DNA of 63,447 bases from IMG/VR virus record IMGVR_UViG_3300049896_000002, positions 1 to 63,447 of that record; one strand, written 5' to 3'. Positions 1 through 63,447 of the stretch are shown in pieces. Under the pieces are notes generated by a model. It was not told the origin of the DNA, did not search any database, and saw nothing but the letters and a program-made list of their open reading frames with translations. The position numbers were made by a program, and so were the translations under genes. Every line of letters begins with the position of its first letter. The first letter of the stretch is position 1. This stretch comes from a virus (Duplodnaviria; Caudoviricetes).

Positions 1-54
1 GTCGTTTGCGGCGTCTTACCATCGCAAGTTAATCGTGTTAACTAAATACTCGTA
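1..54. repeat. Left copy of 54-bp imperfect terminal direct repeat
   Basis: Matches 63394-63447 at 49/54 positions; contains the 3' end of the beta-clamp gene. Confidence 0.9.
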
Positions 55-1155
55 TTGAAACTCTCTTGCCGCCACAGGTGACAGCCGGATCACGTGCGAG
101 CCTTCCGTGATCTCCACTCGTGTTTTCTCACCTGCTACGTCAAGGCCCAGATAGTCAATGACCTGCGTGCCGTTCATGCCGAGTGTGACGGAGTTGCCGT
201 TGAGGGACGGGCAGACGATTGGCACGGTTTCCTCTGACTTACCCTGATCGCCATCACGTGATTCGACTTGCAGCTCATCTGCGCTCACCAGCCACTTCAG
301 CCCATTAATCACAAACGACGGTTTATCGTCACTGGTTACAAGCGCGCGCTTCAACGAGTCTGCCAGCACGCTTGTTTCAACCTCGGCGGTATGGTCATAT
401 TTAGCAGGAAACAGAGAGAGCCAATCCAGCGGCTTGTCTACCAGCAGCCGCATGGTTAGTAATCGCCCGGCAGAGCGAACCAGCATCAGATTACCGTTTG
501 CCGACACGCCGATCTCCATCTCGCCAGTGCTGAGCTTGCGCAACGCAGGAACAACTTGCTGCGGAGTGATGACGGCAAAGTCGCTACCCGCCAGCGGCGT
601 GCGCGCAATTGCCAGTCGCAGCTTGTTGGTAGCGGCGATAGTGAGTTGACCGTCAGCTAACGTCCAGTGCAGGCCGGTGAACTTCTGATCCCCCGTGCGC
701 ACGTCCCCAGTTGCGGCAAATACGGCAAACGCAGTGTGGTTGAGTATAGCGCTTAACAACTCGCCTTTAATTGTTACCGTTTCTGCGTCCACCGCATCCG
801 GCTCAGGAAAATCACCAGCGTTGTAACGAGGCAGCAAGTGTTTAGATCGCCCGCATTGCACTTTGATGCGTCCGGTATCCGTTTGCTCAAACGTTACTTC
901 GTCTTTCTCGAATAGTGCGACTAGCCGCGCCAGTGGCGTGATTGGCACACACCACGACTCGGGTTCGTTGACTAATCCTGGCAATGGAATCTCAGTTGTC
1001 AACGTCACGTCGATTGACGATGCGGTAAGGCGTAACCCGTCGCGTACTTCAAACCGCACGGTGTCGAGAATTGGCATTGTCACATACTTGCTGATGACGC
1101 TTTGCAGCAGGGACAGCTCAGTTGCGAGTAGCTTGCGGTTAACGGCGAATGTCAT
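16..1155 (-). CDS. dnaN: DNA polymerase III beta sliding clamp
   Basis: 379 aa; N-term TMPILDTV..LTASSID, AGDFPE, ATNKLRLA (ATDGHRLA-like), GMNGTQVIDYL; typical clamp length. Confidence 0.9.
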   Translation of the reverse strand: MTFAVNRKLLATELSLLQSVISKYVTMPILDTVRFEVRDGLRLTASSIDVTLTTEIPLPGLVNEPESWCVPITPLARLVALFEKDEVTFEQTDTGRIKVQCGRSKHLLPRYNAGDFPEPDAVDAETVTIKGELLSAILNHTAFAVFAATGDVRTGDQKFTGLHWTLADGQLTIAATNKLRLAIARTPLAGSDFAVITPQQVVPALRKLSTGEMEIGVSANGNLMLVRSAGRLLTMRLLVDKPLDWLSLFPAKYDHTAEVETSVLADSLKRALVTSDDKPSFVINGLKWLVSADELQVESRDGDQGKSEETVPIVCPSLNGNSVTLGMNGTQVIDYLGLDVAGEKTRVEITEGSHVIRLSPVAAREFQYEYLVNTINLRW

Positions 1156-1460
1156 TTGGCGGACTCGGCTTTCAACTCGGCAATCTGCTCGTTCAGTTCC
1201 TCAATTTTGGTTTCCAGCTTCTCGATCTGATCGTCGCGGCTGTCAATCTTGTTTTGCAGATCCACAGCTTCCTCGCCGAGCGCCTCGATCTGATCTTCCA
1301 GTGCTTCAACTTCTATGTCTTTAGCTGTTACAAATTGAATAGCGTTAGCGAGACACTCCACTTTCTCTGCCTCCGTCCGCACGCCTAGATGCAGCGGCCA
1401 GTGGCCTAATCGAGCGTTGGTTGCGAGTTCGTTTAGCTGGTTGTTGTCCATTGCTATCAT
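1152..1460 (-). CDS. Coiled-coil hypothetical protein
   Basis: Acidic heptad repeats; overlaps dnaN start; SD GGAGG upstream. Confidence 0.7.
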   Translation of the reverse strand: MIAMDNNQLNELATNARLGHWPLHLGVRTEAEKVECLANAIQFVTAKDIEVEALEDQIEALGEEAVDLQNKIDSRDDQIEKLETKIEELNEQIAELKAESAK

Positions 1461-1473
1461 TATCCTCCGCTTG

Positions 1474-1770
1474 TCATTCCCGCTTCTTAAGTGGCATAGC
1501 TATCTTCACGCCTCGTTCCCATGCCGCGCTAACAGACTCAGATATCTTGCGTTTAGTTTCAGCAGACATCTTGAATCCTTTTCGCTGTCCGCGCCTACGT
1601 GGCTTGTGACAATCACAATCCCCTATCTCCGCATCCCAGCACTGGTTACAAATGCCAGCTAGTTCCTGAATCACGCGATCTGCGTCATCATCGCTGAGGA
1701 AGTATCGCAACCGCTTGGAGAATAACGTGGGCGTGTCTATTAACGAGTCAATGCCGATTCTTTGGGCCAT
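1474..1770 (-). CDS. Hypothetical protein with Cys cluster and NUMOD3-like DNA-binding motif
   Basis: CNQC..CDC then KGFKMSAETKRKISES. Confidence 0.65.
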   Translation of the reverse strand: MAQRIGIDSLIDTPTLFSKRLRYFLSDDDADRVIQELAGICNQCWDAEIGDCDCHKPRRRGQRKGFKMSAETKRKISESVSAAWERGVKIAMPLKKRE

Positions 1771-1779
1771 CAGTTACTC

Positions 1780-2082
1780 CTAGTCTTGAAAGTAGCAGCG
1801 CTCATCGCTGTCGAAAGGATCAATGTTTAGGTTTACGCTAGAACTAGCACGGTAACATCCACAGCCCATTGGAATTGCCATGTGGCCTTCATGCGCGCTG
1901 TGACCTTCTATTAAACTACCGCAACCACATGTTTCAGGATCAATTGCTGTTTGACAGCCTTCACAATAGCGAAACCTGCACGGGCAACCAATGCAGATAT
2001 AAGCAAGCGCCTTACCGGCATGGCGATGCTTACAGTCAAAACAATTCCAGCCTTCATGTTCAGCCGTACCCATCCCCTTCAC
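1780..2082 (-). CDS. Cys/His-rich hypothetical protein
   Basis: Many CxxC/CxC motifs; in operon order. Confidence 0.6.
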   Translation of the reverse strand: MKGMGTAEHEGWNCFDCKHRHAGKALAYICIGCPCRFRYCEGCQTAIDPETCGCGSLIEGHSAHEGHMAIPMGCGCYRASSSVNLNIDPFDSDERCYFQD

Positions 2083-2318
2083 CCTTCCTTTGCCAGTTGG
2101 GCCAGCGGTAGTTGCGCCATCTGCTCTTCGTAAGTCGCAACAGCCCCAGCGAGTCGCGTACTCCAGTCTCTGCCGTTGTTGTACCAGTATTGCGCGGCCT
2201 CAACCACCTTCGCCTGTCTATCAACTTGTGCCGCGAGTGTCGCATTCAACGCCTCAAGTTGATGTATACGCCGGATGGCGACATCGTATAAATCCATACC
2301 GTCTTTCGTTGCCATCAT
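2079..2318 (-). CDS. Hypothetical protein
   Basis: Stop/start overlaps with both neighbours. Confidence 0.6.
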   Translation of the reverse strand: MMATKDGMDLYDVAIRRIHQLEALNATLAAQVDRQAKVVEAAQYWYNNGRDWSTRLAGAVATYEEQMAQLPLAQLAKEG

Positions 2319-2887
2319 CGATCCTCCCCGACATCAATTGTCTCGTTTAACTCCGGCATCAACTGGTCTGGCTCACTCACACCCCATGCCCATACCCAAG
2401 TTCGCTCACCAATCCCATCGTCATAGCGCCGTCGCATGTGCAAGTCAGTCACCCGTGCGTCGTTCGTCCACCAGCGTGCAATCTGACCTGCGTCGAATAT
2501 CGCGCGTGCAATCTTGTCAATGTCGCGGCCTGCCGCTGGCAACTTCGGCGCGTTAGGCTTTAACTCTCCCGCGTGCCCGCCTGTCCGATAGTGCGTTTGC
2601 GGCCTTGGCACATAGAGCTTGATATTCACTGCCACTGGTCCATCAAGCGGCTTGTCAGGCTTGTGTCGTTGCATCGCGTCAACCAGTTCCTGTCGCCAGC
2701 TTTTCAACGCCTTGTCATTGTCGTCCACGATGACCACGCGCTTTAGGTGCGGGTGCATGAATCCACGCTTGCTGCCCTGTGTTTGTGCTGGACCCCACAC
2801 GCAGGCGGAACCGAGCCACGCGGTAGGCTGAGCAAGTGAAACTGTCCTGTTTGGCTCACTATCCCAGTTGTCGAATAGTCCGCTCAT
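2315..2887 (-). CDS. rusA: RusA-family Holliday junction resolvase
   Basis: P..QGSKR, DIDKIARAIFDA, NDARV acidic catalytic pattern. Confidence 0.85.
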   Translation of the reverse strand: MSGLFDNWDSEPNRTVSLAQPTAWLGSACVWGPAQTQGSKRGFMHPHLKRVVIVDDNDKALKSWRQELVDAMQRHKPDKPLDGPVAVNIKLYVPRPQTHYRTGGHAGELKPNAPKLPAAGRDIDKIARAIFDAGQIARWWTNDARVTDLHMRRRYDDGIGERTWVWAWGVSEPDQLMPELNETIDVGEDR

Positions 2888-3421
2888 CTAAACTTTTCCC
2901 ACATAAGCCAGTGATCTCTCTAGTATCACCTGCACTTGTTCATGTTTTCCGTATGCCTTCCTACTCACCACTTCAACTAACCTCGAATCATCCGTATCCC
3001 ATTTAGCGAACAGTGTATCGATAACAAGCTTCTCAAGATTCTGTACATCTACTCGTCTTAGCTTGCCCGCCTTCGTCAGCCACGAGGGAGATTCGTAGAC
3101 CAGCGTCAACTTCAATAACCAGTTTGTAGGCCAGCGACAGGGAGTGACGTAGGGCAGGGTGCGAGTGCGCCACAATGCGGCCTGATCGTTCAACCTCACC
3201 ACCCCGGTCCTAATCATGTAGTTCGTATCGTGAAGTCGGTTTGTGCTGGGAGGGAAGCTGGGAAGAGTGAACCAGATTAACTCACCCTCCCCGCTCTCCC
3301 CGTTACCGACACTGCCCCCCAATGTCGGTGTGCCGCATGTCAAGTCTACTGTCATTGGTTTGATTTGAACCGTGCGGAGATCGTCGGATTCCCACCGATA
3401 CCTGTTATCAGTACCGAGCAC
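2888..3421 (-). CDS. Second RusA-like resolvase
   Basis: FPPSTN, RRVDVQNLEKLVIDTL, DDSRLVE; start uncertain. Confidence 0.75.
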   Translation of the reverse strand: MLGTDNRYRWESDDLRTVQIKPMTVDLTCGTPTLGGSVGNGESGEGELIWFTLPSFPPSTNRLHDTNYMIRTGVVRLNDQAALWRTRTLPYVTPCRWPTNWLLKLTLVYESPSWLTKAGKLRRVDVQNLEKLVIDTLFAKWDTDDSRLVEVVSRKAYGKHEQVQVILERSLAYVGKV

Positions 3422-3456
3422 TGCCCGTCTCGGCCAATCCTCCGCACGAACCCTGA

Positions 3457-4113
3457 CTAGGCTTGCGCGGCCTCCGCCACATCCGCCTTTGCTGCCTGTT
3501 TAGGTTGACCGCGATAAATGAGCTTATTCTCGTACTCGTCAACGTAGACGTACTTGCCGGTCACGTTATCCTTCACCTGGCGCCGGTCCTTTGTAATGTC
3601 CACGATCACCTTGCGACCAACGAGCGACTTGCGAAATGCCGCATCATTCCTCGGTGCAGGATTGGTAGGAAAGCCCAGCGCTGTTAGGAAGGCGTTGTAG
3701 TCGCCAAACCCATTGCCGTCAGGCTCGTAGTACCTGGTCGGCTTTCCGGCGGCATTGACGCTAAAATCATATGCCTTACGGTTGACTGCGCTGAGAATTC
3801 GCGGGAAGAAATGTTTGTTCTTATACTTACCCTTCCCGTCAACTCCCTTTTCACCCACCACTAGCATAGGTTCAAGGTTAGCCAGCTTCCACTCTTCCTT
3901 GTCCTCCGGCGTGTACACGTCAAGCTTAATGGACTTGATGTACATCTCAACACCTTTGACGGGTTCAATTACATCTGACCGCTCCATCTGTTCGGCGGCA
4001 TGGATGTCCTCGCCCTCCGCTACGAACTCTTCCTCGTCATCCATCCCTTCTTTCAGCGATGCTGGCATGTCGTCAATTTCTTCTGCTACTTCGCTATCTG
4101 TTTCGTAGGCCAT
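3457..4113 (-). CDS. Putative single-stranded DNA-binding protein
   Basis: Follows Sak4-like ATPase; GKYKNKHFF and SLVGRKVIVDI resemble phage DUF669-type SSBs; acidic N-term. Confidence 0.5.
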   Translation of the reverse strand: MAYETDSEVAEEIDDMPASLKEGMDDEEEFVAEGEDIHAAEQMERSDVIEPVKGVEMYIKSIKLDVYTPEDKEEWKLANLEPMLVVGEKGVDGKGKYKNKHFFPRILSAVNRKAYDFSVNAAGKPTRYYEPDGNGFGDYNAFLTALGFPTNPAPRNDAAFRKSLVGRKVIVDITKDRRQVKDNVTGKYVYVDEYENKLIYRGQPKQAAKADVAEAAQA

Positions 4114-4121
4114 GATTATTG

Positions 4122-5144
4122 TTATGCTCCTTTGGTCTTATTGTTGGTGGTTGTCGTGGTTGTAGTAGTTGGTACTACTGTTGGTGTGCTCTCAATGTTT
4201 GGCTGAGCAGCGTTAGCTGTAGGATTTGGTTGCCGTGTATCGGCGTTCGCTATCTTGGCTATAATGGTTTTATACAGATTGCCATTAGTGAGCCTCAAGG
4301 TTCCCAGCCCGAAGCGATTCTTTGCCAGGATCACGGTGTCCAACGACTCTGAGCGGGTGCGCCGACAATAGGCGTAATACTGGACCACTTCCTTACCATT
4401 CGCATCCTGTTCTAATCTATCCTCCAAATAGATCATCGCACTCGGTAAGCCCGCAATGCGTTGTCTGAATGAGCCGAGTACCTGTGGGCTTAGATCCGAA
4501 TCGAGATTGACTTGACGCTTACCTGCCGCGGCCTGTTCCTGCTGTAAAGGAGTGCGCGCTGACTGGACGCCTTCAATCGTATTCTTTGACTCGCGCTGAA
4601 CGTGGCTTGAGACGATGACATTGAGCCTGTCGCGCGTAGCCAGTGGGAGTAGATTCTGAAGAACGAGGTGGTCCAAATAAGACCCTAACGCGTCATACCA
4701 ACCACGCTGATCCGACTCCTTACGGTCCATCGCCTGCTTCTCAGTCCACACGACTCCCTTTGACTCGCATATCTGCGTCCACTTCAAGGTGGCGAGATAG
4801 TTGAAACCGTCTAAAAATACCGTCTCAATCCTCTTCTCGCCCAGCGGACCAAGCTTACGAGCCAGTGCGAGAGCACCGTAGATCCCACGTTCGCTGGGTG
4901 TTTCGGTGAACTGGAATACTTCGTTGAGCGGAATGCCGTTCAACGGTACGTGGATGACGAGGTTGTCAATGTACTTCTGGTTTTCGGGCTGGCGTAACAC
5001 GTCCGTACCGGTTGGATCGAAGGTTATGATCATTACCTTGGGGAAGGTCATGCCTTGCAGGGTTTTGCCGCTACCTGCGCCGCCGTTCAACCAAATTGAT
5101 AAACCATTAGGCTTCAGAAACTCTTCTTTATTTATAAACGGCAT
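4122..5144 (-). CDS. AAA_24 / Sak4-like ATPase (recombination)
   Basis: Walker A GGAGSGKT, Walker B TVFLDG, NVIVSSH, AKNRFG. Confidence 0.8.
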   Translation of the reverse strand: MPFINKEEFLKPNGLSIWLNGGAGSGKTLQGMTFPKVMIITFDPTGTDVLRQPENQKYIDNLVIHVPLNGIPLNEVFQFTETPSERGIYGALALARKLGPLGEKRIETVFLDGFNYLATLKWTQICESKGVVWTEKQAMDRKESDQRGWYDALGSYLDHLVLQNLLPLATRDRLNVIVSSHVQRESKNTIEGVQSARTPLQQEQAAAGKRQVNLDSDLSPQVLGSFRQRIAGLPSAMIYLEDRLEQDANGKEVVQYYAYCRRTRSESLDTVILAKNRFGLGTLRLTNGNLYKTIIAKIANADTRQPNPTANAAQPNIESTPTVVPTTTTTTTTNNKTKGA

Positions 5145-5488
5145 TAGTCGGTCAGTGCCTCCTCTGTTTGTTGACTGAAATCGGATTCAGGCTCAGGTGC
5201 CACGGGCGGCCAATCCGGCTTTTGGATCAACGCCTCTTCTATCCACTGATCTATCTGTTCAGAACTGGCACCAGCATCCTCGGCAAGTTTAAGTATTTCG
5301 CGCGGGTTAGTAACGTAGGTTACTGGTTGCGGCGATAGGAACGCGCTCTCGGTTTCCAGTCTTATCGCAATCGCTTTTACCAGCGTCTCGGCGTCCACTG
5401 AAAAGCGACCAATGGTATTTTGAGTACGTTGTAATTTGCGAATCTGGTCTTGAAACGCAGCAATTTGCTCGTCGGTATTTTCAGACAC
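5144..5488 (-). CDS. Hypothetical protein
   Basis: Coupled to neighbours; SD AAAGGTGG. Confidence 0.6.
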   Translation of the reverse strand: MSENTDEQIAAFQDQIRKLQRTQNTIGRFSVDAETLVKAIAIRLETESAFLSPQPVTYVTNPREILKLAEDAGASSEQIDQWIEEALIQKPDWPPVAPEPESDFSQQTEEALTD

Positions 5489-5646
5489 TAGAAAACCACC
5501 TTTCCGATAACTATTGCCATGAATGCCAGAATTGCTAAAACATTAATAATTGTAGCCACGATCATTACCGTCATACGTCTCTGCTCAATTCGTTCACGGT
5601 TAATCCGCGCTTGGACGTTATGTTCTTCAATTTCCCTGCTAGTCAT
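5488..5646 (-). CDS. Small single-TM protein (52 aa, not in ORF track)
   Basis: MTSREIEEHN...MTVMIVATIINVLAILAFMAIVIGKVVF; fills the gap exactly; SD GGAGG. Confidence 0.65.
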   Translation of the reverse strand: MTSREIEEHNVQARINRERIEQRRMTVMIVATIINVLAILAFMAIVIGKVVF

Positions 5647-6845
5647 GCCTCCGCCTCCTCAATCTCTTCACATAAATCAATCTCAGGGTCTTGCCGTACA
5701 GGTCGAGTTGAATCGTGCTCGCCCTCGTGTCCCGGCGCCAGCCAACATCTCTCCCCACTCGCCGCAATCCTCGTACAGCGTTCCCTGTACTGACTATCAA
5801 TCAACTCTCTATCCCTCGGCCACTGGTAACCTGCCTCACATATCTTATGATATGCACATAAAATCGCCCCACGCTTACAATAGTTGGTGTTATAGCCCCA
5901 AGTGCCCGCTTTCCTGTCGGCCTCAATCTTCCTTACCCATGAAGTGAAATTGTCGCGCTCGGCTTGGATAGCCTCCCTGTTGGGGTTAAAGGACATGCGC
6001 TTAAAGTCTCGCCAATCTCCGGCAGGAAGCTGGACCCCTTTGTCTGGCCCAGTGCGCGGCGTGTAGGCTTTAGTGCGATGACGGAAGCTTGCGGCGTTGA
6101 TGTAGAACCCACCTACCTCCCCGTACTTACCCTGTAAGTGGTCCATGTACTGGCGGATCTGTGAGTGAGGGTCAAACTGGAGCCAGTAGTCAGAGTTTAA
6201 GTATTTCCCTGTGGACTTGCTATCTACTCCATAGATCAACCCATCGCGCCTATCTCGCACCACAAGATCCAGCACTACCGTCCTTGAGTCTCCGTCATCC
6301 GTCTCATGATTGTCGCGCGATTGGACTGAGACTACTTCCCACCACTGGTCCTCTTCCTGCCACTTGTCTACATAGTCGGCAATACCGACTAGTCCGCTTG
6401 CGTATGTCTTACCAGTGGACCAGTAGGGTAGAGTGGCGGGATAGTCAGCCTGAGGGTAAGTATCCTCAAATGCCCGCTGAGCTATTTCAACGTTGCCTCG
6501 CTTATACCATGCATTCATCGCCGCGTCCCACGCCTTGCCAAACCTCAAGTCATGCTCACTTTCGCCGATCTGAACCAGCGCGTCTTCATATCGAAACTTG
6601 TAGAGCGTTGGGCAGGATGCGTAAGTAGAGATTTGAGAGTAGGAGTAACGATGCGCCTTGCTCAAACACGCTCCACCAAGATCCGCTTCCGCTTTTCCAC
6701 ACACGGAGCAAATTGCTAGCCCGCCATCGCAAACCTTACAATGAGAATAAGACTGCTTATCACAGGGACAGGTTTCAGTAGTTAGCAGGACGTGTGCGGA
6801 CATTTGACTCTTTCCAGCAAGCGGCAACGAGCGGCTCGCATTCAT
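5643..6845 (-). CDS. PD-(D/E)XK nuclease (RecB/Cas4-like exonuclease)
   Basis: YSYSQISTYASCP, FGKAWDAAM, LDLV..DSKST, QIRQY, C-x6-C-x5-C; extra N- and C-terminal Zn-finger-like segments. Confidence 0.85.
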   Translation of the reverse strand: MNASRSLPLAGKSQMSAHVLLTTETCPCDKQSYSHCKVCDGGLAICSVCGKAEADLGGACLSKAHRYSYSQISTYASCPTLYKFRYEDALVQIGESEHDLRFGKAWDAAMNAWYKRGNVEIAQRAFEDTYPQADYPATLPYWSTGKTYASGLVGIADYVDKWQEEDQWWEVVSVQSRDNHETDDGDSRTVVLDLVVRDRRDGLIYGVDSKSTGKYLNSDYWLQFDPHSQIRQYMDHLQGKYGEVGGFYINAASFRHRTKAYTPRTGPDKGVQLPAGDWRDFKRMSFNPNREAIQAERDNFTSWVRKIEADRKAGTWGYNTNYCKRGAILCAYHKICEAGYQWPRDRELIDSQYRERCTRIAASGERCWLAPGHEGEHDSTRPVRQDPEIDLCEEIEEAEA

Positions 6846-6876
6846 TTCAGTCTAGGTAAAACTTTCAATGCGCGGC

Positions 6877-6905
6877 ACTCTAGCAAAAGTGCAATACCTT
6901 GTCAA
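6877..6905 (-). promoter_or_regulatory. sigma70-type promoter of the replication/recombination operon
   Basis: TTGACA-17-TAGAGT on minus strand. Confidence 0.75.
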
Positions 6906-6970
6906 GAAAATCTTCTTAATCAAATTGACCTATTGCTTTTTCGCAAGAACCGGCTATAAGATACCACGCT

Positions 6971-7186
6971 ATGACTATTCCGGGCTTCATGCTGGTGGAA
7001 GAGGCAGCTGACGCGCTGGGTGTTTCGAGGCAGCGAGTGAGGCAGCTAACAGGTAACGGGAAACTTCCTTCACAAAAGATCGGTCCGGCGCTTATAATCC
7101 CGATCTCCGCCGTCATCGACCGTAAGGCAAAACAGCAAGCGGAAAAACGCCGTCAGGCACGACGCGCCAATAGTGGCTGTAAGTAA
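6971..7186 (+). CDS. HTH_17 (excisionase-like) DNA-binding protein
   Basis: EEAADALGVSRQRVRQL..GKLPSQKIG. Confidence 0.85.
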   Translation: MTIPGFMLVEEAADALGVSRQRVRQLTGNGKLPSQKIGPALIIPISAVIDRKAKQQAEKRRQARRANSGCK

Positions 7187-7198
7187 AACCACCGCCAA

Positions 7199-8479
7199 AT
7201 GTCAAGATCCTCCACAGTACAGAGCCATATCCGTCTAAAGTCCTTTCACCTCCAGCGTCATCCCAATACAGCCTTTAGTCTGGGAGAATGGAAGCGCTAC
7301 CTCGATGGTCGCTGGCAACGAGTAGCAGACATGCAGGTGAGGCGAGAAGTGCAGGAGATAGCGGTACGATACGGTACGACGGTGGTAACGGCACCGCTGG
7401 TCAGTTCGATCTACTCACTCCTTCAGCAGCATGTGTTTTTATCCGATGATACCTTCGACTCACAAGTGGATCTCATTACCTTTCTCGACTGCGTGTTGAG
7501 CGTGTCCACCGGAGAGACGCGCGAGTGTAAACCGGAAGACTACGTAACCTCTCGCCTTCCCTTTCACTACTACCCGGAGGCCAGATCCGATGCCTGGATG
7601 CAGGCGCTCGCGATGACAGAGCCGGAGTACGTACCATTCTTGCAGGAGTTTGCCGGTTACTGTCTCACCCCCTCTACCGCGCACGAACTCGCTCTCTGGT
7701 GCTGGGGCGAGCCGGGAAGCGCCAAGTCTACCTTCATCACCGGACTGGAGGCGATGCTGGGCGCGCGCTGTTGCACGCTCGGGCTTGCCGACATTGAGCG
7801 ATCGCAATTTGCCCTCGCACAAATTCCCGGCAAGACCCTCGCGATTTCCACTGAGCAACCTTCTCGCTTCGTCAAGTGCTCTCATGTGCTCAACTCTCTC
7901 ATCTCCGGCGAATCCCTCATCTGGGAGCGGAAGTTCATCGATCCAATCACAATTCGTCCAATGGTCAAGCTCGTCTGGGCGATGAATGAACTGCCACGTA
8001 TTGATTCATCGGGTGTCGGCCTCTTTCGTCGCGTAGTGCCTGTGCCGTGGCGCAAGGTCGAGAAGCCTGACCCAGCAGTGAAGGAAGCCGTCAAACTCTC
8101 CGGCCAGGCGATCTTCAACTGGGCCTACGAAGGGCTGCGACGCCTGAATGAGCGCGGTAGATTTGACATCCCCGCTGGACTCATCACTGAACGAGAAACA
8201 TACAGAATCCAAAATGACATTCCACAACTATTTATTGAGGAGATGTGTGAGCGCGTAGACACCTTTGACGAAAACGGTCACTATGTTCGAATTCAGTCCG
8301 CTGTTTTGTACTTCAATTATAAGCAATGGTGCCTAAATACGAGCCATAAACCGTTGTCTTCTACGGCTTTTGGACTGGAAGTAAAGCGTCTTGGGATAGA
8401 GAAGACTATGATTGATGGAAAGGTCTGGTATCTCGGAATTCGTTTTAGGCCAACAGATGACCATGAAGTCGAAATGTAA
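7199..8479 (+). CDS. D5/P4-family SF3 helicase lacking a primase domain
   Basis: D5_N-like region, Walker A GEPGSAKST, WAMNELP, LFRRV, C-terminal winged helix (LYFNYKQWC). Confidence 0.9.
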   Translation: MSRSSTVQSHIRLKSFHLQRHPNTAFSLGEWKRYLDGRWQRVADMQVRREVQEIAVRYGTTVVTAPLVSSIYSLLQQHVFLSDDTFDSQVDLITFLDCVLSVSTGETRECKPEDYVTSRLPFHYYPEARSDAWMQALAMTEPEYVPFLQEFAGYCLTPSTAHELALWCWGEPGSAKSTFITGLEAMLGARCCTLGLADIERSQFALAQIPGKTLAISTEQPSRFVKCSHVLNSLISGESLIWERKFIDPITIRPMVKLVWAMNELPRIDSSGVGLFRRVVPVPWRKVEKPDPAVKEAVKLSGQAIFNWAYEGLRRLNERGRFDIPAGLITERETYRIQNDIPQLFIEEMCERVDTFDENGHYVRIQSAVLYFNYKQWCLNTSHKPLSSTAFGLEVKRLGIEKTMIDGKVWYLGIRFRPTDDHEVEM

Positions 8480-8487
8480 CCTCTCAG

Positions 8488-8587
8488 GTAGGCAGTGTAG
8501 ACACGCAGCTCTATTAAGAGTATATATTGATTACGCGGGTAAGGGTAAAGTATTGTCTTAAATAGAGTTAGTCTCTATACCCCCTAC
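8488..8587. other. Putative replication origin (imperfect 32-bp inverted repeat around an AT-containing spacer)
   Basis: 8488-8519 gtaggcagtgtagacacgcagctctattaaga vs reverse complement of 8556-8587 gtagggggtatagagactaactctatttaaga, directly after helicase. Confidence 0.55.
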
Positions 8588-8714
8588 ATTCGACTGTTTT
8601 ACGGGGATTTAACAGTGAGAGATTTAATCAGTCAGATTGACAGATTAGATCTATCGCTAGATCTGGTAACGTCTACGGTGGTTGGTTATTGTAGATCGTC
8701 TTCATTAAGTCCTT

Positions 8715-8852
8715 TCATCGCAGATCCTCTCCCTCTTTCTCCTGCTGAGCGGTGAGACGAAAGATACAGCGCGGACAGAACCATGGCGTAGATTTAGACC
8801 AACGCACCATGCGAGCACCACAGCAACAGCGTCTAACTTCGACCTGGGTCAT
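8715..8852 (-). CDS. Small Cys-rich protein (45 aa, not in ORF track)
   Basis: MTQVEVRRCCCGARM...WFCPRC; strong SD GGAGG. Confidence 0.55.
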   Translation of the reverse strand: MTQVEVRRCCCGARMVRWSKSTPWFCPRCIFRLTAQQEKEGEDLR

Positions 8853-8877
8853 CCCCTCCCTCTCCTTTAGCGAGTGA

Positions 8878-10029
8878 TTACAACGTCATCCATGAATCCT
8901 CAGATCCGTTCACAGTCTCAGCTTCTTCACTCTCAGCCGCCACTGGGGCAGCGCAGTGCTTGAAGATGATCCGTTGAATGCTCAAGCGCAGCGCGTCACC
9001 GACAGCTAGCGGCGTTGTTTGAGTGATCCAATCGGCGATCTCTTGCGCTGCTGCTTCGACTCCTGCCGGTGCAGTCTCGCCCGTTCCGCAATTCGGGCAG
9101 GAGTAGCCACTACCGTCCCCATCTCCGTGCATGGCAGCGAACGTGAAACAGCAATCAGGACACTCGACGCATTCAACGTTAAGCCGCCGTTCCCAGGTAT
9201 GACCGTGGGCGTCGATCCACGGGTCATCCTGACCTTCGGCTGTAGCTGCGGGTGCAGAGGCCGCGTCGAATCCATCTACGTAAGCTTGGGCTGCAACCTC
9301 ATTAAGCTGCTGCTCGGTCTCGGCTGCGCCAGTGGTCGCGTCCTCAATTAGTTCGCGATGAACCTGGGCCAATTTATCGAACGCCTCAACAGACACAACA
9401 ACGTAGTTATTGTTAACGCTGTTTGGGACGCCGCTACTGAGCACGTCTCCCATTGCGCCGATGATACGACTACGGCTAACTTTCGCTCCCGTAGCGTCAG
9501 TGGCAGGATCGTAGGCCCACGTTACAAGGATGTCCGTGCCTTTTGTCGGGCCAATACGTTTCAATAATGCCGAGTGAGATTTATCTACGTCCAGAAGCAC
9601 GCCGCTCCTAATCGCTACCCATTCCCCTGCAAAGTTTTGTGCGTTTGCTTTCAACCAATCGACGTTTGCCTTTACGTCAACCTTGTGTTTTGCTTGAGCG
9701 AGTACGCCAGTGTCAGGAAACACGCACTTGCAGCCGCAATAGGTGTCTTCGTACCAGTTCAATAGCTCACGACAGTAGCCAGTTTCCCGTGATCGAAACT
9801 CGTAGTGTTTGCATTCTCCACAGCAGCGCTCACTACCGGAGACGGTGAAAACTTCTCCGCCCTGCTCGCGAATGATTTCCTCGAAGCATTCAGCCGCGCA
9901 CTTAGCCGCAGCCAGCGCCACCAAAGCGTTCGCCTTGCGTTTCAGGCACAAGTCGAGAAACTCATTCTTTAGCTCGTGGGCCATATCCTGATCTTTAGCA
10001 GTCATCACGTGTTCATGTTGCTTACTCAT
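8878..10029 (-). CDS. Mosaic early protein with DUF5678-like segment and Zn fingers
   Basis: DWLKANAQNFAGEWVAIRSGVLL; CGECKH..CGCKC; CPDC..CPNC; start moved to ATG 10029. Confidence 0.6.
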   Translation of the reverse strand: MSKQHEHVMTAKDQDMAHELKNEFLDLCLKRKANALVALAAAKCAAECFEEIIREQGGEVFTVSGSERCCGECKHYEFRSRETGYCRELLNWYEDTYCGCKCVFPDTGVLAQAKHKVDVKANVDWLKANAQNFAGEWVAIRSGVLLDVDKSHSALLKRIGPTKGTDILVTWAYDPATDATGAKVSRSRIIGAMGDVLSSGVPNSVNNNYVVVSVEAFDKLAQVHRELIEDATTGAAETEQQLNEVAAQAYVDGFDAASAPAATAEGQDDPWIDAHGHTWERRLNVECVECPDCCFTFAAMHGDGDGSGYSCPNCGTGETAPAGVEAAAQEIADWITQTTPLAVGDALRLSIQRIIFKHCAAPVAAESEEAETVNGSEDSWMTL

Positions 10030-10351
10030 TTGATTCGCCTTTCTCACTACTGGAGAGTTGAGGGAGCAGAGAAAGAAGATAATCAACGTCGTCAGTTGTT
10101 GCGACTAGCAAGGCGTCTCCAGCATTACGAAACTTCTTGCGCTTATCGTTGCGCTTGCGAATCTCTGCCACTCGCACATCGTCTGCCTGGTGGACGCGGG
10201 CGTAGGGAATGTCTTGCTTAAAGATCGGCTCGCGCTCCCATGTCACATCGGCAAGGTCAACAGGGCCATCCTCAATAGACGGATCTCCGCTTCCAAACCA
10301 TTGCAGCCAGATCCGCTCCGGTACTATTGGTGGTTGTTGCTTGTCAGTCAT
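10022..10351 (-). CDS. Phage hypothetical protein
   Basis: PERIWLQW..DVTW..DIPYAR motif; start inferred from ATGA overlap. Confidence 0.6.
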   Translation of the reverse strand: MTDKQQPPIVPERIWLQWFGSGDPSIEDGPVDLADVTWEREPIFKQDIPYARVHQADDVRVAEIRKRNDKRKKFRNAGDALLVATTDDVDYLLSLLPQLSSSEKGESNE

Positions 10352-10545
10352 CTGCATGGACCTTTCGTTATTGGCTGTATCCACCGATAGCCTAAACCAT
10401 CGCAGTGCCAGCACTGGACCGACCCGAACTGCCCGTACCCGTTACACTTGCCGCAGGCCCGCTTTTCATAGCCACGATTGCGTAGACGATCCTCGGCATC
10501 TAATCGATCGGCAAGTTCTACATCGCGATGATGCTTGTCAGTCAT
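10348..10545 (-). CDS. Small CxxCxGxG zinc-finger protein
   Basis: CGKCNGYG...CWHCDGLG. Confidence 0.7.
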   Translation of the reverse strand: MTDKHHRDVELADRLDAEDRLRNRGYEKRACGKCNGYGQFGSVQCWHCDGLGYRWIQPITKGPCR

Positions 10546-10789
10546 TGGATTTGCCTTTCACACGTCTTGTTGCGGAAGGTCTAATAACTACGGTCCAGCG
10601 GTGCGATACGTGCCGTGCTGCGGGCCACTCAGCTTTTTTCAAAAGGCTCGCAGCCGCTTCTAAGGCCGCTACGTATCTCGGGTTGTCGCTGGAGTTTCTA
10701 GCCATCTCAGCCGCGATCTTTACTGCGTGAGCTATTTGGTGGCCTGTGACTTTCCATCGATGCTGGTTGTTACCGTCTTCACCCATCAC
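10538..10789 (-). CDS. Hypothetical protein
   Basis: Operon packing. Confidence 0.5.
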   Translation of the reverse strand: MMGEDGNNQHRWKVTGHQIAHAVKIAAEMARNSSDNPRYVAALEAAASLLKKAEWPAARHVSHRWTVVIRPSATRRVKGKSND

Positions 10790-10921
10790 TTCAGCTACCG
10801 CCTTTCACGCTTGCCCGCTTTCTTCGCCGCGCACGTCGCCTCAATGTGCGCCGCCACTTCATCGCCCGAATCGGGTCGTGTTTTCTCGGCCTGTCATCCG
10901 CCCAAACGGGTTGTGGAATCA

Positions 10922-11131
10922 TCAATTACCGCCTTTCACTATCACCACCTCAACCGCAATTAACCAATCCGCACAATCACTGTAATCATCGTGGCACTCA
11001 ATACATCTGAAACAGCCTCCGCAGACGTTTAGAGTTGATCTGCACTTCCCACAGACCGCGTGCGGGCAATCGACTACCATGATCCCGTCAATGGGACAGG
11101 TTGTGGTTTGCTGCTTGAGGCTGTCCATCAT
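10922..11131 (-). CDS. Cys-rich hypothetical protein
   Basis: Several CxxC motifs. Confidence 0.55.
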   Translation of the reverse strand: MMDSLKQQTTTCPIDGIMVVDCPHAVCGKCRSTLNVCGGCFRCIECHDDYSDCADWLIAVEVVIVKGGN

Positions 11132-11159
11132 CGTCTACCGCCGGCGTTAAGAACGGCCA

Positions 11160-11405
11160 TCACTTAACCCTCAGTCTCTCGTAAAGAGCGCGAGCGCGTT
11201 GACAGTGCTCAAAATGCGGCGCGTCATCTTCTGAGTCGCACCAACAATCAGCCGTACCATAAAACCCGCGTATTCCTTCCAGCACTTCCCGAACTTCTGC
11301 GAGCTTGTCATCAAGCAATTCAGGAACGTTGTACGGTGGCCCATCGAAATACTTAAGCAGCCGCGCAACTTTGTGACCGCTTTCAACTGCGAATGTACTT
11401 GCCAT
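11160..11405 (-). CDS. Hypothetical protein, paralogue of 47719-48033
   Basis: LDDKLAEVREVL and CWC..PH..CQRARA shared. Confidence 0.65.
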   Translation of the reverse strand: MASTFAVESGHKVARLLKYFDGPPYNVPELLDDKLAEVREVLEGIRGFYGTADCWCDSEDDAPHFEHCQRARALYERLRVK

Positions 11406-12094
11406 TAGAGATCACTCCCGCGCACAAACGATTTTACTGCCTCGAATGCCGCTACTGCCGCATCCTGATCCGCTATTCTCGTGTGTCGATACGCCTGCAT
11501 TAGTTCGTAGAATTCCTGACTGTCTAAAGCATCCTCTCGCAACCCCGCATCCATCCCATGCGGCTCACGCTGGAGTGCGAGGATGCGGGCGCACACGGCG
11601 TCCACGAAGTCGCAGCGTTGTTGGTTAGCAAACTCTTCATTCCAAATCTCCATGCCGTTGATGCGCTCGTAAAAGAACCAAATACGTCCCGCCATGTTTG
11701 GATCACCGCTATCTATTACGTCCATCACCGCCGCTCGCACTGTCGTCAACGAAGCAAAAGTCTGATCCCGTGTGATGGCCGCAGAGATACGTTGTAGGAC
11801 TGCGGGATCGATCTCCGCATCCCCAGTCTGATGCTCGGGACAGTCGCAATCCTCAGCCATCGCGGCGTGGATGCGGGCAATCAACTGCTCCGCTTCCTGT
11901 TCGCTTGAGCCGTCGCTGCGCTCGCGGCATTGCCCCGCTACAGCCTCACAATCGCCGCTGGAGACGCTTTCAGTCCCCGACGCGGCCTCCGCTACCTTTT
12001 CCACGTACCGTGGGCACCACGGCATGTGGCTGTAACCGTGACAATCGTCGCACCACGATCCCTCGTTGTGTCGGTTACTGTCGTGAGTATTCAT
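11405..12094 (-). CDS. Hypothetical mosaic early protein
   Basis: 229 aa, coupled to neighbours. Confidence 0.6.
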   Translation of the reverse strand: MNTHDSNRHNEGSWCDDCHGYSHMPWCPRYVEKVAEAASGTESVSSGDCEAVAGQCRERSDGSSEQEAEQLIARIHAAMAEDCDCPEHQTGDAEIDPAVLQRISAAITRDQTFASLTTVRAAVMDVIDSGDPNMAGRIWFFYERINGMEIWNEEFANQQRCDFVDAVCARILALQREPHGMDAGLREDALDSQEFYELMQAYRHTRIADQDAAVAAFEAVKSFVRGSDL

Positions 12095-12399
12095 CGTACT
12101 TTGGCCTCCATGTTGAGCTTGCTGGCGTCGTATATCCCTAACCGCTCACAAATCCGCATCATCTGATTTGCATAACCGCGTTTCTCGTTAAAGATCAAAG
12201 CACCCGCACAATGAACGCTCTTGTCATTAGCACGGTATTCCGAGAATCCGTCTTCGTCTTCCACTGTATCCGTCGTCTGATGGCAGGGAAACTCACTTTC
12301 GGCAAATGCCCTCAATCGAGACAACTTGAATCCACGCTTCATCTGCGGCGTATCAAGGAACGGACACGCATCGCAGGGCGTGGTCATGCTGTACTTCAT
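12091..12399 (-). CDS. Cys-rich phage protein (DUF6283-like)
   Basis: PCDACPF..FPCH..HCAG pattern. Confidence 0.6.
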   Translation of the reverse strand: MKYSMTTPCDACPFLDTPQMKRGFKLSRLRAFAESEFPCHQTTDTVEDEDGFSEYRANDKSVHCAGALIFNEKRGYANQMMRICERLGIYDASKLNMEAKVR

Positions 12400-12414
12400 A
12401 ATGCTACCTGCCCG

Positions 12415-12666
12415 TTACGGAGCGATCCATCCCTGTCGTGACGATGGACAGCCCGCCGAGATATAACATTCACTGCAGAGGAAATGTCCGTTCTCACGGT
12501 TTAGTGTTCCTTCTTCCTGCCAGACGTAGTCGTCTGCTGTCATGTCCGTCACGCCGCTGTGTGCTTCACTGGCCGCGCTGACGTATTCAGCAAGTTCATC
12601 CGGCCTCTTACCACAGCCAACGCAAATCAGTTCTGGTCGATTGCCGTCGTGGATTTCAGTGGTCAT
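12415..12666 (-). CDS. Zn-finger hypothetical protein
   Basis: CVGC..EEGTLN..GHFLCSECY. Confidence 0.65.
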   Translation of the reverse strand: MTTEIHDGNRPELICVGCGKRPDELAEYVSAASEAHSGVTDMTADDYVWQEEGTLNRENGHFLCSECYISAGCPSSRQGWIAP

Positions 12667-12675
12667 TGCCGCGCC

Positions 12676-13029
12676 TCACTTTTCTTCAACTGTCACAACA
12701 TCCGGCCATTCGCGGTGGTCGTCTCCGGTCAATTCTTCTAATTGCCGATCGATCAATTCCCGAACCTCATCTTGGCTGCGACACCTGACGTACAAATGCC
12801 ACGTCCACCAGAGGCAATGTCTTAAGTTACTGGCTAGATCCGAATAAGCCTGATGCAGCACGTAACGCAGAATGCCGCCATAACCACCCAGCGCTCGAAA
12901 CATCACCGAGAAGCACATGTAAGTCACCAGGAATGGTGGCATAATGTCAGCATGGTTGAAGCAGTTACGGGCAGCCTTGCAGCGTTCCTCGTATAGCGTT
13001 TGATTAGGCGGCTCAATCGTTACCCTCAT
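12676..13029 (-). CDS. Hypothetical protein
   Basis: Operon packing. Confidence 0.55.
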   Translation of the reverse strand: MRVTIEPPNQTLYEERCKAARNCFNHADIMPPFLVTYMCFSVMFRALGGYGGILRYVLHQAYSDLASNLRHCLWWTWHLYVRCRSQDEVRELIDRQLEELTGDDHREWPDVVTVEEK

Positions 13030-13262
13030 CCTTCATGCTCCTTGGTGGTGGTCGCAAACTTCCGCGTGAAGCCGCCCCACTGGTCTATATGTCCATCGTC
13101 GGGCTGCTTAGCTGTTGTCTGATCGTATTCTTCCCATTCTAACCAACCGCACTCGCAGCCCCACGGCCCATAGAGCCACGCTACGCCGTTGTGAACTTCA
13201 TCACGGCGGCACCCCTGACCGCAGCGGGGACATTTCTGTGATTCGTTGCTCATGATTATCAA
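13026..13262 (-). CDS. Zn-ribbon hypothetical protein
   Basis: CPRCG..GPWGCECGW. Confidence 0.65.
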   Translation of the reverse strand: MIIMSNESQKCPRCGQGCRRDEVHNGVAWLYGPWGCECGWLEWEEYDQTTAKQPDDGHIDQWGGFTRKFATTTKEHEG

Positions 13263-13645
13263 TCGCTATCTGAGTAGTACCAACTCATGCGGCAGCGCGG
13301 ACAGGTTTGTGTTCCTTCGAACCAGTGTGACGTGTACTCACCGTTGAATGAGGTTCCGGTTTTTTCGCACTTGAACCATCCCTCAAAGCTACCCCACTCC
13401 CAACTGTAGCCGCATGATTCGCATGGATCGTAGTGGCCGGGGTAACACCATCGAATCCACCACTTCTTTACCGGCGCTCGTTTGCCTGTACTCCAGTAGA
13501 GCTTTCTACCGCCGTGGTCCCAAACCCACAGTCTGACGCGCAGCCAGTAGTAGCCAAACCAGCGCCAAAAGGCGGGATGATCCGAGTGCCACGCCAGCGT
13601 GTCGTCATTGGCGTATTCGCTTAGAGTTAAGCTCTCGTCACCCAT
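13259..13645 (-). CDS. Trp-rich Zn-ribbon hypothetical protein
   Basis: CESC..CPRC; SD GAGGGG. Confidence 0.6.
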   Translation of the reverse strand: MGDESLTLSEYANDDTLAWHSDHPAFWRWFGYYWLRVRLWVWDHGGRKLYWSTGKRAPVKKWWIRWCYPGHYDPCESCGYSWEWGSFEGWFKCEKTGTSFNGEYTSHWFEGTQTCPRCRMSWYYSDSD

Positions 13646-13663
13646 CCCCTCACCCGCTCCTTT

Positions 13664-13825
13664 TCAACTGATGCTGCCTCTTCGCCGTGCTAGCCCGTTA
13701 AGCGCTTGACGCACAACCATAAGCTGATCGTCGAGTACGTCTTGAATCAGACCGTCTTTTGCGCCTAGCCCAGCCTCGGTCAACTTTATTCTCTCAACTC
13801 GGTTCCTGACGCGGAGGAAGTGTGG
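13664..13825 (-). pseudogene. Start-less remnant of the 11160/47719 paralogue family
   Basis: In frame after TAG of upstream gene: PHFLRVRNRVERIKL...VLDDQLMVVRQAL. Confidence 0.4.
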
Positions 13826-14311
13826 CTAGTCGCTTCCGTCGCCGTTCTTTGGCAGCTCCACTCGCAAGAGCAGCGCAGCGTCGCGTCTGAAAGCCTCAGC
13901 TAGTCTGTCTTGCTCTTTTTTGTTTTCCTTCAATCGCGCAAGAATCACATTGTTACTGTCAGACACAGCTACCATTGAAGCTATCGATACCTTGCGGCGT
14001 CCGGCCTTGTCAGATGAAAACCACACCTCATCGCGGCCCCGGTAGTCTCTCCCGGCGACAGATGTGATTTTCCCCTTTTGCAGATTACCCAACGAGTTCG
14101 GATACGAATCAAGGAAGTAAGCATCAATCGGCTCCCACGGCTTTTCCTTCTTTGTCTCAATCCGATCCAGCGCGTTATCGATATACTCGCGCGCCTTTGG
14201 TAATGTTGGCGCTTTACGCTGGCGTCCGTTGACGGTGAACTGCCAGACGTTTTCATCTTCGAGCAGCATGATCTCGATGTCTCTGTGCATCTGCTTAATC
14301 GGTTCGCTCAT
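13826..14311 (-). CDS. Hypothetical protein
   Basis: 161 aa, SD GGAG. Confidence 0.7.
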   Translation of the reverse strand: MSEPIKQMHRDIEIMLLEDENVWQFTVNGRQRKAPTLPKAREYIDNALDRIETKKEKPWEPIDAYFLDSYPNSLGNLQKGKITSVAGRDYRGRDEVWFSSDKAGRRKVSIASMVAVSDSNNVILARLKENKKEQDRLAEAFRRDAALLLRVELPKNGDGSD

Positions 14312-14350
14312 TTCTTCGCTCCGTTCTTTGACTTGACAGAGTGCGACTAC

Positions 14351-14596
14351 TCAAGCGGCGGTTCTTACACCTTTCGCCACAAGTTGTCTGTAAATCTCGA
14401 CGTAGGATTCGCCCCATGACTCATCACCTAGTTCCCAGCCCGACTTCTTTGCCACTAATTCCTCGGCGGTCATCTTGTTAATTCTGTCATCGTAGCTGGA
14501 ATCGTTCTCGTCCTTTGCGCCGAGCCGCTGTCGTATGTCGGCCAGATCCGCGTCTTCAAGAATGAGCGTGTTGATTACTGGCTGCTTCTTTCTCAT
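14351..14596 (-). CDS. Hypothetical protein
   Basis: 81 aa, coupled to Zn-ribbon gene. Confidence 0.65.
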   Translation of the reverse strand: MRKKQPVINTLILEDADLADIRQRLGAKDENDSSYDDRINKMTAEELVAKKSGWELGDESWGESYVEIYRQLVAKGVRTAA

Positions 14597-14745
14597 TTCG
14601 TTTTCCCTTTCGGCTTTTCATCCCACGAGTACGATTTACAGCGCGGACACACCACCGGCCGCGCCATTAGCGAGCGCCATTTATGTCCGCACTTAGGCCG
14701 TTGGCACTCGTGCTCAAACATTGTCATTGCCGCTTTTGTCTTCAT
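14593..14745 (-). CDS. Small Zn-ribbon putative DNA-binding protein (50 aa, not in ORF track)
   Basis: MKTKAAMTMFEHECQRPKCGHKWRSLMARPVVCPRCKSYSWDEKPKGKTK. Confidence 0.75.
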   Translation of the reverse strand: MKTKAAMTMFEHECQRPKCGHKWRSLMARPVVCPRCKSYSWDEKPKGKTK

Positions 14746-14753
14746 GGGCCATC

Positions 14754-14782
14754 ATCCTACTACCACTACTACGTAGTGTCAA
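14754..14782 (-). promoter_or_regulatory. sigma70-type promoter with GTAG-repeat spacer
   Basis: TTGACA-ctacgtagtagtggtag-TAGGAT (17-bp spacer). Confidence 0.8.
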
Positions 14783-14800
14783 TAGATAAATAAATAAATC

Positions 14801-15001
14801 TCACCCGGTTCGCCGCAACCAGCGCAGTAACCTTCTATACCACGGCAACGGAGCACTTGTATCCAGCGTGATCACCCGCTTCAACTTCGCCGTCGTCTCC
14901 TCGTCCACGGGAAATCTCATTGATTGCTTAGCCTGATAGATCCTCGTTTCGATCTGATCGTTGATGGTTAGTCTCAGTGGCTTGGGGAATCGGGGGATCA
15001 T
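14801..15001 (-). CDS. Hypothetical protein
   Basis: SD AAGGAG. Confidence 0.6.
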   Translation of the reverse strand: MIPRFPKPLRLTINDQIETRIYQAKQSMRFPVDEETTAKLKRVITLDTSAPLPWYRRLLRWLRRTG

Positions 15002-15016
15002 TGAGTATGGCTCCTT

Positions 15017-15244
15017 TCAGTCTTCCAGCTCGTGTAGGCCGCTCACAAAATGTCCGTGCGATATACGCGCATCTTCATCAAACCTAACGTCTGCCATCCA
15101 TTCTCCACACTGGCAGTAAACCTTGATGACCGTAGCAGGTTTGTAGAAACGGGAGTTGTCGCCTCTGTCACCGCCCGCAAGCTCCCAGGTAAAACTATCG
15201 AACACGAGGCGACGGCAGCCTTCAAGTTTACGTGGCGTGATCAT
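15017..15244 (-). CDS. Hypothetical protein (SH3-like beta pattern)
   Basis: GDNSRFYKPATVIKVY..ADVRFD..SHGHF. Confidence 0.6.
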   Translation of the reverse strand: MITPRKLEGCRRLVFDSFTWELAGGDRGDNSRFYKPATVIKVYCQCGEWMADVRFDEDARISHGHFVSGLHELED

Positions 15245-15563
15245 CGCTTCCCTCTCGGCCCACAGCGGCGAGGGCGGCGGCGATCTGTTTCAGCAACGCA
15301 TCTGATTCCTTACTGCGGCGCATTCCGTGAACTACTACTTGCGTCGCTTCGAGCGCTGCCACGAGTTTCGGCACGGCGTTGCAGTCTGAGACGATTTGCG
15401 CGGCTACTTGCTGATCGTAAACTTCAGCCAGCGGCCAGTCTCGATCATCGTATAGTACATACTGGCCTTTTCTACTCAGGTCCGGCTCATATTTGTAGCG
15501 CCACTCCCCGCTTGTATCCGGCGCGGTAGCCTGTCTGATGTCTTCGTTGTTATTGTTGACCAT
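15228..15563 (-). CDS. Hypothetical protein
   Basis: TSGEW...AQIVSDCNAVPKLVAALE, common phage early-gene pattern. Confidence 0.65.
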   Translation of the reverse strand: MVNNNNEDIRQATAPDTSGEWRYKYEPDLSRKGQYVLYDDRDWPLAEVYDQQVAAQIVSDCNAVPKLVAALEATQVVVHGMRRSKESDALLKQIAAALAAVGREGSDDHAT

Positions 15564-15741
15564 TGTCGCTTCCTTTCGCTCCGTCTCTCACTTGCTGGTT
15601 CTTTAAGAATTCCATCAACTCGTCACCAAGCTTGGTGGCGACCTTGCCGGTGTTCAAGCACCGCTCGCAGTTCGTACCTGAATAGCGACTGTCGCCTTCG
15701 CACTTGTAGCACTCGCGCTCAAATTGGATATTCATTTCCAC
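15550..15741 (-). CDS. Small zinc-finger protein
   Basis: CYKCEG..CERCLNTG..TKLGDELMEFL. Confidence 0.65.
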   Translation of the reverse strand: MEMNIQFERECYKCEGDSRYSGTNCERCLNTGKVATKLGDELMEFLKNQQVRDGAKGSDNGQQ

Positions 15742-15851
15742 TGTCGCCTTCCTTTCGTCGTCACTGGTTCCAAATGACGATTATCCGCACAGGGTTTCGA
15801 GTAGCACAGCTCTTAGAACGGGGATAAAACTCGTTAAGACGAGAGAGCGGG

Positions 15852-16043
15852 CTAGAGCTCAGTTTTCCGAACGTTGAATACGTCTTTAGCGACTTGCGTG
15901 GTTTCCTTGCCAAATAGATCGGCCACGAGCGCCACGGTTACGTATTCCTCAATCGCTGCTTGGTCTAGTTCGGCGTCGTTGTCGTTGTAAGCGATCCATC
16001 TGACCGCGCGGTTGTATGTAGGGTTACTCAATGGTTTCGTCAT
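15852..16043 (-). CDS. Phage hypothetical protein
   Basis: YNRAVRWIAYND..VTVALVADLFGK; start set by SD GAGGAG. Confidence 0.65.
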   Translation of the reverse strand: MTKPLSNPTYNRAVRWIAYNDNDAELDQAAIEEYVTVALVADLFGKETTQVAKDVFNVRKTEL

Positions 16044-16072
16044 CGTCTTATCTCCTCGCGTTATGTCGTTCG

Positions 16073-16312
16073 TTAGAAAATCTTGCACGGTGGATATTCA
16101 ACTATCGCGCTGCCCGTGACGATCTCAACCGACAATCGCAAGTCACTCTCGCAGTGATCGCATTCCTGATCGTCTGGCACGTCTGCCCGCTCACACGGAA
16201 ACGCCGGAATGCCTGCGTGGTAACACGTGGCGCAATAGGCGTAGCCGCACAGGTCAACAAATACCGCGTGACGCTCTTGTTTAACCGTTTCAATCGTTGT
16301 TTGTGCCGACAT
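16073..16312 (-). CDS. Cys-rich hypothetical protein
   Basis: YCATC..CDHC; SD AAGGAG. Confidence 0.65.
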   Translation of the reverse strand: MSAQTTIETVKQERHAVFVDLCGYAYCATCYHAGIPAFPCERADVPDDQECDHCESDLRLSVEIVTGSAIVEYPPCKIF

Positions 16313-16359
16313 TGCCGTTGTCTCCTTGCGTTGTGTTCGTCTTTGTCATCGTGAGAGGG

Positions 16360-16431
16360 ACTATACTCGCGTTAGTTTACGCTGTCAAGCAAATAATTAG
16401 TGTTGACAAATTATTTTCCAAGTGCTAAATT
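16360..16431. promoter_or_regulatory. Back-to-back divergent sigma70-type promoters
   Basis: Minus: TTGACA-17-TATAGT (16388-16360); plus: TTGACA-17-TAAATT (16403-16431). Confidence 0.85.
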
Positions 16432-16440
16432 CCTTCCACG

Positions 16441-16644
16441 ATGAACGGATTGCTAACACTGACAGAAGCGGCTGAGATTAAAGGCGTCTCGCGCCAGGCT
16501 ATTTACAAGGCCATCGAGAAAGGGAACCTCAAGGGCGTCAAGGTGCGCGTGAGTGAGTATCGAGTACGCCGCACGGATCTTGATAAGTACCGACCAAATC
16601 CAAACATGAAACGAGCGGGCAGACCACGGAGAGCGGCGAAATGA
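16441..16644 (+). CDS. HTH_17 DNA-binding protein
   Basis: LLTLTEAAEIKGVSRQAIYKAIEKGNL; C-terminal AT-hook-like AGRPR. Confidence 0.85.
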   Translation: MNGLLTLTEAAEIKGVSRQAIYKAIEKGNLKGVKVRVSEYRVRRTDLDKYRPNPNMKRAGRPRRAAK

Positions 16645-16823
16645 GCACATGCCATTCGTGCGACGAGGAGCGTCCATTTCTTGCCGGACAAGAAGGTAAA
16701 CAGCATATTCCACTGTACAGCGGCGGAGAGCACGGCGGAGCGATGTGCTATGCCTCATCAATCTATGGTTGGCAAGCTAAGGAAGATAAGGATCGAATTG
16801 ACGCGCCACCCGCGCCGGAGTGA
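16641..16823 (+). CDS. Hypothetical protein
   Basis: ATGA overlap with HTH gene. Confidence 0.5.
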   Translation: MSTCHSCDEERPFLAGQEGKQHIPLYSGGEHGGAMCYASSIYGWQAKEDKDRIDAPPAPE

Positions 16824-17003
16824 GAAATGAGCGACGGTGAAATCAGAGACAGTCTTGTATGGTTTGGATTTGATGTACGAGATCTGGAATGGTTGCAGGA
16901 TTTAATTCCACGCAGCGACGAATTTCACCTTTCAATTCAGCGGGCAATTCGTAAACTGGAACAGCACAAAGTTAAACTAGGTCAGCCACCGGAGCAATGA
17001 AGG

Positions 17004-17240
17004 ATGAGCGAGAGAGTGTCCACAACTCAGGCGATTGCTAATGCCGTTGGCGGTAGCTGGCGCTATAATCGTCAGTCGCGGCAATGGCAGTGCTCAGATG
17101 GATCGGTAGCGCATTGGGTTTGGTCTTGTTTCTCATACTGTGATGAAGATAACTGCGGCCATCCACCCGAGTTATGGCTGTACGGACGTGGAACTCCGCA
17201 GAGGCTGGTGCTCGCTCAACCACAGGAGCAGGAACGATGA
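17004..17240 (+). CDS. Hypothetical protein
   Basis: Operon packing. Confidence 0.5.
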   Translation: MSERVSTTQAIANAVGGSWRYNRQSRQWQCSDGSVAHWVWSCFSYCDEDNCGHPPELWLYGRGTPQRLVLAQPQEQER

Positions 17241-17257
17241 ATGGAGTAACGTAGTCT

Positions 17258-17665
17258 ATGGCTGGACGCCCTACAAAGTACATTCCTGAGTACACTGATA
17301 AGATCCTTGAGGCAATTCGTCTCGGTGCTCCCCTTACTCACGCCTGTCGCTATGCCAACGTATCATTTGAAACGTTCAACGAATGGCGCAAGCAATACCC
17401 TGAATTTTCTGAGCAGGTAAAAACCGCTGAAGGGCAAATGGTAAAAACCTGCCTTGAGCAGATCGATACCGCAGCGACTAATGGCAGTTGGCAGGCTGCC
17501 GCATGGCGGCTCGAACGCCGTTATCCGCATGAGTTTGGACGCCGTGATAGAATGCCGCTTGATGAGCGCGAGCTTGAGCGTCAATTTGAGGCAGAGATGG
17601 CGGGAATTGAAGCCGGAGGAGAAGCCGGCCTTCCTACGGGCGCTGAGAGCAAGGCGGTCAACTGA
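17258..17665 (+). CDS. terS: Terminase small subunit
   Basis: GRPTKY, HTH, WQAAAWRLERRYP; precedes terL. Confidence 0.85.
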   Translation: MAGRPTKYIPEYTDKILEAIRLGAPLTHACRYANVSFETFNEWRKQYPEFSEQVKTAEGQMVKTCLEQIDTAATNGSWQAAAWRLERRYPHEFGRRDRMPLDERELERQFEAEMAGIEAGGEAGLPTGAESKAVN

Positions 17666-18989
17666 TCCTGCTACTCCGCGTACCGACCAAGAACTAAAAA
17701 ACCTACTACGCGATCGCTATCAGATCGTTATTCCCGACGTTCAAGTTTGCCCTAATCACTGCACTCCATTTCGAGCTTTCGCTGACGCCTTCTTTGCCCG
17801 TTACGGCGTAACCGTCTGGAAAGCATCTCGCGGTCTAGGGGGCAAGTCGTACTTACTCGCGTTGTTGGGCCACATCGAGGCTGATCTACTAACTGCCGAC
17901 GTAACCATTCTCGGTGGCTCCGGTGAGCAGGCCTTACGGGTGATCGAATACCTGCAAAAACTCTCCGACGATGAAGAGAACACGGCGCGTAGGACCAAGT
18001 ATGCGTCTGGCGGTCGAGTAACTGCGTTAATGGCCTCGTCTAAGTCGGCTCGCGGTCCCCATCCGCAAAGAATGAGATTAGATGAAGTGGACGAAATGGA
18101 GTTGTTGATTCTCGATGCGGCGATGGGACAGCCTATGGGCACGCCGAAGATTGCTAAGCAAACGGTGATGAGTAGCACGCATCATTACGCGGATGCGACA
18201 TTTACCGAAGTTTTAAAGCGAGCCGGAGAAAAAGGCTGGCCGGTTTACGAATGGTGCTACAAAGAGAGCTCGGCGCAACCTGACGGCTGGTTGACGCAAG
18301 AAGAAATCGAGTCGAAGCGCGGCGAGGTTACCGACTCAATGTGGAGGGCGGAATACGACCTCCAGGAGCCGAGCCCGGAAGACCGTGCTATCTTACCTGA
18401 AAAAGTTGACGCTTGTTTTAAGGAATCGCTTGGACGATTCGAAGGCGAATTAAATCGGGTAGTTGAGATTGAACCTCCGATAAAGAGCGCCAAGTATGCG
18501 ACGGGCTGTGATTGGGCCAAGAAAAAACACTTCACAGTTATTGACACCTTCCGGACTGACATTCGACCAATGAAGCGTGTGGCATGGCAGCGAACGGGAC
18601 GGTTGCCGTGGCCCATGATGATCGCCAAGTTTGACGCTCAAGTTAAAAAGTATCCCGGCACGGCGTGCCATGATGCGACGGGCATTGGCGATGCCCCAGA
18701 AGATTATAAGACGGTTGAGGCGGAACCTGTTATTCTAGTAGGGCAAACGCGCGCTGATGTGTTCACGCAATACATTGCCGCTATAGAGCACGAGGCAATT
18801 GAATCACCTAAGATCCGTTATTGCGAGGCTGAGCATCGATACTGCACGAATGACGATCTGAAGGGATCTGGACATCCACCTGATTCGTTCGTGGCAGGAG
18901 CACTAGCTTATAGAGCAGCCTCAATTAAAGAGATCGAAGACCTTGACGAAGTCGTTGCGGAAGAGTTAGACAACTATCGAGGACGTTAG
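17562..18989 (+). CDS. terL: Terminase large subunit
   Basis: SRGLGGKS, RGPHPQRMRLDEVD, GCDWAKK, DATGIG, DSFVAGALA; start inferred at ATG 17562 overlapping terS. Confidence 0.9.
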   Translation: MSASLSVNLRQRWRELKPEEKPAFLRALRARRSTDPATPRTDQELKNLLRDRYQIVIPDVQVCPNHCTPFRAFADAFFARYGVTVWKASRGLGGKSYLLALLGHIEADLLTADVTILGGSGEQALRVIEYLQKLSDDEENTARRTKYASGGRVTALMASSKSARGPHPQRMRLDEVDEMELLILDAAMGQPMGTPKIAKQTVMSSTHHYADATFTEVLKRAGEKGWPVYEWCYKESSAQPDGWLTQEEIESKRGEVTDSMWRAEYDLQEPSPEDRAILPEKVDACFKESLGRFEGELNRVVEIEPPIKSAKYATGCDWAKKKHFTVIDTFRTDIRPMKRVAWQRTGRLPWPMMIAKFDAQVKKYPGTACHDATGIGDAPEDYKTVEAEPVILVGQTRADVFTQYIAAIEHEAIESPKIRYCEAEHRYCTNDDLKGSGHPPDSFVAGALAYRAASIKEIEDLDEVVAEELDNYRGR

Positions 18990-19012
18990 ACCGGAGAGGA
19001 CAAAAAGAACAA

Positions 19013-19306
19013 ATGCCGAAAGCAAAGACTAGTACTGCCGTCTGTTGTGGGCTAGAAGATTTCTTCCGTGCCGACGAAATCAACCATAAGCCGGGATGTA
19101 TATTTTACCCTACCGGTTACGAGCGTAAATCCCTTGCGGTTAACAGCATTAAGGTGCTAACCAGCCAGCTAAATGAAGCACTCAAAAATGCCGCCTCCGA
19201 AGGTGTTAAAGTCGAAATAGCGCTTAGGCCGGTGGCCGACTTTAAGGAACCGGAAACCACTTCTTACATGCTTATCTCCGTGCAGTGCTCCGCTCTGATT
19301 GATTAA
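19013..19306 (+). CDS. Hypothetical protein between terL and portal
   Basis: SD GAGAGGA. Confidence 0.55.
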   Translation: MPKAKTSTAVCCGLEDFFRADEINHKPGCIFYPTGYERKSLAVNSIKVLTSQLNEALKNAASEGVKVEIALRPVADFKEPETTSYMLISVQCSALID

Positions 19307-19310
19307 CGGT

Positions 19311-19403
19311 GTGGCAACAATTCTTCAAAGGATGGGCATGGCAGCACGAGCAGGTTTTGTTCAATGCGGTACGGGGAAGGGGCTAAATGACAATAGGCGT
19401 TGA
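19311..19403 (+). pseudogene. Relic copy of portal N-terminus
   Basis: MATILQRMGMAARAG vs portal MPTIIQRFSMAARAA; identical catggcagcacgagcag. Confidence 0.55.
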
Positions 19404-19596
19404 ATTAACTTTTCCGGTGAAGAGAACACCGTCGGGTATGACCACGGTAGATCAGCTTAATGATTTTATCCAAGAACACGATTCCGAAAAACACAGGCTG
19501 ATAGTGGTAATCAACCCAACGGGCATAGGTGACGCTTTTGCAGATCGTCTAGAGAGATTTGGGTTTGTAGTGGTACATACCAACCAAGAGTTTTAG
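19387..19596 (+). CDS. Small protein resembling a terminase nuclease-domain fragment
   Basis: VINPTGIGDAFADRL resembles TerL DATGIGDA. Confidence 0.5.
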   Translation: MTIGVELTFPVKRTPSGMTTVDQLNDFIQEHDSEKHRLIVVINPTGIGDAFADRLERFGFVVVHTNQEF

Positions 19597-19599
19597 AGT

Positions 19600-21216
19600 G
19601 TGCCAACCATTATCCAGAGATTCAGCATGGCAGCACGAGCAGCGATAAGCGCTTGGCGCAACCCGCGAGAGACTGGCACGATTGATGACGTTCGCGCTCG
19701 GCTCAATCTACTATGGTCCTACTACGACAACTCCGTGTTCGACAACCTTGCCGCATGGGCCAACTACCGCGCCAACTACGTCCTCTACCGCAACATCCGT
19801 TCAATCTACAACCCGACTCGCAGGCTCGTCAACTTCTATGTCGCTCAAGTCTATCCCGGCGTGCTGAGCGAAGACGCCACAAAGCTCCCTGACGGCGTCG
19901 CCATTGCCATTCCGTTCTCCGACGATACTCCGGAGGAGTTAAAGCTCTCATCCGCCCAATTCTGGCAGTGGTCCAACTGGCAGTCTAATAACAAGCTGAT
20001 GGTGCGATATGGCGGTGCCACCGGATCATGCCTAGTCGAAGCGGTTGATAACGTCGAGCGTGGCAAGATCACCGCGGCAGTCAGGTGGCCGGGACTGATT
20101 GCCGATCGCGCTAAGGACGATGGTCCAAGTCTGGTGTTGGACGATGTAGGCAACGTCAAATTCTACGCGCTGGAGTACGAGGCTACCGATGAGCGTGGCG
20201 ACACTTATACCTATCGCAAGGAAGTGGGTCAAGACTCCATCACCGAGTACCGTGATGACAAGATCACCTCGCAGGAAGATAACCCGTATGGATTCGTGCC
20301 TGCCGTATGGGCCAAGCATATTGACGAAGGTTGGGGCGTGGATGGTGAAGGGCTGTACGGAGCACCTGCTATCAGCGGCTCAATTGGCAAGATTGACGAG
20401 TTGAATGGACTTGCCTCACACGCGCATGATCACATTGATTCGTTGATTGATTCGCCGGGGATTATCAGCAGCGATGGCGGTGTCGGGCGCATTGGCGAGC
20501 AGGCGAATGCGATCAAGGTGACTCGTTCTACTACGGCAGACGAGTTTGCAACGGTTGGCGCTAACACGGCAATGCGTACACTGCGCCGGCTCCTGCTCAA
20601 AGCACCCAAAGGAGCAAGCTGGGTGCCATTGACTGGCAACCTGCAACCGGAGCAGGCCATCCCCGCAATGGACCATCTACTAACCGAGATCGAACACGAC
20701 TTCCCCGAACTCGGCATGTACCAGGAGCTGCGCAAGATGAGCGAAGTTACCGGTCCAGGCGCAGCTCGCATGATGGGCGATGTCTACTCGCGTGTTTTGG
20801 AAGTCTCGAGCAACTACGACACGCAATCGATTAAGCTGTTTCAGATGGCTGCCGCAATAGGTGGATTCAGGTTTAGAGAAAATCGCGAGGGCTGGCGCTT
20901 GCGCACCGAAGCACAGGCCAAATTCGCACCTTTTGATCTCGACTCCTACGCCCGTGGTGATCTCAACATGGCAATCATGCCGCGGCCATTAATTCCAATG
21001 ACTGAGGACGATACGATCACGCTGACTGGTAAGCGCCTTGACAATGCTAAGAAAGCCCAAGGCATATTTAACGATGATAAGGTGCTGGAAGTCGCGGGAG
21101 TAAGTGACGAAGGTGAGCGCAGCGCGATCCTCGCTGAGCGTGAAAAAGAGAAACGGGAAGCGGTTGCACTACTACCACAACCGAAACCGAACGGTGATAG
21201 TCAGATTATCCAGTGA
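19600..21216 (+). CDS. Portal protein
   Basis: 538 aa after terL; LWSYYDN, NPYGFVPAVW, TGPGA, PRPLIP motifs of SPP1 gp6-like portals. Confidence 0.85.
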   Translation: MPTIIQRFSMAARAAISAWRNPRETGTIDDVRARLNLLWSYYDNSVFDNLAAWANYRANYVLYRNIRSIYNPTRRLVNFYVAQVYPGVLSEDATKLPDGVAIAIPFSDDTPEELKLSSAQFWQWSNWQSNNKLMVRYGGATGSCLVEAVDNVERGKITAAVRWPGLIADRAKDDGPSLVLDDVGNVKFYALEYEATDERGDTYTYRKEVGQDSITEYRDDKITSQEDNPYGFVPAVWAKHIDEGWGVDGEGLYGAPAISGSIGKIDELNGLASHAHDHIDSLIDSPGIISSDGGVGRIGEQANAIKVTRSTTADEFATVGANTAMRTLRRLLLKAPKGASWVPLTGNLQPEQAIPAMDHLLTEIEHDFPELGMYQELRKMSEVTGPGAARMMGDVYSRVLEVSSNYDTQSIKLFQMAAAIGGFRFRENREGWRLRTEAQAKFAPFDLDSYARGDLNMAIMPRPLIPMTEDDTITLTGKRLDNAKKAQGIFNDDKVLEVAGVSDEGERSAILAEREKEKREAVALLPQPKPNGDSQIIQ

Positions 21217-21680
21217 GAAGCAAAAGGAAAGCCCTGCCGATAGCCCGGTTTCGATGTTACGCTAACCGATCGTCCCTGTACTTCATGGTCTATGTATGGG
21301 CCACCAAGCAAGACATGCTTGATAATCGGCCCACTTTAGGACTAACTAGAGGCTCATGTGAGGCCCATACTACGTCTTACAATGAATTCACGGACAAGTC
21401 GAGGAAGCGGAAGAAGCGCATCGTTGGCGAGATACATTTCCATAAGCGTATGGTCCGTGCTGACGCCGGGATTGAGGTCGTAACACATGAGACATTCCAC
21501 GCCGTTGCATCTCTCTTCAGAAGGTTAAGGGCGGATTTTAGTCAATTGAGCCATGAAGGTTATCGGCGTCCTAAGCAAGATAATGAGGAAATCATGGCTG
21601 AGGTCCAGGGTTTAATGGCACGACAGATAATGACGAAATTTCACGCATTGGGGTTATTCCCGTGGCAAGACGCAAAGTAA
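21213..21680 (+). CDS. HExxH zinc-metallopeptidase-like protein
   Basis: GIEVVTHETFHA..NEEIMA. Confidence 0.6.
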   Translation: MRSKRKALPIARFRCYANRSSLYFMVYVWATKQDMLDNRPTLGLTRGSCEAHTTSYNEFTDKSRKRKKRIVGEIHFHKRMVRADAGIEVVTHETFHAVASLFRRLRADFSQLSHEGYRRPKQDNEEIMAEVQGLMARQIMTKFHALGLFPWQDAK

Positions 21681-22126
21681 AACCGATCTCATTTCGTCTC
21701 TACCCGGAAGGTTCATTTCTCTATTGTGAAGTGAACATCTGGCCTACCCGCAAAGACATGCACAAGCATTTGCCGCTTGGTAGAAAGACTGTCGCCAGTT
21801 GTGGCGGGCGCGAGTCTTATATCGTTGAGCCAAAACGCAAGGGTAAGCGGCAAAGAATTCGCAAAACCGGATTATTCGCAGAGGCGAATTTCTACGAAAG
21901 GGAAATAGGAATTGAAGTTGTATCGCATGAACTGACCCACGCTGCGTTTTGCTTCGCTGACCGCCGCAAATTACCACTGGATCAATGTGTGAACAAGGAT
22001 TTCAAGCAGGATGGACGCAACAACACACTTGATAATGATGGCCCTGAGGAGCGATTTTGTTACGCGCTCGGGCATATGGTCAGACAATTTACTCAGAAAT
22101 GCTATGACAAAGGATTGTATAAATAG
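21662..22126 (+). CDS. HExxH zinc-metallopeptidase-like protein (paralogue)
   Basis: GIEVVSHELTHA..PEERFCY. Confidence 0.65.
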   Translation: MARRKVKPISFRLYPEGSFLYCEVNIWPTRKDMHKHLPLGRKTVASCGGRESYIVEPKRKGKRQRIRKTGLFAEANFYEREIGIEVVSHELTHAAFCFADRRKLPLDQCVNKDFKQDGRNNTLDNDGPEERFCYALGHMVRQFTQKCYDKGLYK

Positions 22127-22129
22127 CAA

Positions 22130-22145
22130 TGTTTCACGTGAAACG
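22130..22145. promoter_or_regulatory. parS: Chromosomal-type parS site
   Basis: TGTTTCACGTGAAACG, 15/16 to consensus TGTTTCACGTGAAACA; intergenic. Confidence 0.8.
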
Positions 22146-22240
22146 TTATCGCCAGCCCCAATGAGCCATCACGCGGCCAGTTGGCGAAAGTTTAACAAAA
22201 CTATTTGCAAACTGACCGATAGTGTGTATGCTTAGCCTCG

Positions 22241-22399
22241 ATGGACTTATCGCAACCGACAATCATCGCTACAATTCGTCGAATCAAATCGCTCTCTCGT
22301 CTTGATGCTTACGGGTTGGCAATTGCTGACGCTGGACACTTTTGGACGCTTAGAGAGCGACGGGAATTTGAGAAACGGGTGAGGGAGTTGCGAGGATAA
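22241..22399 (+). CDS. Small hypothetical protein (52 aa, not in ORF track)
   Basis: MDLSQPTII..FWTLRERREFEKRVRELRG; TTGCAA-16-TATGCT just upstream. Confidence 0.5.
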   Translation: MDLSQPTIIATIRRIKSLSRLDAYGLAIADAGHFWTLRERREFEKRVRELRG

Positions 22400-22404
22400 C
22401 ACCA

Positions 22405-23067
22405 ATGCCTGACGAACCACTTGTTCCGCCGCCGCCGGACCCTACGCAAGCGTTTCAGAGCCGTCTGAGCAAAATGAATGGGGACGCGATGGCTTTCGCT
22501 ACGCAGTTATTTGATGAGAACTTTCGTCTCAGGGAAGACAAGCGAGCGCTTAACGAAGAATTGACAGCGATTAAGGCTAAGGTTCCCGCTGATGATCACG
22601 TAGTGCTAACCCCTGCCGAGGCACAGGAGTACGAGACATATAAAGCGCTTGGGAAACTGGACGAGATTCAAACCCGCTTGGACGCCAGTGAAACTACCGA
22701 GACAGAACTGACGGAATTGAAACAAAAAGACGTTCTCCGGGAGGTTGCCGATCTGCACGGCTACAAGCTCTCGATACTTGTAGATCGAGATAAGGCTGCC
22801 GGCGGGCTGGAAGTCTCATTCAAGACTGATTCCAAGGGCAATAAGGTTGCTCACGTAAAAGATGGAGACAAGGAAACTCCTATCACTGAGTTTGCCGAAA
22901 CCAATTGGGCAGACTACTTGCCATCCCTCAAGGTAGAGACGGCTTCACAACCACTCGTCGCTATAAGAGGAGCTAAGCCAAGTCCACGCGCAAACGGCTT
23001 ACATACTGCCGTGACCGATGCGGACAAGCGCGCTGCCGCTGAGGCTCGACGAGCCTACCGAGAATAG
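22405..23067 (+). CDS. Capsid scaffolding protein
   Basis: ENFRLRE coiled coil, position before capsid genes. Confidence 0.75.
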   Translation: MPDEPLVPPPPDPTQAFQSRLSKMNGDAMAFATQLFDENFRLREDKRALNEELTAIKAKVPADDHVVLTPAEAQEYETYKALGKLDEIQTRLDASETTETELTELKQKDVLREVADLHGYKLSILVDRDKAAGGLEVSFKTDSKGNKVAHVKDGDKETPITEFAETNWADYLPSLKVETASQPLVAIRGAKPSPRANGLHTAVTDADKRAAAEARRAYRE

Positions 23068-23079
23068 GAGACAGACAAC

Positions 23080-23508
23080 ATGGCAGACGTGGTTTTAGTG
23101 ACCGCAGGCCAATTGCGGGTGGAGGAGTCGCTTGAGCAGGACACGAAACCGGCAGGCGTGGCCGTAGCAGCAGGTCAGAGCGTCAAGGAAGACGCCACCA
23201 CAGGCCGCTGGATTCTAGCGGACGCGTCTGCCGCTGGTACTGCTGACGCTTACGGCATGGCCGTGAAGACTGTCCCTGCCGGTCTGCCTGTCACAGCTAT
23301 TCGCCGCGGCGTTGTTGACGGATTCAATCTCGACGATCAGGACTACAACGAACAAGTGTTCCTGTCCGACACAGCAGGCGCAATTGCCGACGCTGCTGGC
23401 ACCGCAGGCGGTGTAGTTGGGCGCGTCATCTCGGTCCACTCGCATCGTGTTGGTGGTGTACCTGACAAGCTACTACGACTTGACTACGCCGGGGAGGTGA
23501 GCGCGTAA
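23080..23508 (+). CDS. Capsid decoration/cement protein
   Basis: AGVAVAAGQSV..LADAS..VFLSDTAG pattern; before MCP. Confidence 0.75.
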   Translation: MADVVLVTAGQLRVEESLEQDTKPAGVAVAAGQSVKEDATTGRWILADASAAGTADAYGMAVKTVPAGLPVTAIRRGVVDGFNLDDQDYNEQVFLSDTAGAIADAAGTAGGVVGRVISVHSHRVGGVPDKLLRLDYAGEVSA

Positions 23509-24569
23509 TGCCAAACATAATTCCTTATGGATTCCGCGATCTCCGCGATCAACTCGACGAGACAATCAACGAGCAACTGATCCCCGTCATCAACACCGCC
23601 ATCACTGAAACCGTCGCGTTTCATAATGAAGAGATGAATCGCGTGGCAGGCATTTTTGTAAAGCCCACGACTGAGTACAAGCTGCGTTACAAGACGCCGA
23701 CTGAGGCGAGATTGCAACCTCTCGACGAGCATGGACGTGCGCGTAAGATACGAGTTGGGGCGCAGTACGATGTTGGGTTCCCGCTGCAAGCAGCCGGACT
23801 CGCGGAAGGCGCAACCGACACCACTCGCATACTGGAAACAGTCGGCGACGTGGCGGAAATCACTAGTACGGTGACAATGGCGGACAAGACCTGGATGCTG
23901 GAGCATATTCTGGCAACTTTATTTGCTGTAGCCGACTGGACGTTCACAGACGAGCGTCATGGCGCGCTGGTAGTCAAGCCGCTTGCTAACGGTGACGCAA
24001 CCGTTTATCTCGGTCGCAATGGTTCATCCGCTACCGCAGACCACAACACCGGACAGGCGGCTGCGATTGCCGATCTAACCAATCCGTTTCCCGGCATCTA
24101 CTCGCGGCTAACTCGGCCAATGGGTAGTAACGGGCGAGTGATTTCGTTTGTGGCGTCGAACCTGGTTGCGGACATAACCGGGTTAGGAGACTTTAGAGAA
24201 CCGGTCGATCCGAATATCAGACTTGGCGCTAATAGCGATGAGTTGGTCGGTACTCTACCCGCTGGCACTCCTGGCGAACCAATCGGCTACACGAACCGCG
24301 TCTGGATCGTTGATTGGCCGCGCATCCCTGACAACTACATCGTTTCGATCATCGAAGGTGGCGAGCGTCCGGTTGCGATGCGCGAGTACGAGGTTGCTGC
24401 GTTGCGAGGATTCCGGCGAGCAGGTGAGCGCAATGACTATCCTTACTTCGAGACTCAATTCAAACGCGACGCGGGATTCGGGATCTGGAATCGCGTCGGT
24501 GCGGATGTCATGGAAATTGGTGACGCCAGCTATGACGTGCCAACTGGATTTGAAGTACCTATGCCCTAG
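23508..24569 (+). CDS. Major capsid protein
   Basis: 353 aa; position; RDAGFGIWNRVGA C-terminus. Confidence 0.85.
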   Translation: MPNIIPYGFRDLRDQLDETINEQLIPVINTAITETVAFHNEEMNRVAGIFVKPTTEYKLRYKTPTEARLQPLDEHGRARKIRVGAQYDVGFPLQAAGLAEGATDTTRILETVGDVAEITSTVTMADKTWMLEHILATLFAVADWTFTDERHGALVVKPLANGDATVYLGRNGSSATADHNTGQAAAIADLTNPFPGIYSRLTRPMGSNGRVISFVASNLVADITGLGDFREPVDPNIRLGANSDELVGTLPAGTPGEPIGYTNRVWIVDWPRIPDNYIVSIIEGGERPVAMREYEVAALRGFRRAGERNDYPYFETQFKRDAGFGIWNRVGADVMEIGDASYDVPTGFEVPMP

Positions 24570-24589
24570 TGAGAGAGGCTGATACAATC

Positions 24590-25129
24590 ATGAAGCGAAA
24601 ATTATTAATCAGCTTACTCGTCCTAGTCATCCCGATTGCTGTTTACGCTCAACAAACCATGCGGCTTGGCGGTGGATTAATCTCAATCTCTCGTCTTGGT
24701 GCCGTGGTTATCAAGTCCCGTGCTGACAAGACGATCGCGCTGCAAGGCAACACAACCGTCGCGGGCACGATGGGCGTTACCGGCAATACAACGATTACAG
24801 GCACGGCGGCGGTCAGTTCGACGCTGAGTGTTGGCGGCGGCGCGGCCATTGCCAAGGTTATCACTGGTACAGGCTCAGTGGACTTCACGGCGCTGGCTGC
24901 GGGCACGTGTGAGAACTTTACTATTACAGTCACGGGCGCGGCTAATGGTGACTCAGTCGCATTGGGCATTCCTGCTGCTGCCTGGGCCACCACTGAATAC
25001 GCGACGATCCAGGGATTTGTCTCTGCAACTAACACGGTTACAGTTAAGCGTTGCAATCTGACTAATGCGACTACGGCGTTGTCTGATCCTGCTGCCGTAA
25101 CAGTTCGCGCAACAGTGATTCAGTTCTAG
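24590..25129 (+). CDS. Fibre-like protein with N-terminal signal peptide
   Basis: MKRKLLISLLVLVIPIAVYA-QQ; G/T/V beta repeats; C-terminal DFTALAAG..ITVTGA..GFVSATNTV domain. Confidence 0.7.
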   Translation: MKRKLLISLLVLVIPIAVYAQQTMRLGGGLISISRLGAVVIKSRADKTIALQGNTTVAGTMGVTGNTTITGTAAVSSTLSVGGGAAIAKVITGTGSVDFTALAAGTCENFTITVTGAANGDSVALGIPAAAWATTEYATIQGFVSATNTVTVKRCNLTNATTALSDPAAVTVRATVIQF

Positions 25130-25139
25130 GTAAGGTCCT

Positions 25140-25481
25140 ATGGCAAGTAGAGATCACAAGATTGTTCGACGCGCTCAGGCGTTAAGCGAGTTATCACGAC
25201 TCTCGGGCTTGCTGGCTGAGCATCTGGACATCGAAGTGTCTGACATACAGGTCACTAATCGAGACAATGAACTCGCTGAGATTCAGCGCATTGAGAATAT
25301 CAACTCACTACTCCAGCAAATCCTGCAAGCGAGCAATGTGGAAACGGAACGAGGAACGCTCGCGGGTTTGACTAAGGCCGAGTTGCTTGAGAAAGCTGTT
25401 GAGATGAACCTCGAAATAGGCAAGTCAGCCACTAAGGCGGAGATCGTTGCGGCGATAAAAGAGCATGGCGCTAACAAGTGA
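25140..25481 (+). CDS. Protein with C-terminal HeH/Rho-N-like domain
   Basis: LAGLTKAELLEKA..SATKAEIVAAI. Confidence 0.7.
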   Translation: MASRDHKIVRRAQALSELSRLSGLLAEHLDIEVSDIQVTNRDNELAEIQRIENINSLLQQILQASNVETERGTLAGLTKAELLEKAVEMNLEIGKSATKAEIVAAIKEHGANK

Positions 25482-25782
25482 TCAACTCGTGCTCACCGCT
25501 GAGATAGTGCGCGAGAGTTATGCTTCCGTAGTCAGTGCGACTAGTTCTTTGAATGTGGCGCAAGAATCATTGCTAAGTGATGACATTGACTTATGGGAGC
25601 AGGAACGCAACTCTGCTGACCTGAAATTTAAGGGCGATGGCGTTGACTTGGACTCAACCAGACTGCTAGCCGACATTTTCTATCGCGTGCGCAACATGCT
25701 TGGCTATCCATTCATTCCTTATGATCTCAATGGACCAGTGATGAATCTAATTGAGTTGGAAGTAGGGCAAAACTTTGGCTAG
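25465..25782 (+). CDS. Putative head-tail adaptor
   Basis: Size and position. Confidence 0.55.
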   Translation: MALTSDQLVLTAEIVRESYASVVSATSSLNVAQESLLSDDIDLWEQERNSADLKFKGDGVDLDSTRLLADIFYRVRNMLGYPFIPYDLNGPVMNLIELEVGQNFG

Positions 25783-26122
25783 TATTGGTCAGGCTTATAG
25801 CAAGGTGCGGGGCAAGGTGGCCGAAAAGGCGGCGAGAATTCTTCCTGACACGTGTCGCCTTATTGTTGGAGAAGATGAATATCCCGATACGCCGTGTAGG
25901 TTCGGCGGCACCTCCGGCAACATTGACGGAGCGCCTTACAAGATTCGATTTGCATGGGGCAGTCCGGCGATAACTGGTGCCGCAGTGGTGATCGATGCCG
26001 TAGAAGGACGCCCGCAGATCACATTGCAGTTAGTGGCCCCGTCTGATTCTTCAACTGCGATTTGGCAGGAGTGGCAAGCTACTTCTAGCCCAGCTTCCGG
26101 GAGAGCAGATGTCGGGTTTTAA
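25775..26122 (+). CDS. Putative head closure protein
   Basis: LPDTCRL..TPCRF; position. Confidence 0.55.
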   Translation: MASIGQAYSKVRGKVAEKAARILPDTCRLIVGEDEYPDTPCRFGGTSGNIDGAPYKIRFAWGSPAITGAAVVIDAVEGRPQITLQLVAPSDSSTAIWQEWQATSSPASGRADVGF

Positions 26123-26582
26123 CGTCAAAGGTGAACGAAGGCTCTTTGAGGCGATCGATAGGCTTACTGAGGTAATCAGTGATCAGCGAGAGCGCGGCTG
26201 GCAGGAGAACGTTGACATTAGACTCGACAACCAGCGGCGCCACATGGACTCAGAAGCATCTGGCGGCTGGACACCGCTTAACGACGAGTATCGATTACGA
26301 AAGATTGAGGAAGTTGGCACCTTGCCGATTCTTCAATACTCGACGCGTATGTACCGCTCTTTAACCGAGGAAGGCGCATCGGATTACATCCGTGAAGAAA
26401 GTGCAGACAGCTTGAAAGTAGGCACAAGTGATTTCAAGGCTCGGATGCATCACGAAGGGCGCGGGCGATTGCCAAGACGCGAGGTCATCGCGATAACCGA
26501 CGCAGAAGGTCGTCAGCATTTTGAAGTGATAAAAGAGGACTACGCCGGTATTGCACGCAGTATCGGATTTAAGGTGATCTGA
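26109..26582 (+). CDS. Virion morphogenesis / neck protein
   Basis: WTPLNDEY..ILQYSTRMYRSL..VGTS..ARMHHEG..LPRR. Confidence 0.75.
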   Translation: MSGFNVKGERRLFEAIDRLTEVISDQRERGWQENVDIRLDNQRRHMDSEASGGWTPLNDEYRLRKIEEVGTLPILQYSTRMYRSLTEEGASDYIREESADSLKVGTSDFKARMHHEGRGRLPRREVIAITDAEGRQHFEVIKEDYAGIARSIGFKVI

Positions 26583-27109
26583 TGGCGGAGAACGGGCCGT
26601 GGAATTCAGAGATAACACAGCAGTTTATTCAGCCATTAGTTGGCAATTTGATTGCCGTTCTACAAGCAGGCGAGGCCGATGTTCATGCCGAGGTAAATGA
26701 CGGCAATCCGATGACGCCCTACAAGAGATGGCGTCGCGGTAGATGGATATGGATAGATAACGTAAGTTACCCGGCTTGTAGCGTAATACCTCGCAGAAGT
26801 CGAACGCGGAAAGATGAAGATGGCCGAAGCATTCAGGAAACACACGACATTGAAATCTTTATCGAAGCCGTGGGCAGTAATCCTGACGATCTCGTTGATT
26901 CGGTGATGAAAAGAATGCAAGCAGCGCACATAATTATCGAACGCGCGACCTTGGGCGCTTTGTTTAATGGATTCACGCCCTCAAACAGACAGCTACCTTA
27001 TTGGGATATCGATCACGATTATGCGGCCTTCTTTAACGAGGGCAAGTCAACCTACAAGCAGAACGGAAGTTTGATCATTACGTTCACCGGACTGATGGAG
27101 AAAACCTAA
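26582..27109 (+). CDS. Putative tail terminator
   Basis: Position; YPACSV motif. Confidence 0.55.
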   Translation: MAENGPWNSEITQQFIQPLVGNLIAVLQAGEADVHAEVNDGNPMTPYKRWRRGRWIWIDNVSYPACSVIPRRSRTRKDEDGRSIQETHDIEIFIEAVGSNPDDLVDSVMKRMQAAHIIIERATLGALFNGFTPSNRQLPYWDIDHDYAAFFNEGKSTYKQNGSLIITFTGLMEKT

Positions 27110-27507
27110 TGGCGACAGACGAAACCAAAGTTATAAAACCAGTCGTAAAGAAGCGTGAGGCGGGCTTTAGCGCCGAAGGCAAGGCGTTTCCCGGCGTAGA
27201 TCCCGACACCGGCGAGCGCAAGGCGGTGACGTGGCACGGGTTGCGCGCGGAGTTTGGGGAACGGATAGGAGCGCGTCTCTATAATGCTCTCGCCGTGGCT
27301 GCTTTCGGCGGAGTGCAGCCTGGAAAACCGGATCTCTCTATCGTTACAACCGAACTGTTCCGGGCTCGTTTGAGAAACACGCAGGGCGAATTCATTGAGA
27401 CCGAGGAAGCGTATGAGAAAGTGCGGGAAAAGTTTATGGCACGCGCAGAGAAAGTAAAAAAGATCTTGGCAGACGCGGAAGCCGAGTCCGCGAAGGAGAA
27501 TAACTAA
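27109..27507 (+). CDS. Hypothetical protein
   Basis: Coupled on both sides. Confidence 0.65.
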   Translation: MATDETKVIKPVVKKREAGFSAEGKAFPGVDPDTGERKAVTWHGLRAEFGERIGARLYNALAVAAFGGVQPGKPDLSIVTTELFRARLRNTQGEFIETEEAYEKVREKFMARAEKVKKILADAEAESAKENN

Positions 27508-28130
27508 TGGCAGGCGTAGCTGATGGCTGGGCAATAGGCGAACTCCATCGCGGGTTCGCAAAGATGGTTATTAAACTCGCCATACCGGCGGTTGATGGCG
27601 TCATGGCGATTGACTTCGCCACCAAGATGCCGGATTCCACGGCTAACCCGAGCGCGATCCATATCGGCTACACCAACGAAGGATGGGACTTTGCCACAAC
27701 GCCGACCTTCGATGCGATTCGCGTTGACGAAGAAGAAGATGCAGTGTCTGACTTCATCACGGAGAATGAGGCCACATTTTCAGGTGCCATGCGTCAGGTG
27801 CGAAACCTGTCAAAACTTTCTGCAATGCTGCCTGGATCGGTCTATACAGCACCAACAGGTACGCCAACACAGATTGAAAAAGTGACGGGTGGCGGATTGC
27901 AAACGTTTGACTATTTCTGTGCCGCGGCGATCTTCCCGGATGACGATGATGATGCCGTGGTCTGGTGGATAATGCTCTACCGCTGCCTGAATCGTGGGGG
28001 ACTAACCATCGGACTTGGCCGCACAAAAGACGCCGCAGCTACGGTAACGCTTACCGGACGCGCGGTATCAGGCCGCACTGCCGGAGATCGCACCTACGCG
28101 ATTGTTCGGGCTGAGGACGTGACACCGTAA
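27507..28130 (+). CDS. Major tail tube protein
   Basis: IGYTNEGWDF..TPTF..IRVDE; precedes chaperones and tape measure. Confidence 0.85.
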   Translation: MAGVADGWAIGELHRGFAKMVIKLAIPAVDGVMAIDFATKMPDSTANPSAIHIGYTNEGWDFATTPTFDAIRVDEEEDAVSDFITENEATFSGAMRQVRNLSKLSAMLPGSVYTAPTGTPTQIEKVTGGGLQTFDYFCAAAIFPDDDDDAVVWWIMLYRCLNRGGLTIGLGRTKDAAATVTLTGRAVSGRTAGDRTYAIVRAEDVTP

Positions 28131-28156
28131 CCTTTAGACTTTAATTTCTAACAACC

Positions 28157-28203
28157 AGTGCCGTCGGCGCTCTCAAAAAGAGAGTTTGCTTGGCGGCACT
28201 TTC
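28157..28203 (+). terminator. Hairpin plus T-run after tail tube gene
   Basis: agtgccgtc...ctctc-aaaaa-gagag...ggcggcact-ttt. Confidence 0.55.
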
Positions 28204-28219
28204 CATTTAGGAGACAAAA

Positions 28220-28780
28220 ATGACGGAACAATTGAAAGTAACCAGTCCGGAAGAGTATGCAGAGAAGGCTCGCCAGGCAAACGTTAGCGAGTCGGCGGGA
28301 TTCCTTCACAAGCTAAAGAAGACGGGCGCAGTGGTGCGTCTTCGTCACGTGGACATGGAAGCGCTGGCGGTAGTCGGTGCCCTGCCAATGTCGCTTGTCA
28401 GGGCAGCCACAGGGGACATTGAAGAAGTCAACCGAAAGATCGAAGCCGCAAAGAAGAAAATGCCGTCGCCAGAAGAGATCGAGGAAGGCAACAGTAACCT
28501 GATCTTTATCAGGCAAATGGTAGTTGAGAATTGCCTTGAGCCCACGATCCGCTACTTCGAAGGCGTTGGAGTCTTCTTTGTCAATAAGGAAGGAAAACAA
28601 GTTTCGCGTGTGGACAAAGATGACTTCATGGAAATGTTCGCGGTTATCAGCGGGCAGGAGGGCGTGGATGGTCTAGACTCCTTTCGTAGCCGAGCGGAAA
28701 GACGAGCATCTGCTAGTAAGTCTCGCGGCAAGAGACTTCGGTCTGGACCCGTGGGAGTTAATGAAGGGCAACCCGCGTAG
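28220..28780 (+). CDS. Tail assembly chaperone (G-like)
   Basis: Between tube and tape measure; SD AGGAG. Confidence 0.8.
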   Translation: MTEQLKVTSPEEYAEKARQANVSESAGFLHKLKKTGAVVRLRHVDMEALAVVGALPMSLVRAATGDIEEVNRKIEAAKKKMPSPEEIEEGNSNLIFIRQMVVENCLEPTIRYFEGVGVFFVNKEGKQVSRVDKDDFMEMFAVISGQEGVDGLDSFRSRAERRASASKSRGKRLRSGPVGVNEGQPA

Positions 28781-28988
28781 GTTTAACTTCGACCTCTCGT
28801 GCGCAGCGGTGCTGCAAAAGTACGATCTTGACCGGGACGAATCGGCGCGCAAATTCCACGCGGCAGTAATGGGGGCTGAGTTTAAGGATGATGCTCCAAA
28901 GACCGGCAAGCCAATTGCCTCTAACGGGCAAAAGCGCACGATGACCAAAGACGACATCATGCGGAACTACGCAAAAATAGATGGCTGA
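28683..28988 (+). CDS. Tail assembly chaperone frameshift extension (T-like)
   Basis: +1 frame open from 28677: FVAERKDEHLLVSLAARDFGLDPWELMKGNPRRFNFDLSCA. Confidence 0.7.
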   Translation, partial: FVAERKDEHLLVSLAARDFGLDPWELMKGNPRRFNFDLSCAAVLQKYDLDRDESARKFHAAVMGAEFKDDAPKTGKPIASNGQKRTMTKDDIMRNYAKIDG

Positions 28989-31900
28989 CGCCTTAAGGCT
29001 TTTGTTCGAGTTAGACGTGGATTCCCGCTCTGGTACGGCGGGACTGCTACGTTTCCGTAAGGACATTGCCGCCACTATCGAAGCAGCGCGACGCGCGATC
29101 ACTCAACCATTAAAAACCCTCAACACTGCACCTGCAACTGCCGCAATCAGCAAAGCTTCCGTTGCGACTCAGGAGTTAGCCAATCGCAACGCTCGCGCCG
29201 CACAGGCATCGCAGCGACTACAAATTGGTCAACAGCGATTAGCGGTGGCTACTACTCAAGTGACGGCGGCACAGCAGCGAGCCGCCACCGCCATCCAACG
29301 CGCCGCCACAGCGCAGACACAGGCAGCAGCGGGTGCCATCCGGGCCTCTACGGCTTTTCAGCGCGCAACTGCGGCGGCAAACAGCTTTGCGCAGTCTTTG
29401 AATAGCAACCTGACACGGGCACTTGCATCAGTGCAATCAGGCTTGCGCAGCTTGGGCTCAGGACTTCAGTCAATCGGGCGCACACTTACAGTCGGTATCA
29501 CGGCTCCGATACTTGCCCTCGGAGCGGCATCACTTAAGAGCGCGAAAGATCTCGATGCGAATGTAAACACCTTGAAAGCGTTTACAGGCAGTGCGGCAGC
29601 GGCAGAAGTACGTCTGGCCCAACTGATCAAGACTGCACGAGGGACACCCGGTCTTACAACGACCCTTGCCTTAACTCTTGATGCTCAACTGCGCATCGCA
29701 CAGACCACACAACAAACTATCGATCGAGTTTTGCCAGCCATAGGGAGACTGAATGCTGTTTCAAAACTTCCTGATGCAGCAAGGTTCACACAAAACCTTT
29801 TGCAACTCGTCACGCAAAACTTTGAAAAGCAAGACTTAAAGGAACTGGTTGGTCAGAGCCCGCTTGCGGGCCAGCTCCTTACCGAGATCTTCAAGGTTGA
29901 CTCACCGACCAACGCGAAGGCTATCCGAGAGCAGGCGAAGAAACTCGGGCTAACGAGTGTTGACGCGTTCTTTAATGCCTTTGCAGACGCAGCCGCAAGG
30001 AATCAAGGATTAGCAACTGTAACGGAGTCGATCGGTACGCGATTTGACAAAGTAGTAGACCGCGTGACGGTAGCCTTGCGCCCGCTTGGCCTGGCGATTC
30101 TGAAGGCCATAGAGCCTTTTGTGGAACCTGTTGCAAGGCTAATTGAGCGCATTGGTGCTGCCTTTGATTCTCTTTCCGAACCAGTTAAGACAGCCATCAT
30201 CGTGATTGCGGGAATAGCAGCGGCTGCTGGTCCTGTTTTGTTTGTATTGGGTGGCTTGGCAACTGGAATCACCGCGGTGGTTTCCGCTATCGGGACTATC
30301 GCGGCGGCGGTCGCGGCGGTTGGCCTTCCGGCGATCGCTGCCGCCGTCGGCGGAATTATCATCCTCATAACAGAATGGGCTGTGATTCTCGGCGCGTTGG
30401 GACTTGCTTGGCAGAAAAACTTTCTCGGCATTCGCGATTTGGTGTCTGAGGCGGGCTCTGCCGTGTTCGAGGCGTTCACTCGCATCAAGGCGATCATTGA
30501 TGAAGCAACACAGCGAATCCTGCCAACGCTGCAATCAATTACAACGAAGGTTTTAGGAATTATCACATTGGTTTGGGAGAGGTACGGAAAAGTAGTTGTT
30601 GCCGTTGTCGGAACAGCCTTCAGGTTTATCTTATCCGTTACAGAAAACTTCCTAAAGAACTTCACGGACTTTGTTGATCTTGTTTTGAAGTTGGTAGACG
30701 GTGACTGGAAAGGCGCGTGGTCAGCGTTTTCACGAATCGTTATCCGAGCGGTTGAACAGGTTGAGTTCGTCTTAGTGAGGCTGAATGCGATTGTCTTGAC
30801 CGCCTTACTTAAGCTGAATCAGGCCATAGTCCGCGGGGCTGTCAACTTCGCTATAGCCGCTGAAATACTGGCAGCGAAGTTTATCGCGGCTTTCGTGTCT
30901 GCCCTGTTAAAAGCGGATAGAGCCATTCGGGATGCGCTGATTGATGCGTTGATCTTAGCCGTGAAGGGAATGGACGTCACAACCATTGGCGCAGTAATGG
31001 TAGGAAAACTCCTAGCGGCAATGCGGAAGGCTGCCGCACAGGGCGTCACCGTGCCGATTGAGTTTGTTCCTCAGGATAACCTCCAGCGTATAGAGCTGAA
31101 TCCGGATGGCTCGATAAAAACAAAGAAGACGCCGCCTCCGGGTGGTGGCGCGGGTGGAAAGGACAAGGGAGCCGACGCGGAGACGAAGCGCCGCATACGT
31201 CTGCTTGAACTTGAAGCAGAGCGAACTGAGGCGATCAATCGACAGAACATCGAAGCTGAGCGGCTGAGATTCGAACTGAAAGAAAAATCGCTTAAGCAAG
31301 TCACGGAAGACGAGATCAGGCTTGAGCAGGAAATCTTAGAAAAGAAGAGAAAGATTTTCGCTGCGGAGTTGATAGAAGCTCAGAAACTTGGCAAGGGGCG
31401 GGAGTTAGCAGAAAAGGAAATCAATCTCAAGTCGCTACAGGCTGAGATTGAGTTTCACAACAAGGTAAACCAGCTTCGAGTTAATCAACGTAAGGAAGAG
31501 GAACGGGCAGCGATTGAGCATCGGCAGAAGCTCCTTGATATCCAAGAAAGAGGTGAGGCTCGCGAGATAGCCCGTCTTGAGGAACTATCCAAAACCGGGC
31601 GGATTACCGCGTTTGAGCGTGAAAGGCGTGTTGCTGAAATCGAAGCTGATGCTCGCAGACGCCGCCGAGGCGAACTTGAAAAGCAACTGGAGGAAACCAA
31701 AGAAAACAAGGAAGAGCGCGGACGAATTCAGGACGAGTTAGCGCAGTTTGATGAAGAGTCCGCCGAAGCCACCGAGGAAGCCGAGCGCAGGAAGCGTGAG
31801 GCACTGCAAGAAACTGTTAGAGCTTTCAACAGCTACAAGCGAGCAATCACCGATGCAATCGCAGAGACTAACGCCGCAATCAGAGATGTCGTTCGCATTG

Positions 31901-33087
31901 CCCTAGAGCGGCCCGAAGCGGCTTTCAATCTTGGGCGACAACGGATAATCAAAGCGCAATTCAAACTACGACAACGGGAACTCGCAGAAGATCGCAAAGC
32001 CGCACAACAGAGGATAGACGCTCAAGAGCAAGATGCGATAGACCAAGCGAAATTAACAGGCGACTTTGAAAAACGACAGTTCGAGATCGAAGAAACGTTC
32101 CGGAGGAGACGATTAGCCGCTGATCGACAGTTCAACGCGGAACGCCGTGCGCTTCAAGAGGAGGAGCAGAGAGAACTTGAACGGGCTAATCCCAATTCCA
32201 CTCGTTCACTTTTTGGCGATACGTTCGCGGATGCCGCCAACGCCATTCGAGAGGCCGCACGGTCAGCAGGGGAGGCAGTATCAAGCCTGACCGTTATCCT
32301 CGGGAGCTTCGGTGCCGCAGCCGCAGAACACTTCGCTAACGCTTCAGCGCAGGCTGGCAATTTCATCTCCACGTTACTCGAAGGCATTGACAATATAGTC
32401 GCGGGGTTAGGCGACATGCTTGCGAATTGGGTACTCTTGGGCGAGACCGGTGCTGCGGCATTCCGGAAACTGATCGCTTCGACGCTTGCCTACTACGCAC
32501 GAACCTTTCTTATCAAGGCACTCGACAATATAGGTGAAGGATTCTCAAACCTTGCGAAGGCGAGTGCGGCAGCCGCTTCGGGTAATTTGGTCTCCGCTGC
32601 GCTCTATAAAGCAGCCGCCGTGCAGAACTTTATCTCTGCGGCTAAATACGGAATTGCGAGTGCCGCCACAGCCGTTGCGGGGCGTTTCGCGGCGGGCGAC
32701 TCGTTTAAGCAAAAAGATACAGCAAGGCGCGCAGTTAACGGAGGGGAAGACGCAGAACCGAGGAATCGTACCTTTAACTTTGGCGGAGGCGGGCCAGTCG
32801 AATCATCTTCACAGGCCACTCGAGATGGATCAGGTGGTGTCCTTGGCCGTTTGGTTGGGCGGATAGAATCCTTACAACAACAGAATCTTGAACTCCAGCG
32901 TCAGCAGCAGTTACAGAACGCGCAAGTTGCCCAAGCACTGACGAAATTTAATACCGCTAGCCCTGGTGATGTGGTGACAATGGGAGCGCAACAACGTCCC
33001 GACTCGATAGGAGTAGCTGTTATTGATCACTCAAATTCAAGTGGAGACTTCAACGAAAAACTACAACGCAATTTGGGGTTTGCCTAA
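28981..33087 (+). CDS. Tape measure protein
   Basis: 1368 aa, Ala-rich, GITAPILALG, hydrophobic central segments, long coiled coils. Confidence 0.95.
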   Translation: MADALRLLFELDVDSRSGTAGLLRFRKDIAATIEAARRAITQPLKTLNTAPATAAISKASVATQELANRNARAAQASQRLQIGQQRLAVATTQVTAAQQRAATAIQRAATAQTQAAAGAIRASTAFQRATAAANSFAQSLNSNLTRALASVQSGLRSLGSGLQSIGRTLTVGITAPILALGAASLKSAKDLDANVNTLKAFTGSAAAAEVRLAQLIKTARGTPGLTTTLALTLDAQLRIAQTTQQTIDRVLPAIGRLNAVSKLPDAARFTQNLLQLVTQNFEKQDLKELVGQSPLAGQLLTEIFKVDSPTNAKAIREQAKKLGLTSVDAFFNAFADAAARNQGLATVTESIGTRFDKVVDRVTVALRPLGLAILKAIEPFVEPVARLIERIGAAFDSLSEPVKTAIIVIAGIAAAAGPVLFVLGGLATGITAVVSAIGTIAAAVAAVGLPAIAAAVGGIIILITEWAVILGALGLAWQKNFLGIRDLVSEAGSAVFEAFTRIKAIIDEATQRILPTLQSITTKVLGIITLVWERYGKVVVAVVGTAFRFILSVTENFLKNFTDFVDLVLKLVDGDWKGAWSAFSRIVIRAVEQVEFVLVRLNAIVLTALLKLNQAIVRGAVNFAIAAEILAAKFIAAFVSALLKADRAIRDALIDALILAVKGMDVTTIGAVMVGKLLAAMRKAAAQGVTVPIEFVPQDNLQRIELNPDGSIKTKKTPPPGGGAGGKDKGADAETKRRIRLLELEAERTEAINRQNIEAERLRFELKEKSLKQVTEDEIRLEQEILEKKRKIFAAELIEAQKLGKGRELAEKEINLKSLQAEIEFHNKVNQLRVNQRKEEERAAIEHRQKLLDIQERGEAREIARLEELSKTGRITAFERERRVAEIEADARRRRRGELEKQLEETKENKEERGRIQDELAQFDEESAEATEEAERRKREALQETVRAFNSYKRAITDAIAETNAAIRDVVRIALERPEAAFNLGRQRIIKAQFKLRQRELAEDRKAAQQRIDAQEQDAIDQAKLTGDFEKRQFEIEETFRRRRLAADRQFNAERRALQEEEQRELERANPNSTRSLFGDTFADAANAIREAARSAGEAVSSLTVILGSFGAAAAEHFANASAQAGNFISTLLEGIDNIVAGLGDMLANWVLLGETGAAAFRKLIASTLAYYARTFLIKALDNIGEGFSNLAKASAAAASGNLVSAALYKAAAVQNFISAAKYGIASAATAVAGRFAAGDSFKQKDTARRAVNGGEDAEPRNRTFNFGGGGPVESSSQATRDGSGGVLGRLVGRIESLQQQNLELQRQQQLQNAQVAQALTKFNTASPGDVVTMGAQQRPDSIGVAVIDHSNSSGDFNEKLQRNLGFA

Positions 33088-33537
33088 ATGTTACCTACTG
33101 GATACAGCCAGTTGATCTATAGAGGCCACTTCCACGTCACGGAAGAATTAGACTACTCGGGTTCAATTCTCTCTGCGGGTATGGGCTGGGGCTATCAGGA
33201 CGCGGATACGTTTTTCCCGCCGTTGCGCAATTGCTCGCTCTCCTACCCAACACTGCATCGTGACGCGATGATCGAAGTCGAGGAAGATGTTTTCAAGAAT
33301 CGACTTGATTACTTATGGGACTTTTACGAGGCGCGTAAAACGGCTGCAAACGAACCGTTTTTGATGAAGTCTCCAAAGGATGGTAAGTGGTTTTTATGGC
33401 GCTTTGCAGATGACAAGCTTACCTACGAGCTGCTTGATCTCTACATGGCATCGAGCGGCGTCAAGTTAGAACAAGCCAATGTACGGGGCGTGACTCCCGA
33501 CAACGCGGACGGTTCGTTTGATGAGGAGGAAGTATGA
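33088..33537 (+). CDS. Distal tail protein
   Basis: Directly after TMP; LWDFYEARK..EPFL..RFADD. Confidence 0.7.
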   Translation: MLPTGYSQLIYRGHFHVTEELDYSGSILSAGMGWGYQDADTFFPPLRNCSLSYPTLHRDAMIEVEEDVFKNRLDYLWDFYEARKTAANEPFLMKSPKDGKWFLWRFADDKLTYELLDLYMASSGVKLEQANVRGVTPDNADGSFDEEEV

Positions 33538-33947
33538 GTTGGCTAACACCGGAAGAAGCAATTCGCAGTGCCTTTGAATATCGCTGGCGCGGGAGTAAGT
33601 CTAAAGAACCAATCCTGTTTACTGATTTCGATGTCAACAATTTGCGCGTTGTCCAAGTATCGCCGGGAGACTGGGATGACGTTGGAACGTGGCACGCGTT
33701 GGAGCGTCCGATGACTGATGCCGAGTTTAGCGCTATTAACTCATATATCCGAGACTCGCGCGGAACGATGGCGCTTGGCGAAGAGGTAATGCAAGAACAG
33801 GGACGGCCTGTAAGAGTGCGTGGTTACATCAAGCGGTGTTATCAAGGGGGCCACGGCTGGAACGCGACTCTTGACCTTGATGAAGTGCGCAGGGAACTCA
33901 ATTCTGTGTCATATAACGCAGATGGGAGCTTTAATGAGGAAGAGTGA
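33534..33947 (+). CDS. Inserted hypothetical protein
   Basis: Ends NADGSFNEEE like the preceding gene (NADGSFDEEEV). Confidence 0.6.
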   Translation: MSWLTPEEAIRSAFEYRWRGSKSKEPILFTDFDVNNLRVVQVSPGDWDDVGTWHALERPMTDAEFSAINSYIRDSRGTMALGEEVMQEQGRPVRVRGYIKRCYQGGHGWNATLDLDEVRRELNSVSYNADGSFNEEE

Positions 33948-33949
33948 GT

Positions 33950-34192
33950 TTACAAGACGGCAGGAGTCCGCACCGTGGGATCAGCATCAAGTGCTTGCTT
34001 CAAAGCTCGGATGTTATGGGCGGCTTGGGCGGGGTCCGTCTCGATTATTTGCGCGGCCTCTTCATATGCGCGTAAAAGGAGCGAATACGCGAACTCTTCA
34101 TATAGACGCGAAGTCTCAGCCCCTTGCGCTTGAGCCACGGAAACGAGATTCGCCAAGCCGGCACAATTTTGCTTTATCTCTTCATTCGTCAT
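33950..34192 (-). CDS. Antisense moron-like protein
   Basis: Fills the gap exactly; TATAAT 8 nt upstream of ATG. Confidence 0.65.
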   Translation of the reverse strand: MTNEEIKQNCAGLANLVSVAQAQGAETSRLYEEFAYSLLLRAYEEAAQIIETDPAQAAHNIRALKQALDADPTVRTPAVL

Positions 34193-34210
34193 GCGCCCTG
34201 ATTATAGCCG

Positions 34211-37200
34211 ATGCCTGAGCATTCAGCACCAGTTCTTGAGAAGATTTCCGATCTGCAAGCCCTTCCCGCAGGTGAGCGTAGGCCCGCTGAAATAGTGGCT
34301 ATCTACTGGCCTTCCCCGACAGGCATGAAAGTCTACGCCTCGGCTATGTACACCGAGCATCCGTGGTGGCCTGACCTTGCAGCGGCCATCGAAGCGGAGT
34401 TTGGCGATGAGATCCCGATCACCCTCACGCTAATTCCTGACGGACGCTCATCTTTTAATGACTTACCACGCACGGCTTCTGTTTCTGACGATTCAATCAG
34501 CCTTACATTCTCCGATTTGGATGACGAATTCTCTGATTTGTTGATGACTTACGGAGAAGGCATTCGCGTGGAAATTTTCGGATATTGGCCGGGAGTTGAT
34601 CTCCTTCTCAGCATGTGGCGCGGCATCCTCTCTGCCCCAAAGGAAATGAACCGCTCACAGGTGAAGGTATCGGCGGTTGCTGGCTGGCGCTCGCCTCAGA
34701 TGCTTGTGCCGCGGCGTCCGCACGCGACGTCTTGTACGTTTATCTTTGGCGCTCACTACGCAACACAAGCCGAGATAGATCAGGCGAAAGGATGTCCCTA
34801 TAATGCCCACCTGACGGAACTGGAACGCGGCGGCGCACCTCTCATTGGCGTTCCCGGTTTTACTGACTGCCCGCGCCGTGTGAAGGCGGATTGTTCCGAG
34901 CGCCTGACGGAACCTGACACGGCAACTCCTACAGAGAACTTTTGGCCAGGCTTCGAAACGCGCGCCGATCCAATTCCAAACAACCAGACCAAAGGCCCAA
35001 ATTTACTTGCCAGATCCTATGGCAACGAATCGAACTTAAACGATCCAATTCGTGTGATTGCCGGTGAGCGTTATATCAAGGCACTCAACTTACTCGCCTT
35101 TCGCAACGAAACGGATACGAACCATCCAGAAGACGGATTTGGTGCCGCACTTTTTGAGGTAGCCGAAGGTCCACTCTTGGCTATGTGGGAATTCCGTATC
35201 AACGGGGAGCTGGTCGGGGCTGAACACTTTCAAATCCGCTTGGGCGAGTTAGGGCAGAGTCCTTCGGATTGGTCCCCGGATGTTAATAGTTACTCAGGCA
35301 CGGCTCACTGTTACGGACGCATTCAGGGCGAGTTTGACAACGCAACGGCCTCAGACTACTCAGGCAGTATTCGCGCACTCGGAGCAAAGGATGTTCGTGT
35401 CTACTCCGATCCAAACACGTTTATTGAAGCCTACAGCACCAACCGCGCTTGGTGGCTGTTACACATACTCGCGCATCTCCGATGGGGCTACGGGCAAGAC
35501 TATCCGCGATACGACATTCAGAGCGTCATCGACACCGCGGCGTGGTGCGACGAAACCGTATCGGTTGCAGATCCAAACGGCAATGCCTTCTCAGGCATCC
35601 GCTCTACTTTCAATGCGGAAGTGACCGCTCGCGCTATTCAGCAACAGGTTAAAGATATCTGCACTGCGGGACGGATCGGGCTGCCTTTCGAGTTCAATGG
35701 CAAGGATGTCTTTGTGCCGCTCAGGGCAGAAGACACTAGCGATCCCGACATCCCAGCATTCACTGATGAAGGCCCGACTCGTAACATTGTGTACTCGGGC
35801 GCAGGGTCATCCCTTGATTGGAATTATATTTCGGATGACACACTCACAAACCAGTGGACAGTTAACTTCGAAGATGCCTCAAACAGTGGAGTTGACACGC
35901 AGTTAGTTTTTGGCGATCAGCCACAACAATTAAGAGCAGGCAGGGCATGGGGCGATCGCTCCAAGCGAGTTCTAAACAAGTCGCAGTCCGCTTTTGGCAT
36001 CACTAACTTAGACGAGGCTGCGCGATTCGGCCTGTCACTTTTGTTTCTTGGGCCATTGGACTCAGGTGGCATTCTCAACCCGTGGAGCGTGAAATTCTCC
36101 ACCTGGTACACACACGCTTTCCGCGTTCAAAACTACAAGCTGATTCGCGTTCAGAATTCAAAACTCCAGTCAAAGATAGCTGCTTACTTCACATCTCGCG
36201 GCTTGAGTCCTTACCCCAGCGCTGACTACACCTATTTCCGTGTGATGAAGTACACCCGAAAAGGCAATCTCCAAGTCGATATCGAAGCGCAACTCTATGC
36301 TACCTTTGAAGAGGTTCCGTACACGCCAACCTGTGAGACTTCCCTGCTTGCTCCGGTCGTATGGGGCGAATTCAGTAATATCGAAGAGACCGATGATGGG
36401 GAACTCATACGCGATGGTGGTACGCCTGGTACTAATGACTCATGGGCGCGAAGCGAATTCCTAGTTGATGGCACATCGTGTGCGCGATGGGAAATTCGAA
36501 CCTACTTTGATCGCGCGGAAACCAACAACGACATCTATTTCGTGATCGAGGATGAGTTAGGCGGGGCAAATAAGTACGGCTGGCATTTGACGAATGAAAC
36601 AGTTGACTTCCGAATGGGCGCGCGCCACGGCGTAACACAGGATTTTGAAGTTTATTACGGACCACAGGGCGTTGATGACCTTAATCAAGTTGGTTACAAC
36701 GTTGGCTTCCGCTTCGGGATTCACTACGACAATGGCACGGTAACGCTCTACAGAAATCAGCAATGGGCCACGAACACTGACAACCTCGTGGAGCCTTCGT
36801 CCTTTTCAGGTCTTGACACTACGAAGCAGTGGCGTCTGCGCGTCTTCGTTTTCTCGGCCTCGGGAGTTGCAACGCCAGCATTTGAGACGAATGGAAGTCT
36901 TGTGGGCGGCATTGGAGCACCGCGGGACTTTCGCGCCACAGTGAACGCAGCGACAGGGCTGGTGCAACTCTCATGGTCCCCGCCGTTGATAGGGCCAGAA
37001 CTTGTGACCGGCTATCACATTCGGCAAGGCGTTACAACGATCATGGCTCCTGCGCTCGTTTACAACTACTCCCTCACACTCGCACCGGGAACGTATACCT
37101 ATCGAGTGCGAGGCGAAGGTGATGGCCCTATCTTTGGTGCCAATGCTTATGTGACGTTTACAGTACCGGAGGCACCAACCACTGGCACAGACCTCTTCGT

Positions 37201-37264
37201 GATTGATGACTTAACGCTTGAAAGTGTTTTTGATGACCTGACTATTGAGCAGGTAACGGTATAA
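34211..37264 (+). CDS. Tail tip/hub protein with Cys cluster and C-terminal FN3 domain
   Basis: CTF..CPY..DC..DC cluster; YSGTAH, STNRAWWL, WCDE motifs of central tail proteins; APRDFRA..LSWSPP..YRVRG FN3. Confidence 0.8.
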   Translation: MPEHSAPVLEKISDLQALPAGERRPAEIVAIYWPSPTGMKVYASAMYTEHPWWPDLAAAIEAEFGDEIPITLTLIPDGRSSFNDLPRTASVSDDSISLTFSDLDDEFSDLLMTYGEGIRVEIFGYWPGVDLLLSMWRGILSAPKEMNRSQVKVSAVAGWRSPQMLVPRRPHATSCTFIFGAHYATQAEIDQAKGCPYNAHLTELERGGAPLIGVPGFTDCPRRVKADCSERLTEPDTATPTENFWPGFETRADPIPNNQTKGPNLLARSYGNESNLNDPIRVIAGERYIKALNLLAFRNETDTNHPEDGFGAALFEVAEGPLLAMWEFRINGELVGAEHFQIRLGELGQSPSDWSPDVNSYSGTAHCYGRIQGEFDNATASDYSGSIRALGAKDVRVYSDPNTFIEAYSTNRAWWLLHILAHLRWGYGQDYPRYDIQSVIDTAAWCDETVSVADPNGNAFSGIRSTFNAEVTARAIQQQVKDICTAGRIGLPFEFNGKDVFVPLRAEDTSDPDIPAFTDEGPTRNIVYSGAGSSLDWNYISDDTLTNQWTVNFEDASNSGVDTQLVFGDQPQQLRAGRAWGDRSKRVLNKSQSAFGITNLDEAARFGLSLLFLGPLDSGGILNPWSVKFSTWYTHAFRVQNYKLIRVQNSKLQSKIAAYFTSRGLSPYPSADYTYFRVMKYTRKGNLQVDIEAQLYATFEEVPYTPTCETSLLAPVVWGEFSNIEETDDGELIRDGGTPGTNDSWARSEFLVDGTSCARWEIRTYFDRAETNNDIYFVIEDELGGANKYGWHLTNETVDFRMGARHGVTQDFEVYYGPQGVDDLNQVGYNVGFRFGIHYDNGTVTLYRNQQWATNTDNLVEPSSFSGLDTTKQWRLRVFVFSASGVATPAFETNGSLVGGIGAPRDFRATVNAATGLVQLSWSPPLIGPELVTGYHIRQGVTTIMAPALVYNYSLTLAPGTYTYRVRGEGDGPIFGANAYVTFTVPEAPTTGTDLFVIDDLTLESVFDDLTIEQVTV

Positions 37265-37268
37265 ATTT

Positions 37269-37922
37269 ATGGGACAATTGCACTCACTCTTAACAGCAAA
37301 CCATCGGCAATACGCAGCCATCTACGCGGACGCAACCGCAAGACTTGCAGCAACTGGATTCATCCGCGCGCTCGGGGGAGGGATAGTCGCGTTCACTGCG
37401 GATGATCTCTATAAGAACGTTCTCCAACTCAGTGATAACACTGAATGGGTATTAATTGACGAGTCGCCGATCACTTGGGCTCAGGTCGGAGGCGCTGGCT
37501 TGGGTGGCCCACCGTCAGGATCGGCGGGCGGTGCGCTCAGTGGCGCTTACCCAAATCCATCTGTGAAGGTGAGTATCTGCATTGCGTGCAGCGATGAATC
37601 CACGGCACTAACCACAGGCACGGCTAAGGTTACGTTCCGAATGCCTCACGCAATGACACTCACGGCAGTCCGTGCTTCACTGAGTACAGCCCAAACGTCA
37701 GGATCTATTTTCACGGTGGATGTTAACGAAGGCGGCACAACTATTCTCTCTACAAAGATCACGATCGACAATACAGAGAAGACGAGCACAACGGCGGCAA
37801 CCGGACCGGTGGTTTCCGATGATTTGCTTGCTGACGATGCTGAAATCACCATTGATATTGATCAAGTAGGCGACGGAACGGCGAAGGGATTGAAGGTCTG
37901 TCTAATTGGTACACGAGCATGA
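37269..37922 (+). CDS. Tail fibre-associated protein
   Basis: AGGALSGAYPNP; FRMPHAMTL..IDIDQVG..GLKV. Confidence 0.7.
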   Translation: MGQLHSLLTANHRQYAAIYADATARLAATGFIRALGGGIVAFTADDLYKNVLQLSDNTEWVLIDESPITWAQVGGAGLGGPPSGSAGGALSGAYPNPSVKVSICIACSDESTALTTGTAKVTFRMPHAMTLTAVRASLSTAQTSGSIFTVDVNEGGTTILSTKITIDNTEKTSTTAATGPVVSDDLLADDAEITIDIDQVGDGTAKGLKVCLIGTRA

Positions 37923-38623
37923 GTTTTATAATCAACCCTTATGTCTTCACATCGGCTCCCAGTCTTACTCAACCGGAAGTCGAATTTGATGGCCCGAGTT
38001 TGCTTGGCGCAGATAATTCCAGTATTAGCCAATGGGATGACACATCGGGAAATGCCCGACACGCAACCCAGGGTGACGGCTCTTTGCAGCCTACTGTGCA
38101 AACGAACGAGTTGAACAGCCTTCAGGTTGCTCGATTTGTCCCGGTCGATCACTTGAATTGGTCCGGCAACGCCGCTAGTAACATCTTTACCGTAATAGCC
38201 GTTATCAAACAGACTGGAGGTAGCGCTTCCACTCGTGCCATTATCAGCGCAGCTAGCGGACTAGGTGAAGGTGATATCCCTACCATCTGGCTTAGTTCGA
38301 ATAAAATTGAACTTGTCAGGACAGATATCGCCATTCTTGCAACGTCAACTACATCTCTCAACACCACTAACTTTTACACTATCGGCGTCACCTACAACGG
38401 CACGACTGGGGCTTATGCGTTCTACTTGAATGGTAGCGCAGACGGATCGGGAACGGCTGGGACGGCAACATTCGCGCACTTCTCACGGATAGGCGCAAGA
38501 AACGGGAACCAAAGCTCGTTCGATGGTGATATAGCCTACGTTGGACTATGGAATAGCGTATTATCGGGCGGGGAGTTGACAACCAGATTTGATGATCTGC
38601 GAACAGTATGGGCGCATTACTAA
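37919..38623 (+). CDS. LamG/concanavalin-like receptor-binding protein
   Basis: WDDTSGNARHATQ, YLNGSADG, FDGDIA. Confidence 0.8.
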   Translation: MSFIINPYVFTSAPSLTQPEVEFDGPSLLGADNSSISQWDDTSGNARHATQGDGSLQPTVQTNELNSLQVARFVPVDHLNWSGNAASNIFTVIAVIKQTGGSASTRAIISAASGLGEGDIPTIWLSSNKIELVRTDIAILATSTTSLNTTNFYTIGVTYNGTTGAYAFYLNGSADGSGTAGTATFAHFSRIGARNGNQSSFDGDIAYVGLWNSVLSGGELTTRFDDLRTVWAHY

Positions 38624-38684
38624 TGAGCGGTCAACAACCTGTGTTACACTGCTTTTTACTAGTTTGACCCCATAAGGAGCATCA

Positions 38685-39152
38685 ATGGCTTCGTTTATGA
38701 CCAACAAGGCAGTAAGTCAGGCGCTAACTGACTTCGTTGCCGCACACAGCTTCAAGATCATGCTGTGCACATCGGCCTACACGCCCAACAACGATGATGA
38801 CTTTGTGGACACAGGTGGCGCAGGCGATGCGGAATCAGCGGAAATCACAGCAACCAATTACGCGCGAGGGTGGGGCGGTGCAGGCCGCAAGTCTGTAACA
38901 CTTACAGTTACAGAACAGGACGCAAGCAATCGCGCTGTCATTAAAATTACCAGTCCTACATGGACCGCACTCGGTGGCGCGGTCAATGACATTGCTATTA
39001 CAGCAGTCTTAATTATCGAAGGCGGCGCCAACGATACTACCAGCATCATTGTGGCGGCTTTTGACTATACGACTACGCCGATACAGACCAACGGCTCAGA
39101 TGTCACTTTAACAATGGATGCGACGGACGGGAATATCCGATTTACAACCTAA
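38685..39152 (+). CDS. Tail fibre-associated protein
   Basis: FKIML..YTP..NYARG..TNGSDVTL; SD AAGGAG. Confidence 0.7.
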   Translation: MASFMTNKAVSQALTDFVAAHSFKIMLCTSAYTPNNDDDFVDTGGAGDAESAEITATNYARGWGGAGRKSVTLTVTEQDASNRAVIKITSPTWTALGGAVNDIAITAVLIIEGGANDTTSIIVAAFDYTTTPIQTNGSDVTLTMDATDGNIRFTT

Positions 39153-39180
39153 TTAATACAAAGAAAAGAGATCTTTAATC

Positions 39181-41430
39181 GTGGCAACTCGTTTTTACCT
39201 ACCCTCAACAGGCGCAGCACCGGTCAATCCTGCATTTAATACCAGTTGGGATGAATCGGCCTCAGCAGATCGTCTTAAATGCGTTGTTACGAAGATTAAT
39301 TCGGCAATGGCAGATAAGACTGTCGCCAAAGGGACGGGAGCAACGCGCGCTCTAGTCCGCCAATACGTGAGTGACCCGATAGCAGCGCAGACCATTCACG
39401 GTACGGCTACTTCGTCAATCAAGGGACAGGTACGCTGTTTAGAGAGCGCCGCTAATGACAATCTGGATCTAGTGCCTTGTTGTATTCGGATAGTCTCGAA
39501 CGATGGCAGCACTTACCGTTCACCGGATCATCTAGCACTCGGCGATTACGCATCCGCTTTAGAGTTCGCGACTTCGCTTACGAATCGAAAGATTGCTGAC
39601 GGAGATCCCAGTTCTGCCGTGAACGCTTCACAGGGAGATAGACTGGTTATTGAGATAGGAGAAAAGAACTCAGCAACCGGATCGAGTGTTTCCGGCTCAT
39701 TTAACTTTGGCGACAACTCGGGGACAGATCTACCGGAAGACACAACTACCACGGCAGCCAATAACCCTTGGATTGAATTACAAAATGATATTGCATTCGT
39801 AGGTGATGCGACACTTGGGCCGTGGAGCGACAATCTAAACGCTCAGCAAGCCCCCCTCAAGTCGTTAAAAAGACTGAGCCAAACGGTTACGGCAGGAAGT
39901 ATTAGCGGCGGCCAGGTTGGTGCCAGCACTGTCAACGACCGCGATGGTCAGAAATTTACCGCTGATGCGGATGGCAAGTTGGTAAGGGTTCTCTTTTGGG
40001 TAGCGTCTTCGGGTAGTCCCACGGACAGCATTGTTTGTAAGCTCTACGATGATAACGCCGGTGTTCCGGGGAACTTGTTGGCTACCTCGCTGCCTATTGC
40101 TGGTCCAGCTGTCGGGAGTAATCAATTTCCCAAGCCCTTTGAGTTCCCGGTTTCTTACAGCCTGGTTAATGGAAATGTCTACTATGCGGTTCTGAATCGC
40201 ACCGGCAGCGTTGACGGGACAAACTTCTATACTCTAGATGGAACTAATACCAACCCTTATGCCGGTGGGCATCACGTCCGATTTTCAAGCGGTGCATGGG
40301 TGAGCCATACCGGTGAAGATCTCTCGTTTCATATAGAGCAGGAAACTAACAATTGGTATAAATTTGAGATTGATCGAGACAACTCCAAACTACAATGTTT
40401 TCGCTCAACTGACGCTGGTACTAACTGGACTGAGCAAGACGGATCGAACGCTCCAGCTTTAGCGAATGCCTTGGGCCGATATACCTGTGCAGTCCAGCGG
40501 CGCGGTTCTCAGTTCTATGTTGTTGTTCCCGGAACGATTGAGTCCATAAAGAAGACTTTCCCATTTGCGACTTCCTCGAATACCTGGGGATCAGCTACTA
40601 CCACAACTTTTTCTCAGGGAGGCATTGGCGGCGGTGAGATCCAGTTCGGCAATAACGTTGGGGACGTATGTCCGGTATTTCATAACTACCGAGAGTTCAG
40701 TTCGGTCACTGATGCCACTAAGGACTTCTCGGTTTTTCAATCTGATAAAGAACTGGTGAGCGGTTCTCGGTTCCGTCGTATTCGTACTCAGTTTGGCACG
40801 AGCGTCGCGTATCTGACGGGATCAACAACCTCCGTTCATTACGACAATCGAGCGATGGTTACTGATTGGCGAGACTGGTCCTATTTCTTCTATACAAAAT
40901 CCGACTCAACCCAAATCCAGGTTGCGACCCTCGCTTACGACTCAACTACTGTAACCGTTGTCGGTGGTCTAAGCGTCTCAGCGGTAGACCAGGCTGCTAA
41001 GTATCCACTAGGCCAAGGCTGCCACTTCTGGCGGGATAGTGTCAATTATGTCGCCATACCTTACGTAGACGGAAGCAACGTTAAGGTTCTTTACTGTGAG
41101 TCCGGCTCGGCGTCAAACACGGCGAGCAATTGGCAGAGTTCAACCGCCACATCAATTGCGGCAGAGTCCAGCACGTCAAACCCAGGATTTCTTGCTGCCG
41201 ATAATGAACAGGGTGGCAAGCTATTCTTATTCTTCGTGGATGACTCGACCGGTGATCTCAAGTGGGTTCACGACACCGGCTCTTTTACATGGAGCGAACC
41301 AGAGATTTTCTACAGCGGGAGTGATGTTACTGGATGCGCGGGTTCGCTATCTGATGGGGTGGTGGGAATGCTTCTGAGAGATTCGAGTACGCTCGAATTG
41401 ATCTTCAAAACTTTCGAGGTTTTTTTTTGA
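39181..41430 (+). CDS. Large multidomain tail fibre/spike protein
   Basis: MATRFYL, GDRLVIEIG, DDNAGVPG module, BNR-like STDAGTNW. Confidence 0.7.
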   Translation: MATRFYLPSTGAAPVNPAFNTSWDESASADRLKCVVTKINSAMADKTVAKGTGATRALVRQYVSDPIAAQTIHGTATSSIKGQVRCLESAANDNLDLVPCCIRIVSNDGSTYRSPDHLALGDYASALEFATSLTNRKIADGDPSSAVNASQGDRLVIEIGEKNSATGSSVSGSFNFGDNSGTDLPEDTTTTAANNPWIELQNDIAFVGDATLGPWSDNLNAQQAPLKSLKRLSQTVTAGSISGGQVGASTVNDRDGQKFTADADGKLVRVLFWVASSGSPTDSIVCKLYDDNAGVPGNLLATSLPIAGPAVGSNQFPKPFEFPVSYSLVNGNVYYAVLNRTGSVDGTNFYTLDGTNTNPYAGGHHVRFSSGAWVSHTGEDLSFHIEQETNNWYKFEIDRDNSKLQCFRSTDAGTNWTEQDGSNAPALANALGRYTCAVQRRGSQFYVVVPGTIESIKKTFPFATSSNTWGSATTTTFSQGGIGGGEIQFGNNVGDVCPVFHNYREFSSVTDATKDFSVFQSDKELVSGSRFRRIRTQFGTSVAYLTGSTTSVHYDNRAMVTDWRDWSYFFYTKSDSTQIQVATLAYDSTTVTVVGGLSVSAVDQAAKYPLGQGCHFWRDSVNYVAIPYVDGSNVKVLYCESGSASNTASNWQSSTATSIAAESSTSNPGFLAADNEQGGKLFLFFVDDSTGDLKWVHDTGSFTWSEPEIFYSGSDVTGCAGSLSDGVVGMLLRDSSTLELIFKTFEVFF

Positions 41431-41720
41431 AAGTTGACTACGCTGCCGGGACCTACGAGACGATCAAGGATTTTGGGGTAGCGGGTTTGGTTCTTTACCG
41501 ACTAATCTTCGATGTTGATGAATTAGCCGGAACCATTTATCAGGCCGAGGTTTACACAAGGGAGACTGAGACCGATGGATGGTGGGACATTGGGGGCAGC
41601 GGAGCAGAAGCAGCCAACTCAGACAGCAGATTTACCGTTGAACGCTATCGCTACGTGAAAGTAAGCGGAACATTCTCCGGTGGTGAGTTTGCTGCTGGAG
41701 TAATCGGCTTCGCGGTTTAA
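41427..41720 (+). CDS. Small tail-associated protein
   Basis: TTG start inside 9-T tract. Confidence 0.55.
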   Translation: MKVDYAAGTYETIKDFGVAGLVLYRLIFDVDELAGTIYQAEVYTRETETDGWWDIGGSGAEAANSDSRFTVERYRYVKVSGTFSGGEFAAGVIGFAV

Positions 41721-41725
41721 TAAAT

Positions 41726-43057
41726 GTGGGCGTTCCAGTACCTCAGGACGAAGCGGTAACGAATCCCGGCGGCACGGGCACCACAATAACGCCTACAATT
41801 TCCACACACACCGAAGACGATCTTCTCATTATTCAAGTCGGCTGGAAAGGCAATCAGGCCCCTACTGTTTTAACAGGTTGGAATAACTGGTTTACGACCA
41901 CCACTGGCACGGCAACCACCGGCGTAGGTCAGGGAGTGTGGTGGCGTCGCGTCAACCCCTCAGAGACAGTTACCAGTCCGACTCTGACTTTGGGAGCCAC
42001 AGCCGTAGAGCGCATCGCGATCTGTTACACAGTTCGCGGAGCGGACATTGATAATCCAGCCAATACCTTTTATCAGCGTCAGCAAACTGTGGGTAACTCA
42101 ACCAGCCCCGCGCCCCCGTCGATAACCACGGCAGCCCCGAATTATCTGCTCCTACACTTGGTTAGTTGTCGCGGCAACACTAGCGTTACTGAGCCATCGG
42201 GTTATACTGAGCAGCAGGATGCGGCGGTTAGTTCGACCATCGCGGTTGAGGGCTCAACTAAGACGCAGGCAAATGCTGCAACCGTCATAAGTCAGACCGC
42301 GGCAATCTCATCTAATCGCTGGGTGGCCGCGATTATTGCCATCCCTTCACCTGACTATCCGTATTTCAGAGCACAAACAAGCATTACCGCCACTGCAACC
42401 TCAGTGACCGGCACCCTGCCAACGGGAACCACTGCGGCGGATCTCTACGGACGCAAAGACTTGATTGTAGCCACCGTAGAAGCCGCTGGTACTGCGCCAA
42501 GTCCGAACACCGGGGCTGACTGGACGGAAATTGCAACATGGAGCACTACGACTTCCGGAGGAGCAACTACTGTTCGCCAGTACTGGGCCTTGTACGATGG
42601 CTCAATCGATCTTCAGTTCAACCGCTCCGGCAGTGGTGAAATCTCACTTAATCTAAGCACGTATCGCAATCCGCACCAAACTACCCCGATTGGTAATGTA
42701 AACGTTCGGCAAAACGCATCATCAACCACTTCGACTTGGGATGCGCTGACTCGCGCAGCCTCAAAGTCCACGGTTATAGCAATGTGCATTGCCGATGGTA
42801 CCCCGACTTACTCACCGCCCGCTGGATGGACGGAGCGCGAAGACGGATTAGGCATGACTGGAGCCGATCAGATATTTGAAGATGTTGGGAGTGCGGCATC
42901 AGCATCGTTTACACTCTCAACGGCAAGTCCGACAGTGGCCGGCTTAGTGGAAGTGAGAAGTCATGCTGGAGTGGCCCCAAGTGTGGAGACGGAATTAATC
43001 GGCAGGCCTTACGGGTATGCGGGCGACATACAAATGCGGCAACTGTTAGCACAGTAA
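41726..43057 (+). CDS. Tail fibre-associated protein with two repeated beta modules
   Basis: DLLII..GW..APPSITT..PSGYTE / PAGWTE. Confidence 0.7.
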   Translation: MGVPVPQDEAVTNPGGTGTTITPTISTHTEDDLLIIQVGWKGNQAPTVLTGWNNWFTTTTGTATTGVGQGVWWRRVNPSETVTSPTLTLGATAVERIAICYTVRGADIDNPANTFYQRQQTVGNSTSPAPPSITTAAPNYLLLHLVSCRGNTSVTEPSGYTEQQDAAVSSTIAVEGSTKTQANAATVISQTAAISSNRWVAAIIAIPSPDYPYFRAQTSITATATSVTGTLPTGTTAADLYGRKDLIVATVEAAGTAPSPNTGADWTEIATWSTTTSGGATTVRQYWALYDGSIDLQFNRSGSGEISLNLSTYRNPHQTTPIGNVNVRQNASSTTSTWDALTRAASKSTVIAMCIADGTPTYSPPAGWTEREDGLGMTGADQIFEDVGSAASASFTLSTASPTVAGLVEVRSHAGVAPSVETELIGRPYGYAGDIQMRQLLAQ

Positions 43058-43068
43058 GGAGGCAATGA

Positions 43069-43569
43069 ATGGGCAAGCGAACGGTTTTAGGAGCAGAGGA
43101 ATTCGACCTCGGCACCGGCAACGTGCTAGTGGCGTTTCAGACAGCGGCAGCGGGCAGCAACGGATCGAACATCTTCGTCACGCGCATAGAGATCTTTCAG
43201 AATGGCACTACGACGCTTGAGCAAGTGCGTGGTGAGTGCGCGACACGTGACACGGCTGGTACGCTGACTATGACCTCAACTACTCCGCGCGTCTATCGAC
43301 CGCTCGGCGCGGCGGCATCCGGACTGTCAGGCAACACCGCTCCGGCTGGCGGCACTGGTCGATCAGGTACTAATTCATCCGCTGATTCTGGCGGCACCTA
43401 TACCAGCATATTCCCGTTTAACTTCGCCAACTTGAACGGCTATTTATTCAAACCCGATCCGACCGAGGAAATATGGGTGCCGCCTTCAACGCTCTTTACC
43501 GTTCGCTTGACCGCTACGCCTACCAGCGCTCTCGATTGGGGCATCTCAATTTGGTTGGATGAGAACTAA
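43069..43569 (+). CDS. Tail-associated structural protein
   Basis: SD AAGGAGG; operon. Confidence 0.65.
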   Translation: MGKRTVLGAEEFDLGTGNVLVAFQTAAAGSNGSNIFVTRIEIFQNGTTTLEQVRGECATRDTAGTLTMTSTTPRVYRPLGAAASGLSGNTAPAGGTGRSGTNSSADSGGTYTSIFPFNFANLNGYLFKPDPTEEIWVPPSTLFTVRLTATPTSALDWGISIWLDEN

Positions 43570-44787
43570 ATGGCTATCTGGCGACAACCTGCCCGAGCGC
43601 AGCAGCCGCTTAAAAACACTGCGACTCTAATCCCGCAGCCGCGTTCGTTTGTCGCTGCTGTAGCCACTCTCAGTGTCTCTGCCGTTTTACCAGCTCGAAC
43701 GTTGGGCGCATTGGCGAGCACTGCCCCTATAGCATCGGTCGTCAGCAGTGCCAGCCTTCCCGCGCTCATGGTTGGATCGCTTAGTGCTACCGTTCCGACA
43801 ATCAGCACTTCAATCACGGCAACCACGCCTGATGTAACGCTTGGCGCACGCACGTTTACCTCACCAGCGGCATTATCATCGGTATCGGTAGTTGGTCCAT
43901 CTATCAGCTTAAACGCGCTCTCAATTGCTGCGCCCGTCGCGCCGATCACCATCAGCGTTATAAAACCGTCAATTACCATTGAAATTGCCGTGCCCGTGGT
44001 GGCGGTCAGTGTTAGCGCTCTTATTCCACAGGTCACGCCTGGATCGGTAAGTGAAAGTGTACCTGTGGCGGCGGTGGCGAGTAGCACTGTCGCTCCGTCC
44101 GTCACCTTAGGCGCTACAGCGTTACCGGTTCCATCAGCCTTGGTGCCAGTCGGTGCTATTACGCCATCACTGATTCTAAGCGCCATAACCGTAAATACCC
44201 CCATCGCCTCGATTGCCGTTTCATCTACCAGTGCCACCGTTTCTCTTGGTCCACTTGAACTAGCCGCACCTGTTTCTTCAATTGCAATACAGGCGATTAG
44301 TCCAAGTATTGCGATCGATGTCCTTGGTCTTGCGGCGCCAGTTGCGACTGTCAGCATTAGCGTTGCATTACCGATATTAAGCGCTGACGGGATATTTGGC
44401 GTTGAGGTAGCGTCGGTTATGGCGACCGTGACGCAACCGGTTGTCGCACCTGGCGCGCTGATTCTTAATGCGCCTTCGCTCACGGTGGGCACGCAGGCTG
44501 TAATTGCAAACGTGACACTTGCTGGACGGTCGCTTTTAACCCCCGTTTGCACCGTGGCGACATCAGTGGGAGTCCCTGACGTTACAGGCGGTGAAAGCGG
44601 CATTATCGGTGTTCCGGCTGTCACGGTGGCGGTTACAGTTAGCACACCTGTTTTGCGTTCAGGTTTCTCACACCCGAGGCGGACCTACGTGGTACAATCG
44701 CTGAATTACACTATCGAAGTAGCCGAGCCTAATAAGAAATGTGTGGTAGCAGCACTTGATCACGAAGTCGAATACGAGGCAGTTTGA
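43570..44787 (+). CDS. Ser/Ala/Val/Pro-rich repetitive fibre shaft protein
   Basis: Recurrent APVA.I.V...P.V units. Confidence 0.7.
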   Translation: MAIWRQPARAQQPLKNTATLIPQPRSFVAAVATLSVSAVLPARTLGALASTAPIASVVSSASLPALMVGSLSATVPTISTSITATTPDVTLGARTFTSPAALSSVSVVGPSISLNALSIAAPVAPITISVIKPSITIEIAVPVVAVSVSALIPQVTPGSVSESVPVAAVASSTVAPSVTLGATALPVPSALVPVGAITPSLILSAITVNTPIASIAVSSTSATVSLGPLELAAPVSSIAIQAISPSIAIDVLGLAAPVATVSISVALPILSADGIFGVEVASVMATVTQPVVAPGALILNAPSLTVGTQAVIANVTLAGRSLLTPVCTVATSVGVPDVTGGESGIIGVPAVTVAVTVSTPVLRSGFSHPRRTYVVQSLNYTIEVAEPNKKCVVAALDHEVEYEAV

Positions 44788-45071
44788 TGACCATCAGTGA
44801 CTTAGACCCCAAAGACCCGAACGACGTCATTGACTATTCGATCAATTGGGCACGTTACCTGAATCGTATTGGTGATGAAATCTTATCCAGCTCATGGCCA
44901 GTCGTGCCTGACGGCATTACCTTGCAAACCCACACGCATAATGACACGTTGACAACTGCGTGGCTTAGCGGCGGCACTGCTGGTTCGCGTTATAAGCTTA
45001 CCAATCGCATTGTAACCGTAGGCGGGCGCACGCTCGACAGGTCAATTACCATTAAAGTCAGGGAATTGTAG
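44784..45071 (+). CDS. Fibre-tail adaptor protein
   Basis: KDPNDVIDYSINW..WLSGGTAG..TVGGRT. Confidence 0.75.
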   Translation: MMTISDLDPKDPNDVIDYSINWARYLNRIGDEILSSSWPVVPDGITLQTHTHNDTLTTAWLSGGTAGSRYKLTNRIVTVGGRTLDRSITIKVREL

Positions 45072-45143
45072 AAATAGCTTGATTACCTTTGCCCCTGATG
45101 AAGCATGGTCCTAGTATCCAATCTCTCGTAAGGGCTATAAATC

Positions 45144-47027
45144 ATGGCTATCAAAACCGACACTGGTACCTATCCTGAAAATCCCAAGTCCATTCAACTG
45201 CCTCCAGCAGGCGGGAAGTACATTGACGATCTCGCGGGCGCGGAAGTGCTGCGATTTACGGATGAGCGCGATGGCAATGGCAACAGTCTCAGCACCACGT
45301 ACTCGGTGTGGCCTACGTTCAACTGCGACAATACCAGAATCTGGATATTCCAGGTCAACGGCTCTTACTATGTCGGCCATCTCAACCCTGTCACGTTGGA
45401 ACGAGTTGGCCCACTGGAAGAAGTCGTGCCCGCCCGTATTGGCGACAATGCAGGCGCGTTTGTGGATAACGAGACCGCGTTCTGGTCCTATCTCGATCCT
45501 GATAAGATCTTTGTGTTGGTCGATTGTCAAATCTGGAGCTATAAGCCTTCCACTAAGCAGCACAGTGTTATAGCCGATCTACGCTCGCAATTCCCCGCTG
45601 GGGCAAGGTTCAATCAGTTATACGTCTCGCAGAACGACAATCGATTTGCGGCCATCGTGCGCTCCGGTTCATCCGGCTCCGGTGATTATGGCTTTATGGT
45701 CTACGAGAAGTCGTCAAACTCCGTGAAGCTCAAAGTCACGATGGGCGAAATCAACGGCATTCAAATGGGCAAGGAAGGGCGCTATGTGCTCCTCGTTCAA
45801 ACGGATGAAGCGGGAGGAAAGAACAAGAACTTCATCTACGATGTCGATACAGGCGCGATTGAAATCCTGCTGTCGGACTCCAATGGTAAGCCCGACTATT
45901 GCATCGGCCATACCGACGCAGGTTATGACTTCATCACTGGCGGTGATCACTGGCGCGGGGCGCTGACTGCGCGCAAGCTCTCAACTCCGCATGACGTGAT
46001 AATGGTGTGGCTTTATTCGCCTATGGGCTGGATTAATTTCCATATCTCGCACCGCTGCGACAACGACTCGTGGGCCACGCTCTCCACCTATGGCGGCAGT
46101 CTCAGATACGATCCCGCCAGGGACGCGGTCATCAATTTTCCCGATGGGCCGTTTGTACGGGAGATCTTTCAGGTTGGTGTGAAAGCTCCATTCCTTGGGC
46201 AAGTGCGGCGTCTGGTTCATGCGCGCTCAAACTGGACGGGAGCCTTCTACTGGACCACTCCGCGTGCTACGGGCAGTAGAGACGGACGGTTCTTGGCGTG
46301 GACGCACAACAACAATGGCGACGCGGCAACAGCGCGGACTGACGTCTACGTGGCGCGGATCGAGCCTGCGCCGAGCGAAGGGACAGTGCCAAGTCCGCCA
46401 GCTCCGACGCCTGCGCCTGTACCTATACCAACGCCGACTGTTCCACCTATCATCACAATCACTTCTCCCACTGACGGCGCAATTCTCTCGGGGAAGGCGT
46501 CTGTAACCGCGGTTATCACAAACACGGAAGGGATCGGGGATGTGTTCCTAGTCGCAGATGAAACTGTAGTTGGAATGGATGTAATTGCGCCCTACGAGTT
46601 TCAGTTGGATACGACACAGATGCAGGATGGGCTCCACTCGCTCTGGATACGCGCGTGGCAGTCGGGGAAGGCGGTGGACTCCGCGCGAGTGGCAGTCACC
46701 GTGAAGAATGTCGCAGCGCCGCCCGTGGGGCCACCGCCGCCGCCTCCCCCACCGCCGACGATTGCATGCTCAATCTCCGCACCGCAGTCAGTGAATGTGC
46801 CGCGCAATAGCACTGGAGTGATTGACATTGAGTTACTAAATCTCACCGCCGCAACCGAAGTCAGGGTCATTGTTCCTGATGGACAATTGACGGTATCGCC
46901 TACATCGTGGAATGCGAATCCCAACGACCGCAAAAAGCAATTCAATGTCCGGGTTAAAAAGCAGTCGCGGGAGATTAAGTTTCAGTCGGATTGTGGCGTG
47001 GCGGTTGTGAGGGTGAATGTGACTTGA
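45144..47027 (+). CDS. Beta-propeller (oligogalacturonate-lyase/TolB-like) protein with Pro linkers and Ig-like domains
   Basis: GAEVLRFTD, PRATGSRDGRFLAW; ITITSPTDGA..PYEFQLDTT..DGLHSL Big domain. Confidence 0.7.
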   Translation: MAIKTDTGTYPENPKSIQLPPAGGKYIDDLAGAEVLRFTDERDGNGNSLSTTYSVWPTFNCDNTRIWIFQVNGSYYVGHLNPVTLERVGPLEEVVPARIGDNAGAFVDNETAFWSYLDPDKIFVLVDCQIWSYKPSTKQHSVIADLRSQFPAGARFNQLYVSQNDNRFAAIVRSGSSGSGDYGFMVYEKSSNSVKLKVTMGEINGIQMGKEGRYVLLVQTDEAGGKNKNFIYDVDTGAIEILLSDSNGKPDYCIGHTDAGYDFITGGDHWRGALTARKLSTPHDVIMVWLYSPMGWINFHISHRCDNDSWATLSTYGGSLRYDPARDAVINFPDGPFVREIFQVGVKAPFLGQVRRLVHARSNWTGAFYWTTPRATGSRDGRFLAWTHNNNGDAATARTDVYVARIEPAPSEGTVPSPPAPTPAPVPIPTPTVPPIITITSPTDGAILSGKASVTAVITNTEGIGDVFLVADETVVGMDVIAPYEFQLDTTQMQDGLHSLWIRAWQSGKAVDSARVAVTVKNVAAPPVGPPPPPPPPPTIACSISAPQSVNVPRNSTGVIDIELLNLTAATEVRVIVPDGQLTVSPTSWNANPNDRKKQFNVRVKKQSREIKFQSDCGVAVVRVNVT

Positions 47028-47184
47028 GCAGCGCGATTTTCTCCGCGACAGTCTTCATGCTATCGGCTAGTAAGCTAAACGATTGCGCTGCCTTGCCTGC
47101 TTTCGCTGCGAACCTTTTGAGGCCGAACATCATCCGGCGTCTATGCTGTCGTCTTTGATAAGAGTTCATTTCTCTCCCGATCAC
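46975..47184 (-). CDS. Hypothetical protein
   Basis: Last gene of minus operon; overlaps the end of the propeller gene. Confidence 0.4.
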   Translation of the reverse strand: MIGREMNSYQRRQHRRRMMFGLKRFAAKAGKAAQSFSLLADSMKTVAEKIALLKSHSPSQPPRHNPTET

Positions 47185-47327
47185 AGTGACGGCTTAAACG
47201 TAGAAGTCTCACGTGTCAAACTCACTGAGATCGCCTGAGCAACCTTTGGCGTCAGATAGACCAAGAACCCAAGTAGGACCAGCAGGGCAATCAAGTGTAT
47301 AAAGTACTCGCGTAAAGTAAGCATCAT
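47181..47327 (-). CDS. Small single-TM protein (48 aa, not in ORF track)
   Basis: MMLTLREYFIHLIALLVLLGFLVYLTPKVAQAISVSL; SD AAGGAG. Confidence 0.6.
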   Translation of the reverse strand: MMLTLREYFIHLIALLVLLGFLVYLTPKVAQAISVSLTRETSTFKPSL

Positions 47328-47578
47328 GTTCTCCTTTCAGTGCGTTGGGCGAAGTGGCTCAAAGTAATCAATTCTTCAATACGTTCACCCTCCGCTTTAT
47401 CTGCTAAGCGACGTGAGAACCAGGCGTCAATGGTGCGCTCAATTGCAGCGGCTAACTCTTCGGCCTCTTTGTCGCATTCAGCGTTTTGGAGGGTATCCCA
47501 CAACTCGCTTGATTGAATGTGGGCATAGGCTAGTTCATGCGCGAGTTCTTTGAGTTGGTTAAGTGTAGTGGCGTTCAT
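47324..47578 (-). CDS. Hypothetical protein
   Basis: Operon packing. Confidence 0.6.
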   Translation of the reverse strand: MNATTLNQLKELAHELAYAHIQSSELWDTLQNAECDKEAEELAAAIERTIDAWFSRRLADKAEGERIEELITLSHFAQRTERRT

Positions 47579-47718
47579 GGTCTACCCCTGTTCCTCTCTG
47601 CGTTCCAACCACGCGTCGAATAGATCAATGAGTGCGTCAATGTCTTCGTTTTCCAAAGCACCATCCGTGATATTCGACTCCGCAATGGCCCGCTGAAGAT
47701 CCACCCTCTCAGTGCTGG

Positions 47719-48033
47719 TTAACATTTTAGTTTCTCCATCCACGCACGAGCGCGTTGGCAGAACTCACCATGTGGCTCCTTGTCATCAGTCAAATCCTTA
47801 CGGCACCAACAGGGGCCGTGCGTCTCAGGGTAATGCCGATCTGCGGTCTGGCTGAGCACTGCCCGTACTTCCCTAAGCGACAGGTCCACACGATCTGCTA
47901 ACGCTTTCTCACCCCATCCTGCGCCGGGATACTTATCGCCCTCAGATTCCAACACAAGGCGTTTGGCCTTGCGATTGACCCCGGCATCCATAAACAAGTC
48001 GTGAGCGATTGATTGAGACAATTGACTAGCCAT
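47719..48033 (-). CDS. Hypothetical protein, paralogue of 11160-11405
   Basis: CWC..PH..CQRARA; start from TAATG overlap. Confidence 0.65.
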   Translation of the reverse strand: MASQLSQSIAHDLFMDAGVNRKAKRLVLESEGDKYPGAGWGEKALADRVDLSLREVRAVLSQTADRHYPETHGPCWCRKDLTDDKEPHGEFCQRARAWMEKLKC

Positions 48034-48827
48034 TATAGTTCTGCTTCTCTCTGACTTATTCCAGTAATAAGTCGTGCTGCTTGTTCTTTCTGCATCGGTG
48101 TTAGGCCAGCGGATTGAAACTTCCACCACATATCATCGAAGTTCGATACTGGTGTGAAGTAGCCAATGTCGCTCTTGATGTCGCCCAAGCACATTAGGAT
48201 TGCATCTTCAAGACGTATCCCGCGACTGCGAACGTAATGTACGCGATCGCCGAATTCCATTCGGCCAATACCCTGATTCGGTGTAAATCTTAACGTCTCA
48301 TCCTGCACTAAGTACCACAGATGATCGGGCGCGAGAACTACGTATTCATCAGGGAACAACCATGCCGGACCTCTTTCAGTTTGGATGGTTACTAGAAACT
48401 GTCCGTATCGCGTCCATCCCTCTTTCGTGTCAGGAGCCCAATTAGCAAAGTAAGTCTCACCAGGGCGAAGCGTACTATGGGCACCTTCGACGGCTTGTAC
48501 GCTACCGATGAAAGTCACATAAGCGCCATCTTCGCCAATCAATTGATTGTCTATTGGATCATATCGAAGTAACTCGCGCGAATTGTGGCTGTGAACCGTT
48601 AATGCGAAGGCAATTACCTCAGGTGTTAGACGGTTACTATCAGAAGATACGAATCGATTTACAACTCTGCGAAGGCGGCGACTCTCATGTGGCTTCGATA
48701 ACAGCCGGCCTGTTTTTCTCACCTTGCACGGCTCTCCCGATGATGCACCGCAGATATAGCAGTCAGAAGCGAGCGTGGTCTCATCAGATGAAGGAAGTAT
48801 CAGTGTATCGTTACGTTGGAATGTCAC
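48033..48827 (-). CDS. Zn-finger protein with SufB/SufD-like C-terminal motif
   Basis: CYICGASSGEPC..PHESR; HYVRSRGIRLEDAILM. Confidence 0.6.
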   Translation of the reverse strand: MTFQRNDTLILPSSDETTLASDCYICGASSGEPCKVRKTGRLLSKPHESRRLRRVVNRFVSSDSNRLTPEVIAFALTVHSHNSRELLRYDPIDNQLIGEDGAYVTFIGSVQAVEGAHSTLRPGETYFANWAPDTKEGWTRYGQFLVTIQTERGPAWLFPDEYVVLAPDHLWYLVQDETLRFTPNQGIGRMEFGDRVHYVRSRGIRLEDAILMCLGDIKSDIGYFTPVSNFDDMWWKFQSAGLTPMQKEQAARLITGISQREAEL

Positions 48828-48870
48828 CGCTAGACCGCCTCTCTCTGACTCTGTACTTCCCCGTCTGCCG

Positions 48871-49488
48871 TCATGCTAACGATCCCCACTGTTCCGCCAT
48901 TGCTTCAGCAATTCCTTGAAATGTGCGACTGCGTTCCTTCCATCTCTCAGGAGATGGCGGTAAGTGGTGGAGTCGTTGCGCCTCGGACTTCTTCTCGGGG
49001 AGCGCTACGATGTTCGTTGGTGTAAGTGGAGGCAGCCCTTTAAGCCACAGGCACGTTGCCTTAGATTCCGCGTGTCCGAAGTGAAAGGGCTGAAGCTTCT
49101 GAGCATAATCGCCCATGATTAGACGGGCGTCTCGGTAAGGGATCGGATTTTCTCCGCAGATCAGAGGGATCGGCGCATCCAAAAGCCGTCGGAAGTTATT
49201 TGCAGATTCGATCATGGCCTCACGCCGGGCCCGCCCGAACAATGTCCCAGCCTTTGGCCTCTTCGGAACATTAAAAAGCCATCTCGCTCCGGCTCGTGTT
49301 AGATAAGTGCAGGGCCAGTGAAACACCATTAAATCCCATCCTTGTTCCAGTATGCTGAATACATCACACTGAATATGCGGGCCTTGTCTTTCGGATGGCA
49401 GCAAATCGCAGGACACGGCATCGTGTCCACGGGCTATAAAGGAATCCCTCACGATACCGCTAAATTCACAGGCAACAAGGACTCTCAT
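48871..49488 (-). CDS. Short phage DNA (cytosine) methyltransferase
   Basis: MRVLVACEFSG, HWPCTYL, ENP, KATCLWL, RSRTFQGIA.AMA.QWG. Confidence 0.85.
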   Translation of the reverse strand: MRVLVACEFSGIVRDSFIARGHDAVSCDLLPSERQGPHIQCDVFSILEQGWDLMVFHWPCTYLTRAGARWLFNVPKRPKAGTLFGRARREAMIESANNFRRLLDAPIPLICGENPIPYRDARLIMGDYAQKLQPFHFGHAESKATCLWLKGLPPLTPTNIVALPEKKSEAQRLHHLPPSPERWKERSRTFQGIAEAMAEQWGSLA

Positions 49489-49685
49489 CTCTGACTCCGT
49501 AGCTCTGCCTCTCTTTGGCTCTGAATCTCTTGAAGTGAAAGCAGCAATTGATGACGTAGCGGAAGAGGCTCAGGCTCTAATCGAAGCCCACATTGCGTAC
49601 AAAAGCCCGCCTCAAGATCGGCAGAAGTGAGTTCATTCCCACAGCCTCGCTCTCTGTCTCCGCAAAAAATTCGCTGCTCACTCAT
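49485..49685 (-). CDS. Small Zn-ribbon protein
   Basis: MSEQRIFCG..GCG..FCTQCG. Confidence 0.55.
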   Translation of the reverse strand: MSEQRIFCGDRERGCGNELTSADLEAGFCTQCGLRLEPEPLPLRHQLLLSLQEIQSQREAELRSQR

Positions 49686-50122
49686 TTCTTTACCTCTCGC
49701 TTCGTAGTTGGCTTCGCCGCTCCTGCGGCCATCACGGTTTTGTATTCCGTGTTCCATCCGTACTTTGAAACATCGCCGTGCCATGCCTCCGCCACTTCTT
49801 GCAGTGCGGCAATAAACTCGGGGCCGTGGTTCTTGATTAACTTACATGCTCTTAGTGCCCGCTTGCCCGCTAAAAGATGCGCAAATTCATGTAAGAGACA
49901 ATTAGTTGTGCCGCGCCATACTAACGGCCCGGCAGATATCCACCATTGATTAAGACATGCCTGCCCGCGTAATGACCGCAGACTCCATCGCAGCGTTGGG
50001 GCGGTAACATTGAAATACGCCGCTAGGATTTCGATCATCTCTTCTGCCTCACCACGTAGCAACCGATCTGATGTGCGCTTTAGTTCACGCTCCCGCATCT
50101 GCCGTGTTTGCTTGATCATCAC
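49682..50122 (-). CDS. SprT-like zinc metalloprotease
   Basis: LLHEFAH..NHGPEF. Confidence 0.75.
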   Translation of the reverse strand: MMIKQTRQMRERELKRTSDRLLRGEAEEMIEILAAYFNVTAPTLRWSLRSLRGQACLNQWWISAGPLVWRGTTNCLLHEFAHLLAGKRALRACKLIKNHGPEFIAALQEVAEAWHGDVSKYGWNTEYKTVMAAGAAKPTTKREVKK

Positions 50123-50563
50123 TTATTTCTTTCCCTCTCGCCTTGTCTTCAATGCGCGTCTTGCTAACAGTTCCCGTGCGGTGTCGCAATGCTGAAACGC
50201 CTTAGCTTTATACTGCGGGTCACGATAATGATCGCCGACACCGAAGCGCTTTGCGGTAATGCCGCATTTTGTACAGACCGCTGTGTCATACATCCGCCCA
50301 CGTTCTAATACGGTAACGAGGTTTGTTTTGTCCCATTCGTGCGATTCGTGAGCACTGTTAAGGACGCCAGCATCGCCATTGGATGTAAGCTCGGCAAAAA
50401 GAAACGAGCGTGGAACTTCATAGGGACGTAGAGTATCATTGAAGTATTGAACCAATTCGCGGCCCTTACTTTCAGCACTCTGTAGATCGTGAACATCAGA
50501 CTTGTCGTAATCCTCCCACCATTCCTTACCGCGCTCGTCTCTAACTTTGATTCTAAATTTCAT
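50123..50563 (-). CDS. Hypothetical protein
   Basis: FNDTLRPYE, HEWDKTNLVT..CTKCG. Confidence 0.7.
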   Translation of the reverse strand: MKFRIKVRDERGKEWWEDYDKSDVHDLQSAESKGRELVQYFNDTLRPYEVPRSFLFAELTSNGDAGVLNSAHESHEWDKTNLVTVLERGRMYDTAVCTKCGITAKRFGVGDHYRDPQYKAKAFQHCDTARELLARRALKTRREGKK

Positions 50564-50624
50564 TTCTTCCCCTTCGGCTTACCTTAAAGCCTTTTCGTAG
50601 GCCGTGATTAGTTTGGTGCTCCAG

Positions 50625-50771
50625 TCACTTGGAGGCTTTCTTCTTAGGCCACCGTGCTGCTCGCGCTTTCTCAAGGCTCTTTTTCGTTGCCGCCCGCTTC
50701 TTTTTAGAAGTGGCTTTCCCGCCCCGGCGTCCTAACTCCTGCATTACCTTTTTGATTGTTTCGTCTTCCAT
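50625..50771 (-). CDS. Small basic GRRGG-type putative DNA-binding protein (48 aa, not in ORF track)
   Basis: MEDETIKKVMQELGRRGGKATSKKKRAATKKSLEKARAARWPKKKASK. Confidence 0.7.
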   Translation of the reverse strand: MEDETIKKVMQELGRRGGKATSKKKRAATKKSLEKARAARWPKKKASK

Positions 50772-50791
50772 TGTTGCGCTTAGCCACTTAT

Positions 50792-51097
50792 TTAATTTGC
50801 ACGTACGGCCTCTGCCCTGGCGCGTGCGGCAGTGTAGAGCGGGTGATTCTGAAAAAGCACTACGCGGCCCTTTTCGAAGTAGTCCTGCTGACTGTCAGTG
50901 CTGTTGACGTACGCCGTGGGAATGATTCGCGCTAGTGTGTCGCCCGCATCGTAGTCCTTAGCGTAAATCGTCACGCAAGGCTGACCGTCTATGCGGTTAT
51001 CAAGGGAGTAGTGAACGCGAGCCTTAGCGATTCCGTTGGTGACGTTGAATTTATTGAACTTGACGGTAGCGGTTGCTGGTGTGCTTGTGTTTTCCAT
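50792..51097 (-). CDS. Phage early hypothetical protein
   Basis: VTIYAKDY..NSTDSQQDYFEKGR..HPLY. Confidence 0.7.
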   Translation of the reverse strand: MENTSTPATATVKFNKFNVTNGIAKARVHYSLDNRIDGQPCVTIYAKDYDAGDTLARIIPTAYVNSTDSQQDYFEKGRVVLFQNHPLYTAARARAEAVRAN

Positions 51098-51104
51098 GCC
51101 CCTA

Positions 51105-51133
51105 AATATACACTAAGCCGCTTACTGAGTCAA
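51105..51133 (-). promoter_or_regulatory. sigma70-type promoter with palindromic operator in spacer
   Basis: TTGACT-17-TATATT; TAAGC-G-GCTTA inside spacer. Confidence 0.8.
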
Positions 51134-51216
51134 TAGCCTACGCGATTATTTCTCTATACTATTTCGTGCGCCCTCACGTGCCTCGTAACTTTTCCGCCAC
51201 AAATAAGGTCTGAAAG

Positions 51217-51225
51217 TGATACACT
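51217..51225 (+). promoter_or_regulatory. Extended -10 promoter of membrane-protein cassette
   Basis: TGaTACACT 7 nt before ATG 51233. Confidence 0.5.
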
Positions 51226-51232
51226 CCTAACC

Positions 51233-51499
51233 ATGAATGGAAATCTCACTTATGGCCCGCTTGGGCGACTAGTTTCAGCGCTGGCAATCGTTTCTGCGTT
51301 TATTGGTTCGTTACAAGCTTCGGGGTTTCTGGTGCTACTACCACCTAAGTATTCATGGGTTGGTCTGGTTGTCACGGCAGCGGGATTGTTGATTGCTGGC
51401 TTTTCTGAGCGTATCCAGGGCGGCGCCAGTAAGCCCGAGGTAAGAGACGCGGCAGGGGCTTCCGACGTTAAGAACGCGAGAGAGGAGTTGAATCAATGA
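51233..51499 (+). CDS. Putative holin (2 TM)
   Basis: Two hydrophobic helices, charged C-terminal tail. Confidence 0.55.
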   Translation: MNGNLTYGPLGRLVSALAIVSAFIGSLQASGFLVLLPPKYSWVGLVVTAAGLLIAGFSERIQGGASKPEVRDAAGASDVKNAREELNQ

Positions 51500-51948
51500 T
51501 CCGAAAACAACGGCGCTCACAACTGGCAATCCTATTACTTCTCGCAACTGTAGGATTCGGCTATGGCCCATGCAGCGGCAAGCAGCAGCCTAAAACCGTG
51601 GCTGACATGCTCACCACAATGGGCAACGTTAAACGCGATCTGCGCTCACGAAACGAAATTACCGCACAGCAGGATTACGACATCAGCGCGAAACTACTTG
51701 AGGCCAACCGTGCTTATCGTAGTTTTGTCAACGATGAACTGGCGCGACTTGCAAACAGCAATAGCACAACGCCCGATCCTTCCGCGCGACAAGCCGCAGT
51801 GCGAGCGTTGATTACGAGCCTGCGCGGGCTACAAGATCCGACACTGCTCGGTATCAAGAGCGCCAGCGCGCAAAAGATCTGGCGAGAGAGCATTGCAGGC
51901 ATGAACACAGTTATCGCCGGACTGGAAGCCTTGCAAGGAGGAAATTAA
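51496..51948 (+). CDS. Exported, possibly lipoprotein, helical protein
   Basis: Basic N-term, hydrophobic core, GYGPC (atypical lipobox). Confidence 0.6.
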   Translation: MIRKQRRSQLAILLLLATVGFGYGPCSGKQQPKTVADMLTTMGNVKRDLRSRNEITAQQDYDISAKLLEANRAYRSFVNDELARLANSNSTTPDPSARQAAVRALITSLRGLQDPTLLGIKSASAQKIWRESIAGMNTVIAGLEALQGGN

Positions 51949-52140
51949 ATGGAGTGGATTGCAATTTTCAACCTGATCGCCCCGCACGTGTTCAAGGCCA
52001 TTGGCGATGCTCGCAATCAGAATCCGCAAGCTACCTACAAAGAAGTCCTACAAGCGGCGGGAATTGAACTCGACGCGGAACAGGCGCGACTATTAGCCGA
52101 TATGGCTAAAGCGGTGAGTGAGGGCGCGGTGCCGAGATAG
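51949..52140 (+). CDS. Hypothetical protein
   Basis: SD AAGGAGG. Confidence 0.65.
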   Translation: MEWIAIFNLIAPHVFKAIGDARNQNPQATYKEVLQAAGIELDAEQARLLADMAKAVSEGAVPR

Positions 52141-52167
52141 AACTTTTGCGACCATACCCGCAAGGAG

Positions 52168-52413
52168 ATGTGCATGGCCCTGATTTTCAAGTTCGACACG
52201 GAGCAATTCCAGACGCTTGTCACCGCTATCAACAACCTCTCTGACAACCTTGCCAAGTGGCAGGGGAAGGAGACTGAGGCTATCGAGCAGGGATTCAGCA
52301 ACCTCGCTATCGCCCTCGGCGGTGAAGACGTACAGGCAAGAATTGATGCGCTAACCAGCGAAGTCAAAACCGAAGCAGACGCACTCGAAGGTTCTGCTCA
52401 ATCTGAAACTTAA
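52168..52413 (+). CDS. Coiled-coil hypothetical protein
   Basis: SD AAGGAG. Confidence 0.6.
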   Translation: MCMALIFKFDTEQFQTLVTAINNLSDNLAKWQGKETEAIEQGFSNLAIALGGEDVQARIDALTSEVKTEADALEGSAQSET

Positions 52414-52437
52414 TCATTCAACTCAGAAGGAGATATT

Positions 52438-52710
52438 ATGGCAGCAGACTTTTCTCAACTGACAACAGAAGTAGAGCGCATCAAACAAGTGCGCCCGTCA
52501 ATCGTGGCAATCATTGAAGGCATCGCAGACCGCGTACAGGCAGCGGTGGATGCGGATAACGCGGGCGATAACAGCCAACTGGCGACTTTGTCAGCGGATC
52601 TGCGCGCGGAAGCCGACGAGTTTGCTCGTGTGGCAGTTGCGGGCACTCCGACTGAGGGCGGCACCGGCGGAACAGGCGGTGGTACTACGGAGGGTGGTAC
52701 CCGAGCGTAG
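52438..52710 (+). CDS. Coiled-coil protein with Gly/Thr tail
   Basis: SD AAGGAG; helical heptads. Confidence 0.7.
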   Translation: MAADFSQLTTEVERIKQVRPSIVAIIEGIADRVQAAVDADNAGDNSQLATLSADLRAEADEFARVAVAGTPTEGGTGGTGGGTTEGGTRA

Positions 52711-53001
52711 CTGAAACAAATTCGCAGCGCTCGCCGGGAAGCTTGTTTACCCTTTCTTTGCAAATTGGGGCATTTTGCAAATTGGCACTGACGAGCGTTG
52801 CGATTGCTTACTCCATCCGTGGACGGGATTCGTGCTCGTGCTGAGTCTCTGTCGCGGAAGGACGAAGGTAAAATGAGCAATTGCCGAGGTGATATTGATC
52901 ATATCCGGCTTGGACCAACCGAAGATTATTATGTGAAGTTTGAGGAAGAGCGGGATCGGGCTGTAGATCGCTTCGTGGCGCGGATTCTAAAAGGAGTCGA
53001 A

Positions 53002-53265
53002 ATGCACTATAAAAACGGACGTGAAGCACACAACGGGGACAAGGTAATGCTAATACCAAGCCACGGCCCGCCAGTCATTGGCATCCTGTATGACGCCGTG
53101 GCAGGCAACGACTATTGCAACGGACGCATTGCGCCAATATCACCGAGTGACCCGTCGCCCAATCTTAAAGAAGTTCTGCACTTCGACGACGTGATGTATA
53201 CGCTCTCACTTCCAGAAGAGATTGCTGATACATCGAAGTTAGAAGTCCAAGATGTCAGCGAATGA
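53002..53265 (+). CDS. Phage hypothetical protein
   Basis: MHYKNGREAHNGDKV..NDYCNG; SD AAGGAG before ATG 53002. Confidence 0.7.
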   Translation: MHYKNGREAHNGDKVMLIPSHGPPVIGILYDAVAGNDYCNGRIAPISPSDPSPNLKEVLHFDDVMYTLSLPEEIADTSKLEVQDVSE

Positions 53266-53363
53266 AAATCACAATCATCGCAGTGCTTAGTTTCGCCGCT
53301 GGCTTCGTAGCTGGCGCATTCAGCCTTTGGTACTACTTCATGCGCAAGGGAGTGCTAGGATAA
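53262..53363 (+). CDS. 33-aa single-TM peptide (not in ORF track)
   Basis: MKITIIAVLSFAAGFVAGAFSLWYYFMRKGVLG. Confidence 0.55.
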   Translation: MKITIIAVLSFAAGFVAGAFSLWYYFMRKGVLG

Positions 53364-53390
53364 GTAACGGAGTTAATCAGCAACCACCCA

Positions 53391-53801
53391 ATGAGCGAAA
53401 CCCCGAGTGATGACCTGGTGCTTGAATCTGCGGCGCGACCGTTTCTTAGCTACGCATTCTTGTTCAAGTCGTGGATGCGAAGCAATGATGCCAAGCTGGT
53501 ATCAGACGGAGAAATTATGTTCGCAGTGAACGAGGAAATTGGGGCCATGTTCGGGTATCACCCGAGCGAGTTAATAGGAAAATGCGTGGACGTACTAGTG
53601 CCTGAGAGTGTGAGACCAAGACATATAGGACTGAGAGAGGGTTACAAGGCTCATCCTAAAAATCGCCCAATGGACGCTGGAAGAGTGCTCAAAGCACGAC
53701 ATAAGTCAGGTCGTGAGTTCTCAGTGGTCATTAATCTACTTTATAATACCGAGGCATCAGAGACACTAATTGAAGCCACGATTAGGCGGGTAGATGATTG
53801 A
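53391..53801 (+). CDS. Stand-alone PAS-domain protein (FixL-like)
   Basis: VNEEIGAMFGYHPSELIGKCVDVLVPESVRPRH..RPMDAGRVLKARHKSGREFSVVINL. Confidence 0.9.
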   Translation: MSETPSDDLVLESAARPFLSYAFLFKSWMRSNDAKLVSDGEIMFAVNEEIGAMFGYHPSELIGKCVDVLVPESVRPRHIGLREGYKAHPKNRPMDAGRVLKARHKSGREFSVVINLLYNTEASETLIEATIRRVDD

Positions 53802-54307
53802 AAGATTTGCTGCCTTATGTCGGTATTTTAGCTTTAGCGCTTTCAATTCTGAACACCGTTTATCAGCGGAAGAAGGATCAGCAAGGGGACTGGAGCAAGA
53901 AGATTGATGAGGCAGTAAAACCCTTTAACGGACTACCCGACACAGTATCCACGGTTGCGGCGGAATTAAAGGTCCTCCAAAAACAGATGGAGGTTTTTTG
54001 GAAAGGCGTGTCGTTTAGTTCAGCACAGGCGCTACACTCGCCACACACAAAAGAACTTGACGCGCTGTTGGAGAAATTTCAGCGTGATGAGATTGAGAGT
54101 GAACGAGACCTACAGAAACTCAAGTCAATGCTAACTGATGTATCCAAGACAGATGACAGTCCCTTGCGGCGTAAGTTAGCGCTCGACATCTTGACTTTGA
54201 TTCACGTGCGCTTTGAGATAGGCGGCGATTTAATCAACTCCCTACGGCAACAGGATCGCGGTTTACGCGATTCTATGGATCACTTTTCCCGACACTTAAA
54301 AGAGTGA
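53798..54307 (+). CDS. N-terminal TM plus coiled-coil protein
   Basis: LLPYVGILALALSILNTVY then helical domain. Confidence 0.75.
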   Translation: MKDLLPYVGILALALSILNTVYQRKKDQQGDWSKKIDEAVKPFNGLPDTVSTVAAELKVLQKQMEVFWKGVSFSSAQALHSPHTKELDALLEKFQRDEIESERDLQKLKSMLTDVSKTDDSPLRRKLALDILTLIHVRFEIGGDLINSLRQQDRGLRDSMDHFSRHLKE

Positions 54308-54630
54308 AACTAACCGCTGCCCTGATATTTGTCATCATCTGGTTTCTTTATCTCGCTATTGGAGCGGGAGCAGGGTTTGCGGCGTGGCGTATTTGGCCCG
54401 CACACAAGGATCGGTTTACGCAATGCTTGATCTTATTCCTGCATGGGCCAATAGCCGATGCATTGACAGCAATCGTACTGGTATTTCTAGCTAAGGGCGT
54501 AAAGTTCACATGGAAGTTTAGTATTGTTTTGTTTGCCGGGGCACTGATAAAGATCGCCGTCAGCTTGCCGCTTCTGTTAAAGTTGATGCGCGGGTTTACA
54601 GATGGGGAGAACAGTAGAGGGACAAACTAA
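54304..54630 (+). CDS. 3-TM membrane protein (holin-like)
   Basis: Three hydrophobic segments. Confidence 0.7.
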   Translation: MKLTAALIFVIIWFLYLAIGAGAGFAAWRIWPAHKDRFTQCLILFLHGPIADALTAIVLVFLAKGVKFTWKFSIVLFAGALIKIAVSLPLLLKLMRGFTDGENSRGTN

Positions 54631-54873
54631 ATGGCGACTGGGGACTACGCGCATCTATACGCCCATTGTAATGACAATCATCCGCTTGGTGCGTGTGTGA
54701 CTCAAGGGATGAATTGCCGCATCTCTACCGAAGTCAAGTTAACGTTTGGTGAGCGAGTAGCGGCTTTGACACGAATTGAAAACGCTGCTGAGCGCGGTGA
54801 GCAGTGGGCCATTGAGAGATTAAAGTTGCTGGATGAATACTTGCGGAAGTTCAATCAAACTGAAAGGAAGTGA
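54631..54873 (+). CDS. Hypothetical protein
   Basis: Cys/His-rich N-term. Confidence 0.55.
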   Translation: MATGDYAHLYAHCNDNHPLGACVTQGMNCRISTEVKLTFGERVAALTRIENAAERGEQWAIERLKLLDEYLRKFNQTERK

Positions 54874-54881
54874 CCTCCCAA

Positions 54882-55034
54882 ATGACAGCTAATGAAAACA
54901 AGCCGGATAGACCTGATTCGAAGCCGGATACACCAGAGCCAAAGCCAGCACCTAAGCCACAGCCACAGGATGAACCGACTCAACCACCATCAACTAATCC
55001 GGGTGGAGGAGATGTGCCTGGGCCTGGTCGTTGA
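54882..55034 (+). CDS. 50-aa Pro-rich peptide (not in ORF track)
   Basis: MTANENKPDRPDSKPDTPEPKPAPKPQPQDEPTQPPSTNPGGGDVPGPGR; SD AAGGA. Confidence 0.6.
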   Translation: MTANENKPDRPDSKPDTPEPKPAPKPQPQDEPTQPPSTNPGGGDVPGPGR

Positions 55035-55047
55035 CGGGGATGACCAG

Positions 55048-55482
55048 ATGTTTGATGAGGACCTGAAAACTGCTTACATAGCCCTTCAGACGAAGTCTCT
55101 GGATGACGATCCGCACGTACCGTGCCTGGTGAAGTGGTTGCTGCGTCGTATCTATCATCGCTACGGATGGACAGCGATGGGTCACGACGGAAAGAGTTAT
55201 TGCAAGTGGGAATTCTTAGGCATCTTCGATACTTCTACTCAGGCCCGATGGGCCGCAATGGTACCAGGTGGTTCATGGATGGAACTCCCACTAAATGAAT
55301 CGCTGCCAGAAGAAACCAGCCAGTTTCGCGCCCACGACTTTCCACGTTCATCTGTTTCTCATGAATACCGAAATCGTAAGTTGCCGTTTGTATCCCTTCC
55401 CCGTATGGATATTGAGCGATTGGAAGCCAAGGTTAAGGAGACGCTTGACTGCGCTGAAGGTAAATGTGCGAAGGCTGTATGA
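55048..55482 (+). CDS. Hypothetical protein
   Basis: Start reassigned to ATG 55048. Confidence 0.6.
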   Translation: MFDEDLKTAYIALQTKSLDDDPHVPCLVKWLLRRIYHRYGWTAMGHDGKSYCKWEFLGIFDTSTQARWAAMVPGGSWMELPLNESLPEETSQFRAHDFPRSSVSHEYRNRKLPFVSLPRMDIERLEAKVKETLDCAEGKCAKAV

Positions 55483-55485
55483 ACT

Positions 55486-55950
55486 ATGCAGGAGACCTAC
55501 GTGCCGCCTCACTGGATACAGACCGCCCTAGGGTGGCTTGCATCAGGCGTTGCAGGGGGTCTTATTGTTCGTCTTTGGACTACTTGGCTAAATCGCAAGA
55601 AACCCGCCGCTGAAATTCACGTTACTGAAGCTACCGCCGGAGAGATAAAAGTTCGCGCCAGTTCCAGCGCGTCCGATGCCGTCATGCGGATGATGGAACA
55701 TTTAGGCCGGGCGCAGGAGACAATTGATAGGCTGCGCGCTGAGCGGGATGCGTGGCAGGACGAGCATGACAAGATATTTGTGGAGCGGGATGAGATGCTC
55801 AGATGCAATGGGTTATTGAAAGAGGAAGTTAAGAATTACGAGAATCAGATCCGGACCATGAGCGCGACTCTCACGATTGAGCATAAGAACTACGACAATA
55901 CACAGGACGCTAAACCTGAAGACTACACGCTACCAACTAAGCCCAAATAG
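55486..55950 (+). CDS. N-terminal TM plus coiled-coil protein (lysis-cassette type)
   Basis: ALGWLASGVAGGLIV..WLNRKK then heptads. Confidence 0.7.
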   Translation: MQETYVPPHWIQTALGWLASGVAGGLIVRLWTTWLNRKKPAAEIHVTEATAGEIKVRASSSASDAVMRMMEHLGRAQETIDRLRAERDAWQDEHDKIFVERDEMLRCNGLLKEEVKNYENQIRTMSATLTIEHKNYDNTQDAKPEDYTLPTKPK

Positions 55951-55951
55951 G

Positions 55952-56179
55952 CTACCCAATCACCCACACTCGTCTCGCTACTTTCCTCTCCCCCACTACC
56001 ACGCGCATGCAGATTTGGTAAAACTCCCCCACTGGCTCAGGCTTGCAGCGGCGACATAGCCCATCGTCATTGAGTCGATCGAGATCACCACAAGACCAGC
56101 AGAGCCAGCGTGTGTCGGGGACGGGTTCAGTGTAGCTCATAAGTGACTTCGATAGTAGCAAGAGACACACCGCTGCCAT
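55952..56179 (-). CDS. Small Zn-finger protein
   Basis: CWSC..GLCRRC; start uncertain. Confidence 0.5.
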   Translation of the reverse strand: MAAVCLLLLSKSLMSYTEPVPDTRWLCWSCGDLDRLNDDGLCRRCKPEPVGEFYQICMRVVVGERKVARRVWVIG

Positions 56180-56180
56180 A

Positions 56181-56687
56181 TCACCGCCTCGAAGCGTCTC
56201 TCGTTCCCTTCTTTGTTAACCAGCCGTACTGACCACTCAAGGCGTGGCGCGTCCAGCGTAAAAGCCTGCCGTAGCGCAATGTCGGATCTAAAGCATAGGC
56301 CCTTTCATCGTTCTCATAGATCACGGCTAGAGCTACGAGTCGAGGGACGCCGAGACTTTCCGCCAGATCCAGCGTTACCTCTTGAACTTCATCGGGCAGG
56401 ATTACACCATCGGCAAGTGGTTCATCGACAGGCGTGTCTCCCCAGTTCACGCGCGGATTCTCTCTACCTTTGAATTTAGCAAGTGCGCCGATAGCACAGA
56501 CCTCCCCTTGCGCGTTTTCCAGCTCATCGACAATCAGCTTTTTCTCAGGAAGGGCAAGTAGCGCCTGCTCTAGTTCCCGTAACGCGGCTTGGCCTTTTCG
56601 ACCGCGTATCGCACGCTCTTGATTTGCCTCCCAAAGCAGCGACTGATTATTAAAATCTTCATCTTCGCAGTAGTTGATTCTGCTCAT
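56181..56687 (-). CDS. Phage hypothetical protein
   Basis: AIRGRKGQAALRELEQALLALPEKKL..CAIGA..YENDE. Confidence 0.75.
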   Translation of the reverse strand: MSRINYCEDEDFNNQSLLWEANQERAIRGRKGQAALRELEQALLALPEKKLIVDELENAQGEVCAIGALAKFKGRENPRVNWGDTPVDEPLADGVILPDEVQEVTLDLAESLGVPRLVALAVIYENDERAYALDPTLRYGRLLRWTRHALSGQYGWLTKKGTRDASRR

Positions 56688-57093
56688 AGCGATTTACCTC
56701 ACGTAGAAAACAGGAAAGACGCCCTCCCAAGCAATCAGTCAAGCGTCTCTCCCGCTTCTAACTCCGCGTCAGGGTCCTAATCAACGCAGAGTGTTCTCAG
56801 TTCTAAATCAACCTTTACAACCAGATCGCTCTTTTCCTTTCTGTAGATTTTACCCTGCTTGTTCACACTATCAAGATCTTTGCGCGGGGTCGGGCTTGAT
56901 ACCGACTTCCAAGCGTACAGGTCAGATACGGCCAAAGGCTCAGCTAAAAACCTACGCCGGAGAGTGCTGTATTAGTTCTGCTCCCATGTCCTTCCACAGT
57001 GCCCGCGCAAACCTTAAGTTATCACAATGTGCGGGTTAGCCTTCCTCCTGCTTCCCGCGCCCGGACCAATCAAGGCATGCCGCTGCCAGTCCG
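56688..57093 (-). ncRNA. Candidate large structured non-coding RNA
   Basis: ~400-nt gap in a packed operon with several long stems whose G-U pairs favour the minus strand. Confidence 0.45.
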
Positions 57094-57606
57094 TCACGAC
57101 CACCTGACACGTTGATAGAAATCAACCCACAGTTCAATAGCCTTCGTCACAGGTAGTCGCAACGCCAGTAGGTTATCCTTCTTAGTTCGTCCAGCGAACT
57201 CGAATCCCGCTATGAGGTAACAGCGGCCAAAGTTCTCTTTATCCCTGACCTTGCGCTCATCGATAAACGTTACCATACCGAGACGGGGAAGATCGCCTAC
57301 CGCCCATGACGGTGTGTCGAAACTATACTGGACGGTTCGGGCTACCGCTTCCCGAATGAGATCCGATGCTAGTGGCCCACGCTCACGCCGAAATGCACTG
57401 CATACCCACGCTCCGGCCCACTCATGCTTGACGTAGCGCGCAAACGGGAACGACGTAACCCAGTAGCAGCCTTTGCGCTTCAAGACCATACAACGACCGG
57501 GAGGAACGAACTGCGGCGTACCCGGCTTCTGGCGATTGTAATGATTATCGGCGACTACTCGCGCTTCAGGATCAGCTCGGTGCGAGAGCTGCCACAACTG
57601 CCTCAT
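57094..57606 (-). CDS. Mom-like / GNAT-fold putative DNA modification protein
   Basis: ADNHYNRQ..FVPPGR..CSAFRRE..LASDLIREAV..TFID..GRCYLIAGF. Confidence 0.55.
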   Translation of the reverse strand: MRQLWQLSHRADPEARVVADNHYNRQKPGTPQFVPPGRCMVLKRKGCYWVTSFPFARYVKHEWAGAWVCSAFRRERGPLASDLIREAVARTVQYSFDTPSWAVGDLPRLGMVTFIDERKVRDKENFGRCYLIAGFEFAGRTKKDNLLALRLPVTKAIELWVDFYQRVRWS

Positions 57607-57806
57607 CTTGTCATCGCCTCCCGATCCTGCACCTTGGGCATGATCTCGCACAACTTTCGTTGCAACACCGAGATCGTGAGCATCACCTCCTGCCGCTCAA
57701 TCGGAGTGAGAAACTTGAACGTGCTGGTGAACGGATCGAATACTGCAAGATGCAGGTAGAATCCAAGCAGGAAGTCGTATTCAGTTTTAGCGCTGTTGAT
57801 GTCCAT
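57603..57806 (-). CDS. Hypothetical protein
   Basis: Operon packing. Confidence 0.5.
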   Translation of the reverse strand: MDINSAKTEYDFLLGFYLHLAVFDPFTSTFKFLTPIERQEVMLTISVLQRKLCEIMPKVQDREAMTR

Positions 57807-58047
57807 TGGGGTTACCTCTGATGGTTGCTGCGATTACCTTAACCGTCAGCGTCTGACAATCGCCCGCCGCGCTGCTACACCATGGGCCATGGCCTTCGTG
57901 CGCTTCCGCGATCAATGCTGCCCGTTCGTCACGAGCCTTAATCAACAACTCAATCGCGTCAAGTGGACTTGCATAGATTTCCCACTTTTCCAGAAATAGT
58001 TTCGCAATCTCTCTTGGGGACTTTTCAGTTTCTGTCTTTGTGTCCAT
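57787..58047 (-). CDS. Hypothetical protein
   Basis: ERAALIAE..IAATIRG; SD GGAGAG. Confidence 0.6.
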   Translation of the reverse strand: MDTKTETEKSPREIAKLFLEKWEIYASPLDAIELLIKARDERAALIAEAHEGHGPWCSSAAGDCQTLTVKVIAATIRGNPNGHQQR

Positions 58048-58321
58048 TTACACTCTCTCCAAATTGAGCTTTAATTGCACGTAGCTGACTGATCACCGAT
58101 TCAAATTGCTTCGCATCAACCCGCATGGTCAGCATCTTCTCGTACTCCTCCGCGAGCACTTCGTAAGTCGTGAAATGGAACTTGCATGACTTGCACTGGT
58201 TGCGCCGCCGCCGCGCCGCCCCGCCATCGCGTATATTCGTGTCGATGACGTGCGCTCGCGCATGGCCGCATTGCGGGCACGAGAGGCCGACGTAGCCACG
58301 GTTGTCAGGGAAGGTGGTCAT
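58025..58321 (-). CDS. NrdR-like N-terminal zinc ribbon without ATP cone
   Basis: CPQCG..VIDT..RRRRNQCKSCKFHFTTYE. Confidence 0.75.
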   Translation of the reverse strand: MTTFPDNRGYVGLSCPQCGHARAHVIDTNIRDGGAARRRRNQCKSCKFHFTTYEVLAEEYEKMLTMRVDAKQFESVISQLRAIKAQFGESVNGHKDRN

Positions 58322-58563
58322 TAATCCTGAAAGTGGCAGCACTGCTCACTGTCGGCGCGTAGATCAGTCTTAAATGTATTGCCGGTGTCCCAGCTACGGA
58401 TTAGACCGCGCAACATGAGTGCTTGCTCTTTAGTGCAAGCACCGCTAATCGAAGAACTGCCCCGATCTGTTTCGGCGTATTTTCCATCGACGGCAATCCG
58501 AAATAGATGTAACCTTTCCCGCTTAGCGGTCTCTCGGTCTTGTCTGTCTACCGTTACGTTCAT
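58321..58563 (-). CDS. Hypothetical protein
   Basis: SD GAGG. Confidence 0.55.
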   Translation of the reverse strand: MNVTVDRQDRETAKRERLHLFRIAVDGKYAETDRGSSSISGACTKEQALMLRGLIRSWDTGNTFKTDLRADSEQCCHFQD

Positions 58564-58575
58564 CGCCTCTCCCCT

Positions 58576-58806
58576 TCAGCTAATATCATCACTGCCGACG
58601 TCACACTCCCATTCAATAATCTTCACTTCGCCGTTATCGTCCACCGCCACGGTCTTAGTTCCGGCGCGTATCCCGTCCTCCGGTCGATGAAACCCGCCGC
58701 AGGAGCAAAAACCCTCGAAGACATCGTGACCCACTCGGCCCGAGTAAATGTCAGGCGTGGTGTTCTGATTCATTCGGTTCCCCTCTCGCAATGGTCTGAG
58801 CGGCAT
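58576..58806 (-). CDS. Hypothetical protein
   Basis: CSCGGFH; start uncertain. Confidence 0.5.
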   Translation of the reverse strand: MPLRPLREGNRMNQNTTPDIYSGRVGHDVFEGFCSCGGFHRPEDGIRAGTKTVAVDDNGEVKIIEWECDVGSDDIS

Positions 58807-59011
58807 TTAGCGCCGCTTCCTCTGCCGCGCATGCAACGCAAATGTCTTCGTAACGACCATTCGGTAATGGATTACAGTCAGCGGTCGAGTTGAGTACCTC
58901 GAAACACAGTGCGCAGATTAGACACTTCCCTGCCCAGTGCGGCGGATTTGCGCTCCACGAAACACCATGCATAAGGCAGACGAGGTCGATGTAGTTAATT
59001 GTCTCACTCAT
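58751..59011 (-). CDS. Cys-rich hypothetical protein
   Basis: CLMH..CLICALC..CVAC. Confidence 0.6.
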   Translation of the reverse strand: MSETINYIDLVCLMHGVSWSANPPHWAGKCLICALCFEVLNSTADCNPLPNGRYEDICVACAAEEAALNAAQTIARGEPNESEHHA

Positions 59012-59264
59012 TCCCGCCTCCCGCTACAGCGTGCGCAGCGTCCTTATCAGGCTCCCAGAAGTCCATGTGATAAATTCGTGGACTGCGTTCACCGTCGCGT
59101 ACGACTGATACCAGCAGTGACGGATCTTGAGCGAAAGCGCTGGACGGGAAGCCCGTTACCCGCGCGTACCGGCGCTTAGGTTTGAAGTTGTCCAAAAACT
59201 TATCTTGGCCTTCTCTGGTCATTCTGACACGCTGGCCGATTTTAAACTTCTCCATTGCTGTCAT
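59004..59264 (-). CDS. Small SH3/KOW-like protein
   Basis: KFKIGQRVR..YHMDFWE. Confidence 0.65.
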   Translation of the reverse strand: MTAMEKFKIGQRVRMTREGQDKFLDNFKPKRRYARVTGFPSSAFAQDPSLLVSVVRDGERSPRIYHMDFWEPDKDAAHAVAGGGNE

Positions 59265-59265
59265 C

Positions 59266-59916
59266 TCAATCTCCTCTGCTTGCTTCGAGGGCTACACTGG
59301 AAACGCCTTCCGGCAGCGTCCCTGAATTCGGAGTAATGGAATCTCCCGCGCCGTTCACTGGCGATGATTGCTGAGCACTTGCCGCATCGCCGACGAAAGG
59401 GTGAGCCAGTACGTAGGGGGCGCCCTCAGCGTGAATCGCGTCGGATTCCGATTCCCTGCAAATCGTGTGGTTGGGATATTCGTGCCTGCAGCGCGGCAAC
59501 CCCGCATGTTTCTTCGTGCTCGACTTCTTCCTCGCACCAGACGTAATAAATGCATGGGCAAACACGTCGTCATTGTCTTCGGCATGGATCGGATCTGTAT
59601 TAGGTTGTCCGCAGAAGCGATTGTCGGGATACTCGTGAGCGCACTGGTCCTTACCGCGGCTCGGACTATCCTTCGAGGCGCGAGACGTGCCGCCGTTCGA
59701 CTTCGTTGTGGACTGACGCGGCTGCGGGGTGAGTGATTCCGCGGTTTGCCTACGCAACTTCTCCAGCGCGTGCTCAACTGCGTACAGTGAGCTAAGATCA
59801 CTGCGATGGACCTCTATCTCAGCTTCGGCTGTAGCAATGTCGGCCTTGACACTGGCAATCTCCTTGTCGATTCCCTCAAGGATTACGTCGCGCTTCGTTG
59901 TTCTATTTCGTCCCAT
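59266..59916 (-). CDS. Coiled-coil protein with two C-C-H-H repeats
   Basis: CAHEYPDNRFC..IHAE..AHAF and CRHEYPNHTIC..IHAE..AHPF. Confidence 0.7.
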   Translation of the reverse strand: MGRNRTTKRDVILEGIDKEIASVKADIATAEAEIEVHRSDLSSLYAVEHALEKLRRQTAESLTPQPRQSTTKSNGGTSRASKDSPSRGKDQCAHEYPDNRFCGQPNTDPIHAEDNDDVFAHAFITSGARKKSSTKKHAGLPRCRHEYPNHTICRESESDAIHAEGAPYVLAHPFVGDAASAQQSSPVNGAGDSITPNSGTLPEGVSSVALEASRGD

Positions 59917-59919
59917 CCG

Positions 59920-60396
59920 TCAATCCTCAACTTTCTCATAAGTAGCCGCGAACACGTCAGGCTTACACGGATAAAAGTGCTCGCCGTCAGACTCAGGTAT
60001 TACCCAATCGCCGTCTACCAGATCTACGATTTGCTCTTGATGAATTGTATGCAGGTGTGGAAACTGAGAACCAGAGCAGCCCTTAAAGCAAACGCCACGC
60101 GGAAACGAGTCAATCCATTCGGATGTATCCTGTCCGATTCGTGCGCCATGAAACTGTTCAGCTTCGATTACGACAGGCTTCTTACGATATTTTCCCATTC
60201 CCGCTCCCTTCTCAATTCTGAATGTCAGTAGGTTGTCCACTGGCCCTTGACGATTTTTTAGCCATTGGAGGAACGTTTCAAATCGCCATTCGTACCCCAT
60301 TACCGACGAACTATCCGGCGCGCGCTCGTCAATGAACTCTCGCATGTAGTTGCGTAGTTGGTCCAAGTCGATTGCAATAGCTAGATTGGTGGTCAT
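59920..60396 (-). CDS. Phage protein with YRKKPVVIEA / YPCKPDVF domain
   Basis: Recognisable phage domain in C-terminal part; likely internal start at MGKYRKK. Confidence 0.75.
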   Translation of the reverse strand: MTTNLAIAIDLDQLRNYMREFIDERAPDSSSVMGYEWRFETFLQWLKNRQGPVDNLLTFRIEKGAGMGKYRKKPVVIEAEQFHGARIGQDTSEWIDSFPRGVCFKGCSGSQFPHLHTIHQEQIVDLVDGDWVIPESDGEHFYPCKPDVFAATYEKVED

Positions 60397-60833
60397 CTTG
60401 TTTGCTCTCGCACGTCGAAGTAGTCTACTCGCTCAAATCGCATACTCAGTGCCATAGGTATCAACCACTTTAGATTCGGAATAACGTCAAACGGCAACGC
60501 GAAGGCGCTGACTATTACAGGCTTTTCATCAGTTGTCGCTTGAGCTTTACCGATTAGTCCAATGGCAGAAAGGAAGTGGATTCGCCAGCCACGCTCATCG
60601 CTAAGCACGCAGAATTCACACCATGAATCACATTCCAGACCAGTCTCTTCAAGAAACTCACGGCGCATTGCCTGTTGTACGTCTTCACCATCTTCGACTC
60701 GCCCGCCAATCCCATTCAGCTTTCCTTCTTGCCATGTTGGACGATTCTTGCGAAGAAGTAACACTGCGTTTTCAGCAGAGTTGAACATAAAGCCTACTAC
60801 ATAAACTGCGCCCGCTACTGTTTCAGCCATCAC
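60393..60833 (-). CDS. Nudix hydrolase
   Basis: Nudix box GRVEDGEDVQQAMRREFLEETGL. Confidence 0.9.
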   Translation of the reverse strand: MMAETVAGAVYVVGFMFNSAENAVLLLRKNRPTWQEGKLNGIGGRVEDGEDVQQAMRREFLEETGLECDSWCEFCVLSDERGWRIHFLSAIGLIGKAQATTDEKPVIVSAFALPFDVIPNLKWLIPMALSMRFERVDYFDVREQTR

Positions 60834-63253
60834 CCTGCCACCCCACTAAACAGCGTCGTCTGTTCCATTGCGGCCTCAGCGTTGCGCAGGTTGGCGCAAG
60901 CCTGCTTGAAGTATGATTCTTTCAGCTCATGGCCTAGAAACCTTCGTCCCATTTGTACCGCGCGATAACCTTCGCTCCCAATTCCGGCAAACGGGGAATA
61001 GACCAGATCGCCAGGGTTAGACCACAGCTGAATGCCGCGTTCGATCACTTGCAGCTGAAGTGGCGCGATGTGGCGCTCGTCAGCTTGCTCTCTCGCTGAT
61101 TCTCGTTGCAGCGTGTCGCTCGGATTAATGTCCATCCAGACAGGAGAGGCATAGCGTTGCCAGATATCGATGCTGGTTCGCGTGGCGCCTGATCCGGCTA
61201 CCACCTGATCCGAGTATGCGTTTAGCGGTGACTTGACCGTGTCATCGCGGCGGACAATGAAGCCATCTCCGGCATAGCGGTCTAATGGTCCAGCAACGCG
61301 CTCCGGGTTCTCACCCGGCTTACGCATCGTCACTAGATAGTCTGGTATCCCCTGGCGGCTCATACACGAATCTTTAACCAACTGTTTATGCAGCAACCCT
61401 AACGCCTTGGTGCGTTGCATTGCAGTTACGGGATCTTTCCAGATCACGGCCTCGCTGTGGTAAATGAACCCACCTGAGCGTAGCGAGGCGTCAACCAGCG
61501 CGGCGTCAATCTCAGACGTGTCACGTTCTAGTCGTTGCAGTATCCGCTTAGATTCATGGAGTGCCGCGGCCTCGCTACCACAAAACATTCGAATCAAATT
61601 ACCGCGAAAGTCAGTCTGCCCAATTACTCCATCACGCTCCTTGCTCGTAGGGAGGTTCATGCAGTGAAACGAAAGCAGTCGCCCCGACATCAGCACGCGA
61701 TACAGTTCTTCTACTAAGAAAGAGAAGTGATCATAGAACTCCGTGTGAGTGCGAGCGTTGCCCATGTCCCGTTCTGAAGCCGAGTAGGTATAAAGGCTGG
61801 CGAAAGGTGGCGAGAAAATAGAGTAGTGGATGCTATTACTAGCAACTTCTTTGATTCCCTCAACACAATCCCCTAACCGCATCTCCCATCGCTCACCCTT
61901 AGCAACCGCAGTCTTGTAAGTGTCCGCCGTCCTCACTGTCCCACTATGCACTGCCTCAGTGTTATATACACTCATATGTTTCACCATTTCCTTCGCCATC
62001 TTCGCGGCATCGGCTTCCTTGCGTTGAATGTTGCGGACCACTGCGCCCTCGGCTTCTGACGTGATGACGTGGCAATTGACTTCGTTCTTCTGCCCAAATC
62101 TCCAGCAGCGACGAACACCCTGATACAACTCTTCGAACGAGTCTGAGATACCAAGAAACGCAACGTTGTGACATTGTTGTAAATTTAGCCCCCAGCCAAA
62201 GATCGACACCTTGCTGATTAGAATGCGCTTGTCTTTATTCAGCCATTGAGCCAGCCGTGACTCTTTCTCGGTGTCCGACAGTGAGCCGTAAATTGACACG
62301 CATTCATCGCCACAGAGTTTAGCGAGCGTGTCCTGTTCCACATTCAATCCACACCACACAACCCACTGAGAGTCATCAGCTTTGATTAACTCGCTCAGTA
62401 GTTGCACTCGTTCTGCGATACTATCGCGCCGTGCGCCACGTCGCTCGATTAGTGTCTGTGCTTCAACTGGAAACAGGAACCCGTCAAGATTCTTCTCAGC
62501 TTTAACAACGTGATGATGGTAGTTGAGTGTCGGCAGAATAAAGCCATCGTCATCGTACCCGAGATCGGAAGGTCGCCGCATCATCACGGCCCACTGACAC
62601 ATCCATTTCCAGTACTCCTCTTGCGCGTGGCCCTTTAATCTCCACTTGGACGTGTCACCGCCATCATGCACGAAGAACGTTGACAGCATCTCGGTGCGTG
62701 TCAGTACGCCTAAAAACTCGCTATGGTTGCCTAGTTCCATCCTGTCATTTGGCGCAGGAGTAGCCGAACAGCACAGCTTCATCGGCGTGTGCGCGAATGC
62801 CTCAATTAGCAGGTTGCGCGTTACGCTGGTGAAATTTTTCAGGCATCCTGATTCATCGAGAATGATGCCGGGGAACACGGACGGATCGAAGTGGTGCAGC
62901 TTCTCATAATTCGTGATGTAGATCCCCGGCCCGTCAACTTCCGCCTGTGACACAACTACGCGGCAGGGGATGTCGAACTTCTCACCCTCACGAGCTGTTT
63001 GATGCGAGACTGACAGTGGCGCGAGAATCAGCACAGGCGCGTTAACGTGTTGGGCTACATGCTCAGCCCAGGACAACTCCATCAAACTCTTGCCAAGGCC
63101 GCAGTCGGCCCAAATCGCTGCCTTACCAATACGCAGGGACCAGCGGACCAGGTCGCGTTGAAAGGGAAACAGATGCGGGTTAGCAGGCTCAACTTCAAAC
63201 CCGCTCGGCGCAATCGTAATGCGCTTGCTGTCTAGGAATTCAGCGTAGTCCAC
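60830..63253 (-). CDS. SF2 (SNF2-like) helicase fused to N4/N6 DNA methyltransferase
   Basis: ADCGLGKS, ILDESG, SATPAPND, RCWRFGQ; IFSPPF and PFAGIGS; GTG start after SD AGGAG. Confidence 0.9.
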   Translation of the reverse strand: MDYAEFLDSKRITIAPSGFEVEPANPHLFPFQRDLVRWSLRIGKAAIWADCGLGKSLMELSWAEHVAQHVNAPVLILAPLSVSHQTAREGEKFDIPCRVVVSQAEVDGPGIYITNYEKLHHFDPSVFPGIILDESGCLKNFTSVTRNLLIEAFAHTPMKLCCSATPAPNDRMELGNHSEFLGVLTRTEMLSTFFVHDGGDTSKWRLKGHAQEEYWKWMCQWAVMMRRPSDLGYDDDGFILPTLNYHHHVVKAEKNLDGFLFPVEAQTLIERRGARRDSIAERVQLLSELIKADDSQWVVWCGLNVEQDTLAKLCGDECVSIYGSLSDTEKESRLAQWLNKDKRILISKVSIFGWGLNLQQCHNVAFLGISDSFEELYQGVRRCWRFGQKNEVNCHVITSEAEGAVVRNIQRKEADAAKMAKEMVKHMSVYNTEAVHSGTVRTADTYKTAVAKGERWEMRLGDCVEGIKEVASNSIHYSIFSPPFASLYTYSASERDMGNARTHTEFYDHFSFLVEELYRVLMSGRLLSFHCMNLPTSKERDGVIGQTDFRGNLIRMFCGSEAAALHESKRILQRLERDTSEIDAALVDASLRSGGFIYHSEAVIWKDPVTAMQRTKALGLLHKQLVKDSCMSRQGIPDYLVTMRKPGENPERVAGPLDRYAGDGFIVRRDDTVKSPLNAYSDQVVAGSGATRTSIDIWQRYASPVWMDINPSDTLQRESAREQADERHIAPLQLQVIERGIQLWSNPGDLVYSPFAGIGSEGYRAVQMGRRFLGHELKESYFKQACANLRNAEAAMEQTTLFSGVAG

Positions 63254-63393
63254 ACGTTCTCCTAATAACCTGTAGCGCCACCCACGCACCGCTAAGCGAC
63301 CATGAATAAGCTAAAAATGTCCGGCCCTGATAGATCGCAAGCTCAAGGGCCGTGAGCCGTCATGGCAGGGATAACGCTGCGTGACAATGTAGA

Positions 63394-63447
63394 GTCGTTT
63401 GCGGCGTCTTACCAACGCAACTTAATAGTGTTAAATAAATACACGTA
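63394..63447. repeat. Right copy of 54-bp imperfect terminal direct repeat
   Basis: Five mismatches to 1-54. Confidence 0.9.

Follow-up and report, generated by a model that had tools for sequence, protein, structure and literature searches.

The window analysed here, that is, the whole stretch of 63,447 bp, corresponds to one entire virus record, the completeness of which is 100% according to CheckV. Downstream of its tail genes lies a plus-strand block rich in membrane proteins (Table 1), in which a gene for a PAS protein is immediately followed by one for a membrane protein, called the partner hereafter. The ORFs claimed in an earlier, sequence-only reading are all present at the positions it gave, and so are the gene overlaps it described, in which the TTG of the partner gene and the PAS stop codon overlap by 4 nt, as do the GTG of the 108-aa gene and the end of the 169-aa gene. 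By a hydropathy scan, the 33-aa peptide has a single TM-like segment, the 169- and 154-aa proteins have one each at the N-terminus, the 108-aa protein has three and the PAS protein has none; for the four membrane proteins this is as the same reading had it. The 196-aa ORF at 54892-55482 is better taken as two genes, because relatives favour a 54-aa ORF (54870-55034) followed by a 144-aa one (55048-55482), and the start of the latter was placed according to its homologue in one relative (L005). Sequencing runs containing this stretch are labelled as soil or rhizosphere metagenomes. Since homologues of the PAS and 169-aa proteins exist in metagenomes, these genes are real and not chance ORFs.

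Table 1. Features of the membrane-protein-rich block (positions in the window)
Feature	Position	Strand	Description
150-aa protein	51496-51948	+	signal or lipoprotein-like N-terminus
Small helical proteins	51949-52140, 52168-52413, 52438-52710	+	upstream of PAS
Variable 155-aa ORF	52798-53265	+	upstream of PAS
Upstream genes as a whole	51496-53265	+	same plus-strand block; lipoprotein-like, small helical and variable ORFs
33-aa peptide	53262-53363	+	single TM; ATG overlaps end of preceding ORF by 4 nt
PAS protein, 136 aa	53391-53801	+	stand-alone; FixL/DosP/FG214 haem-PAS clade, as judged by sequence
Partner, TMCC169, 169 aa	53798-54307	+	TTG start; N-terminal TM, helical domain
108-aa protein	54304-54630	+	GTG start; three TM-like segments, generic holin-like topology
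80-aa ORF	54631-54873	+	function not assigned; window-specific among compared loci
Proline-rich 54-aa ORF	54870-55034	+	counterparts at same position in relatives
144-aa conserved protein	55048-55482	+	conserved core of 196-aa ORF 54892-55482
TMCC154, 154 aa	55486-55950	+	N-terminal TM segment and helical tail

What kind of PAS protein is encoded here? The NCBIfam model TIGR00229 matches it at 29.8 bits, above the cut-off of 22.9, and the Pfam models PAS_9 (21.7 against 27) and PAS (18.2 against 22.6) stay below theirs. Metagenomes contain 30 other homologues of 136-167 aa with 62-86% identity, most of which carry a precomputed PF13426 match, and a distant homologue (L032) matches PF00989 at 56.8 bits. 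The earlier description of a PAS domain without kinase or output domain holds: 136 aa leave no space for another domain, the frame stays open for no more than 9 codons before the start codon, and a fused kinase, phosphodiesterase or HTH is absent. A single-sequence AlphaFold2 model, at a pLDDT of only 44, has two strands, helices and three strands, which is the order of a PAS fold. Because it has no TM segment, the protein is presumably cytoplasmic. When the profile of the PAS family was compared with the PDB, all 14 matches at E<=1e-3 were haem-b PAS sensors, namely FixL, DosP/EcDOS and FG214. The best were RmFixL (7.9e-12) and FG214 (8.2e-12), accompanied by BjFixL and DosP/EcDOS, and with the single sequence as the phmmer query, haem PAS proteins alone fell below E 0.005. 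The NCBIfam models for FixL and DosP also match locally. These comparisons show, at the level of sequence, that the protein belongs to the FixL/DosP/FG214 clade of haem-b sensors, and the FixL/EcDos-like subtype first suggested from a short motif is borne out by the PDB and NCBIfam matches and by the retention of the proximal His.

That His is His78. It aligns with the proximal haem-ligand His of RmFixL, BjFixL and FG214, which we take to be His194 in RmFixL and His200 in BjFixL. At this position all 32 phage family members and all eight diverse phage PAS proteins have His, as do 777 of 800 PAS domains from 149 cellular homologues. R82, Y85, P89, R92 and M94 are invariant in the same two phage sets, and the stretch conserved across the eight diverse proteins (P71, R75, H78, R82, Y85, P89, R92, M94) overlies, in the profile-PDB alignment, the part of FG214 that bears the haem ligands H156 and M172. 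His156 of FG214 falls on His78 and Met172 on Met94, and the position of its distal His is Gly97 in the window protein. In the report on FG214, His156 is the proximal ligand, His175 the distal ligand and Met172 an alternative distal ligand (bioRxiv 10.64898/2026.03.15.711900). Among residues contacting haem, the His is the sole invariable one according to PMC10468136. Thus, His78 is a candidate proximal ligand and Met94 a candidate distal ligand, and from such sequence patterns we consider haem binding somewhat probable. The position of the ligand-binding Arg of FixL is R98 in the window protein, which thus shares this Arg with FixL, and is mostly Gly across the 32 sequences of the phage family; a FixL-style O2-binding pocket in detail is therefore not supported.

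In the partner, an N-terminal TM helix (about residues 5-21) is followed by a basic stretch and by a helical domain, the L-H-S-P-H core of which is invariant in the family alignments (A2 and A4). Searches of Pfam, PHROG, NCBIfam and PDB returned no match, and by these searches the protein is a member of a new family, with 66 other homologues in metagenomes. AlphaFold2 gives an all-helical model with long helices (pLDDT 60.5). Three K/R residues follow the TM segment and one precedes it, and the partner is a single-pass membrane protein, the helical domain of which probably faces the cytoplasm. Most distant homologues occur without any PAS, so the partner appears to work without one as well. 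A fused PAS-partner protein was looked for and none was found.

How tight is the association of the two genes? In all 11 close-clade contigs with upstream sequence, the PAS gene lies directly upstream of the partner gene. These 11 relatives form one clade, so their common gene order alone could be inheritance, and one might suppose that the two genes hitch-hike together in a single phage lineage with unrelated roles. Such an explanation is very improbable in our estimation. In one locus (L009) identity is down to 41% for the PAS but still 75% for the partner, and adjacency is kept despite these very different rates of divergence; in another (L032) the pair persists at 38% (PAS) and 25% (partner) identity between different flanks; in a third (L038/L039) the order is reversed, with the partner followed by two PAS genes. 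The 4-nt start/stop overlap recurs in the window, L009, L032 and L058. Beyond the close clade, two distant lineages have the pair in gene orders of their own, which makes three gene orders overall, and the module occurs in at least four phage lineages. In every one of the ten viral PAS loci found, a neighbouring gene encodes a helical membrane protein anchored by its N-terminus, which belongs to the partner family in eight. A gene-neighbourhood survey of the kind proposed with the sequence-only reading therefore found the linkage of PAS to a membrane-protein gene conserved, and the coupling to the gene at 53798 that it had suggested is seen in every relative examined. Together, such comparisons of gene order support a functional link between the PAS protein and the TM-helical protein encoded at 53798-54307.

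The same does not apply to the other membrane genes to which the PAS had been joined. No counterpart of the three-TM gene at 54304 was found in the five IMG/VR relatives compared, its product matches no family in Pfam, PHROGs, NCBIfam or PADLOC, and among the phages compared the gene is, on present sequences, specific to this one. The 33-aa peptide, a weak probe at this length, likewise has no tblastn match in the five relatives, whose ORF maps leave no space for it. Some contigs from other soil runs cover its stretch, and contigs from other runs skip 52856 to about 53262-53272. As judged from these comparisons, it is an accessory gene outside the conserved pair. Around the pair, the PAS gene of relatives is preceded by homologues of 52168-52413 and 52438-52710, and lipoprotein-like ORFs similar to 51496-51948 occur in two (L002 and L003). 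Proline-rich ORFs of 62-67 aa follow the partner gene in L003, L004 and L005, with a counterpart also in L017. The 144-aa protein has tblastn matches in L002, L003, L005, L018 and L025 and no match in the PDB, Atlas, Pfam or PHROGs. The 154-aa protein has sequence matches in L005 and L018, and the same architecture is found at the same place in L002-L004; in Pfam it has only weak coiled-coil-type matches, and the idea that it is a relative of the 169-aa family was discarded, as hhalign against A2 gave a probability of 0.2%.

Can this block be called a lysis cassette? Searches of 50 window ORFs with Pfam and of 30 with PHROGs, two overlapping sets, brought up no family of endolysins, holins or spanins. 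In Pfam and NCBIfam, the 33-, 169-, 108- and 154-aa proteins match no holin or spanin family, and neither do the latter three in PHROGs. A six-frame search of this phage and four complete relatives with eight lysin families gave nothing over the cut-off, in which the search with PF00182 is uninformative because the control genomes were also without a match. As no known lysin family was found, the term lysis cassette has no anchor in this clade, although a novel lysin may be present. The earlier label of a lysis-like cassette is thus a tentative one: against this lack of an anchor, distant members of the partner family do adjoin cell-wall hydrolases. In L032 the order is a Hydrolase_2 cell-wall hydrolase (48.5 bits, cut-off 27), PAS, partner and a TM ORF. 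In L014 and L015 (by Pfam) and in L035, L036 and L042 (by phmmer), LysM/transglycosylase genes precede the partner homologue at a distance of two or three genes, and in L043 (by phmmer) they follow about 1.4 kb downstream of it. Seven of the 13 distant partner contigs with enough flank are therefore lysin-adjacent (the short L016, L028, L029 and L030 being left out), and five of these seven loci have one common gene order and are not independent. No lysin neighbour is found in the other six (L013, L031, L037, L038/L039, L040 and L045); small TM proteins flank the partner homologue in L031 and L040.

We propose that the two genes form a phage signalling module. The soluble cytoplasmic PAS protein would hold haem via His78, perhaps with the invariant Met94 as sixth ligand, and would change its conformation or oligomeric state in response to O2, redox state or another haem ligand. 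The partner, whose gene would be translationally coupled to that of the PAS protein, would have its N-terminus outside and its conserved helical domain in the cytoplasm, where the PAS protein would touch it directly and so set the activity of the membrane protein. Physical contact between the two is likely in our view. Established features of the pair are its PAS clade, the conservation of residues and of gene adjacency, and its membrane anchor. As to the output, the PAS protein may act as a signal-dependent cytoplasmic antiholin that adjusts lysis timing, comparable to T4 RIII acting on holin T. Lysis timing is supposed to be the most likely output because members of the partner family lie near hydrolases and small membrane proteins and because the block is rich in membrane proteins and downstream of tail genes; even so, lysis control is put forward here only tentatively. 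For the whole explanation, a haem-PAS/membrane-partner module controlling lysis timing, our confidence comes slightly short of an even balance. A bolder form, in which a haem-PAS works as an O2/NO/CO- or redox-dependent antiholin gating a new single-pass holin-like family, so that soil phages from several lineages adjust host lysis to the oxygen of their microsite, is rather speculative. It might even be imagined that one of the invariant His residues of the L-H-S-P-H core gives the distal haem ligand in trans to make a redox-switchable complex. This variant is rated as highly improbable, because partner homologues without PAS retain the motif.

The same sensor pair could also serve an output other than lysis, such as superinfection exclusion, host respiration or membrane energetics, or membrane-tethered assembly steps. 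In addition to the failure to find a lysin in this clade, the lipoprotein-like and small uncharacterised proteins of the block resemble exclusion and 'moron' regions, the partner homologue adjoins a portal gene in L013 (Pfam SU10 portal) and, by eye only, a portal-like gene in L045, and the L038 neighbourhood has a 7-TM protein and no recognised lysin. Against these observations, the pair of L032 is flanked by a cell-wall hydrolase on one side and a TM ORF on the other, LysM/transglycosylase genes are neighbours in six actinobacterial-type loci, and PADLOC on 10 proteins of the block gave no real hit, its sole match being PDC-S20 over a helical stretch (15 bits, E 0.003). We regard a non-lysis output as somewhat unlikely.

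A different doubt concerns the haem. The PAS protein may bind another small ligand or none, and serve as an adaptor for the partner or as a decoy heterodimerising with the PAS domains of host kinases; on such a reading it was probably captured from host sensor kinases. Its identity to the repeated PAS domains in multi-PAS histidine kinases is indeed 40-45%, it lacks the distal pocket residues found in FixL and FG214, and sequence alone cannot tell haem binding. All of the solved relatives are, however, haem-b proteins, the conserved phage stretch overlies the haem-ligand region of FG214, and if the protein were a pure decoy, its strict linkage, in each of three gene orders, to a membrane partner would be unexplained. 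A PAS protein without haem is thus a fairly unlikely explanation.

Comparison with known systems places the proposed haem-PAS/partner module in context. FixL, of Sinorhizobium meliloti and Bradyrhizobium japonicum (PDB 1d06, 1dp6 and others), provides the best-matching solved structure, but it is a cellular protein in which a histidine kinase, fused to the PAS domain, signals to FixJ, while the phage PAS has no output domain. DosP/EcDOS, the O2-sensing c-di-GMP phosphodiesterase of E. coli (PDB 1s66, 1v9y, 9cdr), matches the profile at E 5e-8 to 8e-7 and has its His on the same helix, with the invariant phage Met in the following loop. Haem in EcDOS is six-coordinated by His and Met, in which Met95 is the ligand; the phage Met is offset by two residues from Met95 in a manual count, so that it is a candidate equivalent only. 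The output of DosP/EcDOS is GGDEF or EAL, and the phage PAS has neither. FG214 of Fimbriimonas ginsengisoli (PDB 10jx), a haem PAS-HTH one-component switch that ties with FixL for the best PDB match, bears its own HTH output, whereas the candidate output of the phage resides on a separate membrane protein. As described for FG214, the ligand state of haem drives altered protein-protein association (bioRxiv 10.64898/2026.03.15.711900), and by analogy this switch is a plausible model of how a single PAS could signal in the phage. The PAS protein would work like the haem-b PAS sensors, yet it belongs to none of their architectures.

Photoactive yellow protein and 'short LOV' proteins are examples of PAS sensors that consist of a single domain, have no effector fused to them and must signal by protein-protein contacts. 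Their cofactors are p-coumarate and FMN, they are cellular, unlike the viral PAS, and to our knowledge they have no conserved membrane partner. Among phage-encoded PAS sensors, VqmA-Phage of vibriophage VP882 alone turned up in the literature searched. It is a quorum-sensing receptor with a PAS domain that triggers lysis, and hence a precedent for a phage PAS reading a chemical cue in deciding whether to lyse the host. It is, however, a transcription factor that binds DNA and has an autoinducer as its ligand, while the window PAS has no DNA-binding domain, falls in the haem clade and has a membrane partner. For the output, T4 offers an analogy: in PMC11413866, RIII is described as a small cytoplasmic protein binding the cytoplasmic part of the single-TM holin T, and RI and RIII make lysis timing signal-dependent. 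The GAF-type domain of holin T, to which the sequence-only reading had appealed, could not be confirmed, as a term search of PMC11413866 did not find the word. The likeness of RI/RIII/holin T to the phage pair is a working analogy without sequence relationship: the T4 signal is superinfection, the large domain of holin T is periplasmic while that of the partner is predicted to be cytoplasmic, and a holin role of the partner is putative.

Cues by which phages are known to time lysis or induction include superinfection in T4, host quorum signals in VP882 through VqmA-Phage, and peptides of the phages themselves. In the literature searched, we found neither a description of the PAS-partner module nor a phage-encoded haem or gas sensor. 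The finding points, in addition, to a group of complete phage genomes without a recognisable endolysin. It suggests viral sensing of oxygen or redox state at the membrane of the host, with the timing of lysis as a possible purpose. The sensor clade has solved and biochemically understood relatives, there is one predicted ligand residue to mutate, and the partner is conserved, so that viral sensing of oxygen or redox becomes directly testable with two small genes. If true, it would assign a function to a widespread family of phage membrane proteins.

The window comprises an entire virus record (63,447 bp, completeness 100% according to CheckV) whose G+C content stays within 0.50-0.55 throughout, and its plus-strand block at 51496-55950 lies between minus-strand genes on either side. 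All ORFs named in the sequence-only reading were recovered where it had placed them, and comparison with relatives resolved a 196-aa ORF (54892-55482) into two genes. In the two single-pass proteins of 169 and 154 aa, Lys and Arg residues are more numerous after the TM segment than before it (3 vs. 1 and 3 vs. 0, respectively); since these residues follow the TM segment, the helical domains of both proteins would be cytoplasmic under the positive-inside rule. A promoter and terminator scan of 50400-56400 found promoter-like sites at chance level (7 vs. 5.3 expected) and terminator-like sites above it (13 vs. 5.8 expected), none of the latter at an interpretable gene boundary.

Positions of the features of the window considered here
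Feature	Position	Strand	Remarks
33-aa peptide	53262-53363	+	one TM-like segment (hydropathy scan)
PAS protein, 136 aa	53391-53801	+	no TM-like segment (hydropathy scan)
Partner, 169 aa	53798-54307	+	TTG start, 4-nt overlap with PAS stop; one N-terminal TM-like segment
108-aa protein	54304-54630	+	GTG start, 4-nt overlap with end of 169-aa gene; three TM-like segments
Proline-rich gene, 54 aa	54870-55034	+	split of 196-aa ORF, from relatives
144-aa gene	55048-55482	+	split of 196-aa ORF, from relatives
154-aa protein	55486-55950	+	one N-terminal TM-like segment (hydropathy scan)
155-aa ORF	52798-53265		
NLPC_P60-like stretch	32869-33021		15.2 bits, below cut-off
Minus-strand insert	49682-50122 and 48033-48827	-	between tail-fibre region and plus-strand block
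Second methyltransferase	48871-49488	-	phrog_757
819-aa fusion	60830-63289	-	SNF2-type helicase (SNF2-rel_dom, Helicase_C) and N6/N4 DNA methylase domain
Replication block	16-1155 (-), 2315-3421 (-), 7199-8479 (+)		DnaN-type sliding clamp, RusA-like genes, D5-type primase-helicase

Outside the block, the sliding clamp has all three beta-clamp domains, the two RusA-like genes are adjacent, and the primase-helicase is on the opposite strand. In the minus-strand insert there is a phage zinc-finger DNA-binding domain, along with a weak match (20.9 bits, below cut-off) to an SprT-like metallopeptidase.

To which family does the PAS protein belong? Pfam PAS models match it below their cut-offs (PAS_9, 21.7 bits vs. 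27), and TIGR00229 of NCBIfam passes (29.8 bits vs. 22.9), the next matches being local ones, to the models of FixL and DosP. When the single sequence was compared with all PDB sequences, haem PAS proteins alone matched below E 0.005, and the sole entry of another kind, a LuxR-family regulator, had E 0.8. With a profile built from 32 family members, 14 distinct PDB sequences matched at E<=1e-3, every one of which is RmFixL, BjFixL, DosP/EcDOS or entry 10jx; the best are RmFixL (7.9e-12) and 10jx (8.2e-12). Entry 10jx corresponds to FG214, a haem-b PAS-HTH switch from Fimbriimonas ginsengisoli, for which the preprint gives His156 as the proximal ligand, His175 as the distal one and Met172 as an alternative distal one (bioRxiv 10.64898/2026.03.15.711900). 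Counted along the profile-PDB alignment, the residues of the window protein that align with His156, Met172 and His175 are His78, Met94 and Gly97, respectively. The proximal His of RmFixL and BjFixL also falls on His78 by chain positions in the PDB matches, and we take these residues to be His194 and His200, respectively. His78, Arg82, Tyr85, Pro89, Arg92 and Met94 are invariant among the 32 profile members, and likewise in eight phage PAS proteins that are 30-71% identical to that of the window. In haem PAS structures, the His is described as the only invariable residue contacting haem (PMC10468136). Of the best 150 cellular matches, 149 yielded 800 PAS domains; 777 of these domains have His at the position of His78, and at that of Met94, 317 have Met, 279 Ile and 119 Val. 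R98 aligns with the FixL Arg, and this position is Gly in most family members, which counts against a FixL-like pocket in detail. Judged from its sequence, the protein is a PAS domain of the haem clade, and it rather probably binds haem. An AlphaFold2 single-sequence model had a pLDDT of 44 and was unusable for fold search.

At E<=1e-3, an exhaustive search with the PAS protein gave 18,258 proteins. Of these, the best 150 are nearly all multi-PAS sensors, some with kinase domains, whose repeats are 25-45% identical to the query, and a single stand-alone PAS protein (138 aa) is among them. Because the best matches are multi-PAS sensor proteins, the phage gene looks like a captured PAS repeat of a sensor kinase. 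Thirty other stand-alone homologues (136-167 aa, 62-86% identity) come from metagenome contigs that are up to 75 kb long; tblastn against 50,697 GenBank phage records gave no match to the PAS protein, and a search of genome contigs gave no relative.

The PAS gene is directly upstream of the partner gene in six IMG/VR relatives, including L009, in which the PAS protein is 41% and the partner 75% identical to those of the window. The same arrangement is seen in five further metagenome contigs (L017, L021, L024, L025 and L018), the last of which shows only the final 40 PAS residues because the contig ends there. Thus counted, all close-clade contigs that reach upstream of the partner gene (11 of 11) have PAS directly upstream of it; L027 does not reach that far and was dropped. 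Three distant cases weigh more than this close-clade linkage. In L032, the two genes overlap by 4 nt and their products are 38% (PAS) and 25% (partner) identical to those of the window. In the region shared by L038 and L039, a 241-aa partner homologue is directly followed by two stand-alone PAS genes (3e-23 and 3e-20 to the PAS profile), both of which retain the His and the Met. In the region shared by L059 and L060, a 150-aa PAS gene is followed after 7 nt by a gene whose 138-aa product has a hydrophobic segment at its N-terminus and then a helical tail; this product is not detectably of the partner family. When viral contigs were scanned with a diverse PAS alignment, ten loci were obtained; PAS adjoins a gene that encodes a helical membrane protein anchored by its N-terminus in all ten, and this protein belongs to the partner family in eight. 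A complex predicted from PAS and partner residues 26-169, with the alignments of both families, gave ipSAE values of 0.00 and 0.00, which speak neither for nor against binding.

Lambdoid lysis genes occupy a position just upstream of the large terminase. In L059 (1718-4532, and the same region in L060), the PAS and TM-helical genes are just upstream of a 513-aa ORF that by eye resembles a large terminase; neither contig gave a match to Pfam Terminase_6N, and phmmer gave no PDB match for the 513-aa protein.

The partner family, paired with PAS, is without matches in the libraries searched: the partner has no relative in Pfam, PHROG or NCBIfam or by Foldseek, and the best PDB match of its family profile reaches only E 0.1. 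Its model is all-helical (pLDDT 60.5) and gave no Foldseek match at E<=1e-3 in PDB or BFVD; the ESM Atlas offered no usable lead (unnamed clusters, best score 0.87). Sixty-six other homologues were collected, and neither the partner nor its L014 homologue had a tblastn match in the 50,697 GenBank phage records. A genome-contig search with the partner gave one match only, on a contig of 2.3 kb from a Mycobacterium sp. MAG. Alignments show that the family keeps an N-terminal TM segment, a basic stretch, an L-H-S-P-H core, in which Leu-His-Ser is invariant and the second His nearly so, and then an acidic helix. Longer, fused forms were looked for and not found, the search being weak evidence. By hhalign, the 154-aa protein is unrelated to this family. 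Two small soluble ORFs of 71 and 82 aa in L058 (4863-5078 and 6188-6436; same region in L057) match the C-terminal half of the partner helical domain only, so that the domain is modular; they are downstream of the partner-PAS-PAS cluster, in a stretch that also encodes a 7-TM protein and a homologue of the actinobacterial-type TM protein described below.

The genes around the pair are more changeable. The sequence-only reading had included the 3-TM gene and the 33-aa peptide in the module, and this was not borne out as a conserved trait: among the five relatives compared, none carries a counterpart of these two or of an 80-aa ORF. For the 154-aa protein, L005 and L018 give sequence matches, and L002-L004 have proteins of the same architecture. 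Neither the 144-aa nor the 155-aa ORF matched PDB sequences by phmmer, and a search of the ESM Atlas with the former yielded no usable lead. In contigs of other soil runs, about 52856 is linked to 53262-53272 by 19-28 letters of other sequence, so that the 155-aa ORF is replaced or absent in near relatives; these contigs keep the region of the 33-aa peptide. Contigs of four other runs cover little of 53400-54790 at >=80% nucleotide identity, which is silent on expression or absence. The runs holding the window stretch are labelled soil or rhizosphere metagenomes, with no RNA run listed among them.

Is the module part of a lysis cassette, as the sequence-only reading had proposed? For the clade of the window the searches gave no support: no endolysin, holin or spanin was found by Pfam on 50 window ORFs or PHROGs on 30 (overlapping sets). 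In the window phage and four complete relatives (G001-G004, the records of L003-L006; direct terminal repeats, 100% complete), a six-frame search for Phage_lysozyme, Amidase_2, SLT, Glyco_hydro_19, Peptidase_M15_4, Glyco_hydro_108, NLPC_P60 and Hydrolase_2 gave nothing above cut-off, the Glyco_hydro_19 part being uninformative because its control gave nothing anywhere. Five complete genomes of 63-73 kb are thus without a recognisable endolysin, and this clade may use an undescribed lysin. The only lysin trace, the NLPC_P60-like stretch, is near the C-terminus of a 1368-aa protein of tape-measure size (ORF 28981-33087) and may be a tail-associated cell-wall peptidase domain.

The lysis proposal fares better in the wider partner family, whose neighbourhoods in several loci point towards lysis. 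L032 has, in order, a Hydrolase_2 cell-wall hydrolase (48.5 bits, cut-off 27), PAS, the partner and a TM ORF. A protein with LysM and transglycosylase domains is two or three genes upstream of the partner homologue in the high-G+C loci L014 and L015 (Pfam), and likewise in L035, L036 and L042 (phmmer to the L014/L015 proteins); a LysM protein is about 1.4 kb downstream in L043. The homologue on the Mycobacterium sp. MAG contig is of the high-G+C type. Altogether, 13 contigs could be judged, and in 7 of them a partner homologue adjoins a lysin; one gene order is common to five of these seven. In L014, L035, L036, L037, L040, L042, L043 and L045, the partner homologue is directly followed by a gene for a conserved TM protein of about 113-138 aa; this is another conserved pairing of the family, one in which PAS has no part. 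In these eight high-G+C, actinobacterial-type phage contigs the protein has a single TM segment and, in the C-terminal part, two conserved Cys. Small multi-TM ORFs surround the partner homologue in L031 and L040, which also speaks for lysis; against it, the homologue follows a portal gene in L013 (Pfam SU10_portal) and, by eye, a portal-like one in L045. A 270-aa protein of L014 had no PDB match by phmmer.

How might the module work? A cytoplasmic haem-PAS protein would change state with O2, redox or another haem ligand; the association state of FG214 is described as changing and offers a model for such switching (bioRxiv 10.64898/2026.03.15.711900). PAS would then bind or release the helical domain that the membrane partner is predicted to expose to the cytoplasm, thereby gating the activity of the partner at the membrane. 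The nearest working analogy is T4 RIII, described as a cytoplasmic antiholin binding the cytoplasmic part of holin T (PMC11413866). Lysis timing is a tentative choice of output, with the largest single share among the possible ones. Neither a phage-encoded haem sensor nor a stand-alone PAS protein from a phage was found in the literature searched, and the only phage PAS sensor found there is VqmA-Phage of VP882, a PAS-HTH protein, whereas the window PAS stands alone. The sensor clade of the module is known; its split architecture, borne by a virus, is new.
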